The notes: generated by a model from the letters alone, not told the origin. A DNA stretch of 62,220 bases, filler included, from an uncultured bacterium (GCA_964429075.1; 9 parts of 9 records of this genome joined end to end with filler, not necessarily neighbours in it); one strand, 5' to 3'. Shown: positions 1 to 62,220, numbered from the whole stretch's first letter. A program made the numbers and translations.

Positions 1-1
1 G

Positions 2-1435
2 AAGGATGGTGATACAATAACAATTGCGCGCTTCAGGCTTGTTACACAAATAGCATTGCCCAAAAAGGCTGAATCGGATGAGACAGAAGATGTTTCTCAA
101 CCATTAAAGACAACCCCTATAACTCTTGATAAATCTGATGATATCCCAGAAGATCGTATGAATGAATACCGAGAGGTCCTGAAAATTGCCCACGATGCCC
201 TCCTTGAATATCTTGATCTGAAGAGGCTAAATGTGCATCAGATGGGTGATGAAGGACTTAGAGAGCGCACAAAGAAGGCCATTGATGACGTTATTGAACA
301 CATGGAACAAAATGGTGAGATCCCTGAATGGATAAAGATCGATATACTCAAAAAAGATATAATTAATGAGACACTCGGTCTTGGTCCTTTAGAAGATTTT
401 ATGGCAGATGATAGTATCACAGAGATTATGGTAAACAATGCCAAACAGATCTATATTGAAAAAAATGGTAAGGTTATACTAACAAACAAGACATTCTCAA
501 GTGACAAAACTGTTCTGTCTGTAATTGAGAGAATCGTTGCCCCAATTGGGAGAAGGATCGATGAGAGTTCCCCTATGGTTGATGCAAGATTAAAAGATGG
601 CTCACGAGTCAACGTGATAATTCCTCCTCTTGCAATTAAAGGACCCTGCATAACCATTAGAAAATTTAGAAAGAAAAATTTTACTGGCAAAGAACTGGTC
701 AAGATGAAAACCATGACAAAGGGAATGCACGAGTTCCTTAAAGTATGTGTTGTACACAAAAAAAATATCATTGTTTCTGGTGGTACTGGCTCTGGTAAAA
801 CAACTCTTTTAAATGTCCTGTCGCTCTTTGTCCCTGAGAATGAGAGAATAATTACAATAGAAGATTCTGCAGAACTCAGATTAACCCAGGAACATGTGGT
901 CTCACTTGAGGCACGTCCACCAAATATTGAAGGAAAGGGTGAAATCACCATAAGAGACCTTGTTAAAAATTCTCTCAGGATGAGGCCTGATAGGATCATC
1001 GTTGGAGAGTGTAGGAGTGGAGAGGCCCTCGACATGTTGCAGGCTATGAATACCGGGCATGAGGGTTCAATGACTACCCTGCATGCAAACAGCCCTCAGG
1101 ATGCAATTTCAAGACTTGAAACAATGTGTCTGATGGCCGGTATGGAAATCCCGATAAAGGCAATAAGGGAACAGATTGCCTCAGCAATCGATATCATTGT
1201 GCAGCAGAAGAGATTCCCCGGTGGAGAAAGGAAGATTGTTAAGATTTCTGAATTGACAGGCATTGAAGATGATAAAATAATACTTCAGGATATATTCTAT
1301 TTCAAACAGGATGGCTATGATAAAGATGGAAAGGTAATCGGAAGATTTGTTGCAACAGGGTTTATACCACAATTCTATCACGATCTTGCTGAAAGAGGGA
1401 TAAAAGTAAATATGAATATCTTTAGAGTTGAATGA
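2..1435 (+). CDS. cpaF: CpaF/TadA-family pilus assembly ATPase with probable N-terminal FHA domain (5' truncated)
   Basis: Walker A GGTGSGKTT, Asp box TIEDSAEL, LRMRPDRIIVGECRSGEA, His box NTGHEGSMTTLHAN, LGLGPLE and RRIDESSPMVDARL are all CpaF/TadA motifs. The frame is open back to position 2 (KDGDTITIARFRL, like the end of an FHA domain). Confidence 0.9.
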   Translation, partial: KDGDTITIARFRLVTQIALPKKAESDETEDVSQPLKTTPITLDKSDDIPEDRMNEYREVLKIAHDALLEYLDLKRLNVHQMGDEGLRERTKKAIDDVIEHMEQNGEIPEWIKIDILKKDIINETLGLGPLEDFMADDSITEIMVNNAKQIYIEKNGKVILTNKTFSSDKTVLSVIERIVAPIGRRIDESSPMVDARLKDGSRVNVIIPPLAIKGPCITIRKFRKKNFTGKELVKMKTMTKGMHEFLKVCVVHKKNIIVSGGTGSGKTTLLNVLSLFVPENERIITIEDSAELRLTQEHVVSLEARPPNIEGKGEITIRDLVKNSLRMRPDRIIVGECRSGEALDMLQAMNTGHEGSMTTLHANSPQDAISRLETMCLMAGMEIPIKAIREQIASAIDIIVQQKRFPGGERKIVKISELTGIEDDKIILQDIFYFKQDGYDKDGKVIGRFVATGFIPQFYHDLAERGIKVNMNIFRVE

Positions 1436-2997
1436 TGCCCAGATTTTACATTACCTATCCTACAGGTGAAAATAAAACAATAGAGAAAAAATCTGGAAGG
1501 ATTGGTATTGGCTCTGCCGATCATTCTGATATAACTATTAGAAAAGAGCATTCCATGGGTTCAACAGCCATACTCGATATAAATGAAAATGGGATATTCA
1601 TAATCGAATCCAGTGGTAGGGTTTATCATAATTTAAGAAGGCCTGAGAGAGGCAGTCTAATAGAAGATGGTGATGTCCTGAGGTTGGGTAATGTTGTTAT
1701 AAGGATAAAGCTCAAAGACTCAAAGGCAACCTCAAAGAAAAAGAGACTGCTCGTTATAGTTGCAGTTTTCTTTATAATATTATTGATAGCACTTTTAAGT
1801 ATTTCTGTAAGTAAAAAAAGGAAATCTGTACTGAGAAAAAAGAGATCCACAACCATGTCCCTTGAATCGATTGATAAAAAAATAGAAAAGATGGAACAAA
1901 AGATAGAAGATCTGCTTGCAATAAATCAGTGGGACACAGCACTTGCCACCCTCAAACTCCTTGAAGACATCGATCCATTAAATCCCAAGATAACAGAATT
2001 TAAAAAGAGGATAGAGAAAGGCAAAAGAAATGAAAAACTAAAAAGGGATGCAGATATAAAATATGATGTAGGCAAGGATCAGGAGGCCTATGATCTTTAT
2101 ATGAAGATTGATAAAGACAGCGTATACTATTACAAATCCATGAACCGGATTGCAGAATTAAAAGAGAGGTTGAGTAACAAATACAGAGGAGAGGGGCTGG
2201 GATATTTAAGGGCAGGTAATTACAAAAAGGCAAGAGATTATCTAATTAAGTACGTATTGCTTGGTAATCGTGACAAATCGATACTGAATGATATCAGATA
2301 TTGTGAGAAACAATTAAGATATAAAGGTATCAAAGTAACGCCATTTAAATTAAAAGAAAATAGAGCACCCTCAAAAGAGCATGAAAGCATTATAAAGAAG
2401 TTGAGACTATTCTACGGGGAGAGCAAACTTACCGATGGTATAATCAAATTCTATAGAGGTGATATGGATGAAGGCATAAAGATAATAAACAGGGAGCTCT
2501 CAAAAAACAAGGACCCCCAAAAGACTGAAGAAATCAATAAAATACTGATGAATCTTACTTTCATGAAGGGTAAGTATAACGAAGCGCAGAGCCTAATTCT
2601 TGACGAACAGTTAGACAGGGCCTTTAAACTTTTGCAAAAGATAAAAGATACTGAAAAAAAATTGTTTCTGGGGGCAGAATCATTTGCAACAAGTGAATTA
2701 AAAAAACAGCTTGCTACAGGATATTTCAAGGCCGGCGATCGCGCCTTTAAGATGAAATTATACAAAACAGCCTTTAAGGCATGGGAAAGGGGTTACAGAT
2801 TGAACAAAAATAATGTCAATATATTAAAAGGACTTGCAAAATTAGAGAAGATTGCAGAAAACTATCTTGTAGAGGCAAATCAACTTGCACAGACAGGGCG
2901 AATGGAAGATGCAAGAAATAGGTGGAAAATGGTTTGTAAGATCACAAAACCTGATAGTGAACTCTGCAGGAAGGCAAAAGAAAATTTGAATCGTTAA
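1432..2997 (+). CDS. FHA-like domain / single TM / TPR-repeat protein
   Basis: N-terminal IGIGSADHSDITI...LIEDGDVLRLGNVVIRI is a degenerate FHA pattern; one TM (LLVIVAVFFIILLIALLSI); helical TPR-like repeats follow; overlaps the ATPase stop (ATGA). Confidence 0.65.
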   Translation: MMPRFYITYPTGENKTIEKKSGRIGIGSADHSDITIRKEHSMGSTAILDINENGIFIIESSGRVYHNLRRPERGSLIEDGDVLRLGNVVIRIKLKDSKATSKKKRLLVIVAVFFIILLIALLSISVSKKRKSVLRKKRSTTMSLESIDKKIEKMEQKIEDLLAINQWDTALATLKLLEDIDPLNPKITEFKKRIEKGKRNEKLKRDADIKYDVGKDQEAYDLYMKIDKDSVYYYKSMNRIAELKERLSNKYRGEGLGYLRAGNYKKARDYLIKYVLLGNRDKSILNDIRYCEKQLRYKGIKVTPFKLKENRAPSKEHESIIKKLRLFYGESKLTDGIIKFYRGDMDEGIKIINRELSKNKDPQKTEEINKILMNLTFMKGKYNEAQSLILDEQLDRAFKLLQKIKDTEKKLFLGAESFATSELKKQLATGYFKAGDRAFKMKLYKTAFKAWERGYRLNKNNVNILKGLAKLEKIAENYLVEANQLAQTGRMEDARNRWKMVCKITKPDSELCRKAKENLNR

Positions 2998-3002
2998 ATG
3001 TG

Positions 3003-3902
3003 ATGGATCTTGAAGACATAAAAGAGTTAGCAATAGTAATAAGACGATCAACAAGAAATGGTAAACAAATCTACGAAGATCTGAAAGATTGGTTTAACAA
3101 ACGCAACATAATAGCGTTTGCAGATAAAGAGACAGCCGAACGTTTTGGCATAGATCAATCGATTGAATGGGAGGATATAAGGAAGAATATCAAACTTGTT
3201 GTGGTTTGTGGAGGCGATGGAACGATGCTTCACTCATTTAACCTGCTTAAAGACAGCAGGGTACCTGTTATGGGGATTAACATTGGTAATCTTGGTTTTC
3301 TTGCAACTGTAACCTATTCAAAACGTTTTGAGGCCCTTGAGGCAGTGTTGTCTGGTAGATTCATAGTCGATGAGCGTAGAAAACTCTCTGTGACCTTAGA
3401 GAGAGATGGGAAATTTACGCCATTTAACGATGCACTTAATGATGTTGTTATAAATAAGGGTGCCCTTGCAAGGATAGCAACCCTTGAACTTATTTTAAAT
3501 AAAAAACGCGTCGCTGTATACAGAGCTGACGGGCTTATTATCTCCACACCAACCGGTTCAACTGCATATTCGATGGCCGCAGGTGGACCTATCTTACAGC
3601 ACCATCTTGACAACATCCTTATAACTCCAATCTGTCCACATTCTTTAACATTCAGACCTATAGTTTTAAGGGGTGATTCTGAGACATCTATCCGATTAAT
3701 TTCAGACAACGGAACCGTCTTTCTCACAATAGATGGTCAGAGAGGTACTCCATTAAAGAGATACGATGTGGTGCATGTTAAGATGAGTGACTCTACGGCA
3801 ATCATGGTGCATCCAGAAGGGTATGATTTCTTTTCAGTTCTTCAGGAGAAGCTCTTTTGGGGAGAGAGGTGGCGAAATGGTGAAGTGGATCGAGATATTT
3901 AA
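3003..3902 (+). CDS. nadK: NAD(+) kinase
   Basis: GGDGTML, GINIGNLGFL, ALNDVV, DGLIISTPTGSTAYSMAAGGPI, PICPHSL motifs; upstream of recN as usual. Confidence 0.95.
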   Translation: MDLEDIKELAIVIRRSTRNGKQIYEDLKDWFNKRNIIAFADKETAERFGIDQSIEWEDIRKNIKLVVVCGGDGTMLHSFNLLKDSRVPVMGINIGNLGFLATVTYSKRFEALEAVLSGRFIVDERRKLSVTLERDGKFTPFNDALNDVVINKGALARIATLELILNKKRVAVYRADGLIISTPTGSTAYSMAAGGPILQHHLDNILITPICPHSLTFRPIVLRGDSETSIRLISDNGTVFLTIDGQRGTPLKRYDVVHVKMSDSTAIMVHPEGYDFFSVLQEKLFWGERWRNGEVDRDI

Positions 3903-5448
3903 CTATGCTGTAATTGACCACCTCAAGATTGAATTTACAGATGGACTGAACATATTGACCGGAGAGACCGGTGCTGGGAAAAGTATTATTATCGATGCAA
4001 TGATGTCGCTTGCCGGTAAAAGACTTGATAAGACCATTATTAGAAAGGAAGAAAAAGAGACAATTATAAGGGCTCTAATAATAAATAATAACAGTCAAAT
4101 CCAGATTGAGAGAAGGATTACCAGAAAAAATAGCAAAAATTTTATAGACAAAAAGAGTGTCAGTCTACAAAAACTAAAGGAATTGATTGCCCCACACTTT
4201 GTTATTGCATCACAACATGGGACAAAAGAACTACTCAACAGCTCACAACATCTTTTTATTTATGATGATCTTGCAGATACAAGCAAGCTCAGGAAGGATG
4301 TCAAAAGATATTTCCGCAGCCTATGTGAACTCAGACATCAGATATCCAATCTTGAAAAGGACCTTGCAGGCGGTAGTCAGATGATAGATGTATATGAACA
4401 TCAGCTCAATGAATTGCAGGATTTTGCACCATCAATAGAGGACTATGAAACTCTAAAAAAGAGGGTCAAATTCTATGATCTGGCAAAAACACAGCGGATG
4501 TTACTTGCAGGACTTTTAAACCGTCTATATGAGGATGAAGGATCGGTTTTGCAACTTCTTTCTGAGGCCAACAACCTCTTTAGCCAGTCGGAAGATGAAA
4601 ATCTAAAAAGGATTAAAGATAATCTTGTAGAACTTGAAGGTATGCTTGATATGATTTCTGACGACATCCATGCTGCTCTACAGTACCTTGATTATGATGA
4701 ATTCGATTATGAAGAAGCAAAGAAAAAGCTTGATCGTTACAGTGAGTTGATGCTAAAATATGATGTCAATGATATAAGTGAATTAATAGATCAAATAGAC
4801 AGGTTATCAGAACTTGTAGAGAGACTAAAAGGTGGGGATAAACTTCTTTTGCAATTAAAAGATAGATACAGCAGTATAAAAAACGAGGTAGTTAAAAGGG
4901 CTCAACTACTCAGACAGAGAAGGCTATCACAGAAAAAACGGATTGAACAAAAGATCTGTAAACTACTTTCTGATCTTAATGGTGGATTTGCTGAGTTCTG
5001 TGTAGAGATAACCCAAAGAGAGATTCCAGAAGGTGTGGATGAAACTGGTGCAGAGGGTATAAGATTTTTGATAAACATGAATGTTGGAGAGAGTCCAGGT
5101 CCAGTAGACTATATCGCCTCTGGTGGAGAGCTTTCAAGACTATATCTCGCACTCTCTGTAATGGGTAGTGAAAAAAACAAGACCTTTATTTTTGATGAGG
5201 TCGATACAGGGGTTGGTGGAATGACAGCCATTTCAGTTGGGAATCTTCTTAAAAGGCTTTCTAAAAGCAGTCAGGTGATCTGTGTTACCCATCTGCCGCA
5301 GATTGCCAAGTTTGCAGACAGGCACATAAAGGTTGAAAAATTCACAGATGGATCAAGGACATATGCGAGGGCAAGGGTAATAGATAGTAGCAAAGAGATA
5401 GAACAGGAAATGAAAAGGATGACAGGTGAAAGTATGGAGATTCAATGA
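3877..5448 (+). CDS. recN: DNA repair protein RecN
   Basis: LTGETGAGKSII, ASGGELSR, IFDEVDTGVGG, QVICVTHLPQIA; likely start ATG 3877 after GAGGTGG. Confidence 0.93.
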   Translation: MVKWIEIFNYAVIDHLKIEFTDGLNILTGETGAGKSIIIDAMMSLAGKRLDKTIIRKEEKETIIRALIINNNSQIQIERRITRKNSKNFIDKKSVSLQKLKELIAPHFVIASQHGTKELLNSSQHLFIYDDLADTSKLRKDVKRYFRSLCELRHQISNLEKDLAGGSQMIDVYEHQLNELQDFAPSIEDYETLKKRVKFYDLAKTQRMLLAGLLNRLYEDEGSVLQLLSEANNLFSQSEDENLKRIKDNLVELEGMLDMISDDIHAALQYLDYDEFDYEEAKKKLDRYSELMLKYDVNDISELIDQIDRLSELVERLKGGDKLLLQLKDRYSSIKNEVVKRAQLLRQRRLSQKKRIEQKICKLLSDLNGGFAEFCVEITQREIPEGVDETGAEGIRFLINMNVGESPGPVDYIASGGELSRLYLALSVMGSEKNKTFIFDEVDTGVGGMTAISVGNLLKRLSKSSQVICVTHLPQIAKFADRHIKVEKFTDGSRTYARARVIDSSKEIEQEMKRMTGESMEIQ

Positions 5449-6038
5449 AGATCTTAATTGGAACAAAAAATGAAAAAAAATTTAAAGAGATAGAAAATAT
5501 TCTTAGTACATTTTGCACAGATGTTAAATGTGTTGCACCAGAGTCATGGGTTTCTCCAAAAGAGGATGGTCATACCTTTAGAGAAAATGCAATAATAAAG
5601 GCAGAATTCTACTTTAAGGAATATGGCATGCCTGTAATTGTAGAGGATTCTGGTCTTTGCGTTTATGCGCTAAATGGAGAGCCAGGCATATATTCAGCAA
5701 GATACGCAAGTAGTTGTGGGAATTCTGAAAGTAATATTGATAAGCTACTCAAAAAGCTAAAGGATGTACCAATACCTAAAAGAAAGGCCTATTTTTACTG
5801 TCATGCAATCTATTTAGATAGGGATTATACCGTTGAGGCAAATGGCAGGGTGGAAGGAATCATATTAAAGGAAAGGCGTGGGAGATCCGGTTTTGGATAT
5901 GACCCTGTTTTTTTCTTCCCACCATACGGACGCACCTTTGCACAACTTTCAACAGAATTAAAAAATCGAGTAAGTCACAGAAGAAGGGCACTTTTATCAC
6001 TTATTTCAAAAATCAAAAAAAGAGGGATCTGTGTCTAA
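5445..6038 (+). CDS. rdgB: RdgB/HAM1 non-canonical purine NTP pyrophosphatase
   Basis: TFRENAIIKA, EDSGLCVYALNGEPGIYSARY, GFGYDPVF, KNRVSHR. Confidence 0.95.
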   Translation: MKILIGTKNEKKFKEIENILSTFCTDVKCVAPESWVSPKEDGHTFRENAIIKAEFYFKEYGMPVIVEDSGLCVYALNGEPGIYSARYASSCGNSESNIDKLLKKLKDVPIPKRKAYFYCHAIYLDRDYTVEANGRVEGIILKERRGRSGFGYDPVFFFPPYGRTFAQLSTELKNRVSHRRRALLSLISKIKKRGICV

Positions 6039-6777
6039 GATTTTGCTAATCAAAGATAGGTACTACGCAACCGATCCTGTTTTCTTAGTTAGAAGGCTGC
6101 CAGACAGGTTTAAAGAACCCGGCGCCTTTTTGGCCTCTGTATTCGCCCTTGGAAGAATGGAGCTGATTACAAGTTTCCTTTCACAACTCTTCGATGAAAT
6201 TATTTTGTTAGAACCCGCTGAGCTCTTATTGTGGAAAAACGATTCGGGACTCTATTACAGATTTTTCTCAGCTCAAATGGTAGAGACAATAGTAAACTTC
6301 TGCGGATTCTTGTACGATTACTATGGCAGTATAGAGAGGGCCTTTCTGGAACTTGGGGGCACTGAGAGTATCTGTCTCGGGATATCTGGAATTAGCAACT
6401 GTTTTAAAGATTTTGTTAATATTTATACAAAAGAACTATTTGATAAGAGGCTAATAAGTATGGCATTCCCTGATCCAAAAAGAGGATCAGCTTGTAAAAG
6501 GATGTGCCTTTTTTTAAGATGGATGGTAAGGGATCAGTATCCAGACATTGGTCTCTGGAGCAGGATCAAACCAAAAGACCTTGTTGTTCCTCTCGATGTA
6601 CACATTTTAGACTATGCATTTCAAAAGGGTATTATATCTTCTAAGAATAGTAGCTGGAAAAAGGCACTTAAGATTACAGACTATTTTAGACAATTAAATC
6701 CCAAAGACCCCCTTTTTAGAGAGATGAAGGTATGTCACATGATCAAGCAGAAGAAAGAAGGTCTGATAAGGAATTGA
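6031..6777 (+). CDS. TIGR02757/DUF2400-like protein
   Basis: SACKRMCLFLRWMVR...DIGLW...LVVPLDVH signature. Confidence 0.8.
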   Translation: MSKILLIKDRYYATDPVFLVRRLPDRFKEPGAFLASVFALGRMELITSFLSQLFDEIILLEPAELLLWKNDSGLYYRFFSAQMVETIVNFCGFLYDYYGSIERAFLELGGTESICLGISGISNCFKDFVNIYTKELFDKRLISMAFPDPKRGSACKRMCLFLRWMVRDQYPDIGLWSRIKPKDLVVPLDVHILDYAFQKGIISSKNSSWKKALKITDYFRQLNPKDPLFREMKVCHMIKQKKEGLIRN

Positions 6778-6953
6778 GTCTCATCTATATCTTTAGCCTC
6801 TTTTTGCTACTCTTTATAGTAATAAGGGGATATATCATTGATATGAATCCAGCTCCGAATTATCCGGTAATAGATGTTGCAGCTGTAAAAAAACGGATAA
6901 AAGAGCGAGGACTTGTACCAAGAAAAGCAAGGTTCTTCATAAAAAAGTATTAG
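6732..6953 (+). CDS. small membrane-anchored hypothetical protein
   Basis: 73-aa ORF with one hydrophobic segment and a basic tail, codirectional with the operon; start uncertain. Confidence 0.4.
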   Translation: MSHDQAEERRSDKELSLIYIFSLFLLLFIVIRGYIIDMNPAPNYPVIDVAAVKKRIKERGLVPRKARFFIKKY

Positions 6954-7031
6954 CTATTATTAATCTCTAAATGATATTAACCAAATAACTAATCTTTGAT
7001 AAAGATAAGTATCAACTGGCCAAAAGTATTG

Positions 7032-7131
7032 NNNNNNNNNNNNNNNNNNNNNNNNNNNNNNNNNNNNNNNNNNNNTTAATTAATTAANNNNNNNNNNNNN
7101 NNNNNNNNNNNNNNNNNNNNNNNNNNNNNNN
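7032..7131. other. artificial contig linker
   Basis: N44-TTAATTAATTAA-N44, stops in all six frames. Confidence 0.98.
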
Positions 7132-7165
7132 ATTTTACTATCGCCTTTCAAAAGACCCAATGTTC

Positions 7166-7193
7166 TTGACCATTTTAGAAGTCTATATATAAT
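7166..7193 (+). promoter_or_regulatory. putative sigma70 promoter of the glmL-like operon
   Basis: TTGACC-N16-TATAAT about 70 nt upstream of the first ORF, which has an RBS GGGGAGAGG. Confidence 0.6.
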
Positions 7194-7262
7194 GCTACCA
7201 GACGGCAAAAAATCTGAACTCTATGAAATATTAAAGAAAAAAATCAACAATAGGGGAGAGGA

Positions 7263-7547
7263 TTGAACAGAGCTAACAAATTGGAAAACCTTCTCAATTG
7301 CGACGATAAAAACAGGCTTATGAATGAGATTGCTGATAGAGTTACCAGTTCTGGTCTTGGAGTACCCGCGATATTTATTTTGGAGATGTTTAAGCCACTT
7401 ACCTTTGTTTTTTCGAGTCTAATGCACGTCTTTGGTCCCCTTGTCCATACCTTTGGTGAACTGCCGGCATACTCAAAAGTTGCAGAAATATTAGAAAATA
7501 GAAATGATTTTGAGGAACTTATAAAAAAGATTGAACATCGCTTATGA
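7263..7547 (+). CDS. small hypothetical protein, first gene of glmL-like operon
   Basis: TTG start with strong RBS; motif IADRV..GLGVPAIFILEMFKPL...LENR..E.LI..IE. Confidence 0.7.
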   Translation: MNRANKLENLLNCDDKNRLMNEIADRVTSSGLGVPAIFILEMFKPLTFVFSSLMHVFGPLVHTFGELPAYSKVAEILENRNDFEELIKKIEHRL

Positions 7548-7560
7548 TCAGGGTGTATCT

Positions 7561-9378
7561 ATGGAAGAGATGAAAAAGGACTTTTCAAATATTAAATCTG
7601 TCCTGGCGACAGACTGCGGTAGTACCACAACAAAGGCTATCCTGATTGAAAAACGGGGTGATGAGTACAGACTAATCGTAAGGGGTGAAGCACCTACAAC
7701 CGTGGAAGCTCCATTTGAAGATGTAACAAAGGGTGTATTAAATGCAATTATGGAGGTGGAAGATCTAGTTGGTAGAAAGATCTTAGATGGAGACAGAATA
7801 ATAACTCCACAGCAGGGTAATGTTGGCGTGGATGCGTATATCTCTACCTCAAGTGCAGGTGGTGGATTACAGATGATGGTAGCAGGTGTAATCAGAAGTA
7901 TGACTGCAGAAAGTGCGGCAAGGGCAGCTCTCGGTGCAGGTGCAATAGTACTTGAATCGATTGCATCTAACGATGGCAGAATGCCCCATGAAAAGATAGA
8001 GGTTATAAGACAGCTGAGACCTGATATGATCCTCCTTGCCGGTGGTGTGGATGGAGGCACAAAGAAGCATATAATAGAACTTGCCGAATTAATTGCTTCT
8101 GCAAACCCAAAACCAAGACTCGGTATTGGTTACAAACTACCCCTGATATATGCAGGGAATCAGGCCATCAATGATAAGATACAAGAAATATTGTCTGAAA
8201 AAACTGATCTTCATATTGTACCAAATGTTAGACCTACCCTTGATACTGAAAATCTGCAGCCTGCAAGAGACAAGATTCACGACCTATTTATGGAACATGT
8301 AATGGCACAGGCACCCGGATATAAAAAACTGATGAGCTGGACTGATGCACCTATAATGCCAACACCTGGTGCTGTGGGATTACTCATTCAGACGATTGCA
8401 AGAAATGAAAATATAAATGTGGTTGGTGTTGATATTGGTGGAGCAACTACAGATGTGTTCTCTGTATTTGATGGGCAATTCAACCGTACAGTAAGTGCAA
8501 ATCTTGGGATGTCATACAGCATTTCTAACGTCCTTGCAGAGGCTGGCATCAAAAATATACTCAGATGGGTGCCATTTGATGTGGATGAAGTGGAATTGAG
8601 AAACAGGATTGGTAACAAGATGATAAGACCAACCACAGTACCCCATCTCTTAGATGATTTAAAGGTAGAGCAGGCAATTGCAAGGGAGGCCCTGAGACTG
8701 GCATTTATCCAACACAAACAGTTTGCCGTAGAATTAAAGGGTGTACAGCGCCTGAAAACTATCACTGAGACTTTTTCACAAGAGGTTGCAGGAAAGACCC
8801 TTGTCAACATGTTAAAACTCGATATGATTGTTGGAAGTGGTGGTGTACTTTCTCATGCACCGAGGCGATCACAGGCTGCAATGATGATGATTGATGCATT
8901 CTTGCCAGAAGGTATAACAGAACTTACTGTTGACAGTATCTTTATGATGCCCCATCTTGGAGTACTATCAACTCTAAATGAGAGGGCTGCAACCGAGGTC
9001 TTTGAAAAGGACTGTCTGATAAGACTTGGTTATTGCATAGCACCTGTTGGTAACTCTACCTATGGCAAACCATGCCTTGATGTTGAAATAAAATTTGAAG
9101 ATGGCAACATATATCGAGAATCAATCAAGTTTGGCGAGTTAAAATTAATTCCTGTGCCGATTGACAAAAAGGTTCAGGCGAGGTTTACTCCAATGCGTGG
9201 ATTCAATATGGGAGAGGGAAATAAAGTCCCCGTTGAGAGGGAACTTCATGGGGGAGTGGTGGGTTTAATAATCGATTGTCGAGGCAGACCTCTCAGGATC
9301 CCGGAAGATAAATCTGAGAGGCTGAGATTGTTAAAAATGTGGTTTGATGAGATGGGATTATATCCAGATCAGGGTTAA
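7561..9378 (+). CDS. GlmL/MutL (glutamate mutase L)-like ASKHA-family ATPase
   Basis: Two ASKHA phosphate motifs (ATDCGSTTTK, GVDIGGATTDVFS), SSAGGGLQM, PDMILLAGGVDGG, IMPTPGAV, RTVSANLGM, GSGGVLSHAP. Confidence 0.85.
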   Translation: MEEMKKDFSNIKSVLATDCGSTTTKAILIEKRGDEYRLIVRGEAPTTVEAPFEDVTKGVLNAIMEVEDLVGRKILDGDRIITPQQGNVGVDAYISTSSAGGGLQMMVAGVIRSMTAESAARAALGAGAIVLESIASNDGRMPHEKIEVIRQLRPDMILLAGGVDGGTKKHIIELAELIASANPKPRLGIGYKLPLIYAGNQAINDKIQEILSEKTDLHIVPNVRPTLDTENLQPARDKIHDLFMEHVMAQAPGYKKLMSWTDAPIMPTPGAVGLLIQTIARNENINVVGVDIGGATTDVFSVFDGQFNRTVSANLGMSYSISNVLAEAGIKNILRWVPFDVDEVELRNRIGNKMIRPTTVPHLLDDLKVEQAIAREALRLAFIQHKQFAVELKGVQRLKTITETFSQEVAGKTLVNMLKLDMIVGSGGVLSHAPRRSQAAMMMIDAFLPEGITELTVDSIFMMPHLGVLSTLNERAATEVFEKDCLIRLGYCIAPVGNSTYGKPCLDVEIKFEDGNIYRESIKFGELKLIPVPIDKKVQARFTPMRGFNMGEGNKVPVERELHGGVVGLIIDCRGRPLRIPEDKSERLRLLKMWFDEMGLYPDQG

Positions 9379-9380
9379 CT

Positions 9381-10499
9381 ATGGCACATGCATATACACC
9401 AGGGCTTAAGGTCTCAAAAAATACATTGATAAGAAAAACAAGACGCCTACCCCTGCAGGGTGAAGTCTTTGTAAAGGTGGGTGATCATGTCCAGTACAAT
9501 GATGTTATAGCCAAAACAGAACTACCCGGCAAGGTCTACCCAATGAATGTGGCAAACCGACTTAATCTACTCCCCAAGGAAGTGCCACAGTATCTACTAA
9601 AAAAAGAGGGAGATCGGGTTAGGGCCAAAGAGATAATCGCAGAAAAAAAAGGTCTTTTTGGCCTTTTTACCACTCGTTGTGAGAGCCCAATGGATGGTTT
9701 TATCGAAAGTATTTCAGAAATAACCGGCCAGGTTTTGATTAGAGGTAACCCAAATCCTGTTGAGGTAAAGGCCTATATAGACGGTGAAGTGGTGGAGGTT
9801 ATAGAGAAAGAGGGAGCTGTTATTGAAAACAGAGGGACACTGATTCAAGGAATCTTTGGTATTGGAAAGGAGAAAAACGGTCCTATCCATATCTGTGTGG
9901 ACTCCCCAGAAAAGAGCATATCTCTTGAGATGATAACAGAGGAATTAAGAGGTAAGATTATTGTTGCAGGGTCTTATGTAACTGCAGACATAGTTACCAG
10001 AGCATGTGAAACAGGTGTACTTGGCATTATTGCAGGTGGTATAGACTATAAAGATATCAAAGACATCCTCGGATATGAGGTAGGTGTAGCAATTACAGGA
10101 AATGAGGATATTGTTACGACCCTTATAATTACAGAGGGATTTGGCAAGATTACAATGGCAGAAAAGACCTTCCAGTTGCTTCAGGAGTGCGAAGGTATGA
10201 TGGCATCTATAAACGGTGCGACTCAGATTAGAGCAGGTGTAATCAGACCAGAGATTGTAATCATCAGAGAACTTGAAAAAGAGGCAAAAGAACAGGATTT
10301 CAGTATGGGAATTCAGGTTGGAAGTCTTGTGCGAGGCATAAGGACTCCCTATTTTGGTCGCATTGGTAGAGTAACTGCCCTGCCCCATCAACCTACTACC
10401 ATAGAGACAGAGAGCAAAGTCAGAATACTTGAAGTAGAATTTTTAGACGGTGAAAAAGCAATACTGCCGAGAGCCAATGTAGAACAGATAGAGGAGTAA
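9381..10499 (+). CDS. uncharacterised soluble protein with barrel-sandwich-hybrid-like repeats and KOW-like C-terminus
   Basis: VKVGDHV..DVIAK, KKEGDRV...EIIAE and SPMDGFIESIS recall RnfC/NqrA/lipoyl hybrid motifs; central alpha/beta region; C-terminal VGSLVRGIRTPYFGRIGRV. Confidence 0.75.
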   Translation: MAHAYTPGLKVSKNTLIRKTRRLPLQGEVFVKVGDHVQYNDVIAKTELPGKVYPMNVANRLNLLPKEVPQYLLKKEGDRVRAKEIIAEKKGLFGLFTTRCESPMDGFIESISEITGQVLIRGNPNPVEVKAYIDGEVVEVIEKEGAVIENRGTLIQGIFGIGKEKNGPIHICVDSPEKSISLEMITEELRGKIIVAGSYVTADIVTRACETGVLGIIAGGIDYKDIKDILGYEVGVAITGNEDIVTTLIITEGFGKITMAEKTFQLLQECEGMMASINGATQIRAGVIRPEIVIIRELEKEAKEQDFSMGIQVGSLVRGIRTPYFGRIGRVTALPHQPTTIETESKVRILEVEFLDGEKAILPRANVEQIEE

Positions 10500-10502
10500 G
10501 AC

Positions 10503-11909
10503 TTGACCCAGGCATTTCTATATGATAGCAAAAAGGCAATGAGTGCAATTAAAAATGGCATTAACCTTTTTTTATCACACATCTTTTTGATAATACTATG
10601 TCTTTCTTTTTCTTCTCTGTCTTTTGCTACAGAAAAAGAGAATGGATCAAGCCCAAACAACACTGAAAAAATAACTATAGAGAAAGACAACAACAACACC
10701 AATAATCCCCAACAGCAGACCACACAAAGATCTAACGAAGAAACCCTGACAAAAGAGGGTTCTCAAAAGAAGACGAAAGATAATGAAGTCTCAGAAGAAA
10801 AACCAACAATAGTACCGGTCAGTCCGGTTACAAATCTTGTTGCAAAGGACACCCCCAACGATGCTGGCCACTCTATTGCCCTTTCATGGGAACCATCTCA
10901 GGATGAAAAAGAAAAACGTGTTAAGGGCTATGCTATCTTTCGTGCCATCAGTTCAAATGGGCCTTTTGTCAAAATCGGAGGTGATCAACTACTGCCGCCT
11001 GGTACAAAAGAATACAAAGACAGAGATAAAAACCTAAAAAACGGAACAAGATATTTTTATAAGATTGTAACATACGGCAAGGGCAAAAGTGAAAGTCAAC
11101 AATCAGCTTCACAGGTTGTTTCAGCAATCCCTAAGATGCAGATCTTCAATACAGACAAAATTGCCCTATTTGTACTTATAATACTTAATAGCATCTTTAT
11201 ACTTTTTAATATCTTCAGGGCAAGGAGAGGAGAATCTCTGTATATCAGACCGGTTGCCGGCCTTGAGGCTGTTGATGAGGCTGTTGGCAGGGCAACAGAG
11301 ATGGGGAAACCGGTTCTCTTTGTCCCCGGGATTATGGATATGGACAATATTCAGACAATAGCTGCCATGGTGATCTTAAACAGGGTTGCTAACAAGACAG
11401 CTGAATACGAAGCCGACCTCCTTGTACCCTGTTCAAAAGCGGTTGTTATGACAACAGCACAGGAGGTTGTTAAGGCAGCATATCTTGATGCAGGAAGACC
11501 TGACGCCTACAGAGAGGATATGGTCAGCTACCTTACTGATGATCAGTTCGGTTATGCCGCAGGTATAGATGGGATAATGGTGCGCGAAAGGCCTGCAGCA
11601 AATTTCTTTATAGGTGCATTTTATGCAGAATCTTTGATCCTGGCTGAGACAGGGGCATCAATCGGTTCCATTCAGGTTGCCGGCACTGCTATGCCATCAC
11701 AACTACCATTTTTTATCACAGCCTGCGACTATACATTGATCGGTGAGGAGTTATTTGCTGCAAGTGCCTATCTATCGAAGGACCCACAACTTTTAGGAAG
11801 TCTTAAAGGTCAAGATTGGGGAAAATTTTTCTTTCTCGTTTTAATCTTTACCGGGATGATACTTGAGTTTTTTGATATAAAATGGCTTTATAACCTTTTA
11901 AATAAGTAG
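10503..11909 (+). CDS. membrane protein: signal peptide, low-complexity linker, FN3 domain, TM, DUF6754-like domain, TM
   Basis: FN3-like PVTNLVAKDTP..IALSW...Y.IFR...YFYKIVT; TM followed by RARRG; IRPVAGLEAVDEAVGRATEMGKPV, AESLILAETG, QLPFFITACDYTLIGEELFAASAYLS recalled as DUF6754. Confidence 0.75.
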   Translation: MTQAFLYDSKKAMSAIKNGINLFLSHIFLIILCLSFSSLSFATEKENGSSPNNTEKITIEKDNNNTNNPQQQTTQRSNEETLTKEGSQKKTKDNEVSEEKPTIVPVSPVTNLVAKDTPNDAGHSIALSWEPSQDEKEKRVKGYAIFRAISSNGPFVKIGGDQLLPPGTKEYKDRDKNLKNGTRYFYKIVTYGKGKSESQQSASQVVSAIPKMQIFNTDKIALFVLIILNSIFILFNIFRARRGESLYIRPVAGLEAVDEAVGRATEMGKPVLFVPGIMDMDNIQTIAAMVILNRVANKTAEYEADLLVPCSKAVVMTTAQEVVKAAYLDAGRPDAYREDMVSYLTDDQFGYAAGIDGIMVRERPAANFFIGAFYAESLILAETGASIGSIQVAGTAMPSQLPFFITACDYTLIGEELFAASAYLSKDPQLLGSLKGQDWGKFFFLVLIFTGMILEFFDIKWLYNLLNK

Positions 11910-11911
11910 CT

Positions 11912-12604
11912 ATGAGAAAACAGGTTCCAATAACAATTACACTTATTGTAGGGATCGTGATGATCCTTTCATACTTTTTACCCCCGATATCTAAGTTCAA
12001 TGAGACCTTCCAGCAGTGGTTTATCGTAATTTCTGCTGCTGTAATGATCCTTGGTATAATAAACCTGATCAGTGTTAACTGGGCAAAAATAAAACACAAA
12101 AGAGAAAACTGGCAATACAGTATAGTACTTGTTGCTGGATTTGCAATGGTAACAATTTTTGGATTCTGGAATGTTTTTGTCTGGATTTTTACAAAACTGG
12201 GTATTGACCTTGGCCCATACTGGATGCTGCAGGGGAAAGCAAGTCCACTGGATCAGGGAACACCACTAAACTATGTATTTAATTATGTCCATGTGCCGAT
12301 GTCTTCTACCATGTTTTCACTGCTTGCCTTTTATGTGGCATCTGCGGCATACAGGGCATTTAGGGCAAGATCTTTAGAAGCTACTCTACTGTTAATTGCG
12401 GCCTTTATTGTAATGTTAGGAAGGGTGCCGATCGGTGATGCTATTAGTCACTGGATACCATCTGTAGCTGAGTGGATTATGGACATTCCAAACACAGCAG
12501 GTCAGAGGGCAATCAAGATTGGTATTGCTCTTGGAATTGTCTCAACATCTTTAAGAATAATATTTGGGATCGAACGCTCCTACCTTTCCGATGGAGGGGA
12601 CTAA
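11912..12604 (+). CDS. polytopic membrane protein of unknown function
   Basis: About 6 hydrophobic segments; motifs FSLLAFYVASAAYRAFRARS, MLGRVPIG, PNTAGQRAI.IG. Confidence 0.8.
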   Translation: MRKQVPITITLIVGIVMILSYFLPPISKFNETFQQWFIVISAAVMILGIINLISVNWAKIKHKRENWQYSIVLVAGFAMVTIFGFWNVFVWIFTKLGIDLGPYWMLQGKASPLDQGTPLNYVFNYVHVPMSSTMFSLLAFYVASAAYRAFRARSLEATLLLIAAFIVMLGRVPIGDAISHWIPSVAEWIMDIPNTAGQRAIKIGIALGIVSTSLRIIFGIERSYLSDGGD

Positions 12605-13447
12605 ATGAATACCCCAGAACAAAAACCAGGCTTTTTTGAAAGACTTCAGAGTATTGATAAGCGTTATATATATCTAATGATCGCTTTGGGAGTCCTTATT
12701 CCATTGATTAAACCAATCGGACTACCCATACGTCCTTCTGGTCCTGCAAAGAAATTATACAGTGCGATTGATTCTCTAAAGGAGGGTGATGTAATCCTTA
12801 TGTCATTCGACTATGGTGCATCGACCAAGCCTGAGCTCTATCCAATGTCACTTGCCCTTTTAAAGCACTTTTTCAGAAAGAATCTCAAGGTGGTTGTGGT
12901 GGCATTATGGCCAGAGGGTGCTCAGATGGCTGTCAATGCCCTACACACTGTTGCAACAGAGATGGGTAAAAAATACGGTAAGGACTATGTCAATCTTGGA
13001 TTCAAGACTGGAGGTCTTATTCTGATAAGGCAGATTGGATCGGGCATTAAGGAGGCATTCCCAACTGACATAAACAACACACCTCTTGAAAAGCTTCCCA
13101 TGATGCAGAATATACACGACTACTCTGATATAGATATGGTCATTGAGTTATCTGCCGGTGCACCAGGAATCCCAGAATGGATAATGGTTGCAAAAGATGA
13201 ATTTAACACACCCGTTGGTGGAGGCTGTACTGCAGTAAGTGCACCAGATTTCTATCCATATCTGCAATCTGGTCAGCTGGTAGGTCTTCTTGGGGGTCTG
13301 AAAGGGGCGGCTGAATATGAATCCCTCGTTGGTTACAAGGGTAAGGCAACAGCAGGCATGGATTCACAATCAATTGCTCATCTTATAATCATCCTGTTTA
13401 TAATACTTGGAAATCTTTCTTACTTTATAACAAGGTTAAAGAGGTAA
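12605..13447 (+). CDS. membrane protein with a soluble alpha/beta domain between two TM helices
   Basis: N-terminal TM, soluble domain (FDYG, YGKDYVNLGF, GQLVGLLGGLKGAAEYE), C-terminal TM. Confidence 0.8.
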   Translation: MNTPEQKPGFFERLQSIDKRYIYLMIALGVLIPLIKPIGLPIRPSGPAKKLYSAIDSLKEGDVILMSFDYGASTKPELYPMSLALLKHFFRKNLKVVVVALWPEGAQMAVNALHTVATEMGKKYGKDYVNLGFKTGGLILIRQIGSGIKEAFPTDINNTPLEKLPMMQNIHDYSDIDMVIELSAGAPGIPEWIMVAKDEFNTPVGGGCTAVSAPDFYPYLQSGQLVGLLGGLKGAAEYESLVGYKGKATAGMDSQSIAHLIIILFIILGNLSYFITRLKR

Positions 13448-13449
13448 CA

Positions 13450-14112
13450 ATGGAAATAGTGGGTATATGGATAGCTGCAATCTTGACCTTTTGTATATTT
13501 AGTTTTTTATACAAGGATAACCCACTTTACAAATTTGCAGAACATCTTTTTGTAGGGGTTTCTGCAGGCTACTGGCTTGCATATTCATACTGGAATTCCT
13601 TCCATCCCAACCTTGTCAAAAAGATATATATCCCATTTTATAGACCCGATGGTGATGTATGGTTATGGATTGCATTTATCCTTACATTGATGATGTTTAC
13701 AAAACTAATACCCAACATCTCCTGGATGAGTAGATGGACCCTTGCATTCATTATTGGTGCAAGCTCTGGAATGAACCTCGTAACATACTTTAAAACAGAT
13801 ACACTTATGCAGGTCACCCATACTATCGTACCATTAATCGTCAAAAAAGGTGGCCAAATCGATATCGCTGCCTCTTTGAACAACACAATCCTGTTTATAG
13901 GCATATGTACAGGACTGATATACTTCTACTTTTCCAAGGAACATAAAGGTACCTTTGGCAGGATTGCCAAGATAGGGATCTATTTTCTTATGATTGCCTT
14001 TGGTGCTGCATTTGGATACACTGTAATGGCAAGGATCTCTCTTTTAATTGGTCGTATGCAGTTTTTAATTGATGAATGGTGGGCAAAAGGTGTAATGGGC
14101 CTATTCAGTTAA
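13450..14112 (+). CDS. polytopic membrane protein of unknown function
   Basis: About 6 TM segments; motifs SFLYKDNPLYKFAEHLFVGVSAGY and MIAFGAAFGYTVMARISLLIGR. Confidence 0.8.
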   Translation: MEIVGIWIAAILTFCIFSFLYKDNPLYKFAEHLFVGVSAGYWLAYSYWNSFHPNLVKKIYIPFYRPDGDVWLWIAFILTLMMFTKLIPNISWMSRWTLAFIIGASSGMNLVTYFKTDTLMQVTHTIVPLIVKKGGQIDIAASLNNTILFIGICTGLIYFYFSKEHKGTFGRIAKIGIYFLMIAFGAAFGYTVMARISLLIGRMQFLIDEWWAKGVMGLFS

Positions 14113-14146
14113 TCTTCTAAGATCATATTGTACCTTACTATAAAAT

Positions 14147-14246
14147 NNNNNNNNNNNNNNNNNNNNNNNNNNNNNNNNNNNNNNNNNNNNTTAATTAATT
14201 AANNNNNNNNNNNNNNNNNNNNNNNNNNNNNNNNNNNNNNNNNNNN
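14147..14246. other. artificial contig linker
   Basis: N44-TTAATTAATTAA-N44. Confidence 0.98.
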
Positions 14247-14248
14247 GA

Positions 14249-15076
14249 ATTACAGATATAAGACTTTATCGTAAAAAGAATAGTTCTTCACATAAGGGAT
14301 ATCTTGTTAGAGTAGACTTCAGAATCGACAAAAAATACAAAGACCTAATAACAGAAGATACACAGGTGTTTGTTAGTAGTAGAGGTGTCTTTGGAGAGCA
14401 ATTTCTCGAACTTGTCACATCTTCTGAAGGAAAGATAGCAAGTCCAGGGACAGTGTTTATTGGACATGGACCGGCAAGGATGGATCTTTTGATGTCATCA
14501 CTATCTGAAATAATTAATCAGGTAGGTGCCCTGCTTTCAAAAAACAAAGAGTTGATCAAATCGATGCTGATCTCTATCTCAAAGCTTGCAGATAGCACAA
14601 ATACTCTATTTGTAGAGAAGAAAAATGAAATCAACACAATCCTCACAGAGCTTGTAAAGACAACCAAAGCTGCAAGAGTTGCACTTGGAAGGTTCAATAT
14701 AATTCTCAATAACCCTAAGAATGTCAGGCATCTTATAGATGATAGCAAGGACCTAGTTAAAGATCTTAAATACAAACTCCCCAACCTCCTTGAACAGATG
14801 GACAACATGACAAAAAGGATGAACAGGGTCTTTAAGGTACTCGAAGACCTCAGCGGACAGAATGGACAAAAGGCGCATAAAGCAATAAAAGAACTATCAT
14901 CACTGATCAATGATTCCAAGTCCCTTATAAAAGAGTTACACTACATCACTTCACGACTCAAAAACGGCAAAGGAACCCTTGGTGCCCTTTTAAAAGAAGA
15001 TGCATTATATAAAGACCTGAAGGCCCTTGTTAAGGAGCTGAGGGCAAAACCATGGAAGCTTATCTGGAAAGATTAA
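14249..15076 (+). CDS. mlaD: MlaD/MCE family protein (5' truncated)
   Basis: Frame open from the contig start: ITDIRL...VRVDFRID...ITEDTQVFVSSRGVFGEQFLEL (MCE end), long helical region, GKGTLGALLKEDALY...PWKLI tail. Confidence 0.8.
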   Translation: MTDIRLYRKKNSSSHKGYLVRVDFRIDKKYKDLITEDTQVFVSSRGVFGEQFLELVTSSEGKIASPGTVFIGHGPARMDLLMSSLSEIINQVGALLSKNKELIKSMLISISKLADSTNTLFVEKKNEINTILTELVKTTKAARVALGRFNIILNNPKNVRHLIDDSKDLVKDLKYKLPNLLEQMDNMTKRMNRVFKVLEDLSGQNGQKAHKAIKELSSLINDSKSLIKELHYITSRLKNGKGTLGALLKEDALYKDLKALVKELRAKPWKLIWKD

Positions 15077-17301
15077 ATAAAGTATTATTTATCATCTCTT
15101 TTTTACCTTTATGTATTTTTTCCTGCAAAAGAACAATAGACTGTATTAAGTCAAATTGTGATATGTACCTTGGAAGAGAGTGTAATAGTGCATCAGACTG
15201 CCCTTCTGGATGGAATTGTGCACATTCAGATGTGCTTGGCAATTTCTGTACAAAAAGCTGCAGCACTGATTCAGATTGTCCATCTAAGGGTAGATGTGAT
15301 AGCCTGACAGACCGTTGTGTTCCTGATCTTGATACAGAGTGTAAAGATAATTCAGACTGTCCTGAGGGGACAAGATGCATACTCAATACAGAAGGCAACA
15401 AAAAAAACTGTATCCCTGTGGGCAGGTTTGGGCTCGGTCACGACTGTTCTTTAAGTGGTGCTTCTGAATGCAAAAGTGGACTTTGCTTCCCAGGGGCCGG
15501 TGAGATAACAGCAACATGTGTTGAACACTGCGACTCACCAGGTTCTGATTGTGATGGACATGAGGGATCCTGCGTAAGTCTTAAGAACATGCCACCTCTT
15601 TGCTTTGCAAATGGGACAACCATTGCCGGTAATTACTGTGGATGCAGTCCCACTCAGCTATGTGTCATAACAAACAATGAGGCATGGTGCAAAGAATCGT
15701 GTTTCGATGATAGTGACTGCGATTCTGGAGAAAATTGTATCACATTAAAATGGGGCTTTGGTTATTGTGATGCCGAAGGAAAGATTTGCCAAAGTACAGG
15801 CGATTGCAAATCATTAGGTTCTGAATATGTATGCGGCCTTGTGGGTAATCACTTTGAATGTATACAGGGTGAGTATGAAATCAAGGAGTGCTCATCAAGT
15901 TCAGAATGCGACACAAACCTATGTATTGATGGTTTTTGCAGTATTCCATGTACTGATGATTTAGAATGCAATACAACACTACCATACTGCAGGTTAATCT
16001 ATACTAATGCCGGATACATACCTATATGTTCAAAGACTAGCGGAAGGTCCATCTGTTCCAAGGAGGATGATTGTAGCGAAAAAGAATCCTGCAGACCAAT
16101 ACAACTGTTCGACGGCTCAACACAATATGCATGTTTTGAATCTACCGGTTCTACAGAAATCGGTAGCTACTGCACCGACTCCGAGCAATGCATAGATGGG
16201 TTTTGCTCCAGCTTAACCTCTTTATGTACTGTTGTGTGCAATCATACAAACGACTGTCCTGCCTTTTATAGATGTGATTTTGTTCCTGAATCCTCCATTA
16301 CAACTTCAAGCTTTGATGTAAAAGAGTGCCTTGCCCCAGGACTCAGAGGCAGTTATGGTCAGCTATGTAAAAAAGATTCAGACTGCATAACTTATGAGTG
16401 TGTATTTTATGATGACACAATAGATTATGGAATCTGTAGTATCTCCTGCAGGAGTCGTAGATGTCCTGATGGTATGATATGCAATCCGGAAAATAATTAT
16501 ATCTGTCTTATAGACGAGGCATCAGAATTAGATGAATGTAAAAATGATGATGACTGCAATGGCAAAAAATGTATATTAGATATAGAATCTGATCATCTTA
16601 GCTGCAGGGCTATTAACATCTACGATCTAAAAAAAGACTGTTTATTCGACAGACAGTGCAAATCAGGGATCTGTTCAAGGTTTGGATTTTGCACAACCCC
16701 CTGCAAGACCCACCAAGAGTGTGTTTCAAAAATGGGTGAAGGATACATATGCACCTATCAAAGAAGTGATGAAGGACGTTATATCAAGGTTTGTGAACGG
16801 GATATCGGGTCTCTTACCCCATGTATCTCACCAAATGACTGCCCTTCAGGTGAGACCTGTTCTCTTTTGATTGATGAATCTGGTTATCTTTATGACACAC
16901 TTTGCATGAAACCCATTGGGGATAAAGGGTTTAATCAGCCCTGCCAAAAAAACGAAGACTGTGCTACCAACATCTGCAACCAGGAAACTCTCAGCTGCAC
17001 CAGTCTCTGTAGGACCGATGATGAATGCCCTCAGGGTAGTATTTGTAATCCATCAATGGTATCAATTAAAGGTAGGAATTTTAATATCTATGTTTGCACA
17101 TCAGAAAACCAGAAAGGTGGGCTTGGAGATCCCTGCCCAAGGGGAATTATAGACTGCAACGGCCTCAGCTGTTATACCGATGTGAATGGAAATAGCTTTT
17201 GCACCAGATTTTGTGACACAGATCAAGATTGTGACCAAAATACAAAGTGTTATACTGTCACAGATCTAAACCGATCGATATGTGTGCCAAAGGATTATTA
17301 A
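15052..17301 (+). CDS. cysteine-rich repeat lipoprotein
   Basis: Lipobox-like IFSC after a hydrophobic stretch; many CxxxxDC and CTxxC motifs along the whole 749 aa. Confidence 0.8.
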   Translation: MEAYLERLNKVLFIISFLPLCIFSCKRTIDCIKSNCDMYLGRECNSASDCPSGWNCAHSDVLGNFCTKSCSTDSDCPSKGRCDSLTDRCVPDLDTECKDNSDCPEGTRCILNTEGNKKNCIPVGRFGLGHDCSLSGASECKSGLCFPGAGEITATCVEHCDSPGSDCDGHEGSCVSLKNMPPLCFANGTTIAGNYCGCSPTQLCVITNNEAWCKESCFDDSDCDSGENCITLKWGFGYCDAEGKICQSTGDCKSLGSEYVCGLVGNHFECIQGEYEIKECSSSSECDTNLCIDGFCSIPCTDDLECNTTLPYCRLIYTNAGYIPICSKTSGRSICSKEDDCSEKESCRPIQLFDGSTQYACFESTGSTEIGSYCTDSEQCIDGFCSSLTSLCTVVCNHTNDCPAFYRCDFVPESSITTSSFDVKECLAPGLRGSYGQLCKKDSDCITYECVFYDDTIDYGICSISCRSRRCPDGMICNPENNYICLIDEASELDECKNDDDCNGKKCILDIESDHLSCRAINIYDLKKDCLFDRQCKSGICSRFGFCTTPCKTHQECVSKMGEGYICTYQRSDEGRYIKVCERDIGSLTPCISPNDCPSGETCSLLIDESGYLYDTLCMKPIGDKGFNQPCQKNEDCATNICNQETLSCTSLCRTDDECPQGSICNPSMVSIKGRNFNIYVCTSENQKGGLGDPCPRGIIDCNGLSCYTDVNGNSFCTRFCDTDQDCDQNTKCYTVTDLNRSICVPKDY

Positions 17302-17708
17302 CTATCATCAAGGCCTGTGTCATGATCCGGCATTGGAGTAACAACAGCATCTCTTCTATCAAGCCCCATCTCGCACTTTCCATCAAACTTAACTCCTCTT
17401 TCAATGACAAGCTCTGGTGTCTTAAGTTCACCCTTCACCTTTGCTGGGGAATGGATCTCTATCAGATCTGACGCTATTAAATTCCCATTCACTACCCCAT
17501 ATATTATTAGAGTACCTACCTCTATATCTGCATTTACAATGGCATCTTCACCGATTACAAGGACGTCTTTTGATGTGATAGTTCCGGTAAACTTCCCATC
17601 AATCCTTACCGTTCCCTCAAAATGGAGCTTACCTTCAAACTCACTGCCAGAGCCCAAAAGTGCATTTACATTGTCCACAGAGTATGTGCTCTGCTCTAAC
17701 TTTGCCAT
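17298..17708 (-). CDS. bactofilin (polymer-forming cytoskeletal protein)
   Basis: LLGSGSEFEGKLHFEGTVRIDGKFTGTI...V.GEL.TPELVIERGVKFDGKCEM; ATG 17708 with RBS GGAGG. Confidence 0.92.
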   Translation of the reverse strand: MAKLEQSTYSVDNVNALLGSGSEFEGKLHFEGTVRIDGKFTGTITSKDVLVIGEDAIVNADIEVGTLIIYGVVNGNLIASDLIEIHSPAKVKGELKTPELVIERGVKFDGKCEMGLDRRDAVVTPMPDHDTGLDDS

Positions 17709-17849
17709 GTCTCTTTCCTCCAATCTGTTTATAAGTCCTAAATACCACAACAAAAAAAGGTGTCAAACAATTGGTATTTGTAATCCTTTTATCCTTGACA
17801 AAAGTTATAATATGAATCAAAGATTTATAGCTTTTAGCGAGAGGATAGC

Positions 17850-19439
17850 ATGCAAGATACAAAGAGGGATATGAAATCAAAGGTTGATGAAATACTGCGG
17901 CAAAAAGAGAGGGCAAAAGAGGGAGGAGGCCCCGAAAAGATAGAGAGACAGCATAAACGGGGCAAGCTTACTGTAAGGGAGCGAATCAATCTATTGTTTG
18001 ATCCGGGATCATTCCTGGAAATCGGTATCCTTGCAGGTGAAGATCCACAAAAACCCGATGCTGATGGTGTTGTCGCCGGTTATGGCAAAATAGATGGCAG
18101 ATATGCTGCAATTGTTGCGTACGATTATACCGTAAAAGGTGGATCTATGGGTCGAATCGGAGAACAGAAGGCAACAAGGATAAGGGAGATAGCCTTAAAA
18201 TCGAGGATGCCAATGATATGGATCCTTGATTCTGGAGGTGCAAGAATCGACCCAAAGAGTTCAGGAGGTTTCGGTGCCTCAACGAATATAGAGAGCGCTG
18301 CCATCTTTGCCAATACCGGTTACCTCTTTAAAGAAGAGGCACTTATGTCAGGTGTAATACCCCTTGTTGCTGCAATGATGGGCCCTGGTTTTGCTGGCAC
18401 TGCCTACATACCGGCCCTTGCAGACTTTGTGCCCATGGTCCGAGGCACAAGCTTTATGGGTCTGGCTGGACCTTCTCTTGTGAAGATGTCTGTTGGAGAA
18501 GAGATAACAGAAGAGGAGCTTGGTGGTTCAAAGGTACACTGTCAGATAAGTGGAGTTGGTGACCTTGAGGTTGAGGATGATGTTGCATGTATTGAGGCAA
18601 TTAAGGAATATTTATCATTTTTCCCTTCATGTTGCGATGAAAAGCCCCCTAAAAAGGAGTATAATGATGATCCCTGTAAACCCATTGAAGACGAAATATT
18701 AAAAATACTACCTGATGATCCTAGACTCGTATATGATATGCATAAGATTATACGATTAATTGTAGACGATGGCTATTTTTTTGAAATAAAACCCGACTGG
18801 GCAAAAAATATAATTACAGGATTTGGGCGTATTGGAGGATATCCGATAGGAATAATTGCAAACCAACCAATGGTATTTGCCGGGGTACTCGATATCAATG
18901 CTTCAGATAAGGCAGCACGATTTGTATGGCTCTGTGATGCCTTCAATATCCCCCTTCTATTTCTCGCAGATGTACCTGGTTTTATAGTTGGTTCAAAGGC
19001 AGAACGAAGCGGAATAATCCGACACGGTGCTAAGCTTATTCATGCAGTTGCAGAAGCTACTGTACCAAAGTTCACAGTTGTTGTAAGGAAATCGATTGGT
19101 GCAGGTTACTATGCAATGTGTGGAAGGGCATTTGATCCGGATCTTCTTGTAGCATGGCCAGGGGCACAGATATCTGTTATGGGTGCTGAAGGTATGGTAA
19201 GTATTTTTGCCAAAAAGATATTGGAAAAGACACCAGAGGATCAAAAAAAGGCTGTTATAGAAAATATGGCAAAGGGTATAAAACCACTTTTAGATATTAA
19301 GATAACTGCATCGCGTGCCTATATTGATGATATAATCGATCCACGTCAGACAAGAGCTGTTGTATATCGTGCCATTGAATATACAAAAGACAAAAAGATA
19401 TACCGACATCCAAGGAAACATGGAGTATATCCCGTATAA
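17850..19439 (+). CDS. acyl-CoA carboxylase carboxyltransferase (beta) subunit
   Basis: GGGPEKIERQHKRGKLTVRERI, DYTVKGGS, DSGGARI, EELGGSKVH, DKAARFVWLCDAFNIPL, DVPGF, KHGVYPV. Confidence 0.93.
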   Translation: MQDTKRDMKSKVDEILRQKERAKEGGGPEKIERQHKRGKLTVRERINLLFDPGSFLEIGILAGEDPQKPDADGVVAGYGKIDGRYAAIVAYDYTVKGGSMGRIGEQKATRIREIALKSRMPMIWILDSGGARIDPKSSGGFGASTNIESAAIFANTGYLFKEEALMSGVIPLVAAMMGPGFAGTAYIPALADFVPMVRGTSFMGLAGPSLVKMSVGEEITEEELGGSKVHCQISGVGDLEVEDDVACIEAIKEYLSFFPSCCDEKPPKKEYNDDPCKPIEDEILKILPDDPRLVYDMHKIIRLIVDDGYFFEIKPDWAKNIITGFGRIGGYPIGIIANQPMVFAGVLDINASDKAARFVWLCDAFNIPLLFLADVPGFIVGSKAERSGIIRHGAKLIHAVAEATVPKFTVVVRKSIGAGYYAMCGRAFDPDLLVAWPGAQISVMGAEGMVSIFAKKILEKTPEDQKKAVIENMAKGIKPLLDIKITASRAYIDDIIDPRQTRAVVYRAIEYTKDKKIYRHPRKHGVYPV

Positions 19440-19452
19440 AGGGGGGTAATAT

Positions 19453-20238
19453 ATGTACACAACAATAGAAACAAAGATAAAAAAAAGATCAGGTTGGATC
19501 ATCCTCAGCCGTGAAAATAAAAACAATGCGCTCAACATGACAATGATAGATGAAATTAGTGATGCACTTTATAATTTTGACTCTAATGCAAAGGTTTCAT
19601 CTATTGTAATAACCGGTAAAGGTGATAGGGCATTCTGTTCCGGGATGGATCTTTCTGGGAATGATCTTTTTGAGCTTTCTGCACTCGATCGACACGAATT
19701 ACAGAGAAAGATTTTAGGCCTTTTCAGACAGATGATACAGCTATCTAAACCAACAGTTGCAAGGGTAAATGGAGTTGCCCTCGGTGGTGGTTTTGGACTT
19801 GCTTGCTCTTGTGATATTGTTGTAGCAAAAGAGGAGGCAATATTTGGTACTCCAGAAATAAACGTTGGGCTTTTCCCATATATTATAATGGCACAGCTTA
19901 TACGCTCAACTACCAATCCCAGAAAACTCCTTCAGATGATGCTTCTGGGCGAAAAGATAGATGCCAAAAAAGCCATAAAGCTCGGATTTGTCAATGAGAT
20001 AGCAAATTCAGATAGTCTGGATAAAAAGGTAAAAGAGGTCACAGATGAACTTTCTCGAAAAAGCCCTGCCATACTCAGACTTGGTAGACGGGCTTTTTAC
20101 ACAATGAGAGAGATGGAATACAACAGCGCTCTCGAATATCTATCGTGCATGTTATCACTAAACATGCAGGCAGAGGATATGTTAGAAGGCATTTCTGCAT
20201 TCATTCAGAAAAGACACCCTGATTGGAAGGGGAAATAG
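19453..20238 (+). CDS. enoyl-CoA hydratase/isomerase family protein
   Basis: AFCSGMDL, KPTVARVNGVALGGGFGL, FGTPEINVGL, EGISAFIQKR.P.WKG. Confidence 0.92.
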   Translation: MYTTIETKIKKRSGWIILSRENKNNALNMTMIDEISDALYNFDSNAKVSSIVITGKGDRAFCSGMDLSGNDLFELSALDRHELQRKILGLFRQMIQLSKPTVARVNGVALGGGFGLACSCDIVVAKEEAIFGTPEINVGLFPYIIMAQLIRSTTNPRKLLQMMLLGEKIDAKKAIKLGFVNEIANSDSLDKKVKEVTDELSRKSPAILRLGRRAFYTMREMEYNSALEYLSCMLSLNMQAEDMLEGISAFIQKRHPDWKGK

Positions 20239-20252
20239 AGAGGGAGTTTATC

Positions 20253-21116
20253 ATGAAAAATCAAGATAAAGTTGTGATTACCTGCGCTCTTACTGGTGTT
20301 GTGGCAAACAGAACGCAATGTCCATACATACCCTATACTCCAGAGGAGATTGCAGAAGAGGCATACAGGGCATATAACGCAGGTGCATCGGTTGTACATA
20401 TCCATGCAAGGGAGGATGATGGAAGCCCCACAATGAGGGTAGAAGTATATCAGAGGATCTACAAGGAGATAAAAAAACGCTGTCCGGTCCTTATCAACTT
20501 TTCGACAGGCGCTGTCGGGGTTTCTCGAGAGATTAGAATAGCTCATATACCTGCAATCAGACCAGATATCGCTGCACTGAACATGGGAACAATGAATTAC
20601 GCAAAGTACAGTAAAAAGAGAAAGGATTTTGTATTCTCATTTCAGTTTTTAAATCCAATTGAAGATATCATCTTCTATTTAAACAAGATGAATGAAAATG
20701 GTGTACAGCCTGAATGTGAATGTTTTGATATCGGTCACTTGGAAACAGTATACCCCCTTATGGATATGGGTGTGTTGAGAAACTTTCAAATAAGTCTGAT
20801 CCTTGGTGTTGTTGGTGGGATTCAGGCGACCGCACAGAATCTTATGTATATGGCTTCAAGGGTACCCACTGGTGTTGCTTGGGAGGTTATAGGGATAGGT
20901 CTTAATCAATGGATGCTATGTGCAACAGCACTTGTCCTTGGGGGTAATGTGAGGGTAGGATTCGAGGATAACTTTTATCTTGAGCCATCAAAAATGGCAA
21001 AGAGTAATGCAGAACTTGTTGAAAAAGTTGTCAGAATGGCAAGAGATATTGGAAGAGAACCTGCAACCGTAGATGAGGCAAGAAATCTACTTAAATTACC
21101 AAAAAAAGATCCTTAA
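20253..21116 (+). CDS. beta-keto acid cleavage enzyme (BKACE/DUF849, Kce-like)
   Basis: ITCALTG, PYTPEEIAEEA, AGASVVHIHAR, NFSTG, LNMGTMN, RVGFEDN, SNAELV, REPATVDEAR. Confidence 0.9.
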   Translation: MKNQDKVVITCALTGVVANRTQCPYIPYTPEEIAEEAYRAYNAGASVVHIHAREDDGSPTMRVEVYQRIYKEIKKRCPVLINFSTGAVGVSREIRIAHIPAIRPDIAALNMGTMNYAKYSKKRKDFVFSFQFLNPIEDIIFYLNKMNENGVQPECECFDIGHLETVYPLMDMGVLRNFQISLILGVVGGIQATAQNLMYMASRVPTGVAWEVIGIGLNQWMLCATALVLGGNVRVGFEDNFYLEPSKMAKSNAELVEKVVRMARDIGREPATVDEARNLLKLPKKDP

Positions 21117-21154
21117 ATTAGCAACAGCTGTCTTGATGTCAATTATATTATATA

Positions 21155-21183
21155 TTGACAAGATATCTTAAATAGATTAGGAT
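21155..21183 (+). promoter_or_regulatory. putative sigma70 promoter for a truncated downstream gene (ATG 21212)
   Basis: TTGACA-N17-TAGGAT, then GGAG and ATG AAA AAG GTG TTG (MKKVLIYTL) running into the linker. Confidence 0.55.
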
Positions 21184-21240
21184 GGAGTCAAACTTTTGCG
21201 AGAAAAATTGCATGAAAAAGGTGTTGATTTACACTTTAGT

Positions 21241-21340
21241 NNNNNNNNNNNNNNNNNNNNNNNNNNNNNNNNNNNNNNNNNNNNTTAATTAATTAANNNN
21301 NNNNNNNNNNNNNNNNNNNNNNNNNNNNNNNNNNNNNNNN
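21241..21340. other. artificial contig linker
   Basis: N44-TTAATTAATTAA-N44. Confidence 0.98.
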
Positions 21341-23887
21341 GATGCATCAGCATCTTGTGATGATGGTCTATTCTGTAATGGCAAGGAGATCTGTAGGCAG
21401 GGAAGCTGCATTTCAACAACTCCGCCAGATTGTAACGATGGGATAGATTGCACTGTCGATAGCTGTGATGAGAACACTAAGAGTTGTGTTCATACACCAG
21501 ATGATACTGTCTGTGACGATGGGCTTTTCTGCAACGGTAAAGAGACCTGCTCTCCAGATAACCCAAATGCAGATTCAAAGGGATGTATCGCAGGAGATAA
21601 ACCCTGTATTGATGGGATAGCCTGTACTCAGGATATCTGTAATGAAGATCAGGATACATGCCAGAACAACCCTGATGACACCAGATGCGACGATGGTATA
21701 TTCTGTAATGGTAAGGAGGTCTGTGATCCCACAGATCAAAGCAGTGATTCAAACGGATGTGTTCAGATACCAAGAGACTGTAACGACGGCATAGACTGTA
21801 CAGCCGACAGCTGTGATGAGAATTCTAAGAGCTGCGTTCATACACCAGATGATAATATTTGCGATGATGGAGATTACTGCACAAAGGATATCTGCGATAG
21901 CCAAAATGGATGCTCCAATCCCTCCTGGACTGATCACGATAACGATGGCTATGTAGCATCACAGTGTTCTGGCAATGACTGTGATGATTCTGATCCTTCC
22001 ATAAATCCAGGCGCACAGGAGGTTTGTGACAATGTAGATCATGATTGTGACGGAAACACCCTGAACGGATTTGATCTTAATACAGATGTTCACAACTGTG
22101 GCGCATGTGGCAACGACTGTACACTCCTTCCAAATGTAACGGGTAGCATTGTCTGCAGCAGTGGAAGCTGTTCATTCTCCTGTTTAGATGGATTTTCCGA
22201 CTGTAACAACAATCCGTCAGATGGATGTGAGGTAAATCTTAACAACGATCCCTACAACTGTGGGACCTGTAATAATGTATGCTCTTTTCCAAATGCATCA
22301 CCACCACAGGGTTGTAACAATGGTAGCTGCTATCTTGCTCAATGTGATTGCTGGGATAGCAACAACTGTACAATTGGATGGGTTGATACCAATCAAAATC
22401 CACAGGATGGTTGTGAAAATCTAAGACCCACAGCAGCATTTTCTGCCAAAACAGATGTAAGAGCAGGAGATACAGTCGTACTTGACGGCTCTTCTTCAAC
22501 TGATCCGTCTGATGACGGGACATCCGATGATACGCTACTTTATTCATGGAGGCTTATCTCCAAACCACAGGGTAGCAAAGTATTTCAAAATCCAGGGCAA
22601 AACGTCTATTCTTTATCAGACAACGAAAGCACAACCGCCTCTATGCCGGATTTTGTGCCGGATCTGCCCGGTAACTATGTCTGGGAGCTGGTTGTCTACG
22701 ATGGCAGGAATGAGGCATCATGGAACAGTGTTAGAGTTACTATAACGGCATACGGTTTTACACCCTTCTTTAACAACTCAAGTGGAGTTGATAAAGATAA
22801 GATAAACGACGTAAAGGATATTGATCTTATACAAAGTGGCGACTTTGGTGCAACAAGAGGGGTATGGCTTGCAACAAAACAGTATCTGTGGCTCTATGAT
22901 TACGATACTGATTCTTTTATAGAGGCCTGTAAATATATTTCACCAAACAATTATGGCGACTGCAGGAGTAACTACTATTCACAGGAACTGGCAACATTAA
23001 TAAGAGACCCCTTTCACTCTGTGCTCTTTGGAGCAAATAAGGACGTAAATGGCATTAACGTATTAAATCTAAGGACCCTTGACATACTGCGTTTTGACAT
23101 GAGAAGCCATCTCAGTCTACCTCCCTGGAAGATGAGGGATATGGCAGCCGATTTGAGCAGATCAGGTTCTCTTGGTGACTACCTGTACGGTGAAATTATG
23201 ATAGGTACTTCTGAAGATGCTGCAGCCTTTGATCAGAACACCTATAGGACATATGGAGATTTTGATTTCTCTACCTCAAATGCATATAGTAATGACTCAG
23301 ACGACATACGGGCAGTTGAAGTTGATCCTGATCATGCAATGATAGCAGGTAACGACCGCCTCTATCGGTGTGTGTATGAAGGATATATATACAACCGTTG
23401 CGACCCCAATGACTGTGTATGTGGCCCAATGTACTGTGATAAGGCACAGCATCCTGAATGTTTTCCAAATTCTGCAGTAGATGTATGGCAAAACACCAAA
23501 GATAGTATACTTGCTATTGATATTAAAAATGTGGGTGGTACACTCTATCTTGCAGTAGGGTCTGATGGCAATGGCGCAGCCTACTGGCTGGTAGATGGCT
23601 GGCCTCCATCCAGAATCGAATACCTAAATACCAGTAACGGAATGCCTTCTAATGTGGTAAAGGATGTATATATCGATGATACTGGAGATATCTGGATGGC
23701 AACAGATAATGGCCTTGCCAGATACAAACAGGATAAAAATTTCGTATTTGTATACACCAAAAATGAACATTTTCTCTCAAAAGACAAGATAAATGCAGTT
23801 GTAGTTGATGAAAACAGCCAGTGGGTATGGGTGGCCATTGGTGGCAACGACACTACTGCTGGAGTCTGTGCAATCGTCCTGCCATAA
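21341..23887 (+). CDS. large secreted Cys-rich repeat / PKD / beta-propeller protein (5' truncated; ORF track shows only the last 414 aa)
   Basis: Manual translation is stop-free from 21341 into the 22643 ORF: three CDDGxFCNGKExC repeats, DCDDSDPSINPGAQEVCDNVDHDCDG (MopE-related motif), two DxxNCGxCxNxC motifs, PKD-like GDTVVLDGSSSTDP, and propeller motifs (GMPSNVVKDVYIDDTGDIWMATDNGLARY). Confidence 0.85.
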   Translation, partial: DASASCDDGLFCNGKEICRQGSCISTTPPDCNDGIDCTVDSCDENTKSCVHTPDDTVCDDGLFCNGKETCSPDNPNADSKGCIAGDKPCIDGIACTQDICNEDQDTCQNNPDDTRCDDGIFCNGKEVCDPTDQSSDSNGCVQIPRDCNDGIDCTADSCDENSKSCVHTPDDNICDDGDYCTKDICDSQNGCSNPSWTDHDNDGYVASQCSGNDCDDSDPSINPGAQEVCDNVDHDCDGNTLNGFDLNTDVHNCGACGNDCTLLPNVTGSIVCSSGSCSFSCLDGFSDCNNNPSDGCEVNLNNDPYNCGTCNNVCSFPNASPPQGCNNGSCYLAQCDCWDSNNCTIGWVDTNQNPQDGCENLRPTAAFSAKTDVRAGDTVVLDGSSSTDPSDDGTSDDTLLYSWRLISKPQGSKVFQNPGQNVYSLSDNESTTASMPDFVPDLPGNYVWELVVYDGRNEASWNSVRVTITAYGFTPFFNNSSGVDKDKINDVKDIDLIQSGDFGATRGVWLATKQYLWLYDYDTDSFIEACKYISPNNYGDCRSNYYSQELATLIRDPFHSVLFGANKDVNGINVLNLRTLDILRFDMRSHLSLPPWKMRDMAADLSRSGSLGDYLYGEIMIGTSEDAAAFDQNTYRTYGDFDFSTSNAYSNDSDDIRAVEVDPDHAMIAGNDRLYRCVYEGYIYNRCDPNDCVCGPMYCDKAQHPECFPNSAVDVWQNTKDSILAIDIKNVGGTLYLAVGSDGNGAAYWLVDGWPPSRIEYLNTSNGMPSNVVKDVYIDDTGDIWMATDNGLARYKQDKNFVFVYTKNEHFLSKDKINAVVVDENSQWVWVAIGGNDTTAGVCAIVLP

Positions 23888-25592
23888 GGAAAAATAAAAG
23901 GATAAATATGATCAAAGATTGATCTATAGATGTTACATTACATCCACAGCCCTCTTTTTGCGCTGCTTTTGAATCACTCTTGAACTTTACAAGTAGGCCT
24001 TTACATTCACCTGCACCATCACAGATATCGCCTCTTGTATCTGGATTACCATCGTCACAGGGTGTACCCTCCCGAGCAAACTCATAGATACACCCCCCAA
24101 GTCCATCACATTCAGAAGAGAGGATACAATCTGATGTAGGCTTGCAAGAATAGGCTGTCCCAGCACAGGTACCATCATCATTACATACATCTTCTTTTGT
24201 GCAGGGATTTCTATCCGAACACCTTTTGCCTGCATCCTGGGATGTCTTGCAGGGGAAGTACTCCTGATAAAGAAAATCAAATATCTTTTTTAGATCTAGC
24301 CTAGGAAGTACTCCAACAGAATCATATCCTGTATCAACAGAGACTCCATTAGTAATTATTATATCCTCAATATCTTCTGGAGAAAGTGAAGGCTCAAAAT
24401 CCAGCATAAGAGCAGCTGCCCCAGCGGCCATTGGAGTTGCCTGACTTGTCCCTGTCATCGCAATAAATGCTGCGCCCAAGATATCGCAGGAACGAATATT
24501 AACCCCTGGTGCAAGAAGATCAAGACAGAGATTTATGTTTGTAAAGCAGGTTATCATATCAGCCTGGGTAGTTTCATCAAAACAGATCTGATCTCCTGTT
24601 ACAGGGTCTATGTAATAGCCATCGTCAGGCTCTCTACCATAGTCCATATCGTAGACCGCACCTACAGATACCGTAGAGTTCAGACAACCAGGAAGACTCA
24701 ATGCCCCCCTGTATCCCTCGTTGCCTGCTGCAGCAAAATTAACAATACCTGCTTCTTTCAGATTTGTATAGGCCTCAGAAAGAAGTTCTGCCCAGCTATC
24801 TTCTGTATCGCAGGGACAATCTTTATAACCCTCCACACTACCGAGACTCGAATTAGAGACGAGGAGCTGTGGATAGGTCTCTTTTTTTAAAACCGCATCA
24901 TCTATCGCCATTGCCCAGTCGCTTATATATCCGTAGCCACTATCATCAAGGACCTTGTAGATCAAAAGGGTAGCCCCTGGTGCAATCCCTACTGGTGCAA
25001 TCTTTCCTGCTCCAGCTATTATACCCGCAACATTTGTGCCGTGTCCATGACCATCTTCGATGTTTAAACCCTTTTGTTGATTTAAAAAGCTACCTCCTGT
25101 TAAAATCCTACCTTCGAAATCTGGATGATCTGTATCTATTCCTGTATCAAAGACTGCAACCATTATGCCACTTCCATCTACTCCATATTCTCTCCTTGTT
25201 TCATTTGCACCAATAAAAGGACCTGCCTGCGCCATCGATACCCTGATGCGCCTGTCTGTAATCACATTCTTTACATACGGATTTTTAAGAAGCTCCACTT
25301 TTGCATTTCTGTCTACCCATCCAGTCAGTGCAAAAATTGTGCTGAAAAGATAGACCGGTTTAAAGGTCCCTTTTGAGATGGATCCAATAACACTTTTTTG
25401 TATCTTTCTTATTCTTTTTATCCTCTCTTCTGCATAGAGAGGCCTTATCTTGTTTACCTCAGGATCCTTTTTTAGAAGGACTATCACATACTGAAGATCC
25501 TGGTCTTGTTTTGCAACAATGTGTTGTGACCGGAATAAAAAAGATACCAGAACTATGAAAAAAATTATATGACCGATCTTTATCTTATTCAT
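23853..25592 (-). CDS. S8 subtilisin-like serine protease with Cys-rich repeats and MYXO-CTERM-like anchor
   Basis: Triad motifs VFDTGID, HGTNVAG, GTSQATP; oxyanion AAAGNEG; signal peptide and prodomain; C-terminal CDDGNPDT repeats and GCGC + TM + basic tail. Confidence 0.9.
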   Translation of the reverse strand: MNKIKIGHIIFFIVLVSFLFRSQHIVAKQDQDLQYVIVLLKKDPEVNKIRPLYAEERIKRIRKIQKSVIGSISKGTFKPVYLFSTIFALTGWVDRNAKVELLKNPYVKNVITDRRIRVSMAQAGPFIGANETRREYGVDGSGIMVAVFDTGIDTDHPDFEGRILTGGSFLNQQKGLNIEDGHGHGTNVAGIIAGAGKIAPVGIAPGATLLIYKVLDDSGYGYISDWAMAIDDAVLKKETYPQLLVSNSSLGSVEGYKDCPCDTEDSWAELLSEAYTNLKEAGIVNFAAAGNEGYRGALSLPGCLNSTVSVGAVYDMDYGREPDDGYYIDPVTGDQICFDETTQADMITCFTNINLCLDLLAPGVNIRSCDILGAAFIAMTGTSQATPMAAGAAALMLDFEPSLSPEDIEDIIITNGVSVDTGYDSVGVLPRLDLKKIFDFLYQEYFPCKTSQDAGKRCSDRNPCTKEDVCNDDGTCAGTAYSCKPTSDCILSSECDGLGGCIYEFAREGTPCDDGNPDTRGDICDGAGECKGLLVKFKSDSKAAQKEGCGCNVTSIDQSLIIFILLFFLMAGRLHRLQQ

Positions 25593-28056
25593 CCACAAAA
25601 AACTTTATAAATCGACTGTAACTCAATTTTAGTCCAGCAGAATAGCTGACAAGAGGATGGGCTGTACTCTTTACACGTCCTCTTATCCAGTGAACCTCAA
25701 CAAAGATCTCTGCCCACAGGTCCTTTTTTATCTTTGTGGAAAAGTTAAAACCAGCATTTGCCTTGAGGCCGAGATCTGATTCTGTATCACTCTCTGGATG
25801 CGGAAATAAATAAAGGATTGTGGAATATAGCTTAACTGTATTTTTTCCAAACTTTTTTCTATGCAAGATGTTTGCGGTAAAACCAAAATCTGTTTTTTTT
25901 GACGCATTGGACAGATCTTTATAGAGTACAAATGCCAGCTTATACTTAGAGTATCCGTCCAGAAGGTCAAAGATGACACCGTTGTCCAGGTGAAGTCTCT
26001 TTTCTTTCTCAAGTCCGACCTGAGGAGTAAATTCTGTATCAAGGATAATATCTGTATAGGGAGTCAATCTAAAAAAAGAAAAGGATATGGCCTCTGCGTA
26101 ATTGTGAATGAACTCCGCTGTATAGATAAGATCATCCTGGGTCTCCTGTACTTCGTCTGTTAAGATAGTTTTGCCAAAATCTGCATCAAGTCTTAAAGAG
26201 AGGTCAAAAATGCTATTAGCAAAGCCTGCTAAAATTGTCCCAACAAATCTGTATGCAAGGCTGTTTTCTGTGGTCGCCCAAACATCACCTATCTTTTTGT
26301 AGGCATCGTTGTTCAAAAGGTTTTTATAACTGTCAAAGGTTAAACCTATATCATCTAGATTGAGGTAAAATCTTGACCGCGGTAAAAAACCAAAATCTCT
26401 GTTGATAATCCTTAAAATGTAACTTTTCTTTTTAGAAGACAGAAAATCCAGCACAAGACTCTTCAGGCTCACTCTTTCTCCACTCTTATCTTTTTTCAAC
26501 TCTCCATTTTTGATGCTGAACATCTCCCATCTATCTGCAATCTTTGAAAGGTAAGATGAACCCTCAATCTCTTTTGCCAGATCCATTGTTGTTGCAAGCT
26601 GATAAAATTGTTTTTTATCAATACGCATTCCATCTATTCGGTTTGTCTTTTTGTGATAACCCTGCACAAAATCTTTTTTGTGTTTTTTTAAAAAATTAAA
26701 AAGAGCATCACCCCTGATTCGGTAAATAACAATATCACCAAGATCTGAAAGATTTGATGCAAAGAAAAGACCACTGTAGGGCGGACTCATCTCCATTGAA
26801 AGGTCAAAAGAGGGTATAAGTGCCACATCAGAAGAGCTTGCAACGAGAAGTATCCTTGCTGCCACATTGCCAGGATGGACTCTCTTTTTAATGGGTAGGT
26901 CCTGCATGGATGATAATATTCTATAGGCCTTGATACGTATTTTAAATACCCTGTCTCTTAAATCCTTATCAACAGGGCTATCCGGCCTGATTGAAAATGC
27001 ATCAATCTTGACTGATAATAGTCCATCCTTTTCGGTTATACCAAAAAGGTATACCATGCCGTAGTGCAGAACTACATCGAGTGGTGTATCTGTTGTAAGA
27101 ACAGCATCCTGTCGCAGATCTTTCTCTGATAGATATGGCAATCTCGATGATACAAGATGAATAATATACCTCTGGATACATGAATCATCGGGATCTTTGC
27201 AGAATATAAAATTAAGTTCTGGTCTTTTGTTATCTTTTTTAATGAACATATATACACCATCTGCCAATTCTTTTTTTTGTGATTTTAATAAGACAAGATT
27301 TGGCGACTCGTCTACAAAGGTTTGATCAATCCTCTCATTCTTCCCCGGAAACATGAAGACCTTTGTGCCAAGGGAATTTAACAAATTGATATCATTTTTT
27401 CTCTGCAAAGATAATCTTTTTTCTTTGTAAAAGCTTTTACCATCAATATTGTTGCCAAGTGTCAACACGAACCTGGGATCATATCTTTTGACAAGCTCCT
27501 TTAAACGATAAGCCACCCTTGATCCTTCACTCCATGGCAATGATATGCTGTAACACAAGAATGAATCCTCAGATTTATATACCTCTGTGATCTGTACATA
27601 TAGAAGTTCTGAAAAATCCCCCGGATTAGGTTGAATATGCTGACGATCGGGTCTAAAAAGATAGATCCCATCTTCTGATTCAAGATATTCTGTTTGTATC
27701 TGGTCGTTTAAAATCTTCTTTGTGCAAAATCTTTCAAAAAAATGATCCTTTGAAAAAAAGGCACTTTTCGTTTTTTTCTTAATTGTATCTTTTTCGTGGT
27801 ATCGTTCTAAATCTTTCATAACAAAATATGAATTTCCATTATAAATGACAAATGGGCCAAGCCGCTTTATATTAAAACTGTAATTATTCTTCTTTAAAAA
27901 GGATAGAAGATCTTCATCTCTCTTTTTGAAAAAGACACCAGATGCCCTCATGCCTTCGGGAAGGACAACAAAATTTAACCTCTCATTAGCATTGGTCTCA
28001 AAAACAAACTGAAATAGGATGAAGAAAACTATTATTAGAATAAGCCCTTTTCTCAT
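25585..28056 (-). CDS. secreted protein: degenerate 5'-nucleotidase-like region fused to a C-terminal outer-membrane beta-barrel-like region
   Basis: Signal peptide MRKGLILIIVFF; TLGNNIDG and PGKNE remnants; IDGMRIDKKQFYQLATTMDLA like the 5'-NT C-domain; amphipathic strands in the last ~270 aa. Confidence 0.55.
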   Translation of the reverse strand: MRKGLILIIVFFILFQFVFETNANERLNFVVLPEGMRASGVFFKKRDEDLLSFLKKNNYSFNIKRLGPFVIYNGNSYFVMKDLERYHEKDTIKKKTKSAFFSKDHFFERFCTKKILNDQIQTEYLESEDGIYLFRPDRQHIQPNPGDFSELLYVQITEVYKSEDSFLCYSISLPWSEGSRVAYRLKELVKRYDPRFVLTLGNNIDGKSFYKEKRLSLQRKNDINLLNSLGTKVFMFPGKNERIDQTFVDESPNLVLLKSQKKELADGVYMFIKKDNKRPELNFIFCKDPDDSCIQRYIIHLVSSRLPYLSEKDLRQDAVLTTDTPLDVVLHYGMVYLFGITEKDGLLSVKIDAFSIRPDSPVDKDLRDRVFKIRIKAYRILSSMQDLPIKKRVHPGNVAARILLVASSSDVALIPSFDLSMEMSPPYSGLFFASNLSDLGDIVIYRIRGDALFNFLKKHKKDFVQGYHKKTNRIDGMRIDKKQFYQLATTMDLAKEIEGSSYLSKIADRWEMFSIKNGELKKDKSGERVSLKSLVLDFLSSKKKSYILRIINRDFGFLPRSRFYLNLDDIGLTFDSYKNLLNNDAYKKIGDVWATTENSLAYRFVGTILAGFANSIFDLSLRLDADFGKTILTDEVQETQDDLIYTAEFIHNYAEAISFSFFRLTPYTDIILDTEFTPQVGLEKEKRLHLDNGVIFDLLDGYSKYKLAFVLYKDLSNASKKTDFGFTANILHRKKFGKNTVKLYSTILYLFPHPESDTESDLGLKANAGFNFSTKIKKDLWAEIFVEVHWIRGRVKSTAHPLVSYSAGLKLSYSRFIKFFVDE

Positions 28057-28289
28057 TTGGGATAATTTATTATAAAAATCCACATAGCGCAAGGATAGAG
28101 ATGTTAGAGATAAGACATCACTGTTGGGCAGGAAAAAGAACGGATATCAGAATAGATATAAGACATGAAGGATACTGCTTTTATCCAGGATTAGTACCTG
28201 TGTAAAATGTTGTGTAAAGTCAAAATTTAAAGATTGATGAGAGTGCAAATAACTTCAGCAGTGGTTTTCAACCACCTGTTGCTTATAGG

Positions 28290-28389
28290 NNNNNNNNNNN
28301 NNNNNNNNNNNNNNNNNNNNNNNNNNNNNNNNNTTAATTAATTAANNNNNNNNNNNNNNNNNNNNNNNNNNNNNNNNNNNNNNNNNNNN
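28290..28389. other. artificial contig linker
   Basis: N44-TTAATTAATTAA-N44. Confidence 0.98.
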
Positions 28390-28416
28390 AGCTAACCTTT
28401 TTTCGCATTATGATGA

Positions 28417-28455
28417 TGTTACATATTGTAGACATAGTGTTACTGTAAATAGACA
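28417..28455. promoter_or_regulatory. two tandem TGT-N12-ACA boxes, candidate enhancer (UAS)
   Basis: TGTTACATATTGTAGACA (28417-28434) and TGTTACTGTAAATAGACA (28438-28455), both TGTTAC-N6-TAGACA, starts 21 bp apart. Confidence 0.6.
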
Positions 28456-28526
28456 AAAGGCATTGTTTTATTTTGTTACACATATATATTTCATTTGAAA
28501 CTAAACCTTTTTTTGATTTATATGTC

Positions 28527-28542
28527 TGGCATAAAGTTTGTT
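28527..28542 (+). promoter_or_regulatory. putative sigma54 (-24/-12) promoter
   Basis: TGGCATAAAGTTTGTT = GG-N10-GT (GT instead of GC at -12), about 33 nt upstream of ATG 28575. Confidence 0.6.
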
Positions 28543-28574
28543 TTAAGGAAACAAAAATTGCCGGAGGTGTATGT

Positions 28575-31238
28575 ATGAAGAAGAAAGGAATTACCCGCAG
28601 AGATTTTCTTAAGATAAGCGGTATTCTTGCATCAGCATCGTTTGTCAACATTAACTTTTTATCGAGGGTGGTGCGGGCCCAACAATCCTATTCTACTGGA
28701 GTTGTAGAGTATCACAACAGTACCTGTAAGATGTGTGTGAATTTCTGTGGAATCAGGGTAAAGACAGAAGATGGTATTCTCAGAGCAATCTATCCAAACA
28801 AAGACAAAAAAGACTACTACAACTGGGGAAATTGTACAAAAGGAATTTCTGGTATCTGGTCAACCTACAACCCCTACCGTTTAAAAAAGCCACTCAAACG
28901 CACCAATCCCAAAAAGGGTATTGATGAAGATCCTGGATGGGTAGAGATAGATTGGGAGGATGCACTCAACGAGGTGGCGAGTAAGATGGCAAGTATAATA
29001 GCAGACGATCCAAGGAAGATTATATGGTATCACGGACATGGGAAATACGTTATTAACGATGGGTGGATGAAGGCCTTTACAGCTGCTATCGGTACTCCAA
29101 GCATGGTTCACCGTACCACCGTTTGTGAAGGTGCAAAGCATGTTGCAGATGAGATTACATGGGGTGGTCATGAACCGTTACCTGATCTTCAGTATACCAA
29201 TTATCTGATAAACATGGGTGGTAATTATGCAGAGGCTGATCAGTGGGCACGCTGGCTCGATCATGCAACTATGGATGCAAAAGAGCGCGGGATGAAACTG
29301 GTAGTTGTAGAGCCAAGGGTAAGTAATCTTGGTGCCCATGCAGATGAGTGGGTACCGATCAGACCTGGCAAAGATGTACTATTTTTGCTTGCTATGGCAA
29401 GGGTGCTTATTGATGAAGGATTTGTTGATGAAGAGTTTCTTGTTAACTATACCAATGCGCCATATCTTATAAGAGAGTCTGATGGAAAGGTTGCAACAGA
29501 TCAAGATGGGAATCCTCTTGTCTATGATAAGGCGCAGTCAAAGATAGTGCCCTATGATGATGCTACAGATATTGCACTTGGTGGTGCCTATGAGGACAAC
29601 GATTATGGTAATGGCACAGTCAAGACAGCCTTTCAGAAGTTTAAAGACTACCTTGTAACAGAAAATATTACTCCGCAGAGTGTATCTGTAGACTGTGGTG
29701 TCCCGGCTGAACAGATAGAAAGGATCGCAAAGGAATTTGGTGAGGCTGCACAGATAGGTGCAACAATAACAATAGAGGGCCAGACCCTTAGATATCGTCC
29801 TGTATCTATATATACCTTCAGAGGACTCGCTGCAAAGCAATTCGGTGCTCAGAACTGTAGATCCTATCTGATTGTACTTATGCTGGTTGGTGCAATTGAT
29901 GCTGTAGGTGGTTTTAGGTTGCACCATCCAGGTAATGTTGATAAATATATGCAGCCCTCATCCTGCGAATATCCACCATCAAGGATTGACCTTAAAAAGA
30001 GTGCCTTTTTCCCGCATGGCACGCATGATGTTGCACAACAGGCACTCTTTTCAGTATTGAATCCAAGTCAATACGGTATAGACTATGAACCAGAGATGCA
30101 GATATTCTTTGCGACCAATAGACCTTTCTCTACATCGAATGCAGAGCTTCAGTTTGAGGCACTAAAAAAGACATACAATGTGGCAATTGAAATTTCAATG
30201 AATGAAACTGTATGGTTTGCAGATATTGTATTTCCTGATAAGACCTATCTCGAGGCATACGGCTACTATGGTGGGCGTTGGACACCTGTAAGCACCCATC
30301 ATACACTGCATTATCCAATAGTAAATACCTATAATCTGCCTTATCAAAATCTTGAGATAATGTTTGAGCTTGCAAAGAGGGCAGGTTTTCTTACAGGCTC
30401 AGGTGGTTTCCTCGACCAGATAAACAACAAATTTGGATTTTCTGATCCAAAATTTGATATAAATAAAGAGGACTATACTGCAAAGGATGCCTTCGATATC
30501 CTCTGGCAAAACAAGACAGGGCAGACCCTTGATGAGGGAATGAAGGAGGGATTTGGTGGAGCAAAGTTTACCACAATCGAAGAGAGATATATCGAGGGTG
30601 CAGAGAGTCATTTCAAAGGGCCGGGTAAACCAAAAATCCACTTTTACTGTGATGAACTTGTGGGAACTCAAGAAAATCTTTATAACCTCATGAATACAAA
30701 TACAGAGGCAGCACAGAACATTAAAAAGGCATATTCAACCTGGTATGAGGTGGACGAATCACAGGTAGAAGATTTAATCAGGTTGTATCTCTCACCATTT
30801 CCAAGAAAAGAACATGCATTCCCTGTGTCACATCAGAATGCAAAAGACTATCCATTTTACCTGATCACTTTTAAGAGAATCTATAGGACACAGAGTGGAT
30901 TCTGTAACTACAATCCAATGCTCTATCAGGTTGCACACGATTCAGACACAAATCGTGTCTGGATAAACCCAAAGACTGCAGAGCAGCTTGGTATTAAAGA
31001 TGGAGATACAGTTGTCATTGAGTCAAGGATAGGCAAGGTTGAAGGAGTGGCAAAACTGACACATTGTGTCCGTCTTGATACTGTTGCTGTTGCCTATCAC
31101 TATGGTCATTGGAGCGGTGGCTATCCATCCTGGGCACAGAAGGGTACTTGGATTAACAAGGTCCTGGAATACCACCCTGATATGCTTTCTGGTATGAACA
31201 ACTTTAATGATACAAAGGTTAAAATTTACAAGAAATAA
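28575..31238 (+). CDS. TAT-exported molybdopterin (bis-PGD) oxidoreductase catalytic subunit, DMSO reductase family
   Basis: TAT motif TRRDFLK, RBS GGAGG; FS0 motif CKMCVNFC...CTKG; PLKRTNPKKGIDEDPGWVEIDWEDAL; ADEWVPIRPGKD; ADIVFPDKTYLE; C-terminal WINPKTAEQLGIKDGD. Confidence 0.93.
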   Translation: MKKKGITRRDFLKISGILASASFVNINFLSRVVRAQQSYSTGVVEYHNSTCKMCVNFCGIRVKTEDGILRAIYPNKDKKDYYNWGNCTKGISGIWSTYNPYRLKKPLKRTNPKKGIDEDPGWVEIDWEDALNEVASKMASIIADDPRKIIWYHGHGKYVINDGWMKAFTAAIGTPSMVHRTTVCEGAKHVADEITWGGHEPLPDLQYTNYLINMGGNYAEADQWARWLDHATMDAKERGMKLVVVEPRVSNLGAHADEWVPIRPGKDVLFLLAMARVLIDEGFVDEEFLVNYTNAPYLIRESDGKVATDQDGNPLVYDKAQSKIVPYDDATDIALGGAYEDNDYGNGTVKTAFQKFKDYLVTENITPQSVSVDCGVPAEQIERIAKEFGEAAQIGATITIEGQTLRYRPVSIYTFRGLAAKQFGAQNCRSYLIVLMLVGAIDAVGGFRLHHPGNVDKYMQPSSCEYPPSRIDLKKSAFFPHGTHDVAQQALFSVLNPSQYGIDYEPEMQIFFATNRPFSTSNAELQFEALKKTYNVAIEISMNETVWFADIVFPDKTYLEAYGYYGGRWTPVSTHHTLHYPIVNTYNLPYQNLEIMFELAKRAGFLTGSGGFLDQINNKFGFSDPKFDINKEDYTAKDAFDILWQNKTGQTLDEGMKEGFGGAKFTTIEERYIEGAESHFKGPGKPKIHFYCDELVGTQENLYNLMNTNTEAAQNIKKAYSTWYEVDESQVEDLIRLYLSPFPRKEHAFPVSHQNAKDYPFYLITFKRIYRTQSGFCNYNPMLYQVAHDSDTNRVWINPKTAEQLGIKDGDTVVIESRIGKVEGVAKLTHCVRLDTVAVAYHYGHWSGGYPSWAQKGTWINKVLEYHPDMLSGMNNFNDTKVKIYKK

Positions 31239-31253
31239 TCAGGAGGTAAATAA

Positions 31254-31931
31254 ATGAAACTGGTAAGATTGATTGATACTACAAGGTGTATAGGCTGCAG
31301 GGCCTGTGTAGCAGCCTGTATGAATGAAAATTTTTATGTTGAAGGGAATCCCTGGAACTTTCTAAATGAGATTGAAGAGGGTGAATTCCCTGATGTAAAA
31401 AAGACCTTTGTACCCTTAAACTGCATGCATTGCGAGGAGCCGGCATGTAAAAAGGTCTGTGACGAGATTGGGGTTTATGCAATTACCAAGAACGAGCAGG
31501 GTGTTGTACTCATCGATTATGACAAATGTATAGGTTGCAGATACTGTGAAACTACATGCCCCTACAGTGTCCCACAATTTATAGACGAAGTGAAAGGACT
31601 TTTTGATAGTAAGACACCTTATGACGAGATACCAGATGATAAGAGGCATCCTGTTCATAGAAAGAGAGCTGGAGTTGTAGAAAAGTGTACATTCTGCTGG
31701 CATAGGATTGAGAAGGCGATAGAAGATGGAAAGCCAGAGTTAATCGGGGTTGAATTTGAGTATACACCTGCCTGTGACCTGGTATGTCCTGTAGGTGCAA
31801 GGGTGTTTGGTGACCTTGATGATCCTAACAGTGAGGTATCCAAAAAGATATCTGAGAAAAATGCAAAACCAATTAAAGAAGAGTTTGGTACAAAACCACA
31901 GGTCTATTATGTATTCGAAGGAGGAGAATAA
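31254..31931 (+). CDS. 4x[4Fe-4S] electron-transfer subunit (DmsB/NrfC/ArrB type)
   Basis: CIGCRACVAAC, CMHCEEPACKKVC, CIGCRYCETTCP, KCTFC...PACDLVCPVGARVFGDLDD. Confidence 0.93.
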   Translation: MKLVRLIDTTRCIGCRACVAACMNENFYVEGNPWNFLNEIEEGEFPDVKKTFVPLNCMHCEEPACKKVCDEIGVYAITKNEQGVVLIDYDKCIGCRYCETTCPYSVPQFIDEVKGLFDSKTPYDEIPDDKRHPVHRKRAGVVEKCTFCWHRIEKAIEDGKPELIGVEFEYTPACDLVCPVGARVFGDLDDPNSEVSKKISEKNAKPIKEEFGTKPQVYYVFEGGE

Positions 31932-31932
31932 G

Positions 31933-32244
31933 ATGAGATCTTTAAGGCTGGTAATAGCACTATTGATTGCTGTGACCTTTTCGTTTTATGCAGGTTGCGG
32001 CAAAGAAAAAGAGGCAGGTCCTTCACTTGAGACATACCACAAGATTCATAAAGAGGTAGGTTTAGATTGTACCTCTTGCCACAAAAAAGGGAAATATCCT
32101 GCACGGGATTTTATGCTAACAAGATATAAATTAGAAAAATCTGCAGAACTTGGAGTGATACCTGGTATCATAGATAAATATGTGTGTCTCGGGTGTCACA
32201 AAAAAGATAGTATAGGACCAGAGTGGTATGGAGATAGAAAATAA
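31933..32244 (+). CDS. small diheme c-type cytochrome lipoprotein
   Basis: ATG 31933 after GGAGGAG; lipoprotein signal ending YAGC; CTSCH and CLGCH. Confidence 0.8.
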   Translation: MRSLRLVIALLIAVTFSFYAGCGKEKEAGPSLETYHKIHKEVGLDCTSCHKKGKYPARDFMLTRYKLEKSAELGVIPGIIDKYVCLGCHKKDSIGPEWYGDRK

Positions 32245-32971
32245 GATGAGACACCAAGATACAACAAAAGACTCCTTTAAAGAGATGCTTGAACTTTGCG
32301 AAAACAGAAGTTCAATATACTGGTTTCTCTCAGAATTTTACAACAAAAAACCGACACAAGAGTTTATAGTAAAGATCAAAAAGAGTCTTGATAAACTGGC
32401 TGATGTTGAAGATGAGATAGAGGAATTAAAAGAGCTTCGTATAATAAAAGATTATGTAGATAAAATAAATGATGATTCATTGCTGGATCTTCAGGTGGCT
32501 TTCACAAGGCTATTTCGAGGAATAAAAAAGGGATACGGTCCACCTCCACCCTATGAATCGGTATATAGAGGCGAGAATCAGGTATATGGTATATTTACTG
32601 AGAAGGTAATGAAGTTTTATGGATCCTGTGGCTTTGGAGTCATCGACAATGAGGTAGGGCCGCAGGATCATATAACAGCAGAATTGAAGTTTTTATCAAT
32701 GCTGTGTTTTAAAGAGAAAGAGGCCTGGGAAGAATCCAAATACGATCTTTTAAAGTTCTGGTTAAAGAAGGAGAAGGATTTTATTGATCAGCACTTAGGG
32801 AGGTGGTTGTCTGATTTTTCAAATGCTGTTGTTTCATATGAGCATCCATTTTATTCAGCAGTAGTAAGACTTACAGAAGGATGGGTGAGTATGGACAGGG
32901 AATTTTTATCAGAGCTGGAAGATAATTTATTTACTGATGACAAAGAAAATGGCCCGGAGGAGAAACTATGA
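32228..32971 (+). CDS. TorD/DmsD family redox-enzyme maturation chaperone
   Basis: FTRLF, PPPYESVY, PQDHITAELKFLS, FIDQHLGRW. Confidence 0.9.
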   Translation: MEIENKMRHQDTTKDSFKEMLELCENRSSIYWFLSEFYNKKPTQEFIVKIKKSLDKLADVEDEIEELKELRIIKDYVDKINDDSLLDLQVAFTRLFRGIKKGYGPPPPYESVYRGENQVYGIFTEKVMKFYGSCGFGVIDNEVGPQDHITAELKFLSMLCFKEKEAWEESKYDLLKFWLKKEKDFIDQHLGRWLSDFSNAVVSYEHPFYSAVVRLTEGWVSMDREFLSELEDNLFTDDKENGPEEKL

Positions 32972-34227
32972 TGAAGAAACAATATCTTTTCTGTGTATTA
33001 ATCTTTATTTGTAGCTTAATGTTAGAGGGGATGGCTTTTGCAACCGATATTGACATTGGTTCTACAACTCTGTGGATGGCATACCAACAGGAGCGATATG
33101 GCACTAATGCAAATCTTTCCCCGATATATGAGTATTTTAATGTAAACAATGCAAAGCTCTTTGTTGACGGTCTGACTCTCAATCTTTCGTTATGGGGAAA
33201 TTTTCAGACCTATGACTGGTGGGAAGATGAACGAGCTGATGGACAGATAATGTACGGATATCTTAAGTATATAAATCCCGATATTGGATTAAAGCTAAAG
33301 GCAGGCAGGATTTTTGTAAATGCAGGAGCAGCAGCAATGATGGAGCAACTCGATGGGGTATATGCTTCCTATAGGGTAAAAAATGGTCCAAAGCTGGAAT
33401 TCTATGGTGGAGCTCAGATTAATGATAGAGACGGCTCAAGAAAGGGCGACTGGATGGCTGGCACAAGGATATCAAAGCCTTTTGGGTCAAATAAAGAGAT
33501 CGGACTTTCATACCTCTTTCAGAAAGAGAGCGAAAGGGTTAATTACAACAGGGTTGGACTTGATGGCTGGTACTATATAAGTGATGAATACAATCTAAAT
33601 GGATATCTCGCCTACGACCTTACATTAAATACTCTTGCTGATACAAGTATTAATTTTACTTATTTTCCATCTATTAACAATCTTAAATCAATAGATGTAG
33701 ACCTTGGATACAGAAGTACTTCTGCATTCTTGGGAAGTCAGTCATTACTATCTGTATTTGCCCTTGGAAATTATATAAATCCAAGGATTTATGCACTGTT
33801 TGATTTTCATAAATGGTCTATTATGCCCTCATACGAGGCAATGATCTATCTTGAAGAAGAGGGTATAGGGAACAGGTTGTCACTTAAGGTGTCAAGATTC
33901 TTTAAAGATGGAAAGTATTTAGCAATATTTAAAGTATCAAGATTGATGCAGACAGCAGAGACAAATTATACAGAACTTCGCTCGGCTTTACACGCAAATA
34001 TTGTTGATGGATTGGAATCTGATGTTGATATAATCTGGGATATTCGAGATGAGGGCAGTGAAGAGAAAGAGGCAGAAGAGGAGAAAGACCATGGTTTTGA
34101 AGCAGCGCTTTCTGGCAGGTATATAGTTAATGATAATTTTAATCTGAGCCTTGGAGTTAGTTTAACAGATGGATTTGAAAATGACTGGCAGTTTAAAGGT
34201 TTTGGTAAACTTGAAATAGTTTTTTAG
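32968..34227 (+). CDS. putative outer-membrane beta-barrel (porin of a porin-cytochrome complex)
   Basis: Sec signal peptide (AFA), alternating aromatic/hydrophobic strands, LKAGRIFV and QLDGVYASY motifs, C-terminal GKLEIVF. Confidence 0.75.
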   Translation: MMKKQYLFCVLIFICSLMLEGMAFATDIDIGSTTLWMAYQQERYGTNANLSPIYEYFNVNNAKLFVDGLTLNLSLWGNFQTYDWWEDERADGQIMYGYLKYINPDIGLKLKAGRIFVNAGAAAMMEQLDGVYASYRVKNGPKLEFYGGAQINDRDGSRKGDWMAGTRISKPFGSNKEIGLSYLFQKESERVNYNRVGLDGWYYISDEYNLNGYLAYDLTLNTLADTSINFTYFPSINNLKSIDVDLGYRSTSAFLGSQSLLSVFALGNYINPRIYALFDFHKWSIMPSYEAMIYLEEEGIGNRLSLKVSRFFKDGKYLAIFKVSRLMQTAETNYTELRSALHANIVDGLESDVDIIWDIRDEGSEEKEAEEEKDHGFEAALSGRYIVNDNFNLSLGVSLTDGFENDWQFKGFGKLEIVF

Positions 34228-34241
34228 TATGGAGTCTGATA

Positions 34242-34919
34242 ATGAAGAGATATTTAATAACCATTAGCTGTACAATTGTTTCTTGTTTTCTTTTGACAAA
34301 TATAGGTCTTGCAAAGAGTGATGTTAAAGAACTCTTTAGTCAGCACAAAGAAAATATAAGAAAAGGAAATACCTGTTTATCATGTCATGATAAAGAGGAG
34401 ATTAAAAATCTAATACATACATCACAGTGGATAGAGGTCCATAAGAATAGCGCAATTGGTAATGAAGATACATGTAAAAAGTGTCATACTCAGGAATACT
34501 GTACAAATTGTCATTCCTATAAACAGGCAGTTAAACCTTCAGATAAGGCCTTTGATGATGTAAAACCCTCTTTTCAACATAGAGGAGATTGGCTTGGGAG
34601 GCATTCATTAGAGGCAGAAGCAGACAGTGCCAGGTGTTATAGATGTCATACTCAGGAGTATTGTGCATCCTGCCATCCAAAAGTAGATGCACCTCATCCA
34701 ATAGGAGAGGATTGGGTCTATAATCAACATGGAGAGAAGGCAAGACGAAACATTGGTACGTGTGCATCCTGTCATGAAGATGGAGCTAAATCAAACTGTA
34801 TAACCTGCCATGCCCCGGGAGGAAAGGGTGGAAATCCCCATCCTGCTGGATGGTCAGGTGGAAGACTCGGACTTGATAGAAGTAAAGATAAGCCCTGTTC
34901 GTATTGCCATAAAGACTGA
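34242..34919 (+). CDS. periplasmic octaheme c-type cytochrome
   Basis: Signal peptide; 8 CxxCH (CLSCH, CKKCH, CTNCH, CYRCH, CASCH, CASCH, CITCH, CSYCH); repeated H..W...H..A....CxxCH units. Confidence 0.9.
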   Translation: MKRYLITISCTIVSCFLLTNIGLAKSDVKELFSQHKENIRKGNTCLSCHDKEEIKNLIHTSQWIEVHKNSAIGNEDTCKKCHTQEYCTNCHSYKQAVKPSDKAFDDVKPSFQHRGDWLGRHSLEAEADSARCYRCHTQEYCASCHPKVDAPHPIGEDWVYNQHGEKARRNIGTCASCHEDGAKSNCITCHAPGGKGGNPHPAGWSGGRLGLDRSKDKPCSYCHKD

Positions 34920-35129
34920 AATATTTGCTAAAACATATTGAATGAATTTAGCTGTCATGTAATATTAAAAAGTATCTGTGATATCTGGAGATTTATTATA
35001 AATCCTTTTAGTATGGTAAATAATCTCGAGTATGTGTATGTTTTTGTTGAATACAAATAGCTAATGATGAGAATGTGAATACATATCTATAACAATATAG
35101 TTTATGTTTTCACTAATCCTGATTCATAT

Positions 35130-35229
35130 NNNNNNNNNNNNNNNNNNNNNNNNNNNNNNNNNNNNNNNNNNNNTTAATTAATTAANNNNNNNNNNNNNNN
35201 NNNNNNNNNNNNNNNNNNNNNNNNNNNNN
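35130..35229. other. artificial contig linker
   Basis: N44-TTAATTAATTAA-N44. Confidence 0.98.
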
Positions 35230-38200
35230 CTGTATGTTTCAGAGATCTGGATAGTGGTAGACTATACAAAGGTAGATGGAATGTATTTCACCACTTCACC
35301 ACAGATATTAAATAAAGGTCAATGCTCTGGTCCAATGACCTTTGAAGTCAGAGACATACACGGAAGCCCTGTCACTATGCTGACAGACACTAATTTTAAC
35401 CTGTCGAGTACATCGGGGGGTGGAACCTTCTATTCAGATTCTGGCTGTACAACCGCGATAACTCAGATCACCATACCTGCCGGCCAGAGTTCTGCTACAT
35501 TTTATTACAAAGACAATAATGCTGGGAATCCCACGATAACAGTTTCAGAAAATCCCAACCAGGGATGGAACGATGGTAGTCAGACTGAGACAGTAGGGAT
35601 TGCAAAGACGGTGTTCACAAATGCCCCTGTTACCATCACAGCAGGGCAGTGTTCTGGTGCGCTATCTATCCAGACACAGGATAATGGGGGTAACAGTGTG
35701 TATCCTGTTGTCGATATCACCTATGATTTGAGTTCTACCTCATCTGGTGGGAGTTTTTATTCTGATCCCTCCTGCAGTATCCAGATAAACCAGGTAACAA
35801 TGCCTGCAGGAGCCACCTCAACAACCTTTTACTACAGTGATACAGTTGCCGCAAATCCAACCATTACTGCTTCTGAGACCTCACCTGATAGAGGCTGGAC
35901 CGATGCAACCCAGACAGAGACGGTAAATCCAGGTCCACCTTCACAGACCGTCTTTTCTACCGATGTACAGTATGTATCTCAGAACAACTGTTCCAATGTA
36001 TTTACCATTCAGGTAAGGGATCAGTACGGGAATGACACCACAGTAACAGCAGATCAGCAGTACAGCCTTACAAGTAGCTCCACCACAGGCTCCTTTTTCC
36101 AAGATGCTGCCTGCGGTACCACTATTAGCACCATTACTATTACTGCAGGTAGCGGATCTGCAAATTTTTACTATCTGGATACCACCCAGGGAACCCCCAC
36201 CATAACAGCAGCCGAGACCCCAGATCAGGGATGGAACGATGCTCAGCAACAGGTAAATATAGTTGGTGTGATAGATCATATTTCATTTATAAATGATCCA
36301 AAGAATCTGAATACTGGTAGCTGTTCTTCTGCATACAGGGTGCAAGTTCAGGATGCATCTGGAAATCCTGTTGATGTAAAGAGCAATACCACAATAGATC
36401 TTACCTCAACATCGACAACCGCACAGTTCTTCTCAGATCCATCTTGTAACACAAATGTCTCGTCAATTGTAATAGCCCCATCTAACAATACAGGAGTTTT
36501 TTATTACAAAGATACCACATCAGGGATTGCTACAATAACCGCAACGGCAACCGGACAGCCTTGGAATAGTATAACAGATTCTCAAGATGTCATTGTTAAT
36601 GATCCATCTTCGAATCCACCTGTAATTTTGATTATGAGTCCACAGAGTGGAGGCATTGTTGGAGGCAAAGTAAGAATAAGGGTCTATGTATATGACAATA
36701 CTAATCAACTTGATCTTACAAAACCTGTGCAGATTGCGTTTGACTCTGCATTTAGTGGTGATTATAAGACCCTTACTACAGCTAATACAAACCTTACAAA
36801 CAGTGCCAATGAAGGTTATTACGATCTTTTATGGGATTCTGTAAATGGTATAACCGGGGATAATGGTACAACTATCGGTGCGTATGGTCCAAACTACACA
36901 GGAAGTGTAAGATTATATGTAAGGAGTTATGATGATCTTGGAAATGTATCTGTAAAGGTTGTAACAGTTACAGTTAAAAATAGCGGTTCAAAACCGCTTG
37001 GTGATGGGAGGTTGCTAAGAAGAGAATTTTCAAGCCAGCTATGTTTTGACTGTCACAATGTAAAGACCCATTCTGCAAACAATACAGATTTCAGATATGG
37101 TACATGGGCACTGAACTGTCTCGACTGTCATACACCACATAAAACTAAGAATGTATACCTGATAAAAGAATCAATAGAAACACCAAATAGTGGTACAAAG
37201 AGTGTTGATTTTAGATATCCAGAAGAGGGTGTTGCAGACTATGGACTTGCAGAGGCAAATGATCCACCGGGTAGTAATGGTAAGCAGGCTGGTAATGGAA
37301 TTTGCGAGATCTGTCATACCAAGACTGTAAGGTTTACAAACACAGGAGATGGTCCAAATGGACACTTTACTTTCAAATGTACTGGATGTCATAGCCATAC
37401 AAATGGTTTCAAAGGTCGAGAGAGTACAGGTGGTGAGTCCTGTAGTTGCCATCCGAATGTATATAAACCAATGGATTATACAAGTGGCAATACCTCGGGT
37501 TACCATCACAGTATCGAGACTATTCAACCAACCTATTTTACAGACACAACACCAACTCCTGATAATACAGTTGTAGACACAAATTGTTTGCAGTGTCATG
37601 TGGATCACGATCTATTCAATCCAAATGTGGATGCTACAAATAGAAGGGCTTACAATTTAAGAAAGAGTGTCTCTTCAACTCCTGTAAGCAATGCTGATGC
37701 AATAAACACTGACTTTATCTCAGGTGGACCAAACTATGGTCCATGTATAGATTGTCATCAGTTTTCACAGCAGAAATCTACAAGTGGTGTAAAGTCTGAT
37801 GGAACAACTCAGACTCCTGTAATAGATGGAGCAAGCTTTGACTCATCAAGTCACAACTACACAGCCGGAGTGACCTCTACCTTCAGTGATGGTACAACCT
37901 TCAATGGGAACTGTGTAAAATGCCATAATGACAACCTTCAGAAGTGGATGCAGCAGGGAAGTAATCCGAAGTTTTCACTACATGATTCAGACAGGCGACA
38001 TATGTTGAGTGACAATGAGAGTGCTGACGGTGGGACTGGATCGCCAACTGCTGGTGCCGCAGAGAGTACATATAACTCTTTAGAAGAGAATCTCTGCTTT
38101 TTGTGTCATGAAAATAGTACAAATCCAACAACCGATATATATGGCAACCCTATGTCTGCAAGATCAAAGACCTTACAACAGGCAGTATCGGATACTAGGA

Positions 38201-39564
38201 CCTCTTACCACCCAGTAACCGACAGTACTATGGCAGGCAGACATAAGGCAGTAGAGGCAGATACAAGGGGATGGATGCCAAGTGGTCAAAGGCATGTGGA
38301 GTGTGAGGATTGCCACAATCCTCATGCAGCTAATTCAACAACACCATGGAAGGGTGCCCGTGGTGTGGTGGTAGATACAACCACACTATCGGATGGTACA
38401 ATGAAGGATACGGATTATACAGGTGTAACTGACAATCCATCCTCTCAGTATCAGGTGTGTCTGAAGTGTCACTCAAAGTGGGCTTGGGATACGGGGACAC
38501 CACCAGATGTACCATCCGGACCACCTTATGGGAGTCAAACATGGGTAGAGACAGATGTTGGTGAAGATTTTGATCCAGACAATTATGCATATCACCCAAT
38601 TTTCAAGAAGGGTAGAAATCAGCCGTTAAAGGTCTCAGGCACAGGTACATCGTACTACAATCCTAATTGGCCTAAATATACAACAGGGACTGCCTCTACC
38701 GATGGGGTAAATCCGATTGTAACAATAAGTGGTGGTTCTATACCAGCTGGAGTAACCCAGGGGTGGTGGATCTATCTCGGCAGCACCAATCCACCATCAT
38801 CTACAAATACAGGTTGGTATAAAATACAGTCTCGTGATTCAAATACTCAACTTACTTTGACAACAGTTCCACCAGCTTACAGTGGAGCATATACTATAAC
38901 CTCTGGCCTTAAAGCAAACTTTACAGATGGATGGGGACCGGACAGTATACTCGAATGTACCGATTGCCATACAGACTCAGATACTAATAACGCAAGGGGA
39001 CCACACGGATCAAGTGCGAAATGGCTTTTAGCAAAGCAGAGACCGGATGTGACAGCAACAGATATAAACGGCACTGTATACTACCCCAATTGTGGCAATG
39101 GTATAACTACTCCATGCAGCTCTGCAAGTCTTGCCTATCCAGACAACTTCTGTACAAACTGCCATAGAGGTGATGTTTATGGTAGAGGTATTAAAAGTAA
39201 ATCTGATAGGAATTTGGCATCATATAGTCGAATAGGACATATGGATCAAACAGATAGTGACTGCTTTGGTACAAATGCAGAGACAGGCAAGGGTACCCGC
39301 TGGCCAATAGGATGTATGAACTGTCATGGAGGAGATTCACCTGGTGGAATACATGGATCAAACAGAGGCCCAGGTACAACTGGAGACGAGATGGGAAAAC
39401 GATTTACAAATGGCTCTTCCTGGCAGGCTCATATACTTGGAGACTCTGCTGGAAGTGTGGGATGCATAAACAAATCGCAGCCTGACGATCTTACCACCTG
39501 CACAAAACACCAGCTTAATAATCCAAAGTATATAACACCTAATTATTATTACCCCTGGGAATGA
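35230..39564 (+). CDS. giant extracellular-type multiheme cytochrome c with Ig-like repeats (5' truncated)
   Basis: Frame open from the contig start; four ~110-aa Thr/Ser-rich repeats plus a further Ig-like domain; 13 canonical CxxCH and one CSCH. Confidence 0.9.
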   Translation: MYVSEIWIVVDYTKVDGMYFTTSPQILNKGQCSGPMTFEVRDIHGSPVTMLTDTNFNLSSTSGGGTFYSDSGCTTAITQITIPAGQSSATFYYKDNNAGNPTITVSENPNQGWNDGSQTETVGIAKTVFTNAPVTITAGQCSGALSIQTQDNGGNSVYPVVDITYDLSSTSSGGSFYSDPSCSIQINQVTMPAGATSTTFYYSDTVAANPTITASETSPDRGWTDATQTETVNPGPPSQTVFSTDVQYVSQNNCSNVFTIQVRDQYGNDTTVTADQQYSLTSSSTTGSFFQDAACGTTISTITITAGSGSANFYYLDTTQGTPTITAAETPDQGWNDAQQQVNIVGVIDHISFINDPKNLNTGSCSSAYRVQVQDASGNPVDVKSNTTIDLTSTSTTAQFFSDPSCNTNVSSIVIAPSNNTGVFYYKDTTSGIATITATATGQPWNSITDSQDVIVNDPSSNPPVILIMSPQSGGIVGGKVRIRVYVYDNTNQLDLTKPVQIAFDSAFSGDYKTLTTANTNLTNSANEGYYDLLWDSVNGITGDNGTTIGAYGPNYTGSVRLYVRSYDDLGNVSVKVVTVTVKNSGSKPLGDGRLLRREFSSQLCFDCHNVKTHSANNTDFRYGTWALNCLDCHTPHKTKNVYLIKESIETPNSGTKSVDFRYPEEGVADYGLAEANDPPGSNGKQAGNGICEICHTKTVRFTNTGDGPNGHFTFKCTGCHSHTNGFKGRESTGGESCSCHPNVYKPMDYTSGNTSGYHHSIETIQPTYFTDTTPTPDNTVVDTNCLQCHVDHDLFNPNVDATNRRAYNLRKSVSSTPVSNADAINTDFISGGPNYGPCIDCHQFSQQKSTSGVKSDGTTQTPVIDGASFDSSSHNYTAGVTSTFSDGTTFNGNCVKCHNDNLQKWMQQGSNPKFSLHDSDRRHMLSDNESADGGTGSPTAGAAESTYNSLEENLCFLCHENSTNPTTDIYGNPMSARSKTLQQAVSDTRTSYHPVTDSTMAGRHKAVEADTRGWMPSGQRHVECEDCHNPHAANSTTPWKGARGVVVDTTTLSDGTMKDTDYTGVTDNPSSQYQVCLKCHSKWAWDTGTPPDVPSGPPYGSQTWVETDVGEDFDPDNYAYHPIFKKGRNQPLKVSGTGTSYYNPNWPKYTTGTASTDGVNPIVTISGGSIPAGVTQGWWIYLGSTNPPSSTNTGWYKIQSRDSNTQLTLTTVPPAYSGAYTITSGLKANFTDGWGPDSILECTDCHTDSDTNNARGPHGSSAKWLLAKQRPDVTATDINGTVYYPNCGNGITTPCSSASLAYPDNFCTNCHRGDVYGRGIKSKSDRNLASYSRIGHMDQTDSDCFGTNAETGKGTRWPIGCMNCHGGDSPGGIHGSNRGPGTTGDEMGKRFTNGSSWQAHILGDSAGSVGCINKSQPDDLTTCTKHQLNNPKYITPNYYYPWE
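35284..36600 (+). repeat. four tandem ~330-bp coding repeats (Ig-like domains with a conserved Cys pair)
   Basis: Recurring CS...QV.D..GN.V...L.S.S..G.F.SD..C...I..G....FYY.D...G.PTIT units. Confidence 0.8.
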
Positions 39565-40739
39565 AACGATTCTTTTTTCTCTTCACCTCAAGAAGGTTTG
39601 CGATCTACCTGTTTTCCATTGAGGTTGGTTTTTTGCTTCTTGGTGGTATGAGGCAGACCTTGAATTTGCCAATACCATCTGTTGAGGAAATTGTATATAG
39701 CCCGCCTTTTATTCTATGCACCATTTTTTTGGTGATATCTACAATTTTATGCAACATCAGAAGGTTTAGTAATCTCTATGGGGAGGTATCTTCGGGTACA
39801 TATTTTAAAGAATTTGATAGATTTTTTTCAAAAAGATTAAAAGACACAAAGAAATTTTTAAAACTTTCATGTGATAAGGATGAAAATGTTGTATACCTAA
39901 GGGGTCTGACCGGCCTTATTTTTTCTGCAATTTTTCATCTTTCTATTGTGGTTTTCCTCATTGGGATATTAATCGAATCAAGGGTTATTGATGTCTATGA
40001 GGTAATACTTGCAGAAGGACAGGATTTAAAAGGCTGTGATACAGGGTTTGTTAAGAAGATAAGAGGAAGGTTTAAGCAAGATGAGTGTAAATCGTTAATA
40101 GATGGCGGATTGAGACTTATAAAATATATGGATTATAAAGATCCTGTAACAGGTTATCCTAAAAAGGGGATCGAGCTTTTTTTTTATAGGTCTCAAAATC
40201 GAGGTATGAGTTTTGTCAACAGACCATTAAAGATTGGCAACAGAGTATACCAATTACACAGAGCAGGTGTGTCACCAGATCTTGTAATAAAGGATATAAA
40301 GACTAATAGGATTATCTTTAATGGGTTAATAAACATAAGAGTGACCGGAGAAACAATGGATGCATTCGATGTGCCAGATACAGACCTATCAATAATCTTT
40401 AAGGGAGAGTTCCCAGATACAGAGATAGAAATCTTTGAAGGGCCAAAGATGCTCTACAGTGGCAAGGTCAAGTTAAATCAACCATTTTTTGTTGGCGGAT
40501 TTGAATTTATAATCCTTGATGTGAGAAACTGGGCCTCCTTTCTTATGTACTATGATAGAGAATACAGCATTGTTTTGATTTCTCTTTTTACAGGTATGAT
40601 CGCCCTTTTTCTAAGACAGTTCTTCCCATGGATTGCTTTTTTTGTTAGAAAGGATCAAATTTACAAGATAAGAGTCTGGAATGGTGTATATGATCGAGAA
40701 ACCATAGTTAAAAAAGTAGAGGATGAATTATGTGGATAG
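39561..40739 (+). CDS. resB: cytochrome c biogenesis protein ResB/Ccs1 (system II)
   Basis: FTSRRFAIYL start, STILCNIRR, FHLSIVVFLIG (conserved TM His), VNRPLKIG, C-terminal TM; next to ccsA. Confidence 0.75.
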   Translation: MKRFFFLFTSRRFAIYLFSIEVGFLLLGGMRQTLNLPIPSVEEIVYSPPFILCTIFLVISTILCNIRRFSNLYGEVSSGTYFKEFDRFFSKRLKDTKKFLKLSCDKDENVVYLRGLTGLIFSAIFHLSIVVFLIGILIESRVIDVYEVILAEGQDLKGCDTGFVKKIRGRFKQDECKSLIDGGLRLIKYMDYKDPVTGYPKKGIELFFYRSQNRGMSFVNRPLKIGNRVYQLHRAGVSPDLVIKDIKTNRIIFNGLINIRVTGETMDAFDVPDTDLSIIFKGEFPDTEIEIFEGPKMLYSGKVKLNQPFFVGGFEFIILDVRNWASFLMYYDREYSIVLISLFTGMIALFLRQFFPWIAFFVRKDQIYKIRVWNGVYDRETIVKKVEDELCG

Positions 40740-41509
40740 TACTTATTACAATTTTGATAGGTCTATATGGTCTTGCGACCTTCTGGGGTTACATCAGTAA
40801 TCTTTTCAAAAGAGGTAGCAGATATTCGATAGCTCTTCTTATTGCGGGATATGCTTTTCATCTTTTTCTTGTAATTTTTAGGTGGTATTCAACAGGTCAT
40901 ATCCCAGCACTCGGTTCGTATGAAAATGCACTCTTTGGGTCGTTTTTCATCCCTACCACCTTTTTAGTAATGTTTAAAAAGATAAAAGAGCCAGTAAGAT
41001 TTTTACCCTTTGTCTCCATTGCTACATTGATTATGCTATCCTTTGGAATAAATCCATCGAGTGAGATAAATCCCCTTCCACCTGCCTTTCAGAGTGGATG
41101 GATATATATACATATCATATTTGCATGGTTATCATGGGGTAGCTACCTGATTGCATCTGTTATAGGAGGTTTTCTTATTTATTTACTTTATAAAAAGAAA
41201 GAAAAAAGACCACAACTTGAAAAGATAATAAAAAAGTTAATACTCTTTGGGTTTCCTGCACAGGGTCTTATGATTGTAAGTGGTGCCATCTGGGCCAAGA
41301 AACTTTGGGGTAGTTACTGGAACTGGGACCCAATAGAGACATGGTCATTAATATCTTGGATGATTTATGGACTTTATCTTCATCTTAGATTGACCCTAAA
41401 ATTTAGGTATGTCTATTCAATATGGTATGTAGTGATTGCAATCCTGACAAACATCATCTATTTCTGGGGAGTCGGCTTTGTACCAAAGACCCACACAATG
41501 CTTTTATAG
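40730..41509 (+). CDS. ccsA: cytochrome c biogenesis protein CcsA/ResC (system II)
   Basis: RWYSTGHIP...YE, WIYIHI, GAIWAKKLWGSYWNWDPIETWSLISWMIY..YLH (WWD domain). Confidence 0.93.
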   Translation: MWIVLITILIGLYGLATFWGYISNLFKRGSRYSIALLIAGYAFHLFLVIFRWYSTGHIPALGSYENALFGSFFIPTTFLVMFKKIKEPVRFLPFVSIATLIMLSFGINPSSEINPLPPAFQSGWIYIHIIFAWLSWGSYLIASVIGGFLIYLLYKKKEKRPQLEKIIKKLILFGFPAQGLMIVSGAIWAKKLWGSYWNWDPIETWSLISWMIYGLYLHLRLTLKFRYVYSIWYVVIAILTNIIYFWGVGFVPKTHTMLL

Positions 41510-41940
41510 TAGTAGTGTATTTGTGATTTTTATGATGCTGGCCCCTATATGTCTCCATAGCTGTCGGATCTCTGATACTGAGAGGGATGTTAGAGATACG
41601 ATTATAAAGTACAATGATTACCTTGTGGATGCATACTCAAGGCCAGATCCAGAAATTATGAGACCCTTTGTTTCACAAAAAGAGTTCATAAGGATTCAAC
41701 AATACATATTATACAATCTTACAAAGGGTCAAAAGTTGATTATGTGGCCCAAAAGGCTTGATTTTAAAAGCTGTAATATTAAAGAAAAAAAAGCATCATG
41801 TATATTAAAGGAGAGATGGATATATCGGATGGTTGATAAGGATACTGGCGTAAAAAAAGGAAAGGACATAGAGATTGTCTACAAGACTGAGTATATCTTA
41901 AAGAAGATTGAAGCAAAAAAGGATATTGATGAAAGCCGTA
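41478..41940 (+). CDS. hypothetical lipoprotein downstream of ccsA (3' truncated, start uncertain)
   Basis: LHSC lipobox-like motif; NTF2-like pattern (helices, then ERWIY...IVYKTEYIL); runs into the linker. Confidence 0.5.
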
Positions 41941-42040
41941 NNNNNNNNNNNNNNNNNNNNNNNNNNNNNNNNNNNNNNNNNNNNTTAATTAATTAANNNN
42001 NNNNNNNNNNNNNNNNNNNNNNNNNNNNNNNNNNNNNNNN
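41941..42040. other. artificial contig linker
   Basis: N44-TTAATTAATTAA-N44. Confidence 0.98.
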
Positions 42041-42042
42041 CA

Positions 42043-42390
42043 TGGGAGTTGATAAAGCACTGTGTTCTTTTAAAAGAAGAAGATATGTTTCTTTTTATAG
42101 GCTATCCAGAGCATATTGTTGCAGACGATAAATATAGATCTGAAGAATTCAAAGAGAGACTCTCCTCTCTATTAGAAAGAATAAGTGGAATAAGGGTAGC
42201 CATCCGTTTTGTGAGATTAGACAGGCAGACAAAAAAGGGCAAAGAAAACATAGCAACCCTATATCAGAGGATGCTGGAGCGGCAGAAAGAGGAGGTAAGG
42301 GAAAAGATAGAATCTTCCGAGAGGATTAGAAAGGTTCTTGAAGTTCTTGATGCTGAGATAGAAGATATATTTATAAATGGAGAAAGTTAA
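42043..42390 (+). CDS. dnaX: probable C-terminus of DNA polymerase III gamma/tau (5' truncated)
   Basis: Tail RIRKVLEVLDAEIEDI matches typical DnaX C-termini; position directly upstream of recR. Confidence 0.55.
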   Translation, partial: WELIKHCVLLKEEDMFLFIGYPEHIVADDKYRSEEFKERLSSLLERISGIRVAIRFVRLDRQTKKGKENIATLYQRMLERQKEEVREKIESSERIRKVLEVLDAEIEDIFINGES

Positions 42391-42405
42391 AGATTTTCAT
42401 TTAAT

Positions 42406-43020
42406 ATGGACAGGGAGTTAAAGAGACTAAAAGAACTTTTGATGCAGCTACCAGGTGTAGGTAGAAAGACAGCTTCAAGATATCTTCTACATATACTGAG
42501 GTCAGGGCCGGAGTATTCAAAGGATCTATCTCAGCTCTTTATACAGGTCTCCGAACGACTGAAGATGTGTAGCAATTGTAGAGACTTTACAATCGACGAC
42601 CTGTGCCAGATATGTATGGATCAATCACGAAAACCGGATAAACTCTGTATTGTAGAGACATCTCAGGATTTAGAGGTCATAGAAGACATCGGTATCTTTG
42701 ATGGTCTCTATTTTGTGCTTCATGGGCTTCTTGATCCGGCGGCAAAAATGGGTCCTGAAGAACTCGGTATACCTCATTTGAAAGAACAGATACTAAAAAG
42801 AAGGCCTGATGAGATAATAATTGCACTCGATTATACCTTTCTTGGAGATGCAACATCAGATTTTTTAACTGAAACAATTAAAGAGATAATGCCAGATGTT
42901 GTAATAACAAGACCTTCTGTAGGAGTTCCTGTTGGTGGTGATCTGGAATATCTTGACAGCAATACCCTAAAAATGGCATTTAGAAACAGAGGTCCGATAG
43001 ATATATCGATACTGGACTAA
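42406..43020 (+). CDS. recR: recombination mediator RecR
   Basis: LPGVGRKTASR HhH, CSNC...CQIC Zn finger, LCIVE, YFVLHG, GVPVGGDLEYLD. Confidence 0.95.
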   Translation: MDRELKRLKELLMQLPGVGRKTASRYLLHILRSGPEYSKDLSQLFIQVSERLKMCSNCRDFTIDDLCQICMDQSRKPDKLCIVETSQDLEVIEDIGIFDGLYFVLHGLLDPAAKMGPEELGIPHLKEQILKRRPDEIIIALDYTFLGDATSDFLTETIKEIMPDVVITRPSVGVPVGGDLEYLDSNTLKMAFRNRGPIDISILD

Positions 43021-43051
43021 TTGTGTTTTTTTGTGATATAGTTTCCATACC

Positions 43052-43531
43052 ATGGAGAGACTGGTTTTATTTGAAGAGGATGTTGACAGACTTGAGAGCA
43101 TCTGTGCAAAATTGGCAGGTGATCTCGGTGCATCTTTAATCTTTATCGTGGATAGAAACGGCAGACTGATTGCCTATGCATCACCACATGATGCTAATCA
43201 TTTCGATCTTACCTCCCTTGCTTCTCTTGCATCTGGTAACATAGCATCAAGTAGAGGTGTAGCAAGGCTGATTGGAGAAGATGCCTTCCATGAAACGGTC
43301 TATGAGGGAAACAGAGAGAATATGTACATCTCCATGATTGATAATGAAAATGCACTAGTAATAATTTTTAACAGAACCATTTCGCTGGGTCTTGTCAGGG
43401 TAAAGGCGCAGAAAACCCGAGCTCTCCTTGCCGATACATTTAAGGATATCAGCAAAAAGAATATTGGTGGAAAGATGGCAACGCCCCTTGATGATATTAC
43501 TGAAGATGATATTGACAAATTGTTTAGCTAA
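43052..43531 (+). CDS. mglB: MglB roadblock/LC7 GAP protein
   Basis: VDRNGRLIA, DLTSLASLASGNIA, LARL-like VARLIGE, SLGLVRVK, acidic C-helix ITEDDIDKLF; precedes mglA. Confidence 0.92.
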   Translation: MERLVLFEEDVDRLESICAKLAGDLGASLIFIVDRNGRLIAYASPHDANHFDLTSLASLASGNIASSRGVARLIGEDAFHETVYEGNRENMYISMIDNENALVIIFNRTISLGLVRVKAQKTRALLADTFKDISKKNIGGKMATPLDDITEDDIDKLFS

Positions 43532-43533
43532 TT

Positions 43534-44121
43534 ATGCCATTTATAAATAACAAAAAAAGAGAGATCACCTGTAAGATAGTCTACTACGGGCCGGGGCTTT
43601 CCGGGAAGACTACCAACATAAAGGATATCCATAAAAGAGCAAATCCTGCTACAAGGGGTGATATCATCTCTCTCGAAACCGACACCGAAAGGACCCTTTT
43701 CTTTGACTATATGCCTCTATCTCTGGGTAAGATCAGGGGCTACAATATAAGATTACAGCTCTTTACGACACCCGGGCAGATATTCTATCAGGCAAGCAGG
43801 AAATTGATCTTAAAAGGTGTTGATGGCATTGTCTTTGTTGCTGATTCTCAGGAGATGAGGCTTGCATCCAATGAAGAGTGCTGGGAAGACATGCTTGCCA
43901 ATCTAGATGAATATGGTTACAGGTTTGAAGATATTCCTACAGTTATTCAGTATAATAAGAGGGACCTACCAACAGCCCTACCGGTTGCTGAACTAAGATC
44001 AATACTTAACCCGAACGGTCTTAAAGACTTCTCTGCAATAGCCACAAAGGGTATCGGAACTCAGGAGACATTAAAAGCTGTGGCCAGAATGGTACTCCTT
44101 AAGTTGAAAAGTGGTTCATAA
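43534..44121 (+). CDS. mglA: MglA small Ras-like GTPase
   Basis: CKIVYYGPGLSGKTTN, TERTLFFD, PGQIFYQASRKLILKGVDGIVFVADSQ, QYNKRDLP. Confidence 0.95.
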   Translation: MPFINNKKREITCKIVYYGPGLSGKTTNIKDIHKRANPATRGDIISLETDTERTLFFDYMPLSLGKIRGYNIRLQLFTTPGQIFYQASRKLILKGVDGIVFVADSQEMRLASNEECWEDMLANLDEYGYRFEDIPTVIQYNKRDLPTALPVAELRSILNPNGLKDFSAIATKGIGTQETLKAVARMVLLKLKSGS

Positions 44122-44123
44122 AG

Positions 44124-44360
44124 GTGCAGCAGGGCAGAAACGATACAATAAGTTTTAAGGGTATAAGATACCATATACAGACAGAGGATACGGGCAGGAG
44201 GATAGAGACTCATATATATGTTGGGGGTAGTATTATTAAAAGTTATTTTACAGATTATGATCCTAAAACCACAAATGATACAGAAATAAAGTCAATATTG
44301 TTGAATCAACACAAACAGGCATTCAAGGACATAAAAAATGGAAAGATTAAGACTCCCTGA
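44124..44360 (+). CDS. small hypothetical protein (YHIQTED motif)
   Basis: G.N..I...G..YHIQTED.G...THIYVGG.I...QHK pattern, which I recall from deltaproteobacterial hypothetical proteins. Confidence 0.65.
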   Translation: MQQGRNDTISFKGIRYHIQTEDTGRRIETHIYVGGSIIKSYFTDYDPKTTNDTEIKSILLNQHKQAFKDIKNGKIKTP

Positions 44361-45198
44361 ACTTCAATATCCAGTTGACAACCCTGAAAGATTACGTGTT
44401 TTAAGTACCCATTTCAGGATGGCAATTTTGATTATGCTTAATAATGCAGGCTCAGGTCATCTTGGTGGATCCCTCTCTGCAATAGATATCCTTACAACAC
44501 TGTATCTTGGTGTTATGAAGATAAAACCAAATGATCCGTCCTGGCCAGAGCGGGATATCTTTGTACTTTCAAAAGGTCACGCAGCACCAGCACTATATGT
44601 GATACTATCCTACCTTGGATATTTCCCTCAGGAGGAACTCCTTACCCTCAGAAGGATTGATTCCCATCTACAGGGACATCCATCAATTGTTACTCCAGGC
44701 ATTGAAGCACCTACAGGGTCTCTTGGACAGGGTCTTAGTATTGCAAAGGGTATGGCCCTTGCTGCAAGGGTAAAAAAAGGATTAGAAAACAGAAGGGTAT
44801 TTGCACTGCTTGGTGATGGTGAATGTCAGGAGGGGCAGATATGGGAGGCAGCGATGTCTGCAGCACATTACGGGCTGAACAATCTTATTGCCATAGTTGA
44901 CTATAATAATCTTCAGATAGATGGAAGTGTGAGTGATGTAAAAGAAATTGCTCCACTTGCTGACAAATGGCGTGCCTTTGGTTGGGATGCATTTGAAGTA
45001 GATGGACATGATCATAAAAAATTACTTGATCTTTTAAAAAGCCTTAAAAGAGATGCCAAAAGGCCATCTGTTGTTATTGCAAGAACAATAAAGGGCAAGG
45101 GTGTCTCAATCTTTGAAAATAAGGTAAAATACCATGGTGTAGCACCAACAGATAAAGAGCTTGAAATTGCCTTAAATGAATTAATGGAGACTCTGTAA
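44338..45198 (+). CDS. transketolase, N-terminal (TPP-binding) subunit
   Basis: SGHLGGSLS, LSKGHAAP, LQGHP, TGSLGQG, GDGECQEGQIWEA, TIKGKG. Confidence 0.95.
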   Translation: MERLRLPELQYPVDNPERLRVLSTHFRMAILIMLNNAGSGHLGGSLSAIDILTTLYLGVMKIKPNDPSWPERDIFVLSKGHAAPALYVILSYLGYFPQEELLTLRRIDSHLQGHPSIVTPGIEAPTGSLGQGLSIAKGMALAARVKKGLENRRVFALLGDGECQEGQIWEAAMSAAHYGLNNLIAIVDYNNLQIDGSVSDVKEIAPLADKWRAFGWDAFEVDGHDHKKLLDLLKSLKRDAKRPSVVIARTIKGKGVSIFENKVKYHGVAPTDKELEIALNELMETL

Positions 45199-46131
45199 AT
45201 GGAGCTTAAAGCAACAAGAGATGCCTATGGAAAAACCCTTATTGAGCTTGGCAGAGAAATACCTGAGCTGGTTGTGCTTGATGCAGATCTATCTTCTTCA
45301 ACAAGGACATCCTGGTTTGCCAGAGAGTTTCCGGATCGTTTTTTTCAGATGGGTATCAGCGAGGCAGATATGATAGGGACCGCATCGGGTCTGGCAGCAT
45401 CAGGGCTGATTCCCTTTGTAAGTACCTTTGCTATCTTTGCAACAGGCAGGGCATGGGAACAGATAAGGCAGTCTGTGGGGTATCCAAATTTTAATGTAAA
45501 AATTGTGGCTACCCACGGAGGAATAAGTGTAGGTGAGGATGGTGCCAGCCACCAGATGTGTGAAGATATCTCAATAATGAGAGCAATTCCAAACATGCGG
45601 GTCTTTGTGCCTGCAGATGCAACAGAGACAGCCTACATTGTAAGGCAGGCAGCATATATTAAAGGCCCTGTCTATATCAGGCTATCAAGACCAAAGACCC
45701 CTGTTATATTTGATGAGTCTTATGACTTTGACTTCAAACGTTGGCATATCCTGCAGGAAGGGCAGGATATCTGTATCTTTGCGTGTGGTACAATGGTTGC
45801 AAAGGCTATGAGTGTAAATAAGATCTTAAAAGAATATGGGATAGAATCTACGGTAGTAAACTCTTCAGTAATAAAACCGCCAGATTATGAGACTATACTG
45901 AATATAACTCAAAATAAAAAGCTTATAGTAACTATTGAAGAACACAGCATTGTCGGTGGGCTCGGTTCTGCTGTAGCAGAGGTTCTGGCCGAGAGAGGTA
46001 TGTCACCTCTGTTACGCCTCGGCGTTCCGGACACATTCGGCAGGTCAGGTGCTCCAGATGAGCTTTATAAATATTTTGGACTCGATGAAGATAGCATTAC
46101 TGAGATTATTTTGAAAAGACTTAAAGACTAA
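45199..46131 (+). CDS. transketolase, C-terminal subunit
   Basis: [47 protein letters not shown]. Confidence 0.95.
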
Positions 46132-46148
46132 CATTTCAGGGGGCCTAT

Positions 46149-47174
46149 ATGTCAGGTGATATAAAGAAAGATGAGGCTAAAAGACGCAATTTAGATATTG
46201 CAATCAAACAGATCCAGAAGCAATATGGCAAAGGCGCCATTATGAGAATGGATGAGGAGGGTGATCTCTTCCCCGGTGTTTCTGTAATTCCAACAGGTTC
46301 ACTTTCGCTTGATATTGCAACCGGTATCTTTGGATATCCAAGAGGCAGAATTGTTGAGATATTTGGGCCTGAGTCTTCTGGCAAAACAACACTTGCTCTT
46401 CACGCCTTGGCTGAAGCACAGAAAATAGGTGGTATCTGTGCCTTTATTGATGCAGAGCACGCCCTTGATGTGACCTATGCTCGCAATGTAGGTGTCAATA
46501 CAGAAGAGCTTTTGATCTCTCAGCCAGATTATGGGGAGCAGGCACTGGAGATAGCCGATATGTTAGTCAAGAGTCAATCTGTAGACCTTGTTGTAATAGA
46601 TTCTGTTGCTGCCCTTGTACCTCGATCAGAACTTGAAGGGAACATGGGAGACCACCATGTGGGTCTTCAGGCAAGGTTGATGAGTCAGGCATTGAAGAAA
46701 TTGGTAGGATCGATAAGCAGATCAAACAGTATAGTTATATTTATAAACCAGATAAGGATGAAAATTGGCGTACTCTATGGTAGTCCTGAGACCACAACTG
46801 GCGGCAATGCGCTAAAGTTTTACTCAAGTATGAGGCTCGAAATAAGACGCACCATGGCAATAAAGCAGAATAATCAGACAGTAGGTCACAGGGTAAGGAT
46901 AAATATTGTAAAAAACAAACTTGCACCACCTTTTAAGCAGGCTGAACTCGACATAATGTATGGTAAAGGTATAAGCAGGGAGGGTGATCTTATAGATCTT
47001 GGTATAAACTACGGCCTTATAGAAAGGAGTGGTAGCTGGCTTTCTTTTGGAGATATAAAGCTCGGACAGGGCAAAGAAAATGCAAAACAACTTCTTTTAG
47101 ATAACCCTGAGCTGGCAAAGGAATTAGAAACAATGATCCTTGAGAAGGTTGGTAAAAAGAGGGGTGAAATCTAA
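46149..47174 (+). CDS. recA: recombinase A
   Basis: [63 protein letters not shown]. Confidence 0.98.
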
Positions 47175-47886
47175 CTGTGATAGATCGATCGTTTTACCTC
47201 CAATCCTCGATCTTTCTGGTGCAAAAAAGGCAGTAATAACTTTTCATCAATCTTTTCTTAAAGTTCTTCTAGATAAGGGTCAAAAAGCTATCATCCCCAG
47301 CTGGAATCTTGGAACCTTTTATGTTGATCGGCACAGGAAATGCTGTATTATTTACTCATCAGGTATTGGCGTTGCCCATTCAGGTGCAATTGTAGAGATC
47401 TGTATTGCCTCAGGAATAGAGGAGATATTGTTGTTTGGGAGCTGCGGATCAATAGATGATAGGTTGAATATTGGAGACATCCTGTTAATAAAAGATGCAA
47501 TAGTAGATGAAGGACTAAGCCCGGCCTACGGCGTAAAAGCAGGCTCTATTGTATCAGCAAATATGGATCTGTCGCCAATAAGGGAAATACTGAACTCACA
47601 GAAGATTCTATTTATAAGTACAAGGAGCTGGACCACCTCTTCACCTTTTATGGAGACCCATGCGAGGGTTATTTATTTTAAAAATTTAGGTGCACAGGTG
47701 GTTGAAATGGAGTGTTCTGGTCTGTTTTCAATATGTCAGAGGTATTCAAAAAAGGCTGCAGCATTGCTGGTTGTCTCAGATAGGGTTTTAAAAGATCGCT
47801 GGGAGACAGGGTTCAGCAGTAAGGTATACAAAAAGGGTATATCGCTGGCAGGATCGGTGATAAAGAAATGGCTGTCAGGTTCATAA
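47164..47886 (+). CDS. nucleoside phosphorylase (PNP/UDP family 1)
   Basis: GIG, FGSCGSI...[28 protein letters not shown]; likely GTG start at 47164. Confidence 0.8.
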
Positions 47887-48602
47887 AGCTAAAAGATGCA
47901 ATAGTTTTGAGAGCTATAGAGAGGGGTGATTCTGACATAGCCATACATCTGATTGATAAAAAGGGTACAAAATTATACTGCGTTGCAAAGAATGCCAAAA
48001 AGAGTGTGAAAAGATATGGGAGCTCACTTGATGTCCTTGTTATATTCGATGGTGTTATGCGCATATCTGAAAGGGGTGCCTATCTCGAAGAGATATGGAA
48101 CGCAAAGGCAATACGATTTCACGATTACAGGGCCTCTTTGTGTGCTCTGTATGCTGTTGATCTAATCGATATTGTATTTAGAGAGAGACAGAGAGATATA
48201 CAGCTTAGAAGACTTTTATTAAAATTTATCGAATACCTCCACAAACATACACCAGATAGATTAACCCTCATTATTTTTGAACTTGTCACAGGTTCTATCT
48301 GCGGTTTCTGGTCTCGCAAGGCAATCTGCAGTAACTGTGGCAAAAAGGCAGAGTTATTTGATACAAGAAATAGTGAATTTGTGTGTAGATACTGCAAAAG
48401 AGATGATTCTTTCTACAGACCTTTAAGTAACACTATACAAAAATATATTGGAAGAGGTGGCTTTAAGGAGGCCTTAGAAAATCCATCTAATCTTTCAGAA
48501 ACAGACAAACAACTCCTAATAGATATCGCTGGATGTGTCCTCAGGAATATGCTTGGTTACATCCCTGCCAGAAGGTCATTCATTTTAGAGCTCGTGAAAT
48601 AA
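47868..48602 (+). CDS. recO: DNA repair protein RecO
   Basis: AIVLR...GDSD, G.....AKNAKKSVKRYG OB-fold; CSNC...CRYC Zn site. Confidence 0.8.
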   Translation: MAVRFIKLKDAIVLRAIERGDSDIAIHLIDKKGTKLYCVAKNAKKSVKRYGSSLDVLVIFDGVMRISERGAYLEEIWNAKAIRFHDYRASLCALYAVDLIDIVFRERQRDIQLRRLLLKFIEYLHKHTPDRLTLIIFELVTGSICGFWSRKAICSNCGKKAELFDTRNSEFVCRYCKRDDSFYRPLSNTIQKYIGRGGFKEALENPSNLSETDKQLLIDIAGCVLRNMLGYIPARRSFILELVK

Positions 48603-48729
48603 CCTCTTTGTATTTTTGTAAAAGGCCAGCTTAATCGGCAGAGGTCTTTGACATATTCTGCAATAGAATTATATTATTTTATAGTGATATACAGGATCAG
48701 GAAAAAGACACATGGCTGGATATTTATTG

Positions 48730-48829
48730 NNNNNNNNNNNNNNNNNNNNNNNNNNNNNNNNNNNNNNNNNNNNTTAATTAATTAANNNNNNNNNNNNNNN
48801 NNNNNNNNNNNNNNNNNNNNNNNNNNNNN
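48730..48829. other. artificial contig linker
   Basis: N44-TTAATTAATTAA-N44. Confidence 0.98.
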
Positions 48830-48857
48830 CTTCAGACCATAGCTTCTAAATATTGTC

Positions 48858-51800
48858 TCAGTCTTGATTGTCATGGGCACTGATTAGCGCATTAAAAGAT
48901 GTAGAGACGATATTTGTTTCTGTCTGGATATTCTCCTTATTAAACTTTGATATATGGGCATTAATGGTCCTGTCATTTAAGACTTTATGTACACCTCTAC
49001 TGACTTTCCCATAAAAAGACTCCAACTTACTCGGTTCAAAGTTTGCCCTGATCAGTCTGTCAGATATCTCTTTTTGCTTTAAAGGGTTTTTCCTGAAAAG
49101 ACTAAAGATTTTCCCCTTTGTAAATTTGACAACAGAGCTACTCAATATCTTGCTAAAAACAAATTGTGATGTCTTTTTAAAAAACATCTTTACATAGTGT
49201 ACCTTTTCGCCAAAATATTTTTTTATTCCAACCTCTCCTGCATAATCTATAGCTAACCCAACAACACTTGTTACAAGCTTCTCCTCACCTGCAAATGTAG
49301 CACCTACTACAAATCCCTTAACAAAGTGTAAACTCAAACGACCAAAACTGGCATTTGGATTATCAATATAGGCCTGATAGGCCTCAATTGTTCCATTTGC
49401 AATTCCAAAAACAACAATCTGCACATACCTACCATTGTCATCTTTATATCTTGTTGGATTGTGGTAGGAGTAGGTGTAGGGATCGCAGGAGAGAGGATTT
49501 TTAAGACATAGCGATGGATTAGTTTCAAGAAGTGGCTCAGGGCTAAGCCAGAGCCCAAGTCCCACAATAAGATATCTGTTTGTAGCATATAAAAGACCAC
49601 TGTTTTTATCATATCTATTCCCAACAAAACCAAATTCACCATCCTCTCCAAGAAAATCACCATAGGGACCATACTCCCTTTTCTCTATATTTCCATCATC
49701 ATGACTAACAAAAACAGGACTGTTAAGATAATCCAGGTGATAGTAACTTATCCTCTCATCACCATCATTGCTACAGCCATCCTTGCAGGTCATAAGGGAT
49801 AAAAGCATAATCAAGGATGTAAAATACTTTAAAGCAAAAACAGTCCCCTGTTCTCTTAAGATCAACATAAATAGTATTAGCAAACCACCAAGTATTATTG
49901 AAAAAATAAGCCAGAACAGGTCGTTATCAAATGTAATTCCAGAGGCCTTGATACAGTTATTGCGATCAGTACAGATTTTGTTGCTTTCAATTTTTGCAAC
50001 AAGCCTTTTCCCTGCATATATATACTTTGTAAGCCTGCCATTAATCAGAGAAGCATACCTATTTAGATAGATTATGGTCTTTCCATTAGTAATCTTTCTC
50101 CTCCTTTGACCATCAAATCCGTAGGACATCAAAACCCTGTTACCTTCGTTATCCTTTACATCAATAAGCCTGCCCAACATATTCCATCTGTAAATTTTTT
50201 CTCCAGCTTTATTTAGTCTGCCTGCACTATCCCATTTTAAATTTGATGAACCAATGCTTGATATCCTGTGAGTATTTTCTACATATTCAATGTTACCACT
50301 GTAAGCTAAAGATTTTTCACCATTTGCATCTATCCTTTTTAATCTGAATAGATCCTCAAACTCCCACTTTATGTTTTGATTTTCTCTTTGCCAGCCGATC
50401 AGCCTGTTCAGTGCATCGTAGTGAAATGTCTCCTGTGTTCCCTCATCTGTTATCCTTTTTATAAGGTTATCAACAATGTCATAACTGTATGTGATACCAT
50501 ATTTGTTGCCATTGCTACCCACATTAAGGGAGATGAGCCTGCCCTTTATATCATATCCTCTTTTTTCCTCTATTTGGCCATCGTCATAAAGGGCATCTTC
50601 AACAAAACCAAGTCTGTTTATGCTGTATGCAACAACTCCATCTATTGCAATTAAGCTGGAATTTTTGGAATAACGATATGTTATCGTTGTATCATCAGGA
50701 TAGACTACATCTTTTAATCTGCCGTGACGGTCAAAATCTGTCTTTATCAGGTAGTCCCCTGAATCTTTAATATGATGCAGTATCCTGTTTCTCCTCTTTC
50801 TTAGGTCATAACCGAACAAAACACATCTATTTTCGAGCTCTGTTTCTTCGATCACACAGGCAAGTTTTGCTGTTGTATTACCATCTTTTAAAGCAGCACC
50901 ACAGCCATCATAACTGTCGTAGATATAGCGGTACTCTATGTCACCATCTGCACCAAGATCTACAGATGTGACCCTTTCCAGTGAATCATAGCTAAACCGC
51001 ACAACCGATCCATCAAACCAGCTCCTTTCGATCGGTACTGAATAAATAGAGTATGTATTAACAATCTTTCCAGTATCGGGAGAGTCCACAACAAGGAGTC
51101 TGCCAAGCCCATCATAGAGATATTTTACAAAAAGATTGTCCGGCAGCTTCACCTTGACCGGTCTGTCCATTGGATCATAACTGTACTCAAAAACATATTT
51201 ATTTTTACCACTGTCGTATGTAATACTACTTATTCTACCAAGGCCGTCTTTTATTACTACTTTCGGAGTATTATAATGATCATTCGATCTTTCTGTATCA
51301 TCTGGGTCGTATATCAGACTCCTTTCACCATCAAACTCCCATATCCTGATGCCACCATCAGGCTCAATCTGCTGCATTAGCCTTGCTATTGAATCGTAGA
51401 AAAACTCTGTTTTTGGTATATCATCCTTGATAATCGGCTGATCAAGCGAAAGGATTGAATCCTGATCCAGTGTATCGGTGTAGAAAGGTTGATACACAAA
51501 TTTTTTCTTCCCATATATACCGTAGAATGTGGTATTGCTTACAAGGAGTCTTTGTTGTCCACTAATACCATCGGTTTCTGTATTTATAAGAGATTGTATC
51601 TTTCTTCCATAGCCATCAAAAAGATCGTATCTTGTTATTGCCTTTGATCTTTTGCCGTATTCTGGATTTATGTGGCTTATTAAAATAGAGACCGGACTTT
51701 TCAATATATACTCATACTGATAAGTGGGTTCATCTGAGCCATCGTCTGGGAAAAATTCTTTTTTCAGTCTGCCAAGTCCATCATACTCGTATCGATATAC

Positions 51801-54692
51801 ACCTCCATCTTCTGCAACAAATTCTGTAATCCTTCCAAGACCACGATCATACTCTGCAGTTATACTATAGGTCGTCCCTTCCTTTAGATGCCATACCTCC
51901 CTTGTTGGATAGGTCTTTGTTGAATCATAATCAATTGTTATCGTAAGATCTGTCTTTGTCTTTATTCCAGTTTTATTGCCATATTGATCATATTTGTATG
52001 CCCTTTGTAGGGTTTCGCTATTTTTATCAGATGGATCAATAAATACAGTCTTTCTCATCAAAAGCCCATCTTCTACTTCACCAAGATTTAGACCCACAAA
52101 GGGCTGTCCATCGTAGTAAAAACGCTCTACACTATACGGTACATAATCTCCATCATACACCCTTTTTTCAATTACAATTCCAAAAAGCCAGCTTTGTCGT
52201 GAGTTATAGTAATCAAATTCGGTTATCCTTTCATCACCAGATTCTTCTACAAAACCCTCTTCTTCTATCCTTGTTTTGTTTGCAAACTCATCGTAAGTTA
52301 TGGTTGTCTTTGATGTTACCGAACTGGCATCTTCTCTGAATAGAGTCTGTCGGACCCCTTTGACCACTCCAAAACTGCCGAGATCATTTTTAACCACATC
52401 TGCTTCATATACCTTCTGTACTATTGCATTTTGATCTTCATCTGTAAATAAATCCTTCTCTACCATACCAGAAAGGACCCTATCATACTCTGGAGGCTGA
52501 TAAAAATTGATAATCTCAACCAGTCCAGCGTCGTTAGAATCGCCATCTATTCTCTTTTTAACAAATCTGAAACCATAGAACCTTCTTGTAGTGCCATCGT
52601 ATATGCCGTCTCTATAATCAAAGTCTTTTTGTATAAAAAGTGACATACTGTCGGTCTCTGTGATTGATGTTACAACCCATTTATTTACAGGGGTGTTAAA
52701 GTCCCACGGAGAACCAACCCTTTTTGCCTCTTTGGACAGGATTGCTGTGGTACTGTATTCTACTGTTCTTATAAGACCTCTTCCATTGTTTATACTCCTG
52801 AGAAGAAGGGCATAAGTTTCATCGCCATTACCGAAAAGCTCTATATAGGCAAACTTTTGACCATCCTGCACTACAATATCTTTTGTCCTGTTACCATCCA
52901 TATCAGCAAGACCTATATAGGTATCTTCTTCCCTCTGAGGCAGGTTTGAAATCCAGTACTCAAGGGGTCTCATACCATCTGGAGATAATAAATAAACTAC
53001 AGCGGTCGTATACTCATAGTGCAAAAGATCTGATATACCATCTTTATTTATATCTCCAACAATCCAGTCTTGAGGATCAAGATTCTGATCTAATCCAGAG
53101 ACCCTTTTATAATATTCAAAATGTCCCATACCCGTGGATAGCCATATATCAAAATACCCCCTTTGAAAGCTCAAAATATCAGATAGGCCATCTCCATTTA
53201 CATCAGCGAGTCTAATATTTCTTTGAGAGAACATAACTGTCTGATCCTGTGATACCGGTCCTGCCATAACAGGCTCTGAAAATCTACCATTACCAAGATT
53301 CTTGACAAAAAAGATACCATCATCTGAGGATATCAGGATGTCAGTTAATCCATCTCCATTCTGATCGCTGAATCTCACGTCTGGATCATTGATATCGATA
53401 GACAGACCGGGACTTATCTCAACAGATCTATCGAAAGAGGCACCATAATTTCCCCTCATATATTTTATATGATCACTGAATATGGTTATCAGGTCCGCTA
53501 TCGAATCTCCATCTATATCGCAAAAACTTGCATATGAATTACTCAGGGAGAAAGATGGAGATAGTTCGAATACCCTCTCCTGGTCAAAGGTATCATCACC
53601 GAGATTTATTCGATATCTCCAGTTACCTGCCTCGGTCTTTAAAAAGTCAGAAAGGCCATCTCCATCTATATCCATTAATGTATTGTCCTGATTGCTCAGA
53701 TATGAAGATGGTGCATTCTCCATGAAATGAACACTATAGCTCTCCTTTTGTGGTAGGTTTGAATAATAGTCAAATGAAAGCTCAGGGAGGTCTGTTCCAT
53801 CCGATGCAGTGATCTTTATGTTTGAAAGCTCCCTGTATAGACCCTCTTTATATCCAAAAGCATATCTATACAAAATTCTATCTCCCTGTTGTACAACGAT
53901 CTCTCTTAGACGTGCTTTGCATTCTGTGATAATACCGGATGTTGAGCTTACAATATCAATATCTGTTTCGGTATAGTTAAACGTGACTCGGTTAATAAGA
54001 TTCTGATCATAAAAGTTGTATTCTATATTTGATATATAGGGTCTTCGACCATGTTTTTCATATCTATAAATAATGGTGTTACCAAACCTATCTACAATCT
54101 TGTTTAAGTACCAGCTATAGGTACCATATTTACCCTCAAGAACAGAATCATTGCCTGCACCAAAATAGTAGATCAGGCGATTGTATTTAAGGGTCCAGGT
54201 ATCGCTGGCCTTATCGTAAACAAGCTGCATTGGATTGCCTGGATCCTGTTTTTCTGGATAGAATGTGTTGTCTGAGTCTTTAATTAGCTCTCTCGAGCCA
54301 CCCAGACCTATTAATTGAAATGGTCCTGAAAAGTTGGACTGCATAACCTCATCAGGAATACCTGCTCTTATACTCCACTTTATATAGGGGATATTTAGCG
54401 ACCATCCTGGTGCAATCTGTGTACACATGCCGTATGACGTAGAGTAGGTAACTGCAAGAGATGGTGTCAGGCCACCTGCTCCATCAGGGACCCTTACCGG
54501 TACACTGTATGTAAATGTGCCTGTAGATGGATTTGGATTGAAGCTGTCACCCATACCCTCGATACTTCCAGGACCCTTTGGTAGCTTTATAATCTGTGGT
54601 GAGATACCATCTTTTATAGGAGTAGCATATATTGAAAAAAAGATACTAAATACGCCAATTAGTACACCTACACAAAGGCCCCCTCTTTTCAT
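48858..54692 (-). CDS. SpvB/TcdB-like FG-GAP + YD/RHS-repeat protein with C-terminal variable domain (putative polymorphic toxin)
   Basis: Signal peptide; LPKGPGSIEGMG...TGTFTYSVPV.VP.G..GLTPSL (SpvB-like); DxDGDG FG-GAP repeats; YRDGIYDGTTRRFYGF (TcdB mid); many YD repeats; Rhs core YYHLDYLNSP...YGPYG...YSYHNPTRYKDDNG. Confidence 0.88.
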   Translation of the reverse strand: MKRGGLCVGVLIGVFSIFFSIYATPIKDGISPQIIKLPKGPGSIEGMGDSFNPNPSTGTFTYSVPVRVPDGAGGLTPSLAVTYSTSYGMCTQIAPGWSLNIPYIKWSIRAGIPDEVMQSNFSGPFQLIGLGGSRELIKDSDNTFYPEKQDPGNPMQLVYDKASDTWTLKYNRLIYYFGAGNDSVLEGKYGTYSWYLNKIVDRFGNTIIYRYEKHGRRPYISNIEYNFYDQNLINRVTFNYTETDIDIVSSTSGIITECKARLREIVVQQGDRILYRYAFGYKEGLYRELSNIKITASDGTDLPELSFDYYSNLPQKESYSVHFMENAPSSYLSNQDNTLMDIDGDGLSDFLKTEAGNWRYRINLGDDTFDQERVFELSPSFSLSNSYASFCDIDGDSIADLITIFSDHIKYMRGNYGASFDRSVEISPGLSIDINDPDVRFSDQNGDGLTDILISSDDGIFFVKNLGNGRFSEPVMAGPVSQDQTVMFSQRNIRLADVNGDGLSDILSFQRGYFDIWLSTGMGHFEYYKRVSGLDQNLDPQDWIVGDINKDGISDLLHYEYTTAVVYLLSPDGMRPLEYWISNLPQREEDTYIGLADMDGNRTKDIVVQDGQKFAYIELFGNGDETYALLLRSINNGRGLIRTVEYSTTAILSKEAKRVGSPWDFNTPVNKWVVTSITETDSMSLFIQKDFDYRDGIYDGTTRRFYGFRFVKKRIDGDSNDAGLVEIINFYQPPEYDRVLSGMVEKDLFTDEDQNAIVQKVYEADVVKNDLGSFGVVKGVRQTLFREDASSVTSKTTITYDEFANKTRIEEEGFVEESGDERITEFDYYNSRQSWLFGIVIEKRVYDGDYVPYSVERFYYDGQPFVGLNLGEVEDGLLMRKTVFIDPSDKNSETLQRAYKYDQYGNKTGIKTKTDLTITIDYDSTKTYPTREVWHLKEGTTYSITAEYDRGLGRITEFVAEDGGVYRYEYDGLGRLKKEFFPDDGSDEPTYQYEYILKSPVSILISHINPEYGKRSKAITRYDLFDGYGRKIQSLINTETDGISGQQRLLVSNTTFYGIYGKKKFVYQPFYTDTLDQDSILSLDQPIIKDDIPKTEFFYDSIARLMQQIEPDGGIRIWEFDGERSLIYDPDDTERSNDHYNTPKVVIKDGLGRISSITYDSGKNKYVFEYSYDPMDRPVKVKLPDNLFVKYLYDGLGRLLVVDSPDTGKIVNTYSIYSVPIERSWFDGSVVRFSYDSLERVTSVDLGADGDIEYRYIYDSYDGCGAALKDGNTTAKLACVIEETELENRCVLFGYDLRKRRNRILHHIKDSGDYLIKTDFDRHGRLKDVVYPDDTTITYRYSKNSSLIAIDGVVAYSINRLGFVEDALYDDGQIEEKRGYDIKGRLISLNVGSNGNKYGITYSYDIVDNLIKRITDEGTQETFHYDALNRLIGWQRENQNIKWEFEDLFRLKRIDANGEKSLAYSGNIEYVENTHRISSIGSSNLKWDSAGRLNKAGEKIYRWNMLGRLIDVKDNEGNRVLMSYGFDGQRRRKITNGKTIIYLNRYASLINGRLTKYIYAGKRLVAKIESNKICTDRNNCIKASGITFDNDLFWLIFSIILGGLLILFMLILREQGTVFALKYFTSLIMLLSLMTCKDGCSNDGDERISYYHLDYLNSPVFVSHDDGNIEKREYGPYGDFLGEDGEFGFVGNRYDKNSGLLYATNRYLIVGLGLWLSPEPLLETNPSLCLKNPLSCDPYTYSYHNPTRYKDDNGRYVQIVVFGIANGTIEAYQAYIDNPNASFGRLSLHFVKGFVVGATFAGEEKLVTSVVGLAIDYAGEVGIKKYFGEKVHYVKMFFKKTSQFVFSKILSSSVVKFTKGKIFSLFRKNPLKQKEISDRLIRANFEPSKLESFYGKVSRGVHKVLNDRTINAHISKFNKENIQTETNIVSTSFNALISAHDNQD

Positions 54693-54705
54693 TTTTACCT
54701 CTTGA

Positions 54706-55485
54706 TTATATCCTATCTGGACCTAAAAAGAACAGCTCAAAATTGTTCTGATCATCCGATACAAGAACCACTCCAAGAACCTCTCCCATGTTACCTGAAG
54801 ATATTTCAATACCTCGTATATTCTCAGCGGTCCATGAACCAGGGAAAATAATCTCTTTTGTTTTTCTGCCCCAATTATTATGTATAATATCTCCTACCAT
54901 CATTGTTAATTTGTATTCACCATTTACATATCTATCGAAGAGAAGATGCAGTCTGTTCATCGGATCAACAGTCATATCTANNNNNNNNNNAGATTAAGAC
55001 CTGTTGGCTGTCTATAATCTCTTTCATCCATAATCTGAGGACCTGGATCACTATTATAAAAACTTTTTAAATATAGTCTCTCCTTTATCAGTAGAAATGG
55101 ACCTGAACCAGATGTGTATTTTAAAAAGTAACTGATGAATGTGCTTTCTGAATTATCTTTTCTCATTGAAAGTCCGTATATAAGATTTTCGTTTTGAGAA
55201 TCTTCATCTATCTTATTCCTCAACTCATTATTATCATCAGTCTTATATGAGGCAACAATCTTTAGATATTCAGAGGATGATTTTGTATATCGTGATATTT
55301 GTATGTTATTCATATTTGATTCAATTGGATCGATCGTATCGGTAGAGCCAAGTTGTTTGCTCACTAAAATATCACTCCAATCTGAGTCTTGGCTCTTTTT
55401 TACAACCTTTACCCAGTATTCCATATATAATACGGTCCATTTTTTGATATAGTTTTCATATTCATAGGCCAGATAGATCTGTTCT
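54706..55485 (-). CDS. hypothetical protein upstream of the Rhs gene (5' truncated, interrupted by a 10-N scaffold gap)
   Basis: Frame of ORF 54978-55424 is open to the contig end; ORF 54706-54975 continues on the other side of the gap at 54981-54990; probably one gene. Confidence 0.55.
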
Positions 55486-55585
55486 NNNNNNNNNNNNNNN
55501 NNNNNNNNNNNNNNNNNNNNNNNNNNNNNTTAATTAATTAANNNNNNNNNNNNNNNNNNNNNNNNNNNNNNNNNNNNNNNNNNNN
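55486..55585. other. artificial contig linker
   Basis: N44-TTAATTAATTAA-N44. Confidence 0.98.
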
Positions 55586-56328
55586 AACCTCTTTGACAAT
55601 CTCTCCTGTAACAATTTTAAATCTGGATCTGTTGGTGTTTCCTTTTTTGATGAAGTCTCTTTTCTTCTTCTTATTTCATCTTCAAGCCTACGCACAGACC
55701 ATCCACCTTTTAGACATTTTTCTGCAAGATTAACTATCTCTGACGGGTCTTCAGCGCCGAGTAATGCCCTGGCATGACCATAGCTCAGCAAATTATTTTT
55801 GATCATCTCCCTGACCCTCCATGGAAGACCAAGGAGTCTTAAATAGTTTGTAACCTGTGGCCTTGATATTCCGGTTTTCTTTGCAACTTCTGTGTGACTT
55901 AGACCAAATTCATTTACCAGTGTTGCCAGACCACTTGCTATCTCAAGGGGATTGAGGTCTTCTCTCTGGAGATTCTCAACAAGGGCTGAAAATAGAGACG
56001 TCTTATCATCCATCTGCATAATAATCGCGGGTATCTTTTTTAAACCAGCACGTGCAGATGCCCTGAGTCTTCTCTCACCCGCTATAAGTTCAAAATCATC
56101 TCCTTTTCTTTTTACAACAATTGGATTCAGCAGTCCTACTTCTTTTATTGATTTTGCAAGTGAATCTAACGTTTCGTCATCAAATTTTTCTCTTGGTTGC
56201 ACTCTCGATGGCTTCACTAAGTCTATATCTATCTTTGTAAGTTGAAAATCATCGTTTTCAGAGGGTAGTTTAACTCCATCTTTAAAGAGATATTCGAGTC
56301 CCCTACCCAACGACCTTTTTTTTGTCAT
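55586..56328 (-). CDS. parB: chromosome partition protein ParB/Spo0J (3' truncated)
   Basis: LGRGL, QPR..F, ELIAGERRLRA, LVENLQREDLNPLE, SRPQVTNYLRLL, GHARALL. Confidence 0.95.
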
Positions 56329-57095
56329 TCCTGCCTCCTTTTGATAATCTCGGCTGCAAGATTAAGATAGTCCTTTGAACCGTATGATGCAATGTTGTAT
56401 AGCATTACCGGTAATCCAAAACTTGGTGCTTCACTTAGTGTAACATTTCTTCTAATAACTGTATTAAATAAAAGACCATCCATATGATTTTTTAGTTCTT
56501 CTAAAACCTGCTTACAGATGTTGTTTCGTTTATCATACATGGTAACAAGTACACCCTCCACTCTAACCACCTTGTTAAGATAACTCTTAATATATTCCAA
56601 GGTTCTGAAGATCTGCCTAAGGCCATCCATAGGGAGAAATTCTGCCTGCACAGGAATAATAACAGAGTCAGCTGCATAGAGGGCATTTATAGTCAAAGGC
56701 CCAAGTGAGGGTGGACAATCAATCAATACATAGTCGAAATCCAGAACTGTTTCTATTAGCTTACGACTTAAAAAGGAATACCTGTTTTCTCTTTCTGCGA
56801 GTTCAAGCTCAAGGGCTGCCATATCTTCAGAGCCTGGAATCACCCATAGGTTCTCTAAATGAACACTTTTTATAGCATCTTTTATGTCTATTCTATCTGA
56901 GAGGATGTCGTGTATGTTCTTTTTTGTATCTTCAATTCCCAACGATATTGTCAGGTTACATTGCGAATCAAAATCAACAAGAAGGACCCTTTTTTCAAGT
57001 ATAGCAAGGGCAGATCCAAGGTTTACACAGGTTGTTGTTTTACCTACGCCACCTTTTTGATTTGCAACGGCTATTATTTTTGCCCCTTCAGACAA
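56325..57095 (-). CDS. parA: chromosome partition ATPase ParA/Soj
   Basis: ANQKGGVGKTTT, DFDSQCN, IDCPPSLG, IPVQAEF, LSEAPSFG; likely TTG start at 57095. Confidence 0.95.
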   Translation of the reverse strand: MSEGAKIIAVANQKGGVGKTTTCVNLGSALAILEKRVLLVDFDSQCNLTISLGIEDTKKNIHDILSDRIDIKDAIKSVHLENLWVIPGSEDMAALELELAERENRYSFLSRKLIETVLDFDYVLIDCPPSLGPLTINALYAADSVIIPVQAEFLPMDGLRQIFRTLEYIKSYLNKVVRVEGVLVTMYDKRNNICKQVLEELKNHMDGLLFNTVIRRNVTLSEAPSFGLPVMLYNIASYGSKDYLNLAAEIIKRRQE

Positions 57096-58629
57096 CTCCT
57101 GCCTCTCTAAGTACAAGATCTGCTGCCAGTTCTGGTGTGATATCATGTGTAATTCTTACAACAGGTGAACCCTCATCAACTGAAGGGGGCTCAATCAGCT
57201 CTTTTTGTTTTAAAAATATTTCATAATCACCATCAGAGGTATCATAATATCTTTTTTTTGTTGATCTTATCATGGCTTCCTTTTCATCTATATCCATATA
57301 GACAATTATTACCCCAGTACCAAGACTCTTTGCCACCTCAATAAATCTCTGTCGGTGTCTTCTCTTTATAAAGGTGGCATCTGCCACTACAGACCATCCT
57401 TCTGAAAGTGAATTCTGCACAGCTTTGAGAAGTTTTTTGTATACCCTATCACTTACAGGAGAAGAATAGACCATTTCTTTAAATTCGTCAGGAACACTTG
57501 TAATTGGAGTGAATCCAAAAAGATCCTTTCTTATTGAATCTGAACGATAGATTAATGAAGGGAACCTGTATGATATTTCATCAGCAAGTGTGCTCTTCCC
57601 CGAGCGAGATGGCCCACACATCAAAAATAGTACAGGCCTCTTTTCTCTTTTAATTAGATTGTAGGCAAGATCGAAATAGCCCTTTGCCTCCTCTAAAACA
57701 GAGGTTTTTTTTGTATCACTCCAGATAAAAGAGTTGACCTTCCCCCGTACATACGCCCTGTAAACGAGATAGAACCTTAGAACTTCGGGCAGCGATATAT
57801 CGGGCTCAATACTCAAATATGAATTCAACAACAAAAAGGCATCATTAATCGAAGATCTATAGATACAATCCATTACAAGAAAGGCAATATCAGAAGCTGT
57901 GTCGATAAACCTGAACCTCTCATTAAACTCAATACAATCGGTAACCCAGATTTTACTATCATCTGCATAGATCTGTTTGAGATGTAGATCACCATGACAA
58001 TCTCTTATTCGACCCTTCTTTTTTCTATTTATAAAAACAGATTCTCGCTCTAAGAAATCGTAGGAGTATTCTTTTATTGCATCATAGATATCCTTATCTA
58101 TGGTCTTTGATATAAAATCTATTGTCTGATTGAAATTCTCTTCGATAGAAATCCTTATGGTCTTAATATCCCCAAAGCGTTCTATATACTCTCCACCTTC
58201 AGCACCTCTATGAAAACAGGCAATCTTTCTGCCTAGTTTTGATAGGAGCGATCTTTTTTGCTCTGTTGTCAAAGCCCTGATCTTTGTAGCCAGAAGGTCT
58301 TCGTCTTTCAACCGCTTCATCACAAGTACCGGTTCAACTCTTCTACCATCCTTTGATAATAAATAGGTCCCATTTTTCTCTACAAGGTAGGTAATCCCTT
58401 CATAGATGTCTGGTGAAAGTCGCTGGTTAAGTTTTAACTCTCTTACTATATTCTCCTCTCTCTTTTCATAGCTTGAATAATCGAGAAAACCAAAATCTAC
58501 AGGCTTTTTAATCTTATAGACCCTATCTCCAACCAAAAAAACGGTGGATATGTGAGTCTCCACAACCTTTATATCTCTCTTGCCTTTTCCCCAGAATTCG
58601 GGTGATTGCATTATCTTTTTAATGTCCAT
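57088..58629 (-). CDS. bifunctional aminoglycoside-phosphotransferase-like / AAA_33 P-loop kinase
   Basis: ETHISTVFL...YKIKKPVDFGFLD, RDCHGDLH, DCIEFNERFR, YRAYVRGKV; GPSRSGKST, RSDSIRK, VVADATF. Confidence 0.88.
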   Translation of the reverse strand: MDIKKIMQSPEFWGKGKRDIKVVETHISTVFLVGDRVYKIKKPVDFGFLDYSSYEKREENIVRELKLNQRLSPDIYEGITYLVEKNGTYLLSKDGRRVEPVLVMKRLKDEDLLATKIRALTTEQKRSLLSKLGRKIACFHRGAEGGEYIERFGDIKTIRISIEENFNQTIDFISKTIDKDIYDAIKEYSYDFLERESVFINRKKKGRIRDCHGDLHLKQIYADDSKIWVTDCIEFNERFRFIDTASDIAFLVMDCIYRSSINDAFLLLNSYLSIEPDISLPEVLRFYLVYRAYVRGKVNSFIWSDTKKTSVLEEAKGYFDLAYNLIKREKRPVLFLMCGPSRSGKSTLADEISYRFPSLIYRSDSIRKDLFGFTPITSVPDEFKEMVYSSPVSDRVYKKLLKAVQNSLSEGWSVVADATFIKRRHRQRFIEVAKSLGTGVIIVYMDIDEKEAMIRSTKKRYYDTSDGDYEIFLKQKELIEPPSVDEGSPVVRITHDITPELAADLVLREAGVV

Positions 58630-59968
58630 CTTCTTTGATCTTCCTGTAAATGGTTCTTGCTGATATACCAAGAATCCTTGCTGCCATCTCTTTATCTCCT
58701 CCTGTTCTCCTTAGGGTGTATCGTATAACCATATCCTCAATCTCGTCAAGTCTTGCACCAAATGGTATTGTAAGTAAATCTTTACTTGTATCTGATTCAA
58801 CATCTGAAAGCACTTCAAGAAGTATATTTTTATCGATTAGTCTTTCGTCAACTGTCAGTGATAGGCGTTCTACAAGATTTTCCAGCTCCCTTACATTACC
58901 AGGCCAATGATAAGACCTTAATACAGAAAGACCGTCTCTTGTGAATCCTTCCACTTTTATATCCTCATGCTTATTCTTTATCCGCTTTAAAAAATGCTCT
59001 ACTAAAAGTGGTATATCCTGCAGCCTCTCTCTTAATGGTGGTATCGTTATTTTCATAACATTTAATCTATAGTAAAGATCTTCCCTAAACCTGCCTTCTT
59101 CAACCTCATGCTGGAGTTTTTTATTTGTTGCTGCAATTACCCTTACATCTACATGAATGCTTCGTGTAGAGCCAATGGGCATTATTTCACCACTCTGCAG
59201 GAAACGCAACAGTTTTACCTGAAGCTCTGGACGTAATTCCCCTATCTCATCAAGAAAGAGTGTCCCTCCAGATGCACTTTTGATCTTTCCTTCGTAGTCT
59301 GTATTGGCCCCTGTAAATGCACCCTTTTTAAATCCAAAAAGCTCTGATTCCATAAGACTATCTGGCATCACTGTAAGATCTATAATTTGAAAATATCGGT
59401 TTGAACGTTTGCTCATTTCATGGATCATCCTTGCAACAATCTCCTTCCCTGTACCGCTTTCTCCCTCTATAAGAACAGTTATGTCTGTAGGTGCAATCCT
59501 TTCTATTATCTTTTTTACCCTTTTAATCTGAGGTGATTCGCCGACAAGAACAGGGTTGGTATAGTTTTTTAATCTTTTTTTAAGCTCTCTATTTTCAAGA
59601 GATAGTATTCTCCTCTCAATTGCCTTTTCTACAGATTTTAAAACAAAAACAGATTTTAGGGGTTTTGCAATAAAATCAAATGCACCCTCTTTCATTGCAG
59701 ATACAGCACGTTCAATTGTACCATAGGCTGTAACCAGGATCACCTCTATATCCGGCCATTTTGTTTTTATTTCCCTGAGGAGTTCCAGCCCATCCATCTT
59801 ATCCATAACAAGATCAGTAATAACAAGGTCAATCTCCTTCTGCCTTAGAAGATCAAGCGCAGAAATAGCATCTGTAGCGGTGTCAATTTCATAGTCCTTT
59901 GCAGAAAGGATCCTCTTCAAAGATTCAAGGTTTTCTCTGTTGTCATCAACCAATAAAATCCTGTACAT
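58619..59968 (-). CDS. sigma54-dependent response regulator (NtrC/AtoC family)
   Basis: Receiver (LVDD, TDLVM, TAYG, KP), GESGTGKE, ESELFG..KGAFTGA, FREDLYYRLNV, WPGNVREL, Fis HTH. Confidence 0.95.
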   Translation of the reverse strand: MYRILLVDDNRENLESLKRILSAKDYEIDTATDAISALDLLRQKEIDLVITDLVMDKMDGLELLREIKTKWPDIEVILVTAYGTIERAVSAMKEGAFDFIAKPLKSVFVLKSVEKAIERRILSLENRELKKRLKNYTNPVLVGESPQIKRVKKIIERIAPTDITVLIEGESGTGKEIVARMIHEMSKRSNRYFQIIDLTVMPDSLMESELFGFKKGAFTGANTDYEGKIKSASGGTLFLDEIGELRPELQVKLLRFLQSGEIMPIGSTRSIHVDVRVIAATNKKLQHEVEEGRFREDLYYRLNVMKITIPPLRERLQDIPLLVEHFLKRIKNKHEDIKVEGFTRDGLSVLRSYHWPGNVRELENLVERLSLTVDERLIDKNILLEVLSDVESDTSKDLLTIPFGARLDEIEDMVIRYTLRRTGGDKEMAARILGISARTIYRKIKEDGH

Positions 59969-59978
59969 AATTAATCCC

Positions 59979-60587
59979 TTATGGAGAAACAGGAGCGCAG
60001 ATAACATCCATATCCTGAAATGTATCCGGGCAGGAATTTACACAGAATCCCCTCAATTCGCTCGAATATTTAAGATCAATACCACTCCATCCAAGGATCA
60101 GGACAAAATAGATACCATCTTTTATGGTAGAAAGATCCGGTGGATCTTTATCCCTATCCGGTAGCCCATCTGTATCAACTCCATTGCCGTCTGTATATCT
60201 TACATTTCCTGTTACTCCTTTTTCGAGAGAAGAATTCCATGACCAGATGATATGCTTTCGTGAAGATTCAGGAATGTTTGAGGATTCTGGCTGAGGGATC
60301 GGGGCATCGAAGATATAGATTGCATAAAAATCTGCATCCTTCTGCTCATATTGTATAAAAAATTTAGATGGATTGCTAAAGTCAACCTCCTGACATCTCA
60401 ATGGCATGTAGAATTTTAGTAGCTCTGTACCCTTAATGAAGGGATTTTCAGGTACTGTAAAACTGTATCCTACACAACTATCACCAATGCAGTTATCCCC
60501 ATCTTTTGCTGCATTTTTTGCAGCACAACCTTCTAAAATTATTATTGAAAATAGTATCATCAATATCCTATAATGCATTGTTTTCAT
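59979..60587 (-). CDS. hypothetical lipoprotein
   Basis: Signal with LEGC lipobox; several Cys; codirectional with neighbours. Confidence 0.65.
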   Translation of the reverse strand: MKTMHYRILMILFSIIILEGCAAKNAAKDGDNCIGDSCVGYSFTVPENPFIKGTELLKFYMPLRCQEVDFSNPSKFFIQYEQKDADFYAIYIFDAPIPQPESSNIPESSRKHIIWSWNSSLEKGVTGNVRYTDGNGVDTDGLPDRDKDPPDLSTIKDGIYFVLILGWSGIDLKYSSELRGFCVNSCPDTFQDMDVICAPVSP

Positions 60588-60589
60588 CT

Positions 60590-61684
60590 CTAAAACCTAT
60601 ACCTTACTCCTGCTGCAAGATAAAGGCCAACTGGAAATAGCTCTCTCTTCTCATAGACCGGACCACCAAAAGGGTTAAAGTGTTTTTCTTCTATCAAGAC
60701 CTTACCTCCCATCCTGTATGCAAATTTCAGCTGAGGGACAAAACGCGATAGGGGATAAAATGAAACATTTATACCAATTTTATAAAAGAAGGATGTACCA
60801 TCAATTAATTCAGGAAGTCGTTTTTTTATTTCTTCATCCACTTTAATCGTTAGACCGGTCGTAAACAGATATCCTAAACCCACACCTGCAGCAAAATCTA
60901 TTATATCAGCTAATTGAAATACCATATAATCTGTATAAAAAAGTAGATAAAGAGAAGAGAGACTACCTGTGTATGTCCTGGTCTCTTCAGTTGGATTTGT
61001 TGCAGTCTTAAGATCTACATACGCACTATTGAGCCCTGAACTTAGATAAAATCTAAACCTTCTGTAAGAATGCACATAGCTAAGGGATAATAATATCCCC
61101 TTTTTTAATCCCTTCTGCGGGATATTTAAGCCGGCAGTAAGATCTATTCCATTCAACCTCCTCTCTTCGATAAGGTTTTTAAAGCGTATCCAGCCACTAT
61201 ATCTCTTTTTAAATAATTTCAACAAGATCTTCTTGGTAAACTCAGAAAACCTCTCTTTATTTCTAACAAGGACAGCAACCCTTTCAACAGATTTACCACT
61301 CTTTGGCTCAAGTAGAGTAAATATCAAAGAAATAACATCACCCTCCTTTGATACCGATCCTGTAAGAACAAGATCAGCTCCAAGAAGGCCTGCAATATTG
61401 GTGTAACAATTTATGTTTTCACATCCCAAAAGCTGTTTCTGTTGCTCCAGAGTAAGTAATTCTTTTACCTCATCCATCGTTATTGAATGATACTCATCAA
61501 AGCTTGCTACCACTGCAGATGCAATCTTGGTTGCAAGTTTTGCATAGCCACTACTAATTGCATCCTGAGACTTTACTGGCATAATCAGAATCTCTTTTTC
61601 TTGCCTTTTTTCTTCTGCCTTGGCTGTTAGCGGTAGACACAATAAGAGCATAAAAATGGTATATATATATCTCATCATGTTCAT
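60590..61684 (-). CDS. secreted protein: TolB-N/CsgG-like domain plus C-terminal small OM beta-barrel
   Basis: Signal peptide (AKA); LEQQKQLLGC....C...IAGLLGADLVLTGSV motif; amphipathic strands ending GVRYRF. Confidence 0.65.
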   Translation of the reverse strand: MNMMRYIYTIFMLLLCLPLTAKAEEKRQEKEILIMPVKSQDAISSGYAKLATKIASAVVASFDEYHSITMDEVKELLTLEQQKQLLGCENINCYTNIAGLLGADLVLTGSVSKEGDVISLIFTLLEPKSGKSVERVAVLVRNKERFSEFTKKILLKLFKKRYSGWIRFKNLIEERRLNGIDLTAGLNIPQKGLKKGILLSLSYVHSYRRFRFYLSSGLNSAYVDLKTATNPTEETRTYTGSLSSLYLLFYTDYMVFQLADIIDFAAGVGLGYLFTTGLTIKVDEEIKKRLPELIDGTSFFYKIGINVSFYPLSRFVPQLKFAYRMGGKVLIEEKHFNPFGGPVYEKRELFPVGLYLAAGVRYRF

Positions 61685-61873
61685 TTTATTTTTTATAAAA
61701 ATTGCCCAAAAAAAACAAGCCATAATTATGTGTATAAAAGAATCAGTTGCCTGCCTGAGACTGATGTAATATTGGTTGATATGGATGTATCTTTTTGCTC
61801 TTTTTCTGATAGAAAAAAATAACCCTTTATTACGAGGTTGACAATCCCATACAATTGTATATCTAAAAAGGCT

Positions 61874-61960
61874 GGAGAGATGGCCGAGTGGTTTAAGGCG
61901 TCTGATTCGAAATCAGGTGTCCCGTTTTCGGGACCGGGGGTTCGAATCCCCCTCTCTCCG
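61874..61960 (+). tRNA. tRNA-Ser(CGA)
   Basis: Acceptor GGAGAGA/TCTCTCC, D-arm TGGCCGAGTGGTTTAAGGC, anticodon arm TCTGA-TTCGAAA-TCAGG, long variable arm, T-loop GGTTCGAATCC, discriminator G; CCA not encoded. Confidence 0.95.
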
Positions 61961-61981
61961 TAGGGCTTATAAGGAGGTTTT

Positions 61982-62220
61982 ATGTCATCTTCTTCAAATA
62001 TTCTTGTAAAGGAAAAACTACCCTATGTACATGAAATTATTATAAACAAACCACCTCTTAACATCCTTGATCTTGAGACAATCAGAGATTTAATAGATAT
62101 CCTTAATAGGTTAAAGGATAATAATCGAGGGATCATTGTTCTCAGGGGTCAGGGCGAGAAGGCATTTTCAGCAGGTGTAGATGTTGCAGATCATACGAAA
62201 GATAAGGCGGAGAGGATGAT
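61982..62220 (+). CDS. enoyl-CoA hydratase family protein resembling cyclohexa-1,5-dienecarbonyl-CoA hydratase (Dch/BamR); 3' truncated, absent from the ORF track
   Basis: RBS AAGGAGG; manual translation MSSSSNILVKEK...NKPPLNILDLETI...LRGQGEKAFSAGVDVADHTKDKAERM. Confidence 0.75.
   Translation, partial: MSSSSNILVKEKLPYVHEIIINKPPLNILDLETIRDLIDILNRLKDNNRGIIVLRGQGEKAFSAGVDVADHTKDKAERM

Follow-up and report, generated by a model that had tools for sequence, protein, structure and literature searches.

A MutL-family ATPase unit and DUF6754 membrane modules in a candidate two-unit system of uncultured bacteria

Several described systems resemble parts of the locus analyzed here. In ECF transporters, one energizing module serves several substrate-specific membrane components, and the actin-fold proteins FtsA, PilM, and GspL dock onto bitopic membrane proteins. 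The GlmL/MutL and Or-4 proteins (Pfam accession PF13941; NCBIfam accessions NF040745, NF040744, and TIGR01319) are of the actin/Hsp70 fold class, and the large subunit of the diol/glycerol dehydratase reactivase (1nbw chain A) is likewise an ATPase of this fold that carries a swiveling beta/beta/alpha domain. In excerpts of two papers, GlmL/MutL is given the role of a chaperone that reactivates (PMC4682846), and FtsA, PilM, and GspL are included in the actin/Hsp70 superfamily, whose fold is common with Hsp70 (PMC5597319).

The window is a 62,220-nucleotide stretch of DNA from an uncultured bacterium (GCA_964429075.1), built as a chain of pieces of about 7 kb that are joined by linkers of the form N44-TTAATTAATTAA-N44. 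One piece of 7,015 bases (7132-14146), flanked by N linkers, carries the genes g1 to g7 together with the 3' end of an eighth gene, g0, and has no content besides this operon (Table 1). In the favored reading, the piece carries a single copy of a widespread system with two units, an engine (g0-g3) and a membrane module (g4-g7).

The ATPase encoded by g2 shares its Pfam family and fold class with GlmL/MutL and Or-4, but it falls under all three NCBIfam cut-offs, is about 120-145 residues longer than the GlmL type, has an obligate partner in g3, and goes with DUF6754 instead of GlmE. Compared with the dehydratase reactivase, to which the g3 model gave a weak fold match (1nbw_A; Foldseek E-value 0.013, probability 0.89), the swiveling domain is placed here on a separate protein, g3, along with hybrid and KOW barrels, and the neighbor clusters scanned showed no linkage to a dehydratase or B12 enzyme. 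A genome that has a single cytoplasmic ATPase unit for several paralogous units in the membrane is reminiscent of the ECF transporters, but the fold of g2 differs, and each module consists of four subunits with large outward-facing domains. Moreover, Pfam and NCBIfam searches at E-values up to 0.01 gave the seven proteins no match to ABC ATPase, EcfT, or S-component families, in line with the original prediction that the set is not of the ABC or ECF type. As with FtsA, PilM, and GspL, the gene for a cytoplasmic actin-fold protein is found together with genes for an envelope system and for small membrane proteins of the bitopic or hairpin type, but g2 belongs to a GlmL/hydantoinase-like branch, and the conserved set is devoid of pilus, secretion, or division genes. 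Residues 49-123 (approximately) of the g3 model also superposed on RnfC (8ahx_C; Z 7.7, rmsd 2.5, 64 aligned) and NqrA (4u9o_A; Z 7.5, rmsd 2.1, 64 aligned), but this is a match of one small domain with Z scores in the common range, and no other Rnf or Nqr subunit was present.

All eight proteins lack solved relatives and studied homologs. The papers searched included none on DUF6754, PF20539, or PF13941, and searches on GlmL and broader topics found nothing on the combination of the ATPase and the membrane module. The system is explained neither by a solved structure nor by a curated family or a paper.

Gene content of the piece and the ATPase unit

Table 1. Features of the operon-bearing piece (positions counted from the first letter of the window).
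Feature	Coordinates	Strand	Description
g0	7132..7266	+	3' end of eighth gene, last 44 codons; 5' part lost at contig end
Promoter-like hexamers	7166..7193	+	TTGACC-16-TATAAT; 11/12, best such match
g1	7263..7547	+	94 aa, TTG start; marginal hydrophobic stretch at residues 32-50; no family match in Pfam or NCBIfam
g2	7561..9378	+	605 aa from ATG; alternative TTG at 7531 also open
g3	9381..10499	+	372 aa; soluble partner of g2
g4	10503..11909	+	468 aa; match to DUF6754 (PF20539)
g5	11912..12604	+	230 aa; multi-span membrane protein; no family match in Pfam or NCBIfam
g6	12605..13447	+	280 aa; membrane span at either end, domain of about 220 aa between; no family match in Pfam or NCBIfam
g7	13450..14112	+	220 aa; multi-span membrane protein; no family match in Pfam or NCBIfam

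The seven tightly packed open reading frames of the original prediction were all confirmed on the plus strand, and the gaps between them, predicted at 0-13 nt, were 13, 2, 3, 2, 0, and 2 nt. Within the piece, 34 bases remain 3' of g7. Neither second copies of any of the seven genes nor Ton or Tol genes were found on the other pieces of the window. Among sequencing runs, one DNA run (X1) contained the stretch and may be its source, whereas no RNA run containing it was listed.

The predicted self-contained nature of the operon did not hold at its 5' end. A frame of 135 bases is open from the first base of the piece to a TGA stop at 7264-7266, which overlaps the TTG start of g1 at 7263 (TTGA). 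In tblastn searches, the 44 encoded residues matched the C-terminus of cluster c9, a conserved two-span membrane protein, with four of nine c9 queries (proteins of the loci L030, L036, L054, and L032) aligning at 7132-7251 with E-values of 1e-5 to 5e-4. The relatives in c9 are about 140-150 amino acids in length; their hydropathy showed two hydrophobic spans, and their alignment showed that the C-terminal domain is conserved. Among the loci drawn, c9 was located directly upstream of g1 in L015, L052, L024, L054, L030, and L064. By this match and the position of c9 elsewhere, the frame belongs to an eighth gene, g0, which is truncated where the contig ends, and the operon is therefore not self-contained. 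A single promoter driving the operon had also been proposed. The corresponding hexamers lie inside the coding frame of g0 and hence constitute an internal promoter at most, while promoter-like sites were no more numerous in the region (19) than in shuffled sequences (mean of 19.8). Additionally, since the piece carries the operon alone, the absence of a B12 mutase from the contig, which had been offered as meaningful, is an empty argument.

Judging from its Pfam match, g2 is an actin/Hsp70-fold (ASKHA) ATPase of the MutL family PF13941 (437.1 bits against a gathering threshold of 27, E-value 9.6e-131, model positions 1-450 of 450), as had been predicted for this 605-residue protein. It represents a long form of the family with a C-terminal extension of about 120 residues, and it also matched the Hydantoinase_A family of Pfam (E-value 8.3e-7). 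The best NCBIfam matches were GlmL (NF040745) with 239.5 bits and Or-4 (NF040744) with 231.4 bits, below the curated cut-offs of 475 and 600, respectively, and the match to the GlmL family model glmL_fam (TIGR01319) reached 183.9 bits, below the cut-off of 204.05. By these scores, g2 is not a curated GlmL. Among 28 sequences from the FCB-group genomes compared, the mean column identity of g2 was 72%, and its glycine-rich stretches at residues 18-25, 161-167, 289-298, and 426-434 were invariant. We take these to be the phosphate- and adenosine-binding motifs of the ASKHA fold, and with such predicted nucleotide-binding stretches conserved throughout, the ATPase looks intact. No solved relative of g2 was found by sequence.

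The structure model of g3 (pLDDT 85.3) predicted a barrel-sandwich hybrid domain at residues 16-150, a swiveling beta/beta/alpha domain at 152-296, and a KOW/SH3-like barrel at 310-372 (all boundaries approximate), and an N-terminal peptide of the protein is highly conserved. Weak Pfam matches among 31 g3 relatives included Biotin_lipoyl (24 sequences), RnfC_N (15 sequences), NQRA_N (6 sequences), and KOW (5 sequences); g3 and its relatives thus showed weak matches to both parts of the hybrid-barrel/KOW-like protein that had been predicted. When compared with solved structures by sequence, g3 returned nothing below an E-value of 0.16, and its model gave a fold match to 2wqd_A with a Z score of 8.9 (rmsd 2.7, 107 aligned). 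Two candidate identities of g3 were rejected. Specifically, the lysine expected of a biotinyl or lipoyl carrier corresponds to K45 at a hairpin tip, which occupies a column that has an arginine consensus and is not nearly invariant among the 31 sequences, and no histidine occurs in the invariant or nearly invariant columns, as opposed to the swiveling phospho-histidine domain of PEP-utilizing enzymes or PTS enzyme I.

The association of g2 with g3 was also observed in natural fusions, where two proteins of 995 and 1003 amino acids contain PF13941 together with the whole of g3, and a 924-residue paralog contains PF13941 with the barrel and swiveling domains of g3. The small protein g1, which tblastn identified in 19 of the 34 loci having a g2 match, is probably a membrane-associated component of the ATPase unit.

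The membrane module and its distribution among genomes

The g4 protein matched DUF6754 with 407 bits (gathering threshold 27, E-value 3.4e-122, model positions 2-255 of 257). Hydropathy and charge indicated a layout of a span serving as signal or anchor, a low-complexity stretch followed by an FN3-like outer domain, a span, the DUF6754 domain of about 200 amino acids, and a last span, which would probably place DUF6754 in the cytoplasm. Of the FN3+DUF6754-like architecture in the original prediction, DUF6754 was recovered on g4 itself, whereas FN3 was recovered at the profile level (A1 family profile against titin FN3, E-value 9e-18) and not by Pfam on the single g4 sequence. Sequence matches of g4 to solved structures were through FN3 alone. 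The protein has more than 8,000 homologs; among the matches listed, the core was 62-72% identical, and the sequences were labeled as several candidate phyla. The DUF6754 model was poor (pLDDT 60.9, with the most conserved stretch below 50), and a fold search with it returned generic alpha/beta proteins (best Z 6.9). No named look-alike of the DUF6754 part was found in the Protein Atlas with PF20539 excluded. A complex prediction for g4 residues 236-442 with g3 scored 0.00, which is the tool's no-verdict value and weighs neither way.

Hydrophobic spans were identified in g4 through g7, in agreement with the prediction of three membrane proteins besides g4. A profile search of g5, g6, and g7 against solved chains returned nothing below an E-value of 0.67, and profile comparisons revealed no internal homology between g5 and g7 or between g4 and g6. 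The arginine-rich conserved loop of g5 is probably cytoplasmic, and the central domain of g6 is probably outside the cytoplasm. Pfam searches of 33 g6 relatives at E-values up to 1 returned scattered chance matches only, and in the Protein Atlas g6 was found in unnamed clusters only.

The gene content, co-occurrence, match numbers, fusions, and neighborhoods of the two units were observed directly, where the comparative counts rest on genomes other than that of the source organism. Among 243 genomes of three phyla, 181 encoded both PF13941 and PF20539, 58 encoded neither, and four encoded one only (three DUF6754, one a weak PF13941 match). Specifically, both families were found in 120 of the 121 Zixibacteriota genomes, with DUF6754 only in the remaining one. 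WOR-3, the phylum of G001, had both families in 39 and neither in two of 41 genomes. In Planctomycetota (81 genomes), both were present in 22, DUF6754 only in two, a weak PF13941 only in one, and neither in 56; the carriers of the set in this phylum include the single-contig genomes G243, G226, G206, and G197. DUF6754 was hence present in 121/121, 39/41, and 24/81 genomes of these phyla, respectively. The co-occurrence of PF20539 with PF13941 gave a pooled Fisher p of 3.5e-51, uncorrected for kinship; because the sampled genomes are related, both the co-occurrence counts and the Ton/Tol counts below overstate independence.

At the level of gene order, g5, g6, and g7 accompanied g4 in 66 of the 70 loci having at least 3.5 kb on one side. 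At least one of g2 and g3 occurred within the flanks examined in 40 of 80 DUF6754 loci, in four different arrangements. Of the 35 loci whose 10-kb flanks were complete, 16 had neither gene nearby. A long PF13941 gene was located elsewhere in six of the seven non-adjacent genomes tested, while the complete chromosome of G003 had five DUF6754 matches and no PF13941 match. Most Zixibacteriota genomes had four to six DUF6754 matches and one PF13941 match, and the usual number of matches per genome was one for the engine and one to six for the g4-g7 module. Modules often occurred in tandem, with up to three in a series and an identity between copies of 50-65% in the core and only 27-40% in the ectodomain. 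In a module tree built with FastTree, where support values are local only, the copies clustered by position across genomes, and the duplications are therefore old. Longer members of the family had N-terminal PQQ-like beta-propellers or extra FN3 domains. Two units, and not a fixed operon of seven genes, are the better description of the gene set.

Ton or Tol(-Pal) genes were found within 10 kb in 19 of the 80 loci, in three arrangements: g7 followed by ExbB-ExbD-ExbD-TonB and a receptor, g7 followed by a receptor and ExbB-ExbD-TonB, and g3 followed by TolQ-TolR-TolA-TolB-Pal-CpoB. In one lineage, g2-c16-g3 reads straight into the latter series of genes (L037, L043, and L073, and partly L061). 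This link to Ton and Tol rests on about three lineages, and MotA/ExbB genes numbered only 2-5 per 1.9-3.4 Mb in five genomes checked. Additional neighbors included a bactofilin gene adjoining g4 in L001 and L003, a DUF4388 gene after g7 in WOR-3 and Stahlbacteria loci, and, in L058, a pair of modules separated by NfeD, SPFH/Band 7, and CBS genes. One DUF6754 protein carried a C-terminal SppA domain after its last membrane span (Peptidase_S49 E-value 1e-43; TIGR00706 167.7 bits, cut-off 155.45). The Pfam scan of the 80 loci covered the clusters common to most loci and a few locus-specific genes, and no Sec, YidC, or dehydratase gene was seen among the neighbor clusters scanned.

Candidate roles of the engine and its modules

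We tentatively read the system as an ATP-coupled membrane translocation machine, in which g2-g3 would power the movement of cargo by g4-g7 and, in two-membrane bacteria, TonB-linked uptake. In the cytoplasm, the ATPase g2, of the actin/Hsp70 fold, would form an engine with g3 as its obligate partner, probably anchored at the membrane by the small proteins g0 and g1, while each module would present DUF6754 toward the cytoplasm and a variable ectodomain (FN3-like here), together with the g6 domain, outward. By hydrolyzing ATP, g2-g3 would perform conformational work on the modules from the cytoplasmic side, and this work would carry cargo across the cytoplasmic membrane; in two-membrane bacteria, the cargo would most likely be material delivered through the outer membrane by TonB-dependent receptors. 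We only infer the physical docking, the transport direction, and the cargo, and likewise a transporter role for the g1-g7 set.

The engine-and-module reading is supported by the co-occurrence of the two families, the gene order, the g2-g3 fusions, the presence of one engine with several old modules, the Ton/Tol neighbors, and the invariant stretches of g2. It is weakened by G003, which is without PF13941, by the 16 of 35 loci without g2 and g3 nearby, and by the result that neither the sequence and profile searches nor the poor DUF6754 model linked a subunit to a transporter family or fold. It is possible, if doubtful, that the system constitutes a new class of ATP-driven machine, where an actin/Hsp70-fold engine and a barrel/swivel/KOW partner are shared by several four-subunit modules.

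A role in the envelope or in quality control fits about equally, because of the FN3 and beta-propeller ectodomains, the SppA fusion, and the bactofilin, NfeD/SPFH, and Tol-Pal neighbors. In a cell-envelope machine, which would not be a transporter, g2 with its actin fold and g3 would act as a cytoplasmic scaffold or motor, and the g4-g7 ectodomains would position or remodel the envelope, with Tol-Pal in division or outer-membrane upkeep. FN3 and beta-propeller domains typically bind proteins or glycans, and the bactofilin and DUF4388 neighbors point in the same direction, as do the run of g2-c16-g3 into the Tol-Pal genes and the docking of FtsA, PilM, and GspL onto bitopic membrane proteins. 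However, this adjacency is confined to one lineage, the set adjoins receptors and ExbBD-TonB in other lineages, and a genome with old paralogous modules at four to six matches would be unusual for division or upkeep, which leaves such a machine unlikely. The SppA fusion and the neighborhood of NfeD, SPFH/Band 7, and CBS genes would instead suit an Hsp70-like ATPase that extracts, inserts, or hands over membrane proteins or peptides at g4-g7, tied to proteolysis at the outer face. This suggestion agrees with the chaperone role given to GlmL/MutL in excerpts of PMC4682846 and with the common fold of the g2 class and Hsp70 in excerpts of PMC5597319. It is nevertheless improbable, as a single fusion and a single neighborhood of this kind were seen, Pfam and NCBIfam found no Hsp70-like peptide-binding domain in g2, and the scanned clusters of the 80 loci included no link to Sec or YidC.

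The remaining alternatives deny a functional tie between the two units. They might be unrelated and merely frequent neighbors, as the loci without g2 and g3 nearby and the modules of G003 would suggest, but co-presence and co-absence across the 243 genomes, the same two of 41 genomes lacking both families in the phylum of G001, and the adjoining of the units in four different arrangements make this very improbable. Hardly credible at all is a classical GlmL-type reactivating factor that would serve a B12-dependent mutase encoded elsewhere, with the membrane-gene neighbors being incidental. Although g2 lies within PF13941 and has GlmL and Or-4 as its top NCBIfam matches, it is far under the curated cut-offs, and its family co-occurs tightly with DUF6754. 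Strict co-occurrence with glutamate mutase was absent: of 61 Zixibacteriota genomes, 60 had PF13941, but only 5 had a match to GlmE (PF06368). In G016, the sole genome compared for position, GlmE was on contig C2 and the ATPase gene was on contig C1 beside DUF6754. Additionally, G149 encoded a separate short GlmL-type gene (476-aa frame, 546 bits) besides the long form. The lysine/ornithine aminomutase family PF09043 matched 0 of the 61 genomes in a search whose control was likewise matchless. The reactivase reading is close to refuted, and the predicted association of the ATPase with membrane genes rather than with B12 mutases was supported.

The annotation of such ATPases as "glutamate mutase L" or similar leads to misleading metabolic reconstructions of uncultured bacteria. 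If the engine-and-module reading is true, the system would represent a further mode of coupling ATP to membrane work and would provide an entry point to how nutrients are taken up or the envelope is maintained in phyla that are mostly known through metagenomes. As a new class of machine, it would embody an energizing principle distinct from the ABC, ECF, P-type, and rotary ATPases; such a machine would occur in nearly every genome sampled from some uncultured bacterial phyla and be linked to envelope traffic.

Gene layout at a contig end

The window consists of ~7-kb pieces chained by linkers of 44 N, TTAATTAATTAA, and 44 N at 7032-7131, 14147-14246, and six further sites, and the adjacency of pieces in it need not mean adjacency in the genome. 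At 54981-54990 there is also a separate stretch of 10 N. The piece at 7132-14146 (7,015 bases) is filled by seven plus-strand ORFs, g1 to g7, whose tight packing, as described in the original prediction, was confirmed by intergenic gaps of 13, 2, 3, 2, 0, and 2 nt.

ORFs of the piece (window coordinates) and domains of the g3 model (residues)
Feature	Position	Strand	Type or fold matches
g1	7263-7547	+	ORF
g2	7561-9378	+	ORF
g3	9381-10499	+	ORF
g4	10503-11909	+	ORF
g5	11912-12604	+	ORF
g6	12605-13447	+	ORF
g7	13450-14112	+	ORF
g3 hybrid barrel	~16-150		CusB Z 7.2, HlyD Z 7.1, RnfC Z 7.7, NqrA Z 7.5
g3 swivelling beta/beta/alpha domain	~152-296		PTS enzyme I 2wqd_A Z 8.9, rmsd 2.7, 107 aligned; RraA Z 8.4
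g3 KOW/SH3-like barrel	~310-372		NusG and Spt5 domains, Z 8.4-8.8

A further frame is open from the first base of the piece for 44 codons; its TGA stop (7264-7266) shares bases with the TTG that starts g1 at 7263. The 44 residues of this frame matched the C-terminal part of the protein cluster c9 (four of nine c9 queries, E 1e-5 to 5e-4, at 7132-7251). Proteins of c9 measure ~140-150 aa, and alignment and hydropathy show a conserved C-terminal domain and two hydrophobic spans in them. They were found immediately 5' of g1 in the drawn loci L015, L052, L024, L054, L030, and L064. Because this c9-like frame (g0) runs from the first base of the piece into g1, the operon comprises at least eight genes and is truncated by the contig end. 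The proposal that one promoter drives the set was not upheld: the site at 7166-7193, from which the operon had been taken to start, falls within the coding frame of g0, and the piece contains 19 promoter-like sites versus a shuffle mean of 19.8, i.e. no excess. The lack of a mutase gene on the contig, also raised as an argument, carries no weight.

Elsewhere in the window, a 1944-aa ORF (48858-54692, minus strand) with Pfam matches to TcdB_toxin_midN, RHS repeat, SpvB, and FG-GAP is predicted to encode a polymorphic toxin-type protein of the Rhs/Tc-like kind. Multihaem cytochrome c motifs (Cytochrome_C7, Paired_CXXCH_1) occur in a 1436-aa protein (35254-39564, plus strand), and a 921-aa molybdopterin oxidoreductase is encoded on a different piece (28473-31238, plus strand); both are a hint that the source organism uses metals or anions in respiration.

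Co-occurrence of a proposed engine and a membrane module

The analysis established that the gene set is real, conserved, and composed of two units, an engine (g0, g1, the ATPase g2, and its partner g3) and a module of membrane proteins (g4 to g7), and that it is not a B12-mutase helper. Gene order was compared among 80 loci from species genomes that encode DUF6754, the family of g4. Of the 70 loci that extend at least 3.5 kb to one side, 66 have g5, g6, and g7 together with g4. Either g2 or g3 was within the flanks of 40 of the 80 loci, colinear as in the window in 25, downstream of g7 in four, divergent in ten, and convergent in one; among fully flanked loci, one of them was nearby in 19 of 35 and neither in 16. 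When seven genomes without such adjacency were tested, six encoded one long gene of PF13941, the MutL family of g2, elsewhere, while the complete chromosome of G003 gave no PF13941 match.

The two families also co-occurred across genomes. In Zixibacteriota, DUF6754 was found in all 121 genomes and PF13941 in 120; in the phylum of genome G001, each was found in 39 of 41, with the same two genomes missing both. Planctomycetota included 22 genomes with both, two with DUF6754 only, one with only a weak partial PF13941 match, and 56 with neither. Fisher p values were 3.5e-51 for the pooled genomes and 1.7e-16 for Planctomycetota alone, although they ignore kinship and overstate independence. The co-conservation of the membrane genes with the GlmL-like ATPase is borne out, and that engine and module are merely chance neighbours is highly improbable. 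Most Zixibacteriota genomes had four to six DUF6754 matches, as opposed to a single PF13941 match.

The ATPase g2 and its partner g3

The g2 protein covers the entire Pfam MutL model (437 bits), besides a weak match to Hydantoinase_A. Among 28 sequences its mean column identity was 72%, a C-terminal extension of ~120 residues was conserved, and the glycine-rich stretches, presumably the nucleotide-binding motifs of the fold, were invariant. Scores fell under the NCBIfam cut-offs for GlmL (239.5 versus 475), Or-4 (231.4 versus 600), and the GlmL family (183.9 versus 204.05). GlmL/MutL, described in a figure legend as a chaperone reactivating glutamate mutase (PMC4682846), is the closest named relative, although g2 misses the curated GlmL membership cut-offs; diol and glycerol dehydratase reactivases are the next closest. 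Genome G149, from the phylum of G001, encodes a short GlmL-type gene (C3:27095-28480, 476-aa frame, 546 bits to PF13941) besides the long PF13941 form, and the two are therefore distinct forms. Strict co-occurrence with B12 mutases was not observed for glutamate mutase, as GlmE was present in five of 61 Zixibacteriota genomes. In G016, the sole genome in which places were compared, the ATPase gene was next to DUF6754 on contig C1, and GlmE on C2. A classical reactivase is the least probable of the readings considered.

No family above threshold was identified for g3, while weak Pfam matches among 31 relatives included Biotin_lipoyl (24), RnfC_N (15), NQRA_N (6), and KOW (5). The predicted structure was good (pLDDT 85.3, pTM 0.70), and fold comparison divided it into three parts (table), which are calls at the fold level only because Z values of 7-8 are common. 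Foldseek also matched the model to the glycerol dehydratase reactivase 1nbw_A (E 0.013). A role as phospho-histidine carrier was ruled out by the absence of an invariant histidine from the alignment of relatives, and one as biotin or lipoyl carrier by a hairpin lysine that is not conserved among them. With the g3 profile, 3556 representative clusters were retrieved at an E limit of 0.001, and 1077 at the stricter limit of 1e-30. Two fusion proteins of 995 and 1003 aa joined PF13941 to an entire g3, and a diverged second PF13941 paralogue of 924 aa (L086 804-3575, minus strand, genome G022) was fused to the barrel and swivelling domains with no KOW part. These natural fusions indicate that g2 and g3 act as a pair. 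Long frames like the latter numbered six among 121 Zixibacteriota genomes; the L086 gene has an OmpA/CsgG-like gene, and not DUF6754 genes, as its neighbour.

Membrane modules, neighbouring genes, and possible function

The g4 protein matched DUF6754 with 407 bits, and its N-terminal part resembles FN3 domains at the profile level. Hydropathy and charge suggest that a signal/anchor span is followed by an outer domain, then a membrane span with RARR after it, a probably cytoplasmic domain of ~200 residues, and a final span. By hydropathy, g6 consists of a ~220-residue domain, probably outside, between two terminal membrane spans, and g5 and g7 have several spans each. For g5, g6, and g7, no match was found to curated families or to solved chains, and profile comparison of g5 with g7 and of g4 with g6 gave no homology. 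No match to a known transporter family was obtained for the set, in agreement with the original prediction. More than 8000 DUF6754 homologues were found (core identity 62-72%), with source labels including Latescibacteria, WOR-3, Zixibacteria, and Cloacimonetes. Up to three modules occurred in tandem; between such copies, core identity was 50-65%, but the ectodomains were just 27-40% identical. In a FastTree tree, copies from different genomes clustered by position (first, second, or third), so the duplications are old. Longer family members carry N-terminal PQQ-like beta-propellers or additional FN3 domains. In the second DUF6754 locus of G002 (L088 1324-3708, minus strand; same place as L062), the protein has a C-terminal SppA (Peptidase_S49) fusion, and g5 to g7 are absent beside it.

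Ton or Tol genes were within 10 kb in 19 of the 80 loci, in three arrangements. In WOR-3- and Stahlbacteria-titled loci, g7 is followed by DUF4388, four genes, ExbB, two ExbD, TonB, one gene, and a TonB-dependent receptor; the five genes before ExbB are conserved in L004, L008, L009, L012, and L026, and the four besides DUF4388 encode proteins of 116-222 aa for which no family match was found. In Fermentibacteria- and Aegiribacteria-titled loci, glycine cleavage genes, c9, and g1 to g7 precede a receptor, ExbB, ExbD, and TonB. There, glycine cleavage T, H, and two P genes lie immediately 5' of c9 on the same strand (L013, L015, L029, L052, L057, L064). In one Zixibacteriota lineage, g2, a ~250-aa gene, g3, TolQ, TolR, TolA-like, TolB, Pal, and CpoB-like genes run divergently from three tandem modules. 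The ~250-aa cluster, c16, is between g2 and g3 of the divergent arrangement in six loci, including L037, L043, L046, L061, and L073; it is conserved, has no Pfam match and only faint signs of a membrane span at the C-terminus, and may be a substitute tether for g0 and g1. A bactofilin gene is divergent beside g4 in the Zixibacteriota-titled L001 (9234-9653, minus strand) and the Coatesbacteria-titled L003 (9247-9666, minus strand). Since five checked genomes contained only two to five MotA/ExbB genes per 1.9-3.4 Mb, chance adjacency was estimated at ~2% per locus, and the three independent arrangements are suggestive of a functional link.

Ton-linked uptake is tentatively ranked first, because the paralogous modules are numerous and old, their ectodomains diverge, and receptor and Ton genes adjoin the set. 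An envelope machine acting with Tol-Pal, whose genes adjoin the engine in the one Zixibacteriota lineage, is a possible but doubtful alternative, and polypeptide handling or quality control is unlikely, with the remaining probability reserved for functions outside these readings. A literature search found no paper naming DUF6754, PF20539, or PF13941. The engine would dock on the modules from the cytoplasmic side and would drive translocation. The logic is similar to that of ECF transporters, although no component of the present set is related to theirs. The overall picture is of one engine and several modules whose core is highly conserved and whose outward-facing parts differ.

Follow-up and report, generated by a model that had tools for sequence, protein, structure and literature searches.

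The DmsEFAB(GH) system of Shewanella oneidensis, an extracellular DMSO/iodate reductase, combines in one operon a Tat-exported Mo-bisPGD subunit, an Fe-S subunit, a chaperone, a barrel and a multihaem cytochrome, lacks an NrfD/DmsC anchor, and is described as a DMSO-reducing conduit (PMC13501091). Among conduits in general, Mtr-type barrels are reported to have 28 predicted motifs and to pair with 10 haems, and the Pcc range is given as 18-22 strands and 5-14 haems, Geobacter OmaB having eight haems (PMC4245776); the word "molybd" does not occur in that source, which accordingly names no molybdoenzyme among the pcc-associated genes. The ArrAB operon of Shewanella is likewise without an anchor, the enzyme being fed by the cytochrome CymA (PMC2762525). 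ArrA is marked by the motif (R/K)GRY, residues 163-166 of the ANA-3 protein (PMC6549141, PMC13685797), and Arx by the motif XGRGWG (PMC6549141), while X proteins are reported to bind the substrate of the cognate enzyme (PMC5908839). Here we describe an operon of a hot-spring bacterium in which an anchor-less Mo enzyme is encoded together with a small outer-membrane conduit, an arrangement for which no printed description was found in the literature.

Organization of the six-gene operon

The window, that is the whole stretch of 62,220 nt analysed, consists of nine contigs of a 282-contig MAG (70.8% complete), artificially joined with spacers (N...TTAATTAATTAA...N), so that neighbouring genes in the window need not adjoin in the genome. 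The operon occupies a single 6.7-kb contig (C66, 28390-35129) and is flanked by 185 nt and 210 nt before this contig ends. Since the operon fills its contig, the non-coding DNA that the initial annotation noted at both ends of the operon represents the contig ends, and the operon limits were drawn from the artificial joins.

Each of the six genes proved genuine, and they are closely spaced on the plus strand. The composition proposed by the initial annotation (Mo subunit, Fe-S subunit, dihaem lipoprotein, TorD chaperone, barrel and octahaem cytochrome) was confirmed throughout by family matches, CxxCH counts and structural modelling. The intergenic gaps are, in order, 15, 1, -17, -4 and 14 nt, the start of the chaperone gene overlapping the gamma stop by 17 nt, the barrel start overlapping the chaperone stop by 4 nt, and the octahaem gene following the barrel gene after 14 nt. 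A GGAG-type RBS precedes five of the six genes, and neither promoter-like sites (13, against 20.3 in shuffles) nor terminator-like sites (3, against 4.0) are in excess within the operon. Contiguity of the DNA is seen in a public run, which may represent the very sample from which the window derives; its contigs span the TorD-to-barrel junction (30035-33045) and the barrel-to-octahaem junction (33783-34305). The nearest relative, G001, carries the same six genes in the same order (alpha 71% and barrel 45% identical), and the 4-nt overlap of the TorD and barrel genes is kept. The packing, the RBS, the site counts, the bridging contigs and the gene order in G001 altogether indicate that the six genes form one unit, which is presumably co-transcribed.

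The molybdoenzyme and its related operons

The alpha subunit (28575..31238; 887 aa) is a Tat-exported Mo/W-bisPGD catalytic subunit with the Tat motif TRRDFLK and matches to PF00384 (86.1 bits) and PF01568 (78.9 bits). The FS0 motif reads C51-x2-C54-x3-C58-x28-C87, and the cysteine ligand is C184, aligned with C193 of ArrA. Among NCBIfam models, PhsA gave the best score (257.2 bits; cut-off 694), followed by ArrA (164.7 bits; cut-off 1600), neither cut-off being reached. The best PDB chain and thus the nearest solved relative is ArrA of Shewanella sp. ANA-3 (6cz7, 153.9 bits), with PsrA (2vpw, 130.4 bits) behind it. In place of RGRY of ArrA, alpha carries HGHGKY, and R/T/H are aligned with H189/S190/K198 of ArrA. 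Among the 120 relatives listed, the signature GHGKY was present in 108 and HRTT.CE in 117, and alpha groups in its own clade. Judged from these alignments, alpha represents an unnamed family related to Arr/Arx/Psr; its active-site signature is distinct, and their motifs are missing.

Several closer assignments were rejected. The DmsA type was excluded by TIGR02166 (153.4 bits; cut-off 777.7) and PRK14990 (89.6 bits; cut-off 1600), ArrA by the missing (R/K)GRY motif, and Arr equivalogs by the scores of alpha and beta far below their cut-offs. Arx (ArxB2ABCD and ArxXSR) shares with this enzyme the superfamily neighbourhood, the X-S-R-style regulation and, where the motif is expected, a G-x-G backbone, but XGRGWG is missing here and no ArxC (NrfD-type) gene was found in its own or the related operons. 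As to PsrABC/PhsABC, PhsA is the top NCBIfam model and the GHG loop of alpha is similar to that of Thermus PsrA, but a cytochrome c subunit is encoded here in place of the NrfD-type PsrC/PhsC anchor, and the PhsA score stays below its cut-off.

The beta subunit (31254..31931; 225 aa) is a four-cluster [4Fe-4S] ferredoxin subunit recognized by Pfam Fer4_11 and related families. Its best NCBIfam match is ArrB (156.5 bits; cut-off 450), ahead of QrcC (139.1 bits) and DsrO (127.5 bits), all under the cut-offs. The gamma subunit (31933..32244; 103 aa) is a dihaem c-type cytochrome lipoprotein with two CxxCH motifs, a signal ending in the lipobox FYAG↓C, and a weak match to Cytochrome_C7 (22.6 bits; threshold 24.8). 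The delta subunit (32228..32971; 247 aa) is a Tat-proofreading chaperone of the TorD/NarJ type (PF02613, 80.3 bits; NCBIfam TorD, 77.1 bits, under the cut-off of 132).

Seven related operons were read: that of G001, five complete four-gene operons, and one truncated within the chaperone gene. The order alpha-beta-gamma (dihaem)-delta (TorD) was found in all seven, with a two-CxxCH gene always at the gamma position; the lipobox cysteine of gamma is present in G001 and four archaeal-type loci and absent in two Aquificaceae loci. The five complete orthologous operons, on Archaeoglobaceae-type and Aquificaceae contigs, all stop after delta, and the six-gene fused layout was seen in two genomes only. 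The absence of NrfD/NapC noted by the initial annotation is unreadable from the window because of the contig ends, but it holds for the related loci, none of the seven carrying such a gene, the flanks read included. PF03916 was not found in the host genome (G000, 70.8% complete); G001 does hold it, on another contig. The related loci therefore support the view that this enzyme's operon is without a quinone-reactive anchor. The initial annotation had also named, as a finding that would speak against its reading, orthologous operons routinely using an NrfD anchor and lacking the porin; in the five complete operons the anchor is missing and so is the porin, which makes the conduit a lineage-specific addition.

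Arsenic context of the related loci

The operon of G001 is flanked upstream by divergent regulators (an ArrX-type sensor set) and downstream by MoaA, with Moco genes around. The periplasmic binding protein of this set matches best ArrX of Chrysiogenes arsenatis (6x6b, 177 bits, E 4.8e-51), followed by AioX (111.8 bits) and PtxB (79.7 bits), and the subfamily cysteine (AFICTGAY) is kept. Next to its gene are those of a histidine kinase and a sigma-54 response regulator, in likeness to the ArrAB(C)(D)/ArrXSR systems, which also share the TorD-type chaperone; they differ from the present enzyme with respect to the active-site residues, the dedicated dihaem subunit and the clade. Two archaeal-type operons are flanked by genes for ACR3 (444-447 bits; cut-off 282.8) and ArsR-family proteins. 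The arsenic context was observed in two lineages of the loci read, G001 and the mutually related L020/L022, and is missing at the Ferroglobus locus and at both Aquificaceae loci. In G000 no ArrX-like gene was found, the flank of the operon itself ending there after 185 nt. This gene context, together with the relationship to ArrA and ArrB, suggests that the enzyme probably handles arsenic oxyanions. The initial annotation gave no substrate.

Reduction of sulfur, selenium or antimony species, such as polysulfide/elemental sulfur, thiosulfate, tetrathionate or thioarsenate, appears quite unlikely. An insoluble or surface-bound substrate of this kind would account for an outer-membrane conduit, PhsA is the best NCBIfam model not only for alpha but also at 249-301 bits in five relatives, the GHG loop aligns with FGHGT of Thermus PsrA, and alpha is without both the Arr and the Arx motif. 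ACR3 has a second cargo, antimonite, which it also exports. Every PhsA score, however, is far under the cut-off of 694 bits, the flanks of the related operons read contain no PsrC/PhsC anchor, rhodanese or sulfur genes, and the G001 sensor belongs to the arsenic-oxyanion subfamily.

The barrel-octahaem conduit and its possible coupling to the enzyme

The 419-aa protein (32968..34227) matched no Pfam or NCBIfam family. Its AF2 model (pLDDT 93.6, pTM 0.84) contains 22 strands as counted from the DSSP list and no plug domain, and its top structural matches by VIA-align are outer-membrane barrels (Z 16-19.6), including Cir (Z 19.6), FimD (Z 19.4) and, at rank 22, MtrB (6r2q_B, Z 16.0, 342 residues aligned), a resemblance of a general kind. 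As modelled, the protein is a 22-strand outer-membrane barrel, in agreement with the initial annotation. Its family comprises 1051 representatives (E<=1e-3), named "hypothetical protein" throughout. A multihaem gene adjoins the barrel gene in 17 of 18 other loci, the remaining one being cut by a contig end, and in two of the 150 family members listed a C-terminal extension contains 4-5 CxxCH.

The octahaem c-type cytochrome (34242..34919; 225 aa) has a Sec signal and no conserved lipobox. All of its eight CxxCH are invariant in a 42-row alignment. Larger relatives (about 345 aa) have 11-13 haems, and the protein aligns with the eight-haem portion at their C-terminus. Prediction of the barrel-octahaem complex placed the octahaem cytochrome inside the barrel with a median ipSAE of 0.79, against 0.01 for the best of three controls. 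Of 157 solved complexes 116 attained this value, as did 2 of 215 mismatched pairs; because our own alignments were used, these counts apply only approximately, and the score may in part mirror likeness to the solved MtrAB complex. Contacts agreed between runs by at least 88%, the partner pLDDT was at least 68, and the modelled interface consists of lumen-facing residues on nearly all strands.

By strand and haem counts, the pair fits a minimal Pcc-type conduit, similar to OmbB-OmaB-OmcB of Geobacter sulfurreducens in having a small barrel beside an eight-haem cytochrome, but different in that an OmcB-type 12-haem outer lipoprotein is not encoded here. The sole haem lipoprotein is the two-haem gamma, which is part of the enzyme module in the archaeal-type loci as well. 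With 22 strands and eight haems the pair is smaller than the large barrel and decahaem cytochrome of MtrAB and DmsEF; the initial annotation set it apart from MtrAB, but the pair is not odd, being within the printed Pcc range and a member of a large family. DmsEFAB, named there as the closest precedent, is indeed the nearest printed logic. The present operon differs from it in that the catalytic subunit is not of the DmsA type, a dihaem lipoprotein subunit is added, the enzyme genes come first and the conduit genes last, and a surface site of the enzyme is only conjectured.

The fused operon could have arisen by incidental co-location, a stand-alone conduit being already present in a Moco-biosynthesis cluster and the Mo operon with its regulators being inserted later; the two modules would then share a transcript but do separate jobs, general extracellular electron transfer and a pool-fed periplasmic oxyanion reaction. 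In G024 (97% complete), which has no orthologue of alpha, the barrel and octahaem genes lie between MobA and MoaA in the order MoaA, octahaem, barrel, MobA, MoaE and MoaC/MoaB, and the larger block of G001 is framed likewise by MobA and MoaA. The barrel-cytochrome pair is widespread and autonomous, no Mo, Fe-S or TorD homologue being detected by BLASTP within about 8 kb of any of 13 further barrel loci, and the orthologous Mo operons function without the conduit. Against this, the 4-nt overlap of the chaperone and barrel genes is kept in both genomes although protein identity between them is only 45-71%, c-type haems are the interface of both modules, and a conduit within the G024 Moco cluster is itself odd, loss of a Mo block explaining it equally well. 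We consider incidental co-location unlikely. Since the pair can stand alone, as in G024, coupling is no more than plausible and the adjacency may be historical. The interpretation given by the initial annotation is supported in part.

We tentatively favor, at somewhat less than an even chance, the reading that the Mo operon and the Pcc-type conduit work as one coupled, arsenic-linked system. The first module (alpha-beta-gamma-delta) would be a periplasmic-type oxidoreductase, and, as it is without a quinone-reactive subunit, its redox partner would be the c-type cytochrome pool, reached via gamma. The second would be a minimal conduit in which the 22-strand barrel encloses a wire of eight haems. 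Quinol would be oxidized by a separately encoded complex, for which the Rieske/cytochrome b/pentahaem cluster of the genome is a candidate; electrons would pass from periplasmic haems to the octahaem cytochrome and gamma, which may contact each other, and from gamma through beta to the Mo site. The As(V)/As(III) couple would thereby be placed on a haem network crossing the outer membrane, and the operon may connect arsenic chemistry with extracellular minerals. The favored direction is reducing, with arsenate being respired on ferric minerals; the conduit would either supply electrons to the enzyme, tethered to the cell surface through gamma in a DmsEFAB-like manner, or reduce the ferric host mineral in parallel.

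In the opposite direction, a periplasmic reductant (arsenite, as for Arx/Aio, or another) would be oxidized and electrons would flow through gamma and the octahaem cytochrome to an acceptor outside the cell, for example Fe(III)/Mn(IV) oxide, a mineral serving as an electrode, or another cell as partner. A cytochrome-c-coupled layout without an anchor, as found here, is typical of periplasmic dehydrogenases, and orthologues occur on Aquificaceae contigs. The As(V)/As(III) couple, however, donates electrons poorly to ferric oxides, by our reasoning charge would not be separated across the inner membrane if the acceptor lay only outside the cell, and the G001 X protein is nearer to ArrX, an arsenate binder, than to AioX. 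Arr and Arx are reported to be bidirectional in vitro (PMC13685797), and arsenite oxidases are also under X-S-R sensor control (PMC5908839). Taken together, oxidation seems a rather improbable direction.

By the same kind of reasoning, a purely periplasmic enzyme trading electrons only with the outside would conserve no energy, which counts against coupling. Besides the Rieske/cytochrome b/pentahaem cluster, the host genome encodes BamA, many multihaem proteins and a T2SS cluster, the last of which would permit surface display of the enzyme.

Organization of the operon and its contig

The operon is located on a single contig, C66 (window 28390-35129), and consists of six plus-strand ORFs, in agreement with the gene list of the initial annotation: the Mo subunit alpha (28575-31238; 887 aa, with the Tat motif TRRDFLK and PF00384/PF01568), the Fe-S subunit beta (31254-31931; a four-cluster ferredoxin), the dihaem c lipoprotein gamma (31933-32244; 103 aa, with two CxxCH and a signal ending FYAG|C), the chaperone delta (32228-32971; PF02613, TorD/NarJ type), a 419-aa barrel protein without family in Pfam or NCBIfam (32968-34227), and a 225-aa octahaem cytochrome with eight CxxCH (34242-34919). 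The intergenic gaps are, in order, 15, 1, -17, -4, and 14 nt, and a GGAG-type ribosome site is present at five of the six gene starts. Within the operon stretch, neither promoter-like sites (13 vs 20.3 in shuffles) nor terminator-like sites (3 vs 4.0) are in excess. A look-up of RNA runs listed none that carry this stretch. The delta-barrel junction is bridged by a public-run contig (30035-33045) from a run labelled hot springs metagenome, and the barrel-octahaem junction by another (33783-34305), the run in each case being possibly the window's own source sample; none of the contigs of the hot springs metagenome run extends past either end of C66. A contig of run X1 has loose ends at window positions 31547 and 31781, inside the Fe-S gene, which suggests a second, related variant of this gene in the same sample.

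A sigma-54 -24-like element, TGGCA[TC], is found 47-50 nt 5' of the Mo gene start in the window (28528-28543; TGGCAT-N5-TTGT, 47 nt before ATG) and also in G001, the genome of the nearest relative with the same six genes (L015:4178-4193; TGGCAC-N5-TTTA), in which a sigma-54 regulator adjoins. A sigma-54 promoter before the Mo gene was set aside, the -12 element (TTGT/TTTA) being weak and non-conserved.

The window is composed of nine contigs, C62 to C70, placed in order of length, from a 282-contig MAG (G000; 1.54 Mb, 70.8% complete), and the 100-base N spacers between them carry TTAATTAATTAA (joins at 7032-7131, 14147-14246, 21241-21340, 28290-28389, 35130-35229, 41941-42040, 48730-48829, and 55486-55585 of window 1-62220). 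Because the contigs are joined, readings of gene neighborhood across the joins are unsafe, and because the operon occupies C66 alone, the upstream gene of 835 aa and the downstream 1436-aa protein with its 13 CxxCH belong to other contigs and are not known neighbors. The non-coding DNA described earlier at both ends of the operon amounts merely to 185 and 210 nt before the ends of C66. Likewise, the claimed absence of an NrfD/PsrC/DmsC or NapC gene is not readable from the window, given these contig ends, and holds instead for the flanks read of related operons, in which none was found.

On contig C67 (35254-41509), a 392-aa ORF without Pfam match comes after the 1436-aa, 13-CxxCH protein, and then a cytochrome c assembly protein (PF01578). 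Contig C69 carries, on the minus strand (48858-54692), a 1944-aa ORF matching the TcdB-N, SpvB, FG-GAP, and RHS-repeat families, and thus encoding an RHS/YD-type giant protein.

The molybdoenzyme module and its orthologous loci

The best solved relatives of alpha are ArrA (6cz7, 153.9 bits) and Thermus PsrA (2vpw, 130.4 bits), and the NCBIfam models score far below their cut-offs, with 257.2 bits for PhsA (cut-off 694) and 164.7 bits for ArrA (cut-off 1600). In the alignment of alpha with ArrA, the Cys ligand C184 corresponds to C193, HGHGKY is found in place of RGRY, and H189/S190/K198 are replaced by R/T/H; the Arx motif XGRGWG, as printed, is absent from alpha (for Arr and Arx active-site motifs, see section 18 of PMC6549141 and the relevant text of PMC13685797). 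Canonical Arr, Arx, Psr/Phs, Dms, and Mtr membership was ruled out by motifs, cut-offs, and sizes. A protein search with alpha gave 2378 sequences at E<=1e-20 among 7999 candidates scored, a superfamily-wide count as further superfamily members also pass this threshold. Identity to alpha is 62-72% for eight relatives and 48-53% for many more, generically named, some of the latter being labelled Sulfuricystis multivorans, Chromatiaceae, or Photobacterium proteolyticum. Five relatives gave NCBIfam scores resembling those of the window protein, and among the 120 relatives listed, GHGKY is retained in 108 and HRTT.CE in 117. The off-family scores together with these kept signatures indicate a coherent unnamed family outside Arr, Arx, Psr/Phs, and Dms. 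The literature on Sulfuricystis, a named holder of a 51% homologue, gave nothing on an enzyme of this kind, and as far as our searches went, the family is without a name in print.

Scanning of species-genome and metagenome collections with the alpha alignment identified seven loci of 62-70% identity, one of them from the metagenome collection: the G001 contig, contigs titled Ferroglobus sp., Archaeoglobaceae, Geoglobus sp., and Aquificaceae (two), and one metagenome contig. A quick tree built from 41 relatives groups the window and G001 proteins in one subclade with the homologues P0160 and P0162 (SH-aLRT 100), beside the Aquificaceae and archaeal branches. The G001 operon spans two contigs, the break being inside delta, and its products are 71% (alpha), 45% (barrel), and 54% (octahaem) identical to those of the window. 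Divergently upstream in G001 are the genes for a periplasmic binding lipoprotein, a histidine kinase, a sigma-54 response regulator, and MobA, and downstream of octahaem are MoaA and then unrelated genes; the operon includes no NrfD or NapC gene, and the two NrfD genes of G001 are on a different contig.

In all five orthologous loci with a complete end, the operon consists of alpha-beta-gamma-delta and nothing further, while one additional locus is truncated within delta. Given its length of 213 kb, one of these contigs shows real operon ends. No NrfD, barrel, or multihaem gene was found in the flanks read of the orthologous loci other than G001. Since the operons stop after delta without NrfD or barrel, the enzyme module is anchor-less in all loci read. 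According to the initial annotation, orthologous operons routinely using an NrfD anchor and lacking the porin would refute its proposal; the anchor is absent everywhere read, and the porin is lacking from every complete orthologous operon. The conduit, i.e. barrel plus octahaem, is therefore an addition to the enzyme module, present among the loci read only in the window and in G001.

Within G000 (70.8% complete), no PF03916 (NrfD) protein was found, and the NapC/NirT (NapC/CymA) family is represented by just a 22-bit match within a 9-haem ORF. The G001 binding protein had no match in G000 at E<=1e-10, and the G001 kinase, regulator, MobA, and MoaA gave paralogue-level matches only. In G157, a compared genome with a 52% homologue, the contig stops after the Fe-S gene; its kinase and regulator resemble those of G001 at the paralogue level only (33-38%), and the enzyme is present in one of six genomes of its phylum. 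A tblastn search of plasmids with the Mo subunit gave one record of 27.9% identity, nothing useful.

A conserved His-rich membrane protein of about 277 aa is encoded convergently to the four-gene operon at three archaeal-type loci (L020:6548-7381, L022:6130-6963, and L018:4711-5478, all on the minus strand). It matches no Pfam or NCBIfam family, adjoins an ArsR-family gene at two of the three loci, and may be an unrecognised partner or transporter.

The barrel-octahaem pair

The proposal that the 419-aa protein is a beta-barrel is borne out by an all-beta AlphaFold2 model (pLDDT 93.6, pTM 0.84, 89-row alignment) with 22 strands, as counted from the DSSP list with 46-50 and 52-63 taken as one. 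The sequence had no match in Pfam or NCBIfam, PDB sequence searches gave nothing significant for barrel or octahaem, and a word-index search with the barrel recovered only itself and one 49% relative. A profile built from seven homologues detected 1051 representatives at E<=1e-3, 652 at 1e-10, and 187 at 1e-30, which, where named, are called 'hypothetical protein'. The structural matches include the barrel of the TonB-dependent receptor Cir (Z 19.6, 349 aligned, rmsd 3.9), the FimD usher pore (Z 19.4), and, at rank 22, MtrB (6r2q_B; Z 16.0, 342 aligned, rmsd 4.8); Foldseek gave 338 matches at E<=0.001, with FimD, MOMP, and AlgE at the top. The lumen of a plug-less 22-strand barrel this wide would normally be occupied by a protein.

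At E<=0.001, 7 of 61 sampled genomes had a match to the barrel family; at E<=1e-8, the figure was 17 of 401, with the own genome included. A multihaem gene directly adjoins the barrel gene in 17 of the 18 loci besides the window, the eighteenth barrel abutting a contig end; the products are either single proteins with 8, 12, or 13 haems or a 5-haem protein with others after it. Among the 120 octahaem relatives listed, six have 8 CxxCH, three have 10, and 111 have 11-13 (300-399 aa); octahaem aligns to the C-terminal eight-haem portion of the long forms, many of which start with a lipobox-like Cys. Two of the 150 barrel relatives listed, P0012 (724 aa) and P0014 (943 aa), carry C-terminal extensions with 4 and 5 CxxCH, respectively, and may be natural barrel-cytochrome fusions or else read-through gene calls.

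Complex models of barrel 25-419 with octahaem 25-225 scored 0.75, 0.79, and 0.79, and the best control 0.01; in the tool calibration, 116 of 157 solved complexes and two of 215 mismatched pairs attained the mark, counts that are only approximate here because the alignments were own-made. The runs agreed in at least 88% of contacts, with partner pLDDT of at least 68, and the barrel residues in contact with octahaem are alternating, lumen-facing, and on nearly every strand. The model supports a putative binding of octahaem inside the barrel, and likeness to the solved MtrAB complex may contribute to the score.

Barrel fold, adjacency, and complex model altogether fit the known pattern of Pcc, the Geobacter-type porin-cytochrome complex, which is described in the consulted text of PMC4245776 as having 18-22 strands and 5-14 haems, with 8 haems in Geobacter OmaB. 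By this description, the 22-strand, 8-haem pair fits the Pcc pattern better than the new, non-MtrAB kind of conduit proposed earlier, and the conduit itself is of a kind already known.

The adjacency of Mo module and conduit might be incidental, as suggested by G024 (97% complete), in which the pair lies inside a Moco cluster (L008 on G024:C105, 7341-12823; MoaA-octahaem-barrel, then MobA-MoaE-MoaC/MoaB) and no orthologue of alpha was found; in addition, Mo, Fe-S, or TorD homologues were near none of 13 further barrel loci tested. However, the arrangement in G024 is as easily a remnant of loss, and the 4-nt overlap of delta and barrel is common to two diverged genomes, the window and G001. We consider incidental adjacency unlikely; if it applied, the two would be an ordinary module pair, and interest would be left only in the enzyme family.

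Arsenic-related context and proposed function

The G001 binding protein best matches ArrX of Chrysiogenes (6x6b, 177 bits, E 4.8e-51), followed by AioX (111.8 bits) and PtxB (79.7), and retains, by the printed alignments, the Cys of the arsenic-sensing subfamily (AFICTGAY) and the pocket His and Asp. According to the consulted part of PMC5908839, this Cys is missing in PhnD, binding by ArrX occurs at 1 uM for arsenate and at 150 uM for phosphate, and the ligand of X proteins is the substrate of the cognate enzyme. At two archaeal-type loci, the operon is preceded by a divergent ACR3 arsenite exporter gene (444 and 447 bits; cut-off 282.8) and followed by a gene of the ArsR family, and one of the two also has a MerA fragment. 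No arsenic-type genes were detected at the Ferroglobus-titled locus or the two Aquificaceae loci, and such context is confined to two lineages among the loci read. A sulfur, selenium, or antimony species as substrate would agree with PhsA being the best model for alpha and with its lack of Arr/Arx motifs; this appears quite improbable.

The analysis demonstrates two closely packed modules, the lack of an anchor in related operons, and the pairing of barrel and cytochrome. Gamma would be the port of the enzyme to c-type cytochromes and octahaem the wire through the barrel, and the two would exchange electrons. Arsenate reduction would be the favored direction, because the sensor is nearer to ArrX and because energy is conserved at the inner membrane when quinol feeds the reduction; the opposite direction, with oxidation of arsenite or another donor and export of the electrons, is regarded as quite improbable. 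The conduit could feed an enzyme kept outside by gamma, as in DmsEFAB, the extracellular DMSO reductase operon of Shewanella, or could reduce an arsenate-holding ferric mineral in parallel to the enzyme. Taken as a whole, the reading that the two modules are coupled, with arsenate reduction favored and linked to the conduit, is a tentative one with slightly less than an even chance. Its boldest form, an arsenic counterpart of extracellular DMSO respiration, in which a surface Mo enzyme tethered by the dihaem lipoprotein and supplied by a porin-cytochrome wire of the smallest kind known (22 strands, 8 haems) would respire ferric-mineral-bound arsenate and keep arsenite outside, is itself rather unlikely.

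The Arr enzymes known so far work in the periplasm on arsenate in solution, and how microbes gain access to arsenate sorbed to iron minerals is an unsettled matter of practical weight for the release of arsenic into water. Should the coupling be real, an arsenic-type molybdoenzyme and an outer-membrane conduit on one haem network would provide a concrete, testable mechanism, and a second case, after Shewanella DmsEFAB, of a catalytic molybdoenzyme tied to a porin-cytochrome; if surface arsenate respiration is true, both the enzyme family and the arsenic-mobilising route would be new. The one printed analogue of such an enzyme-conduit fusion is DmsEFAB (PMC13501091). Within the consulted portions of the printed papers, no account was found of a catalytic molybdoenzyme other than Dms sharing an operon with a porin-cytochrome, and 'molybd' occurs nowhere in the Pcc paper (PMC4245776). 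The operon also points to two large unnamed families, the dihaem-linked Mo enzyme clade and the cytochrome-paired 22-strand barrel family.

The host genome G000 has the components that an electron chain of the proposed kind would require. It encodes BamA and a full gspC-to-M-like T2SS cluster. On its contig C129 (L065:2381-4876, minus strand), consecutive genes for a Rieske protein, cytochrome b, subunit IV, and a pentahaem cytochrome c make up a putative quinol:cytochrome c oxidoreductase, which could connect quinol with the haem pool of the periplasm. G000 also has more multihaem genes, including a second barrel-like cluster on contig C111 (L064:210-5027), composed of an 18-CxxCH protein, a 413-aa ORF without family, and a 13-CxxCH lipoprotein, the last being a long form related to octahaem.
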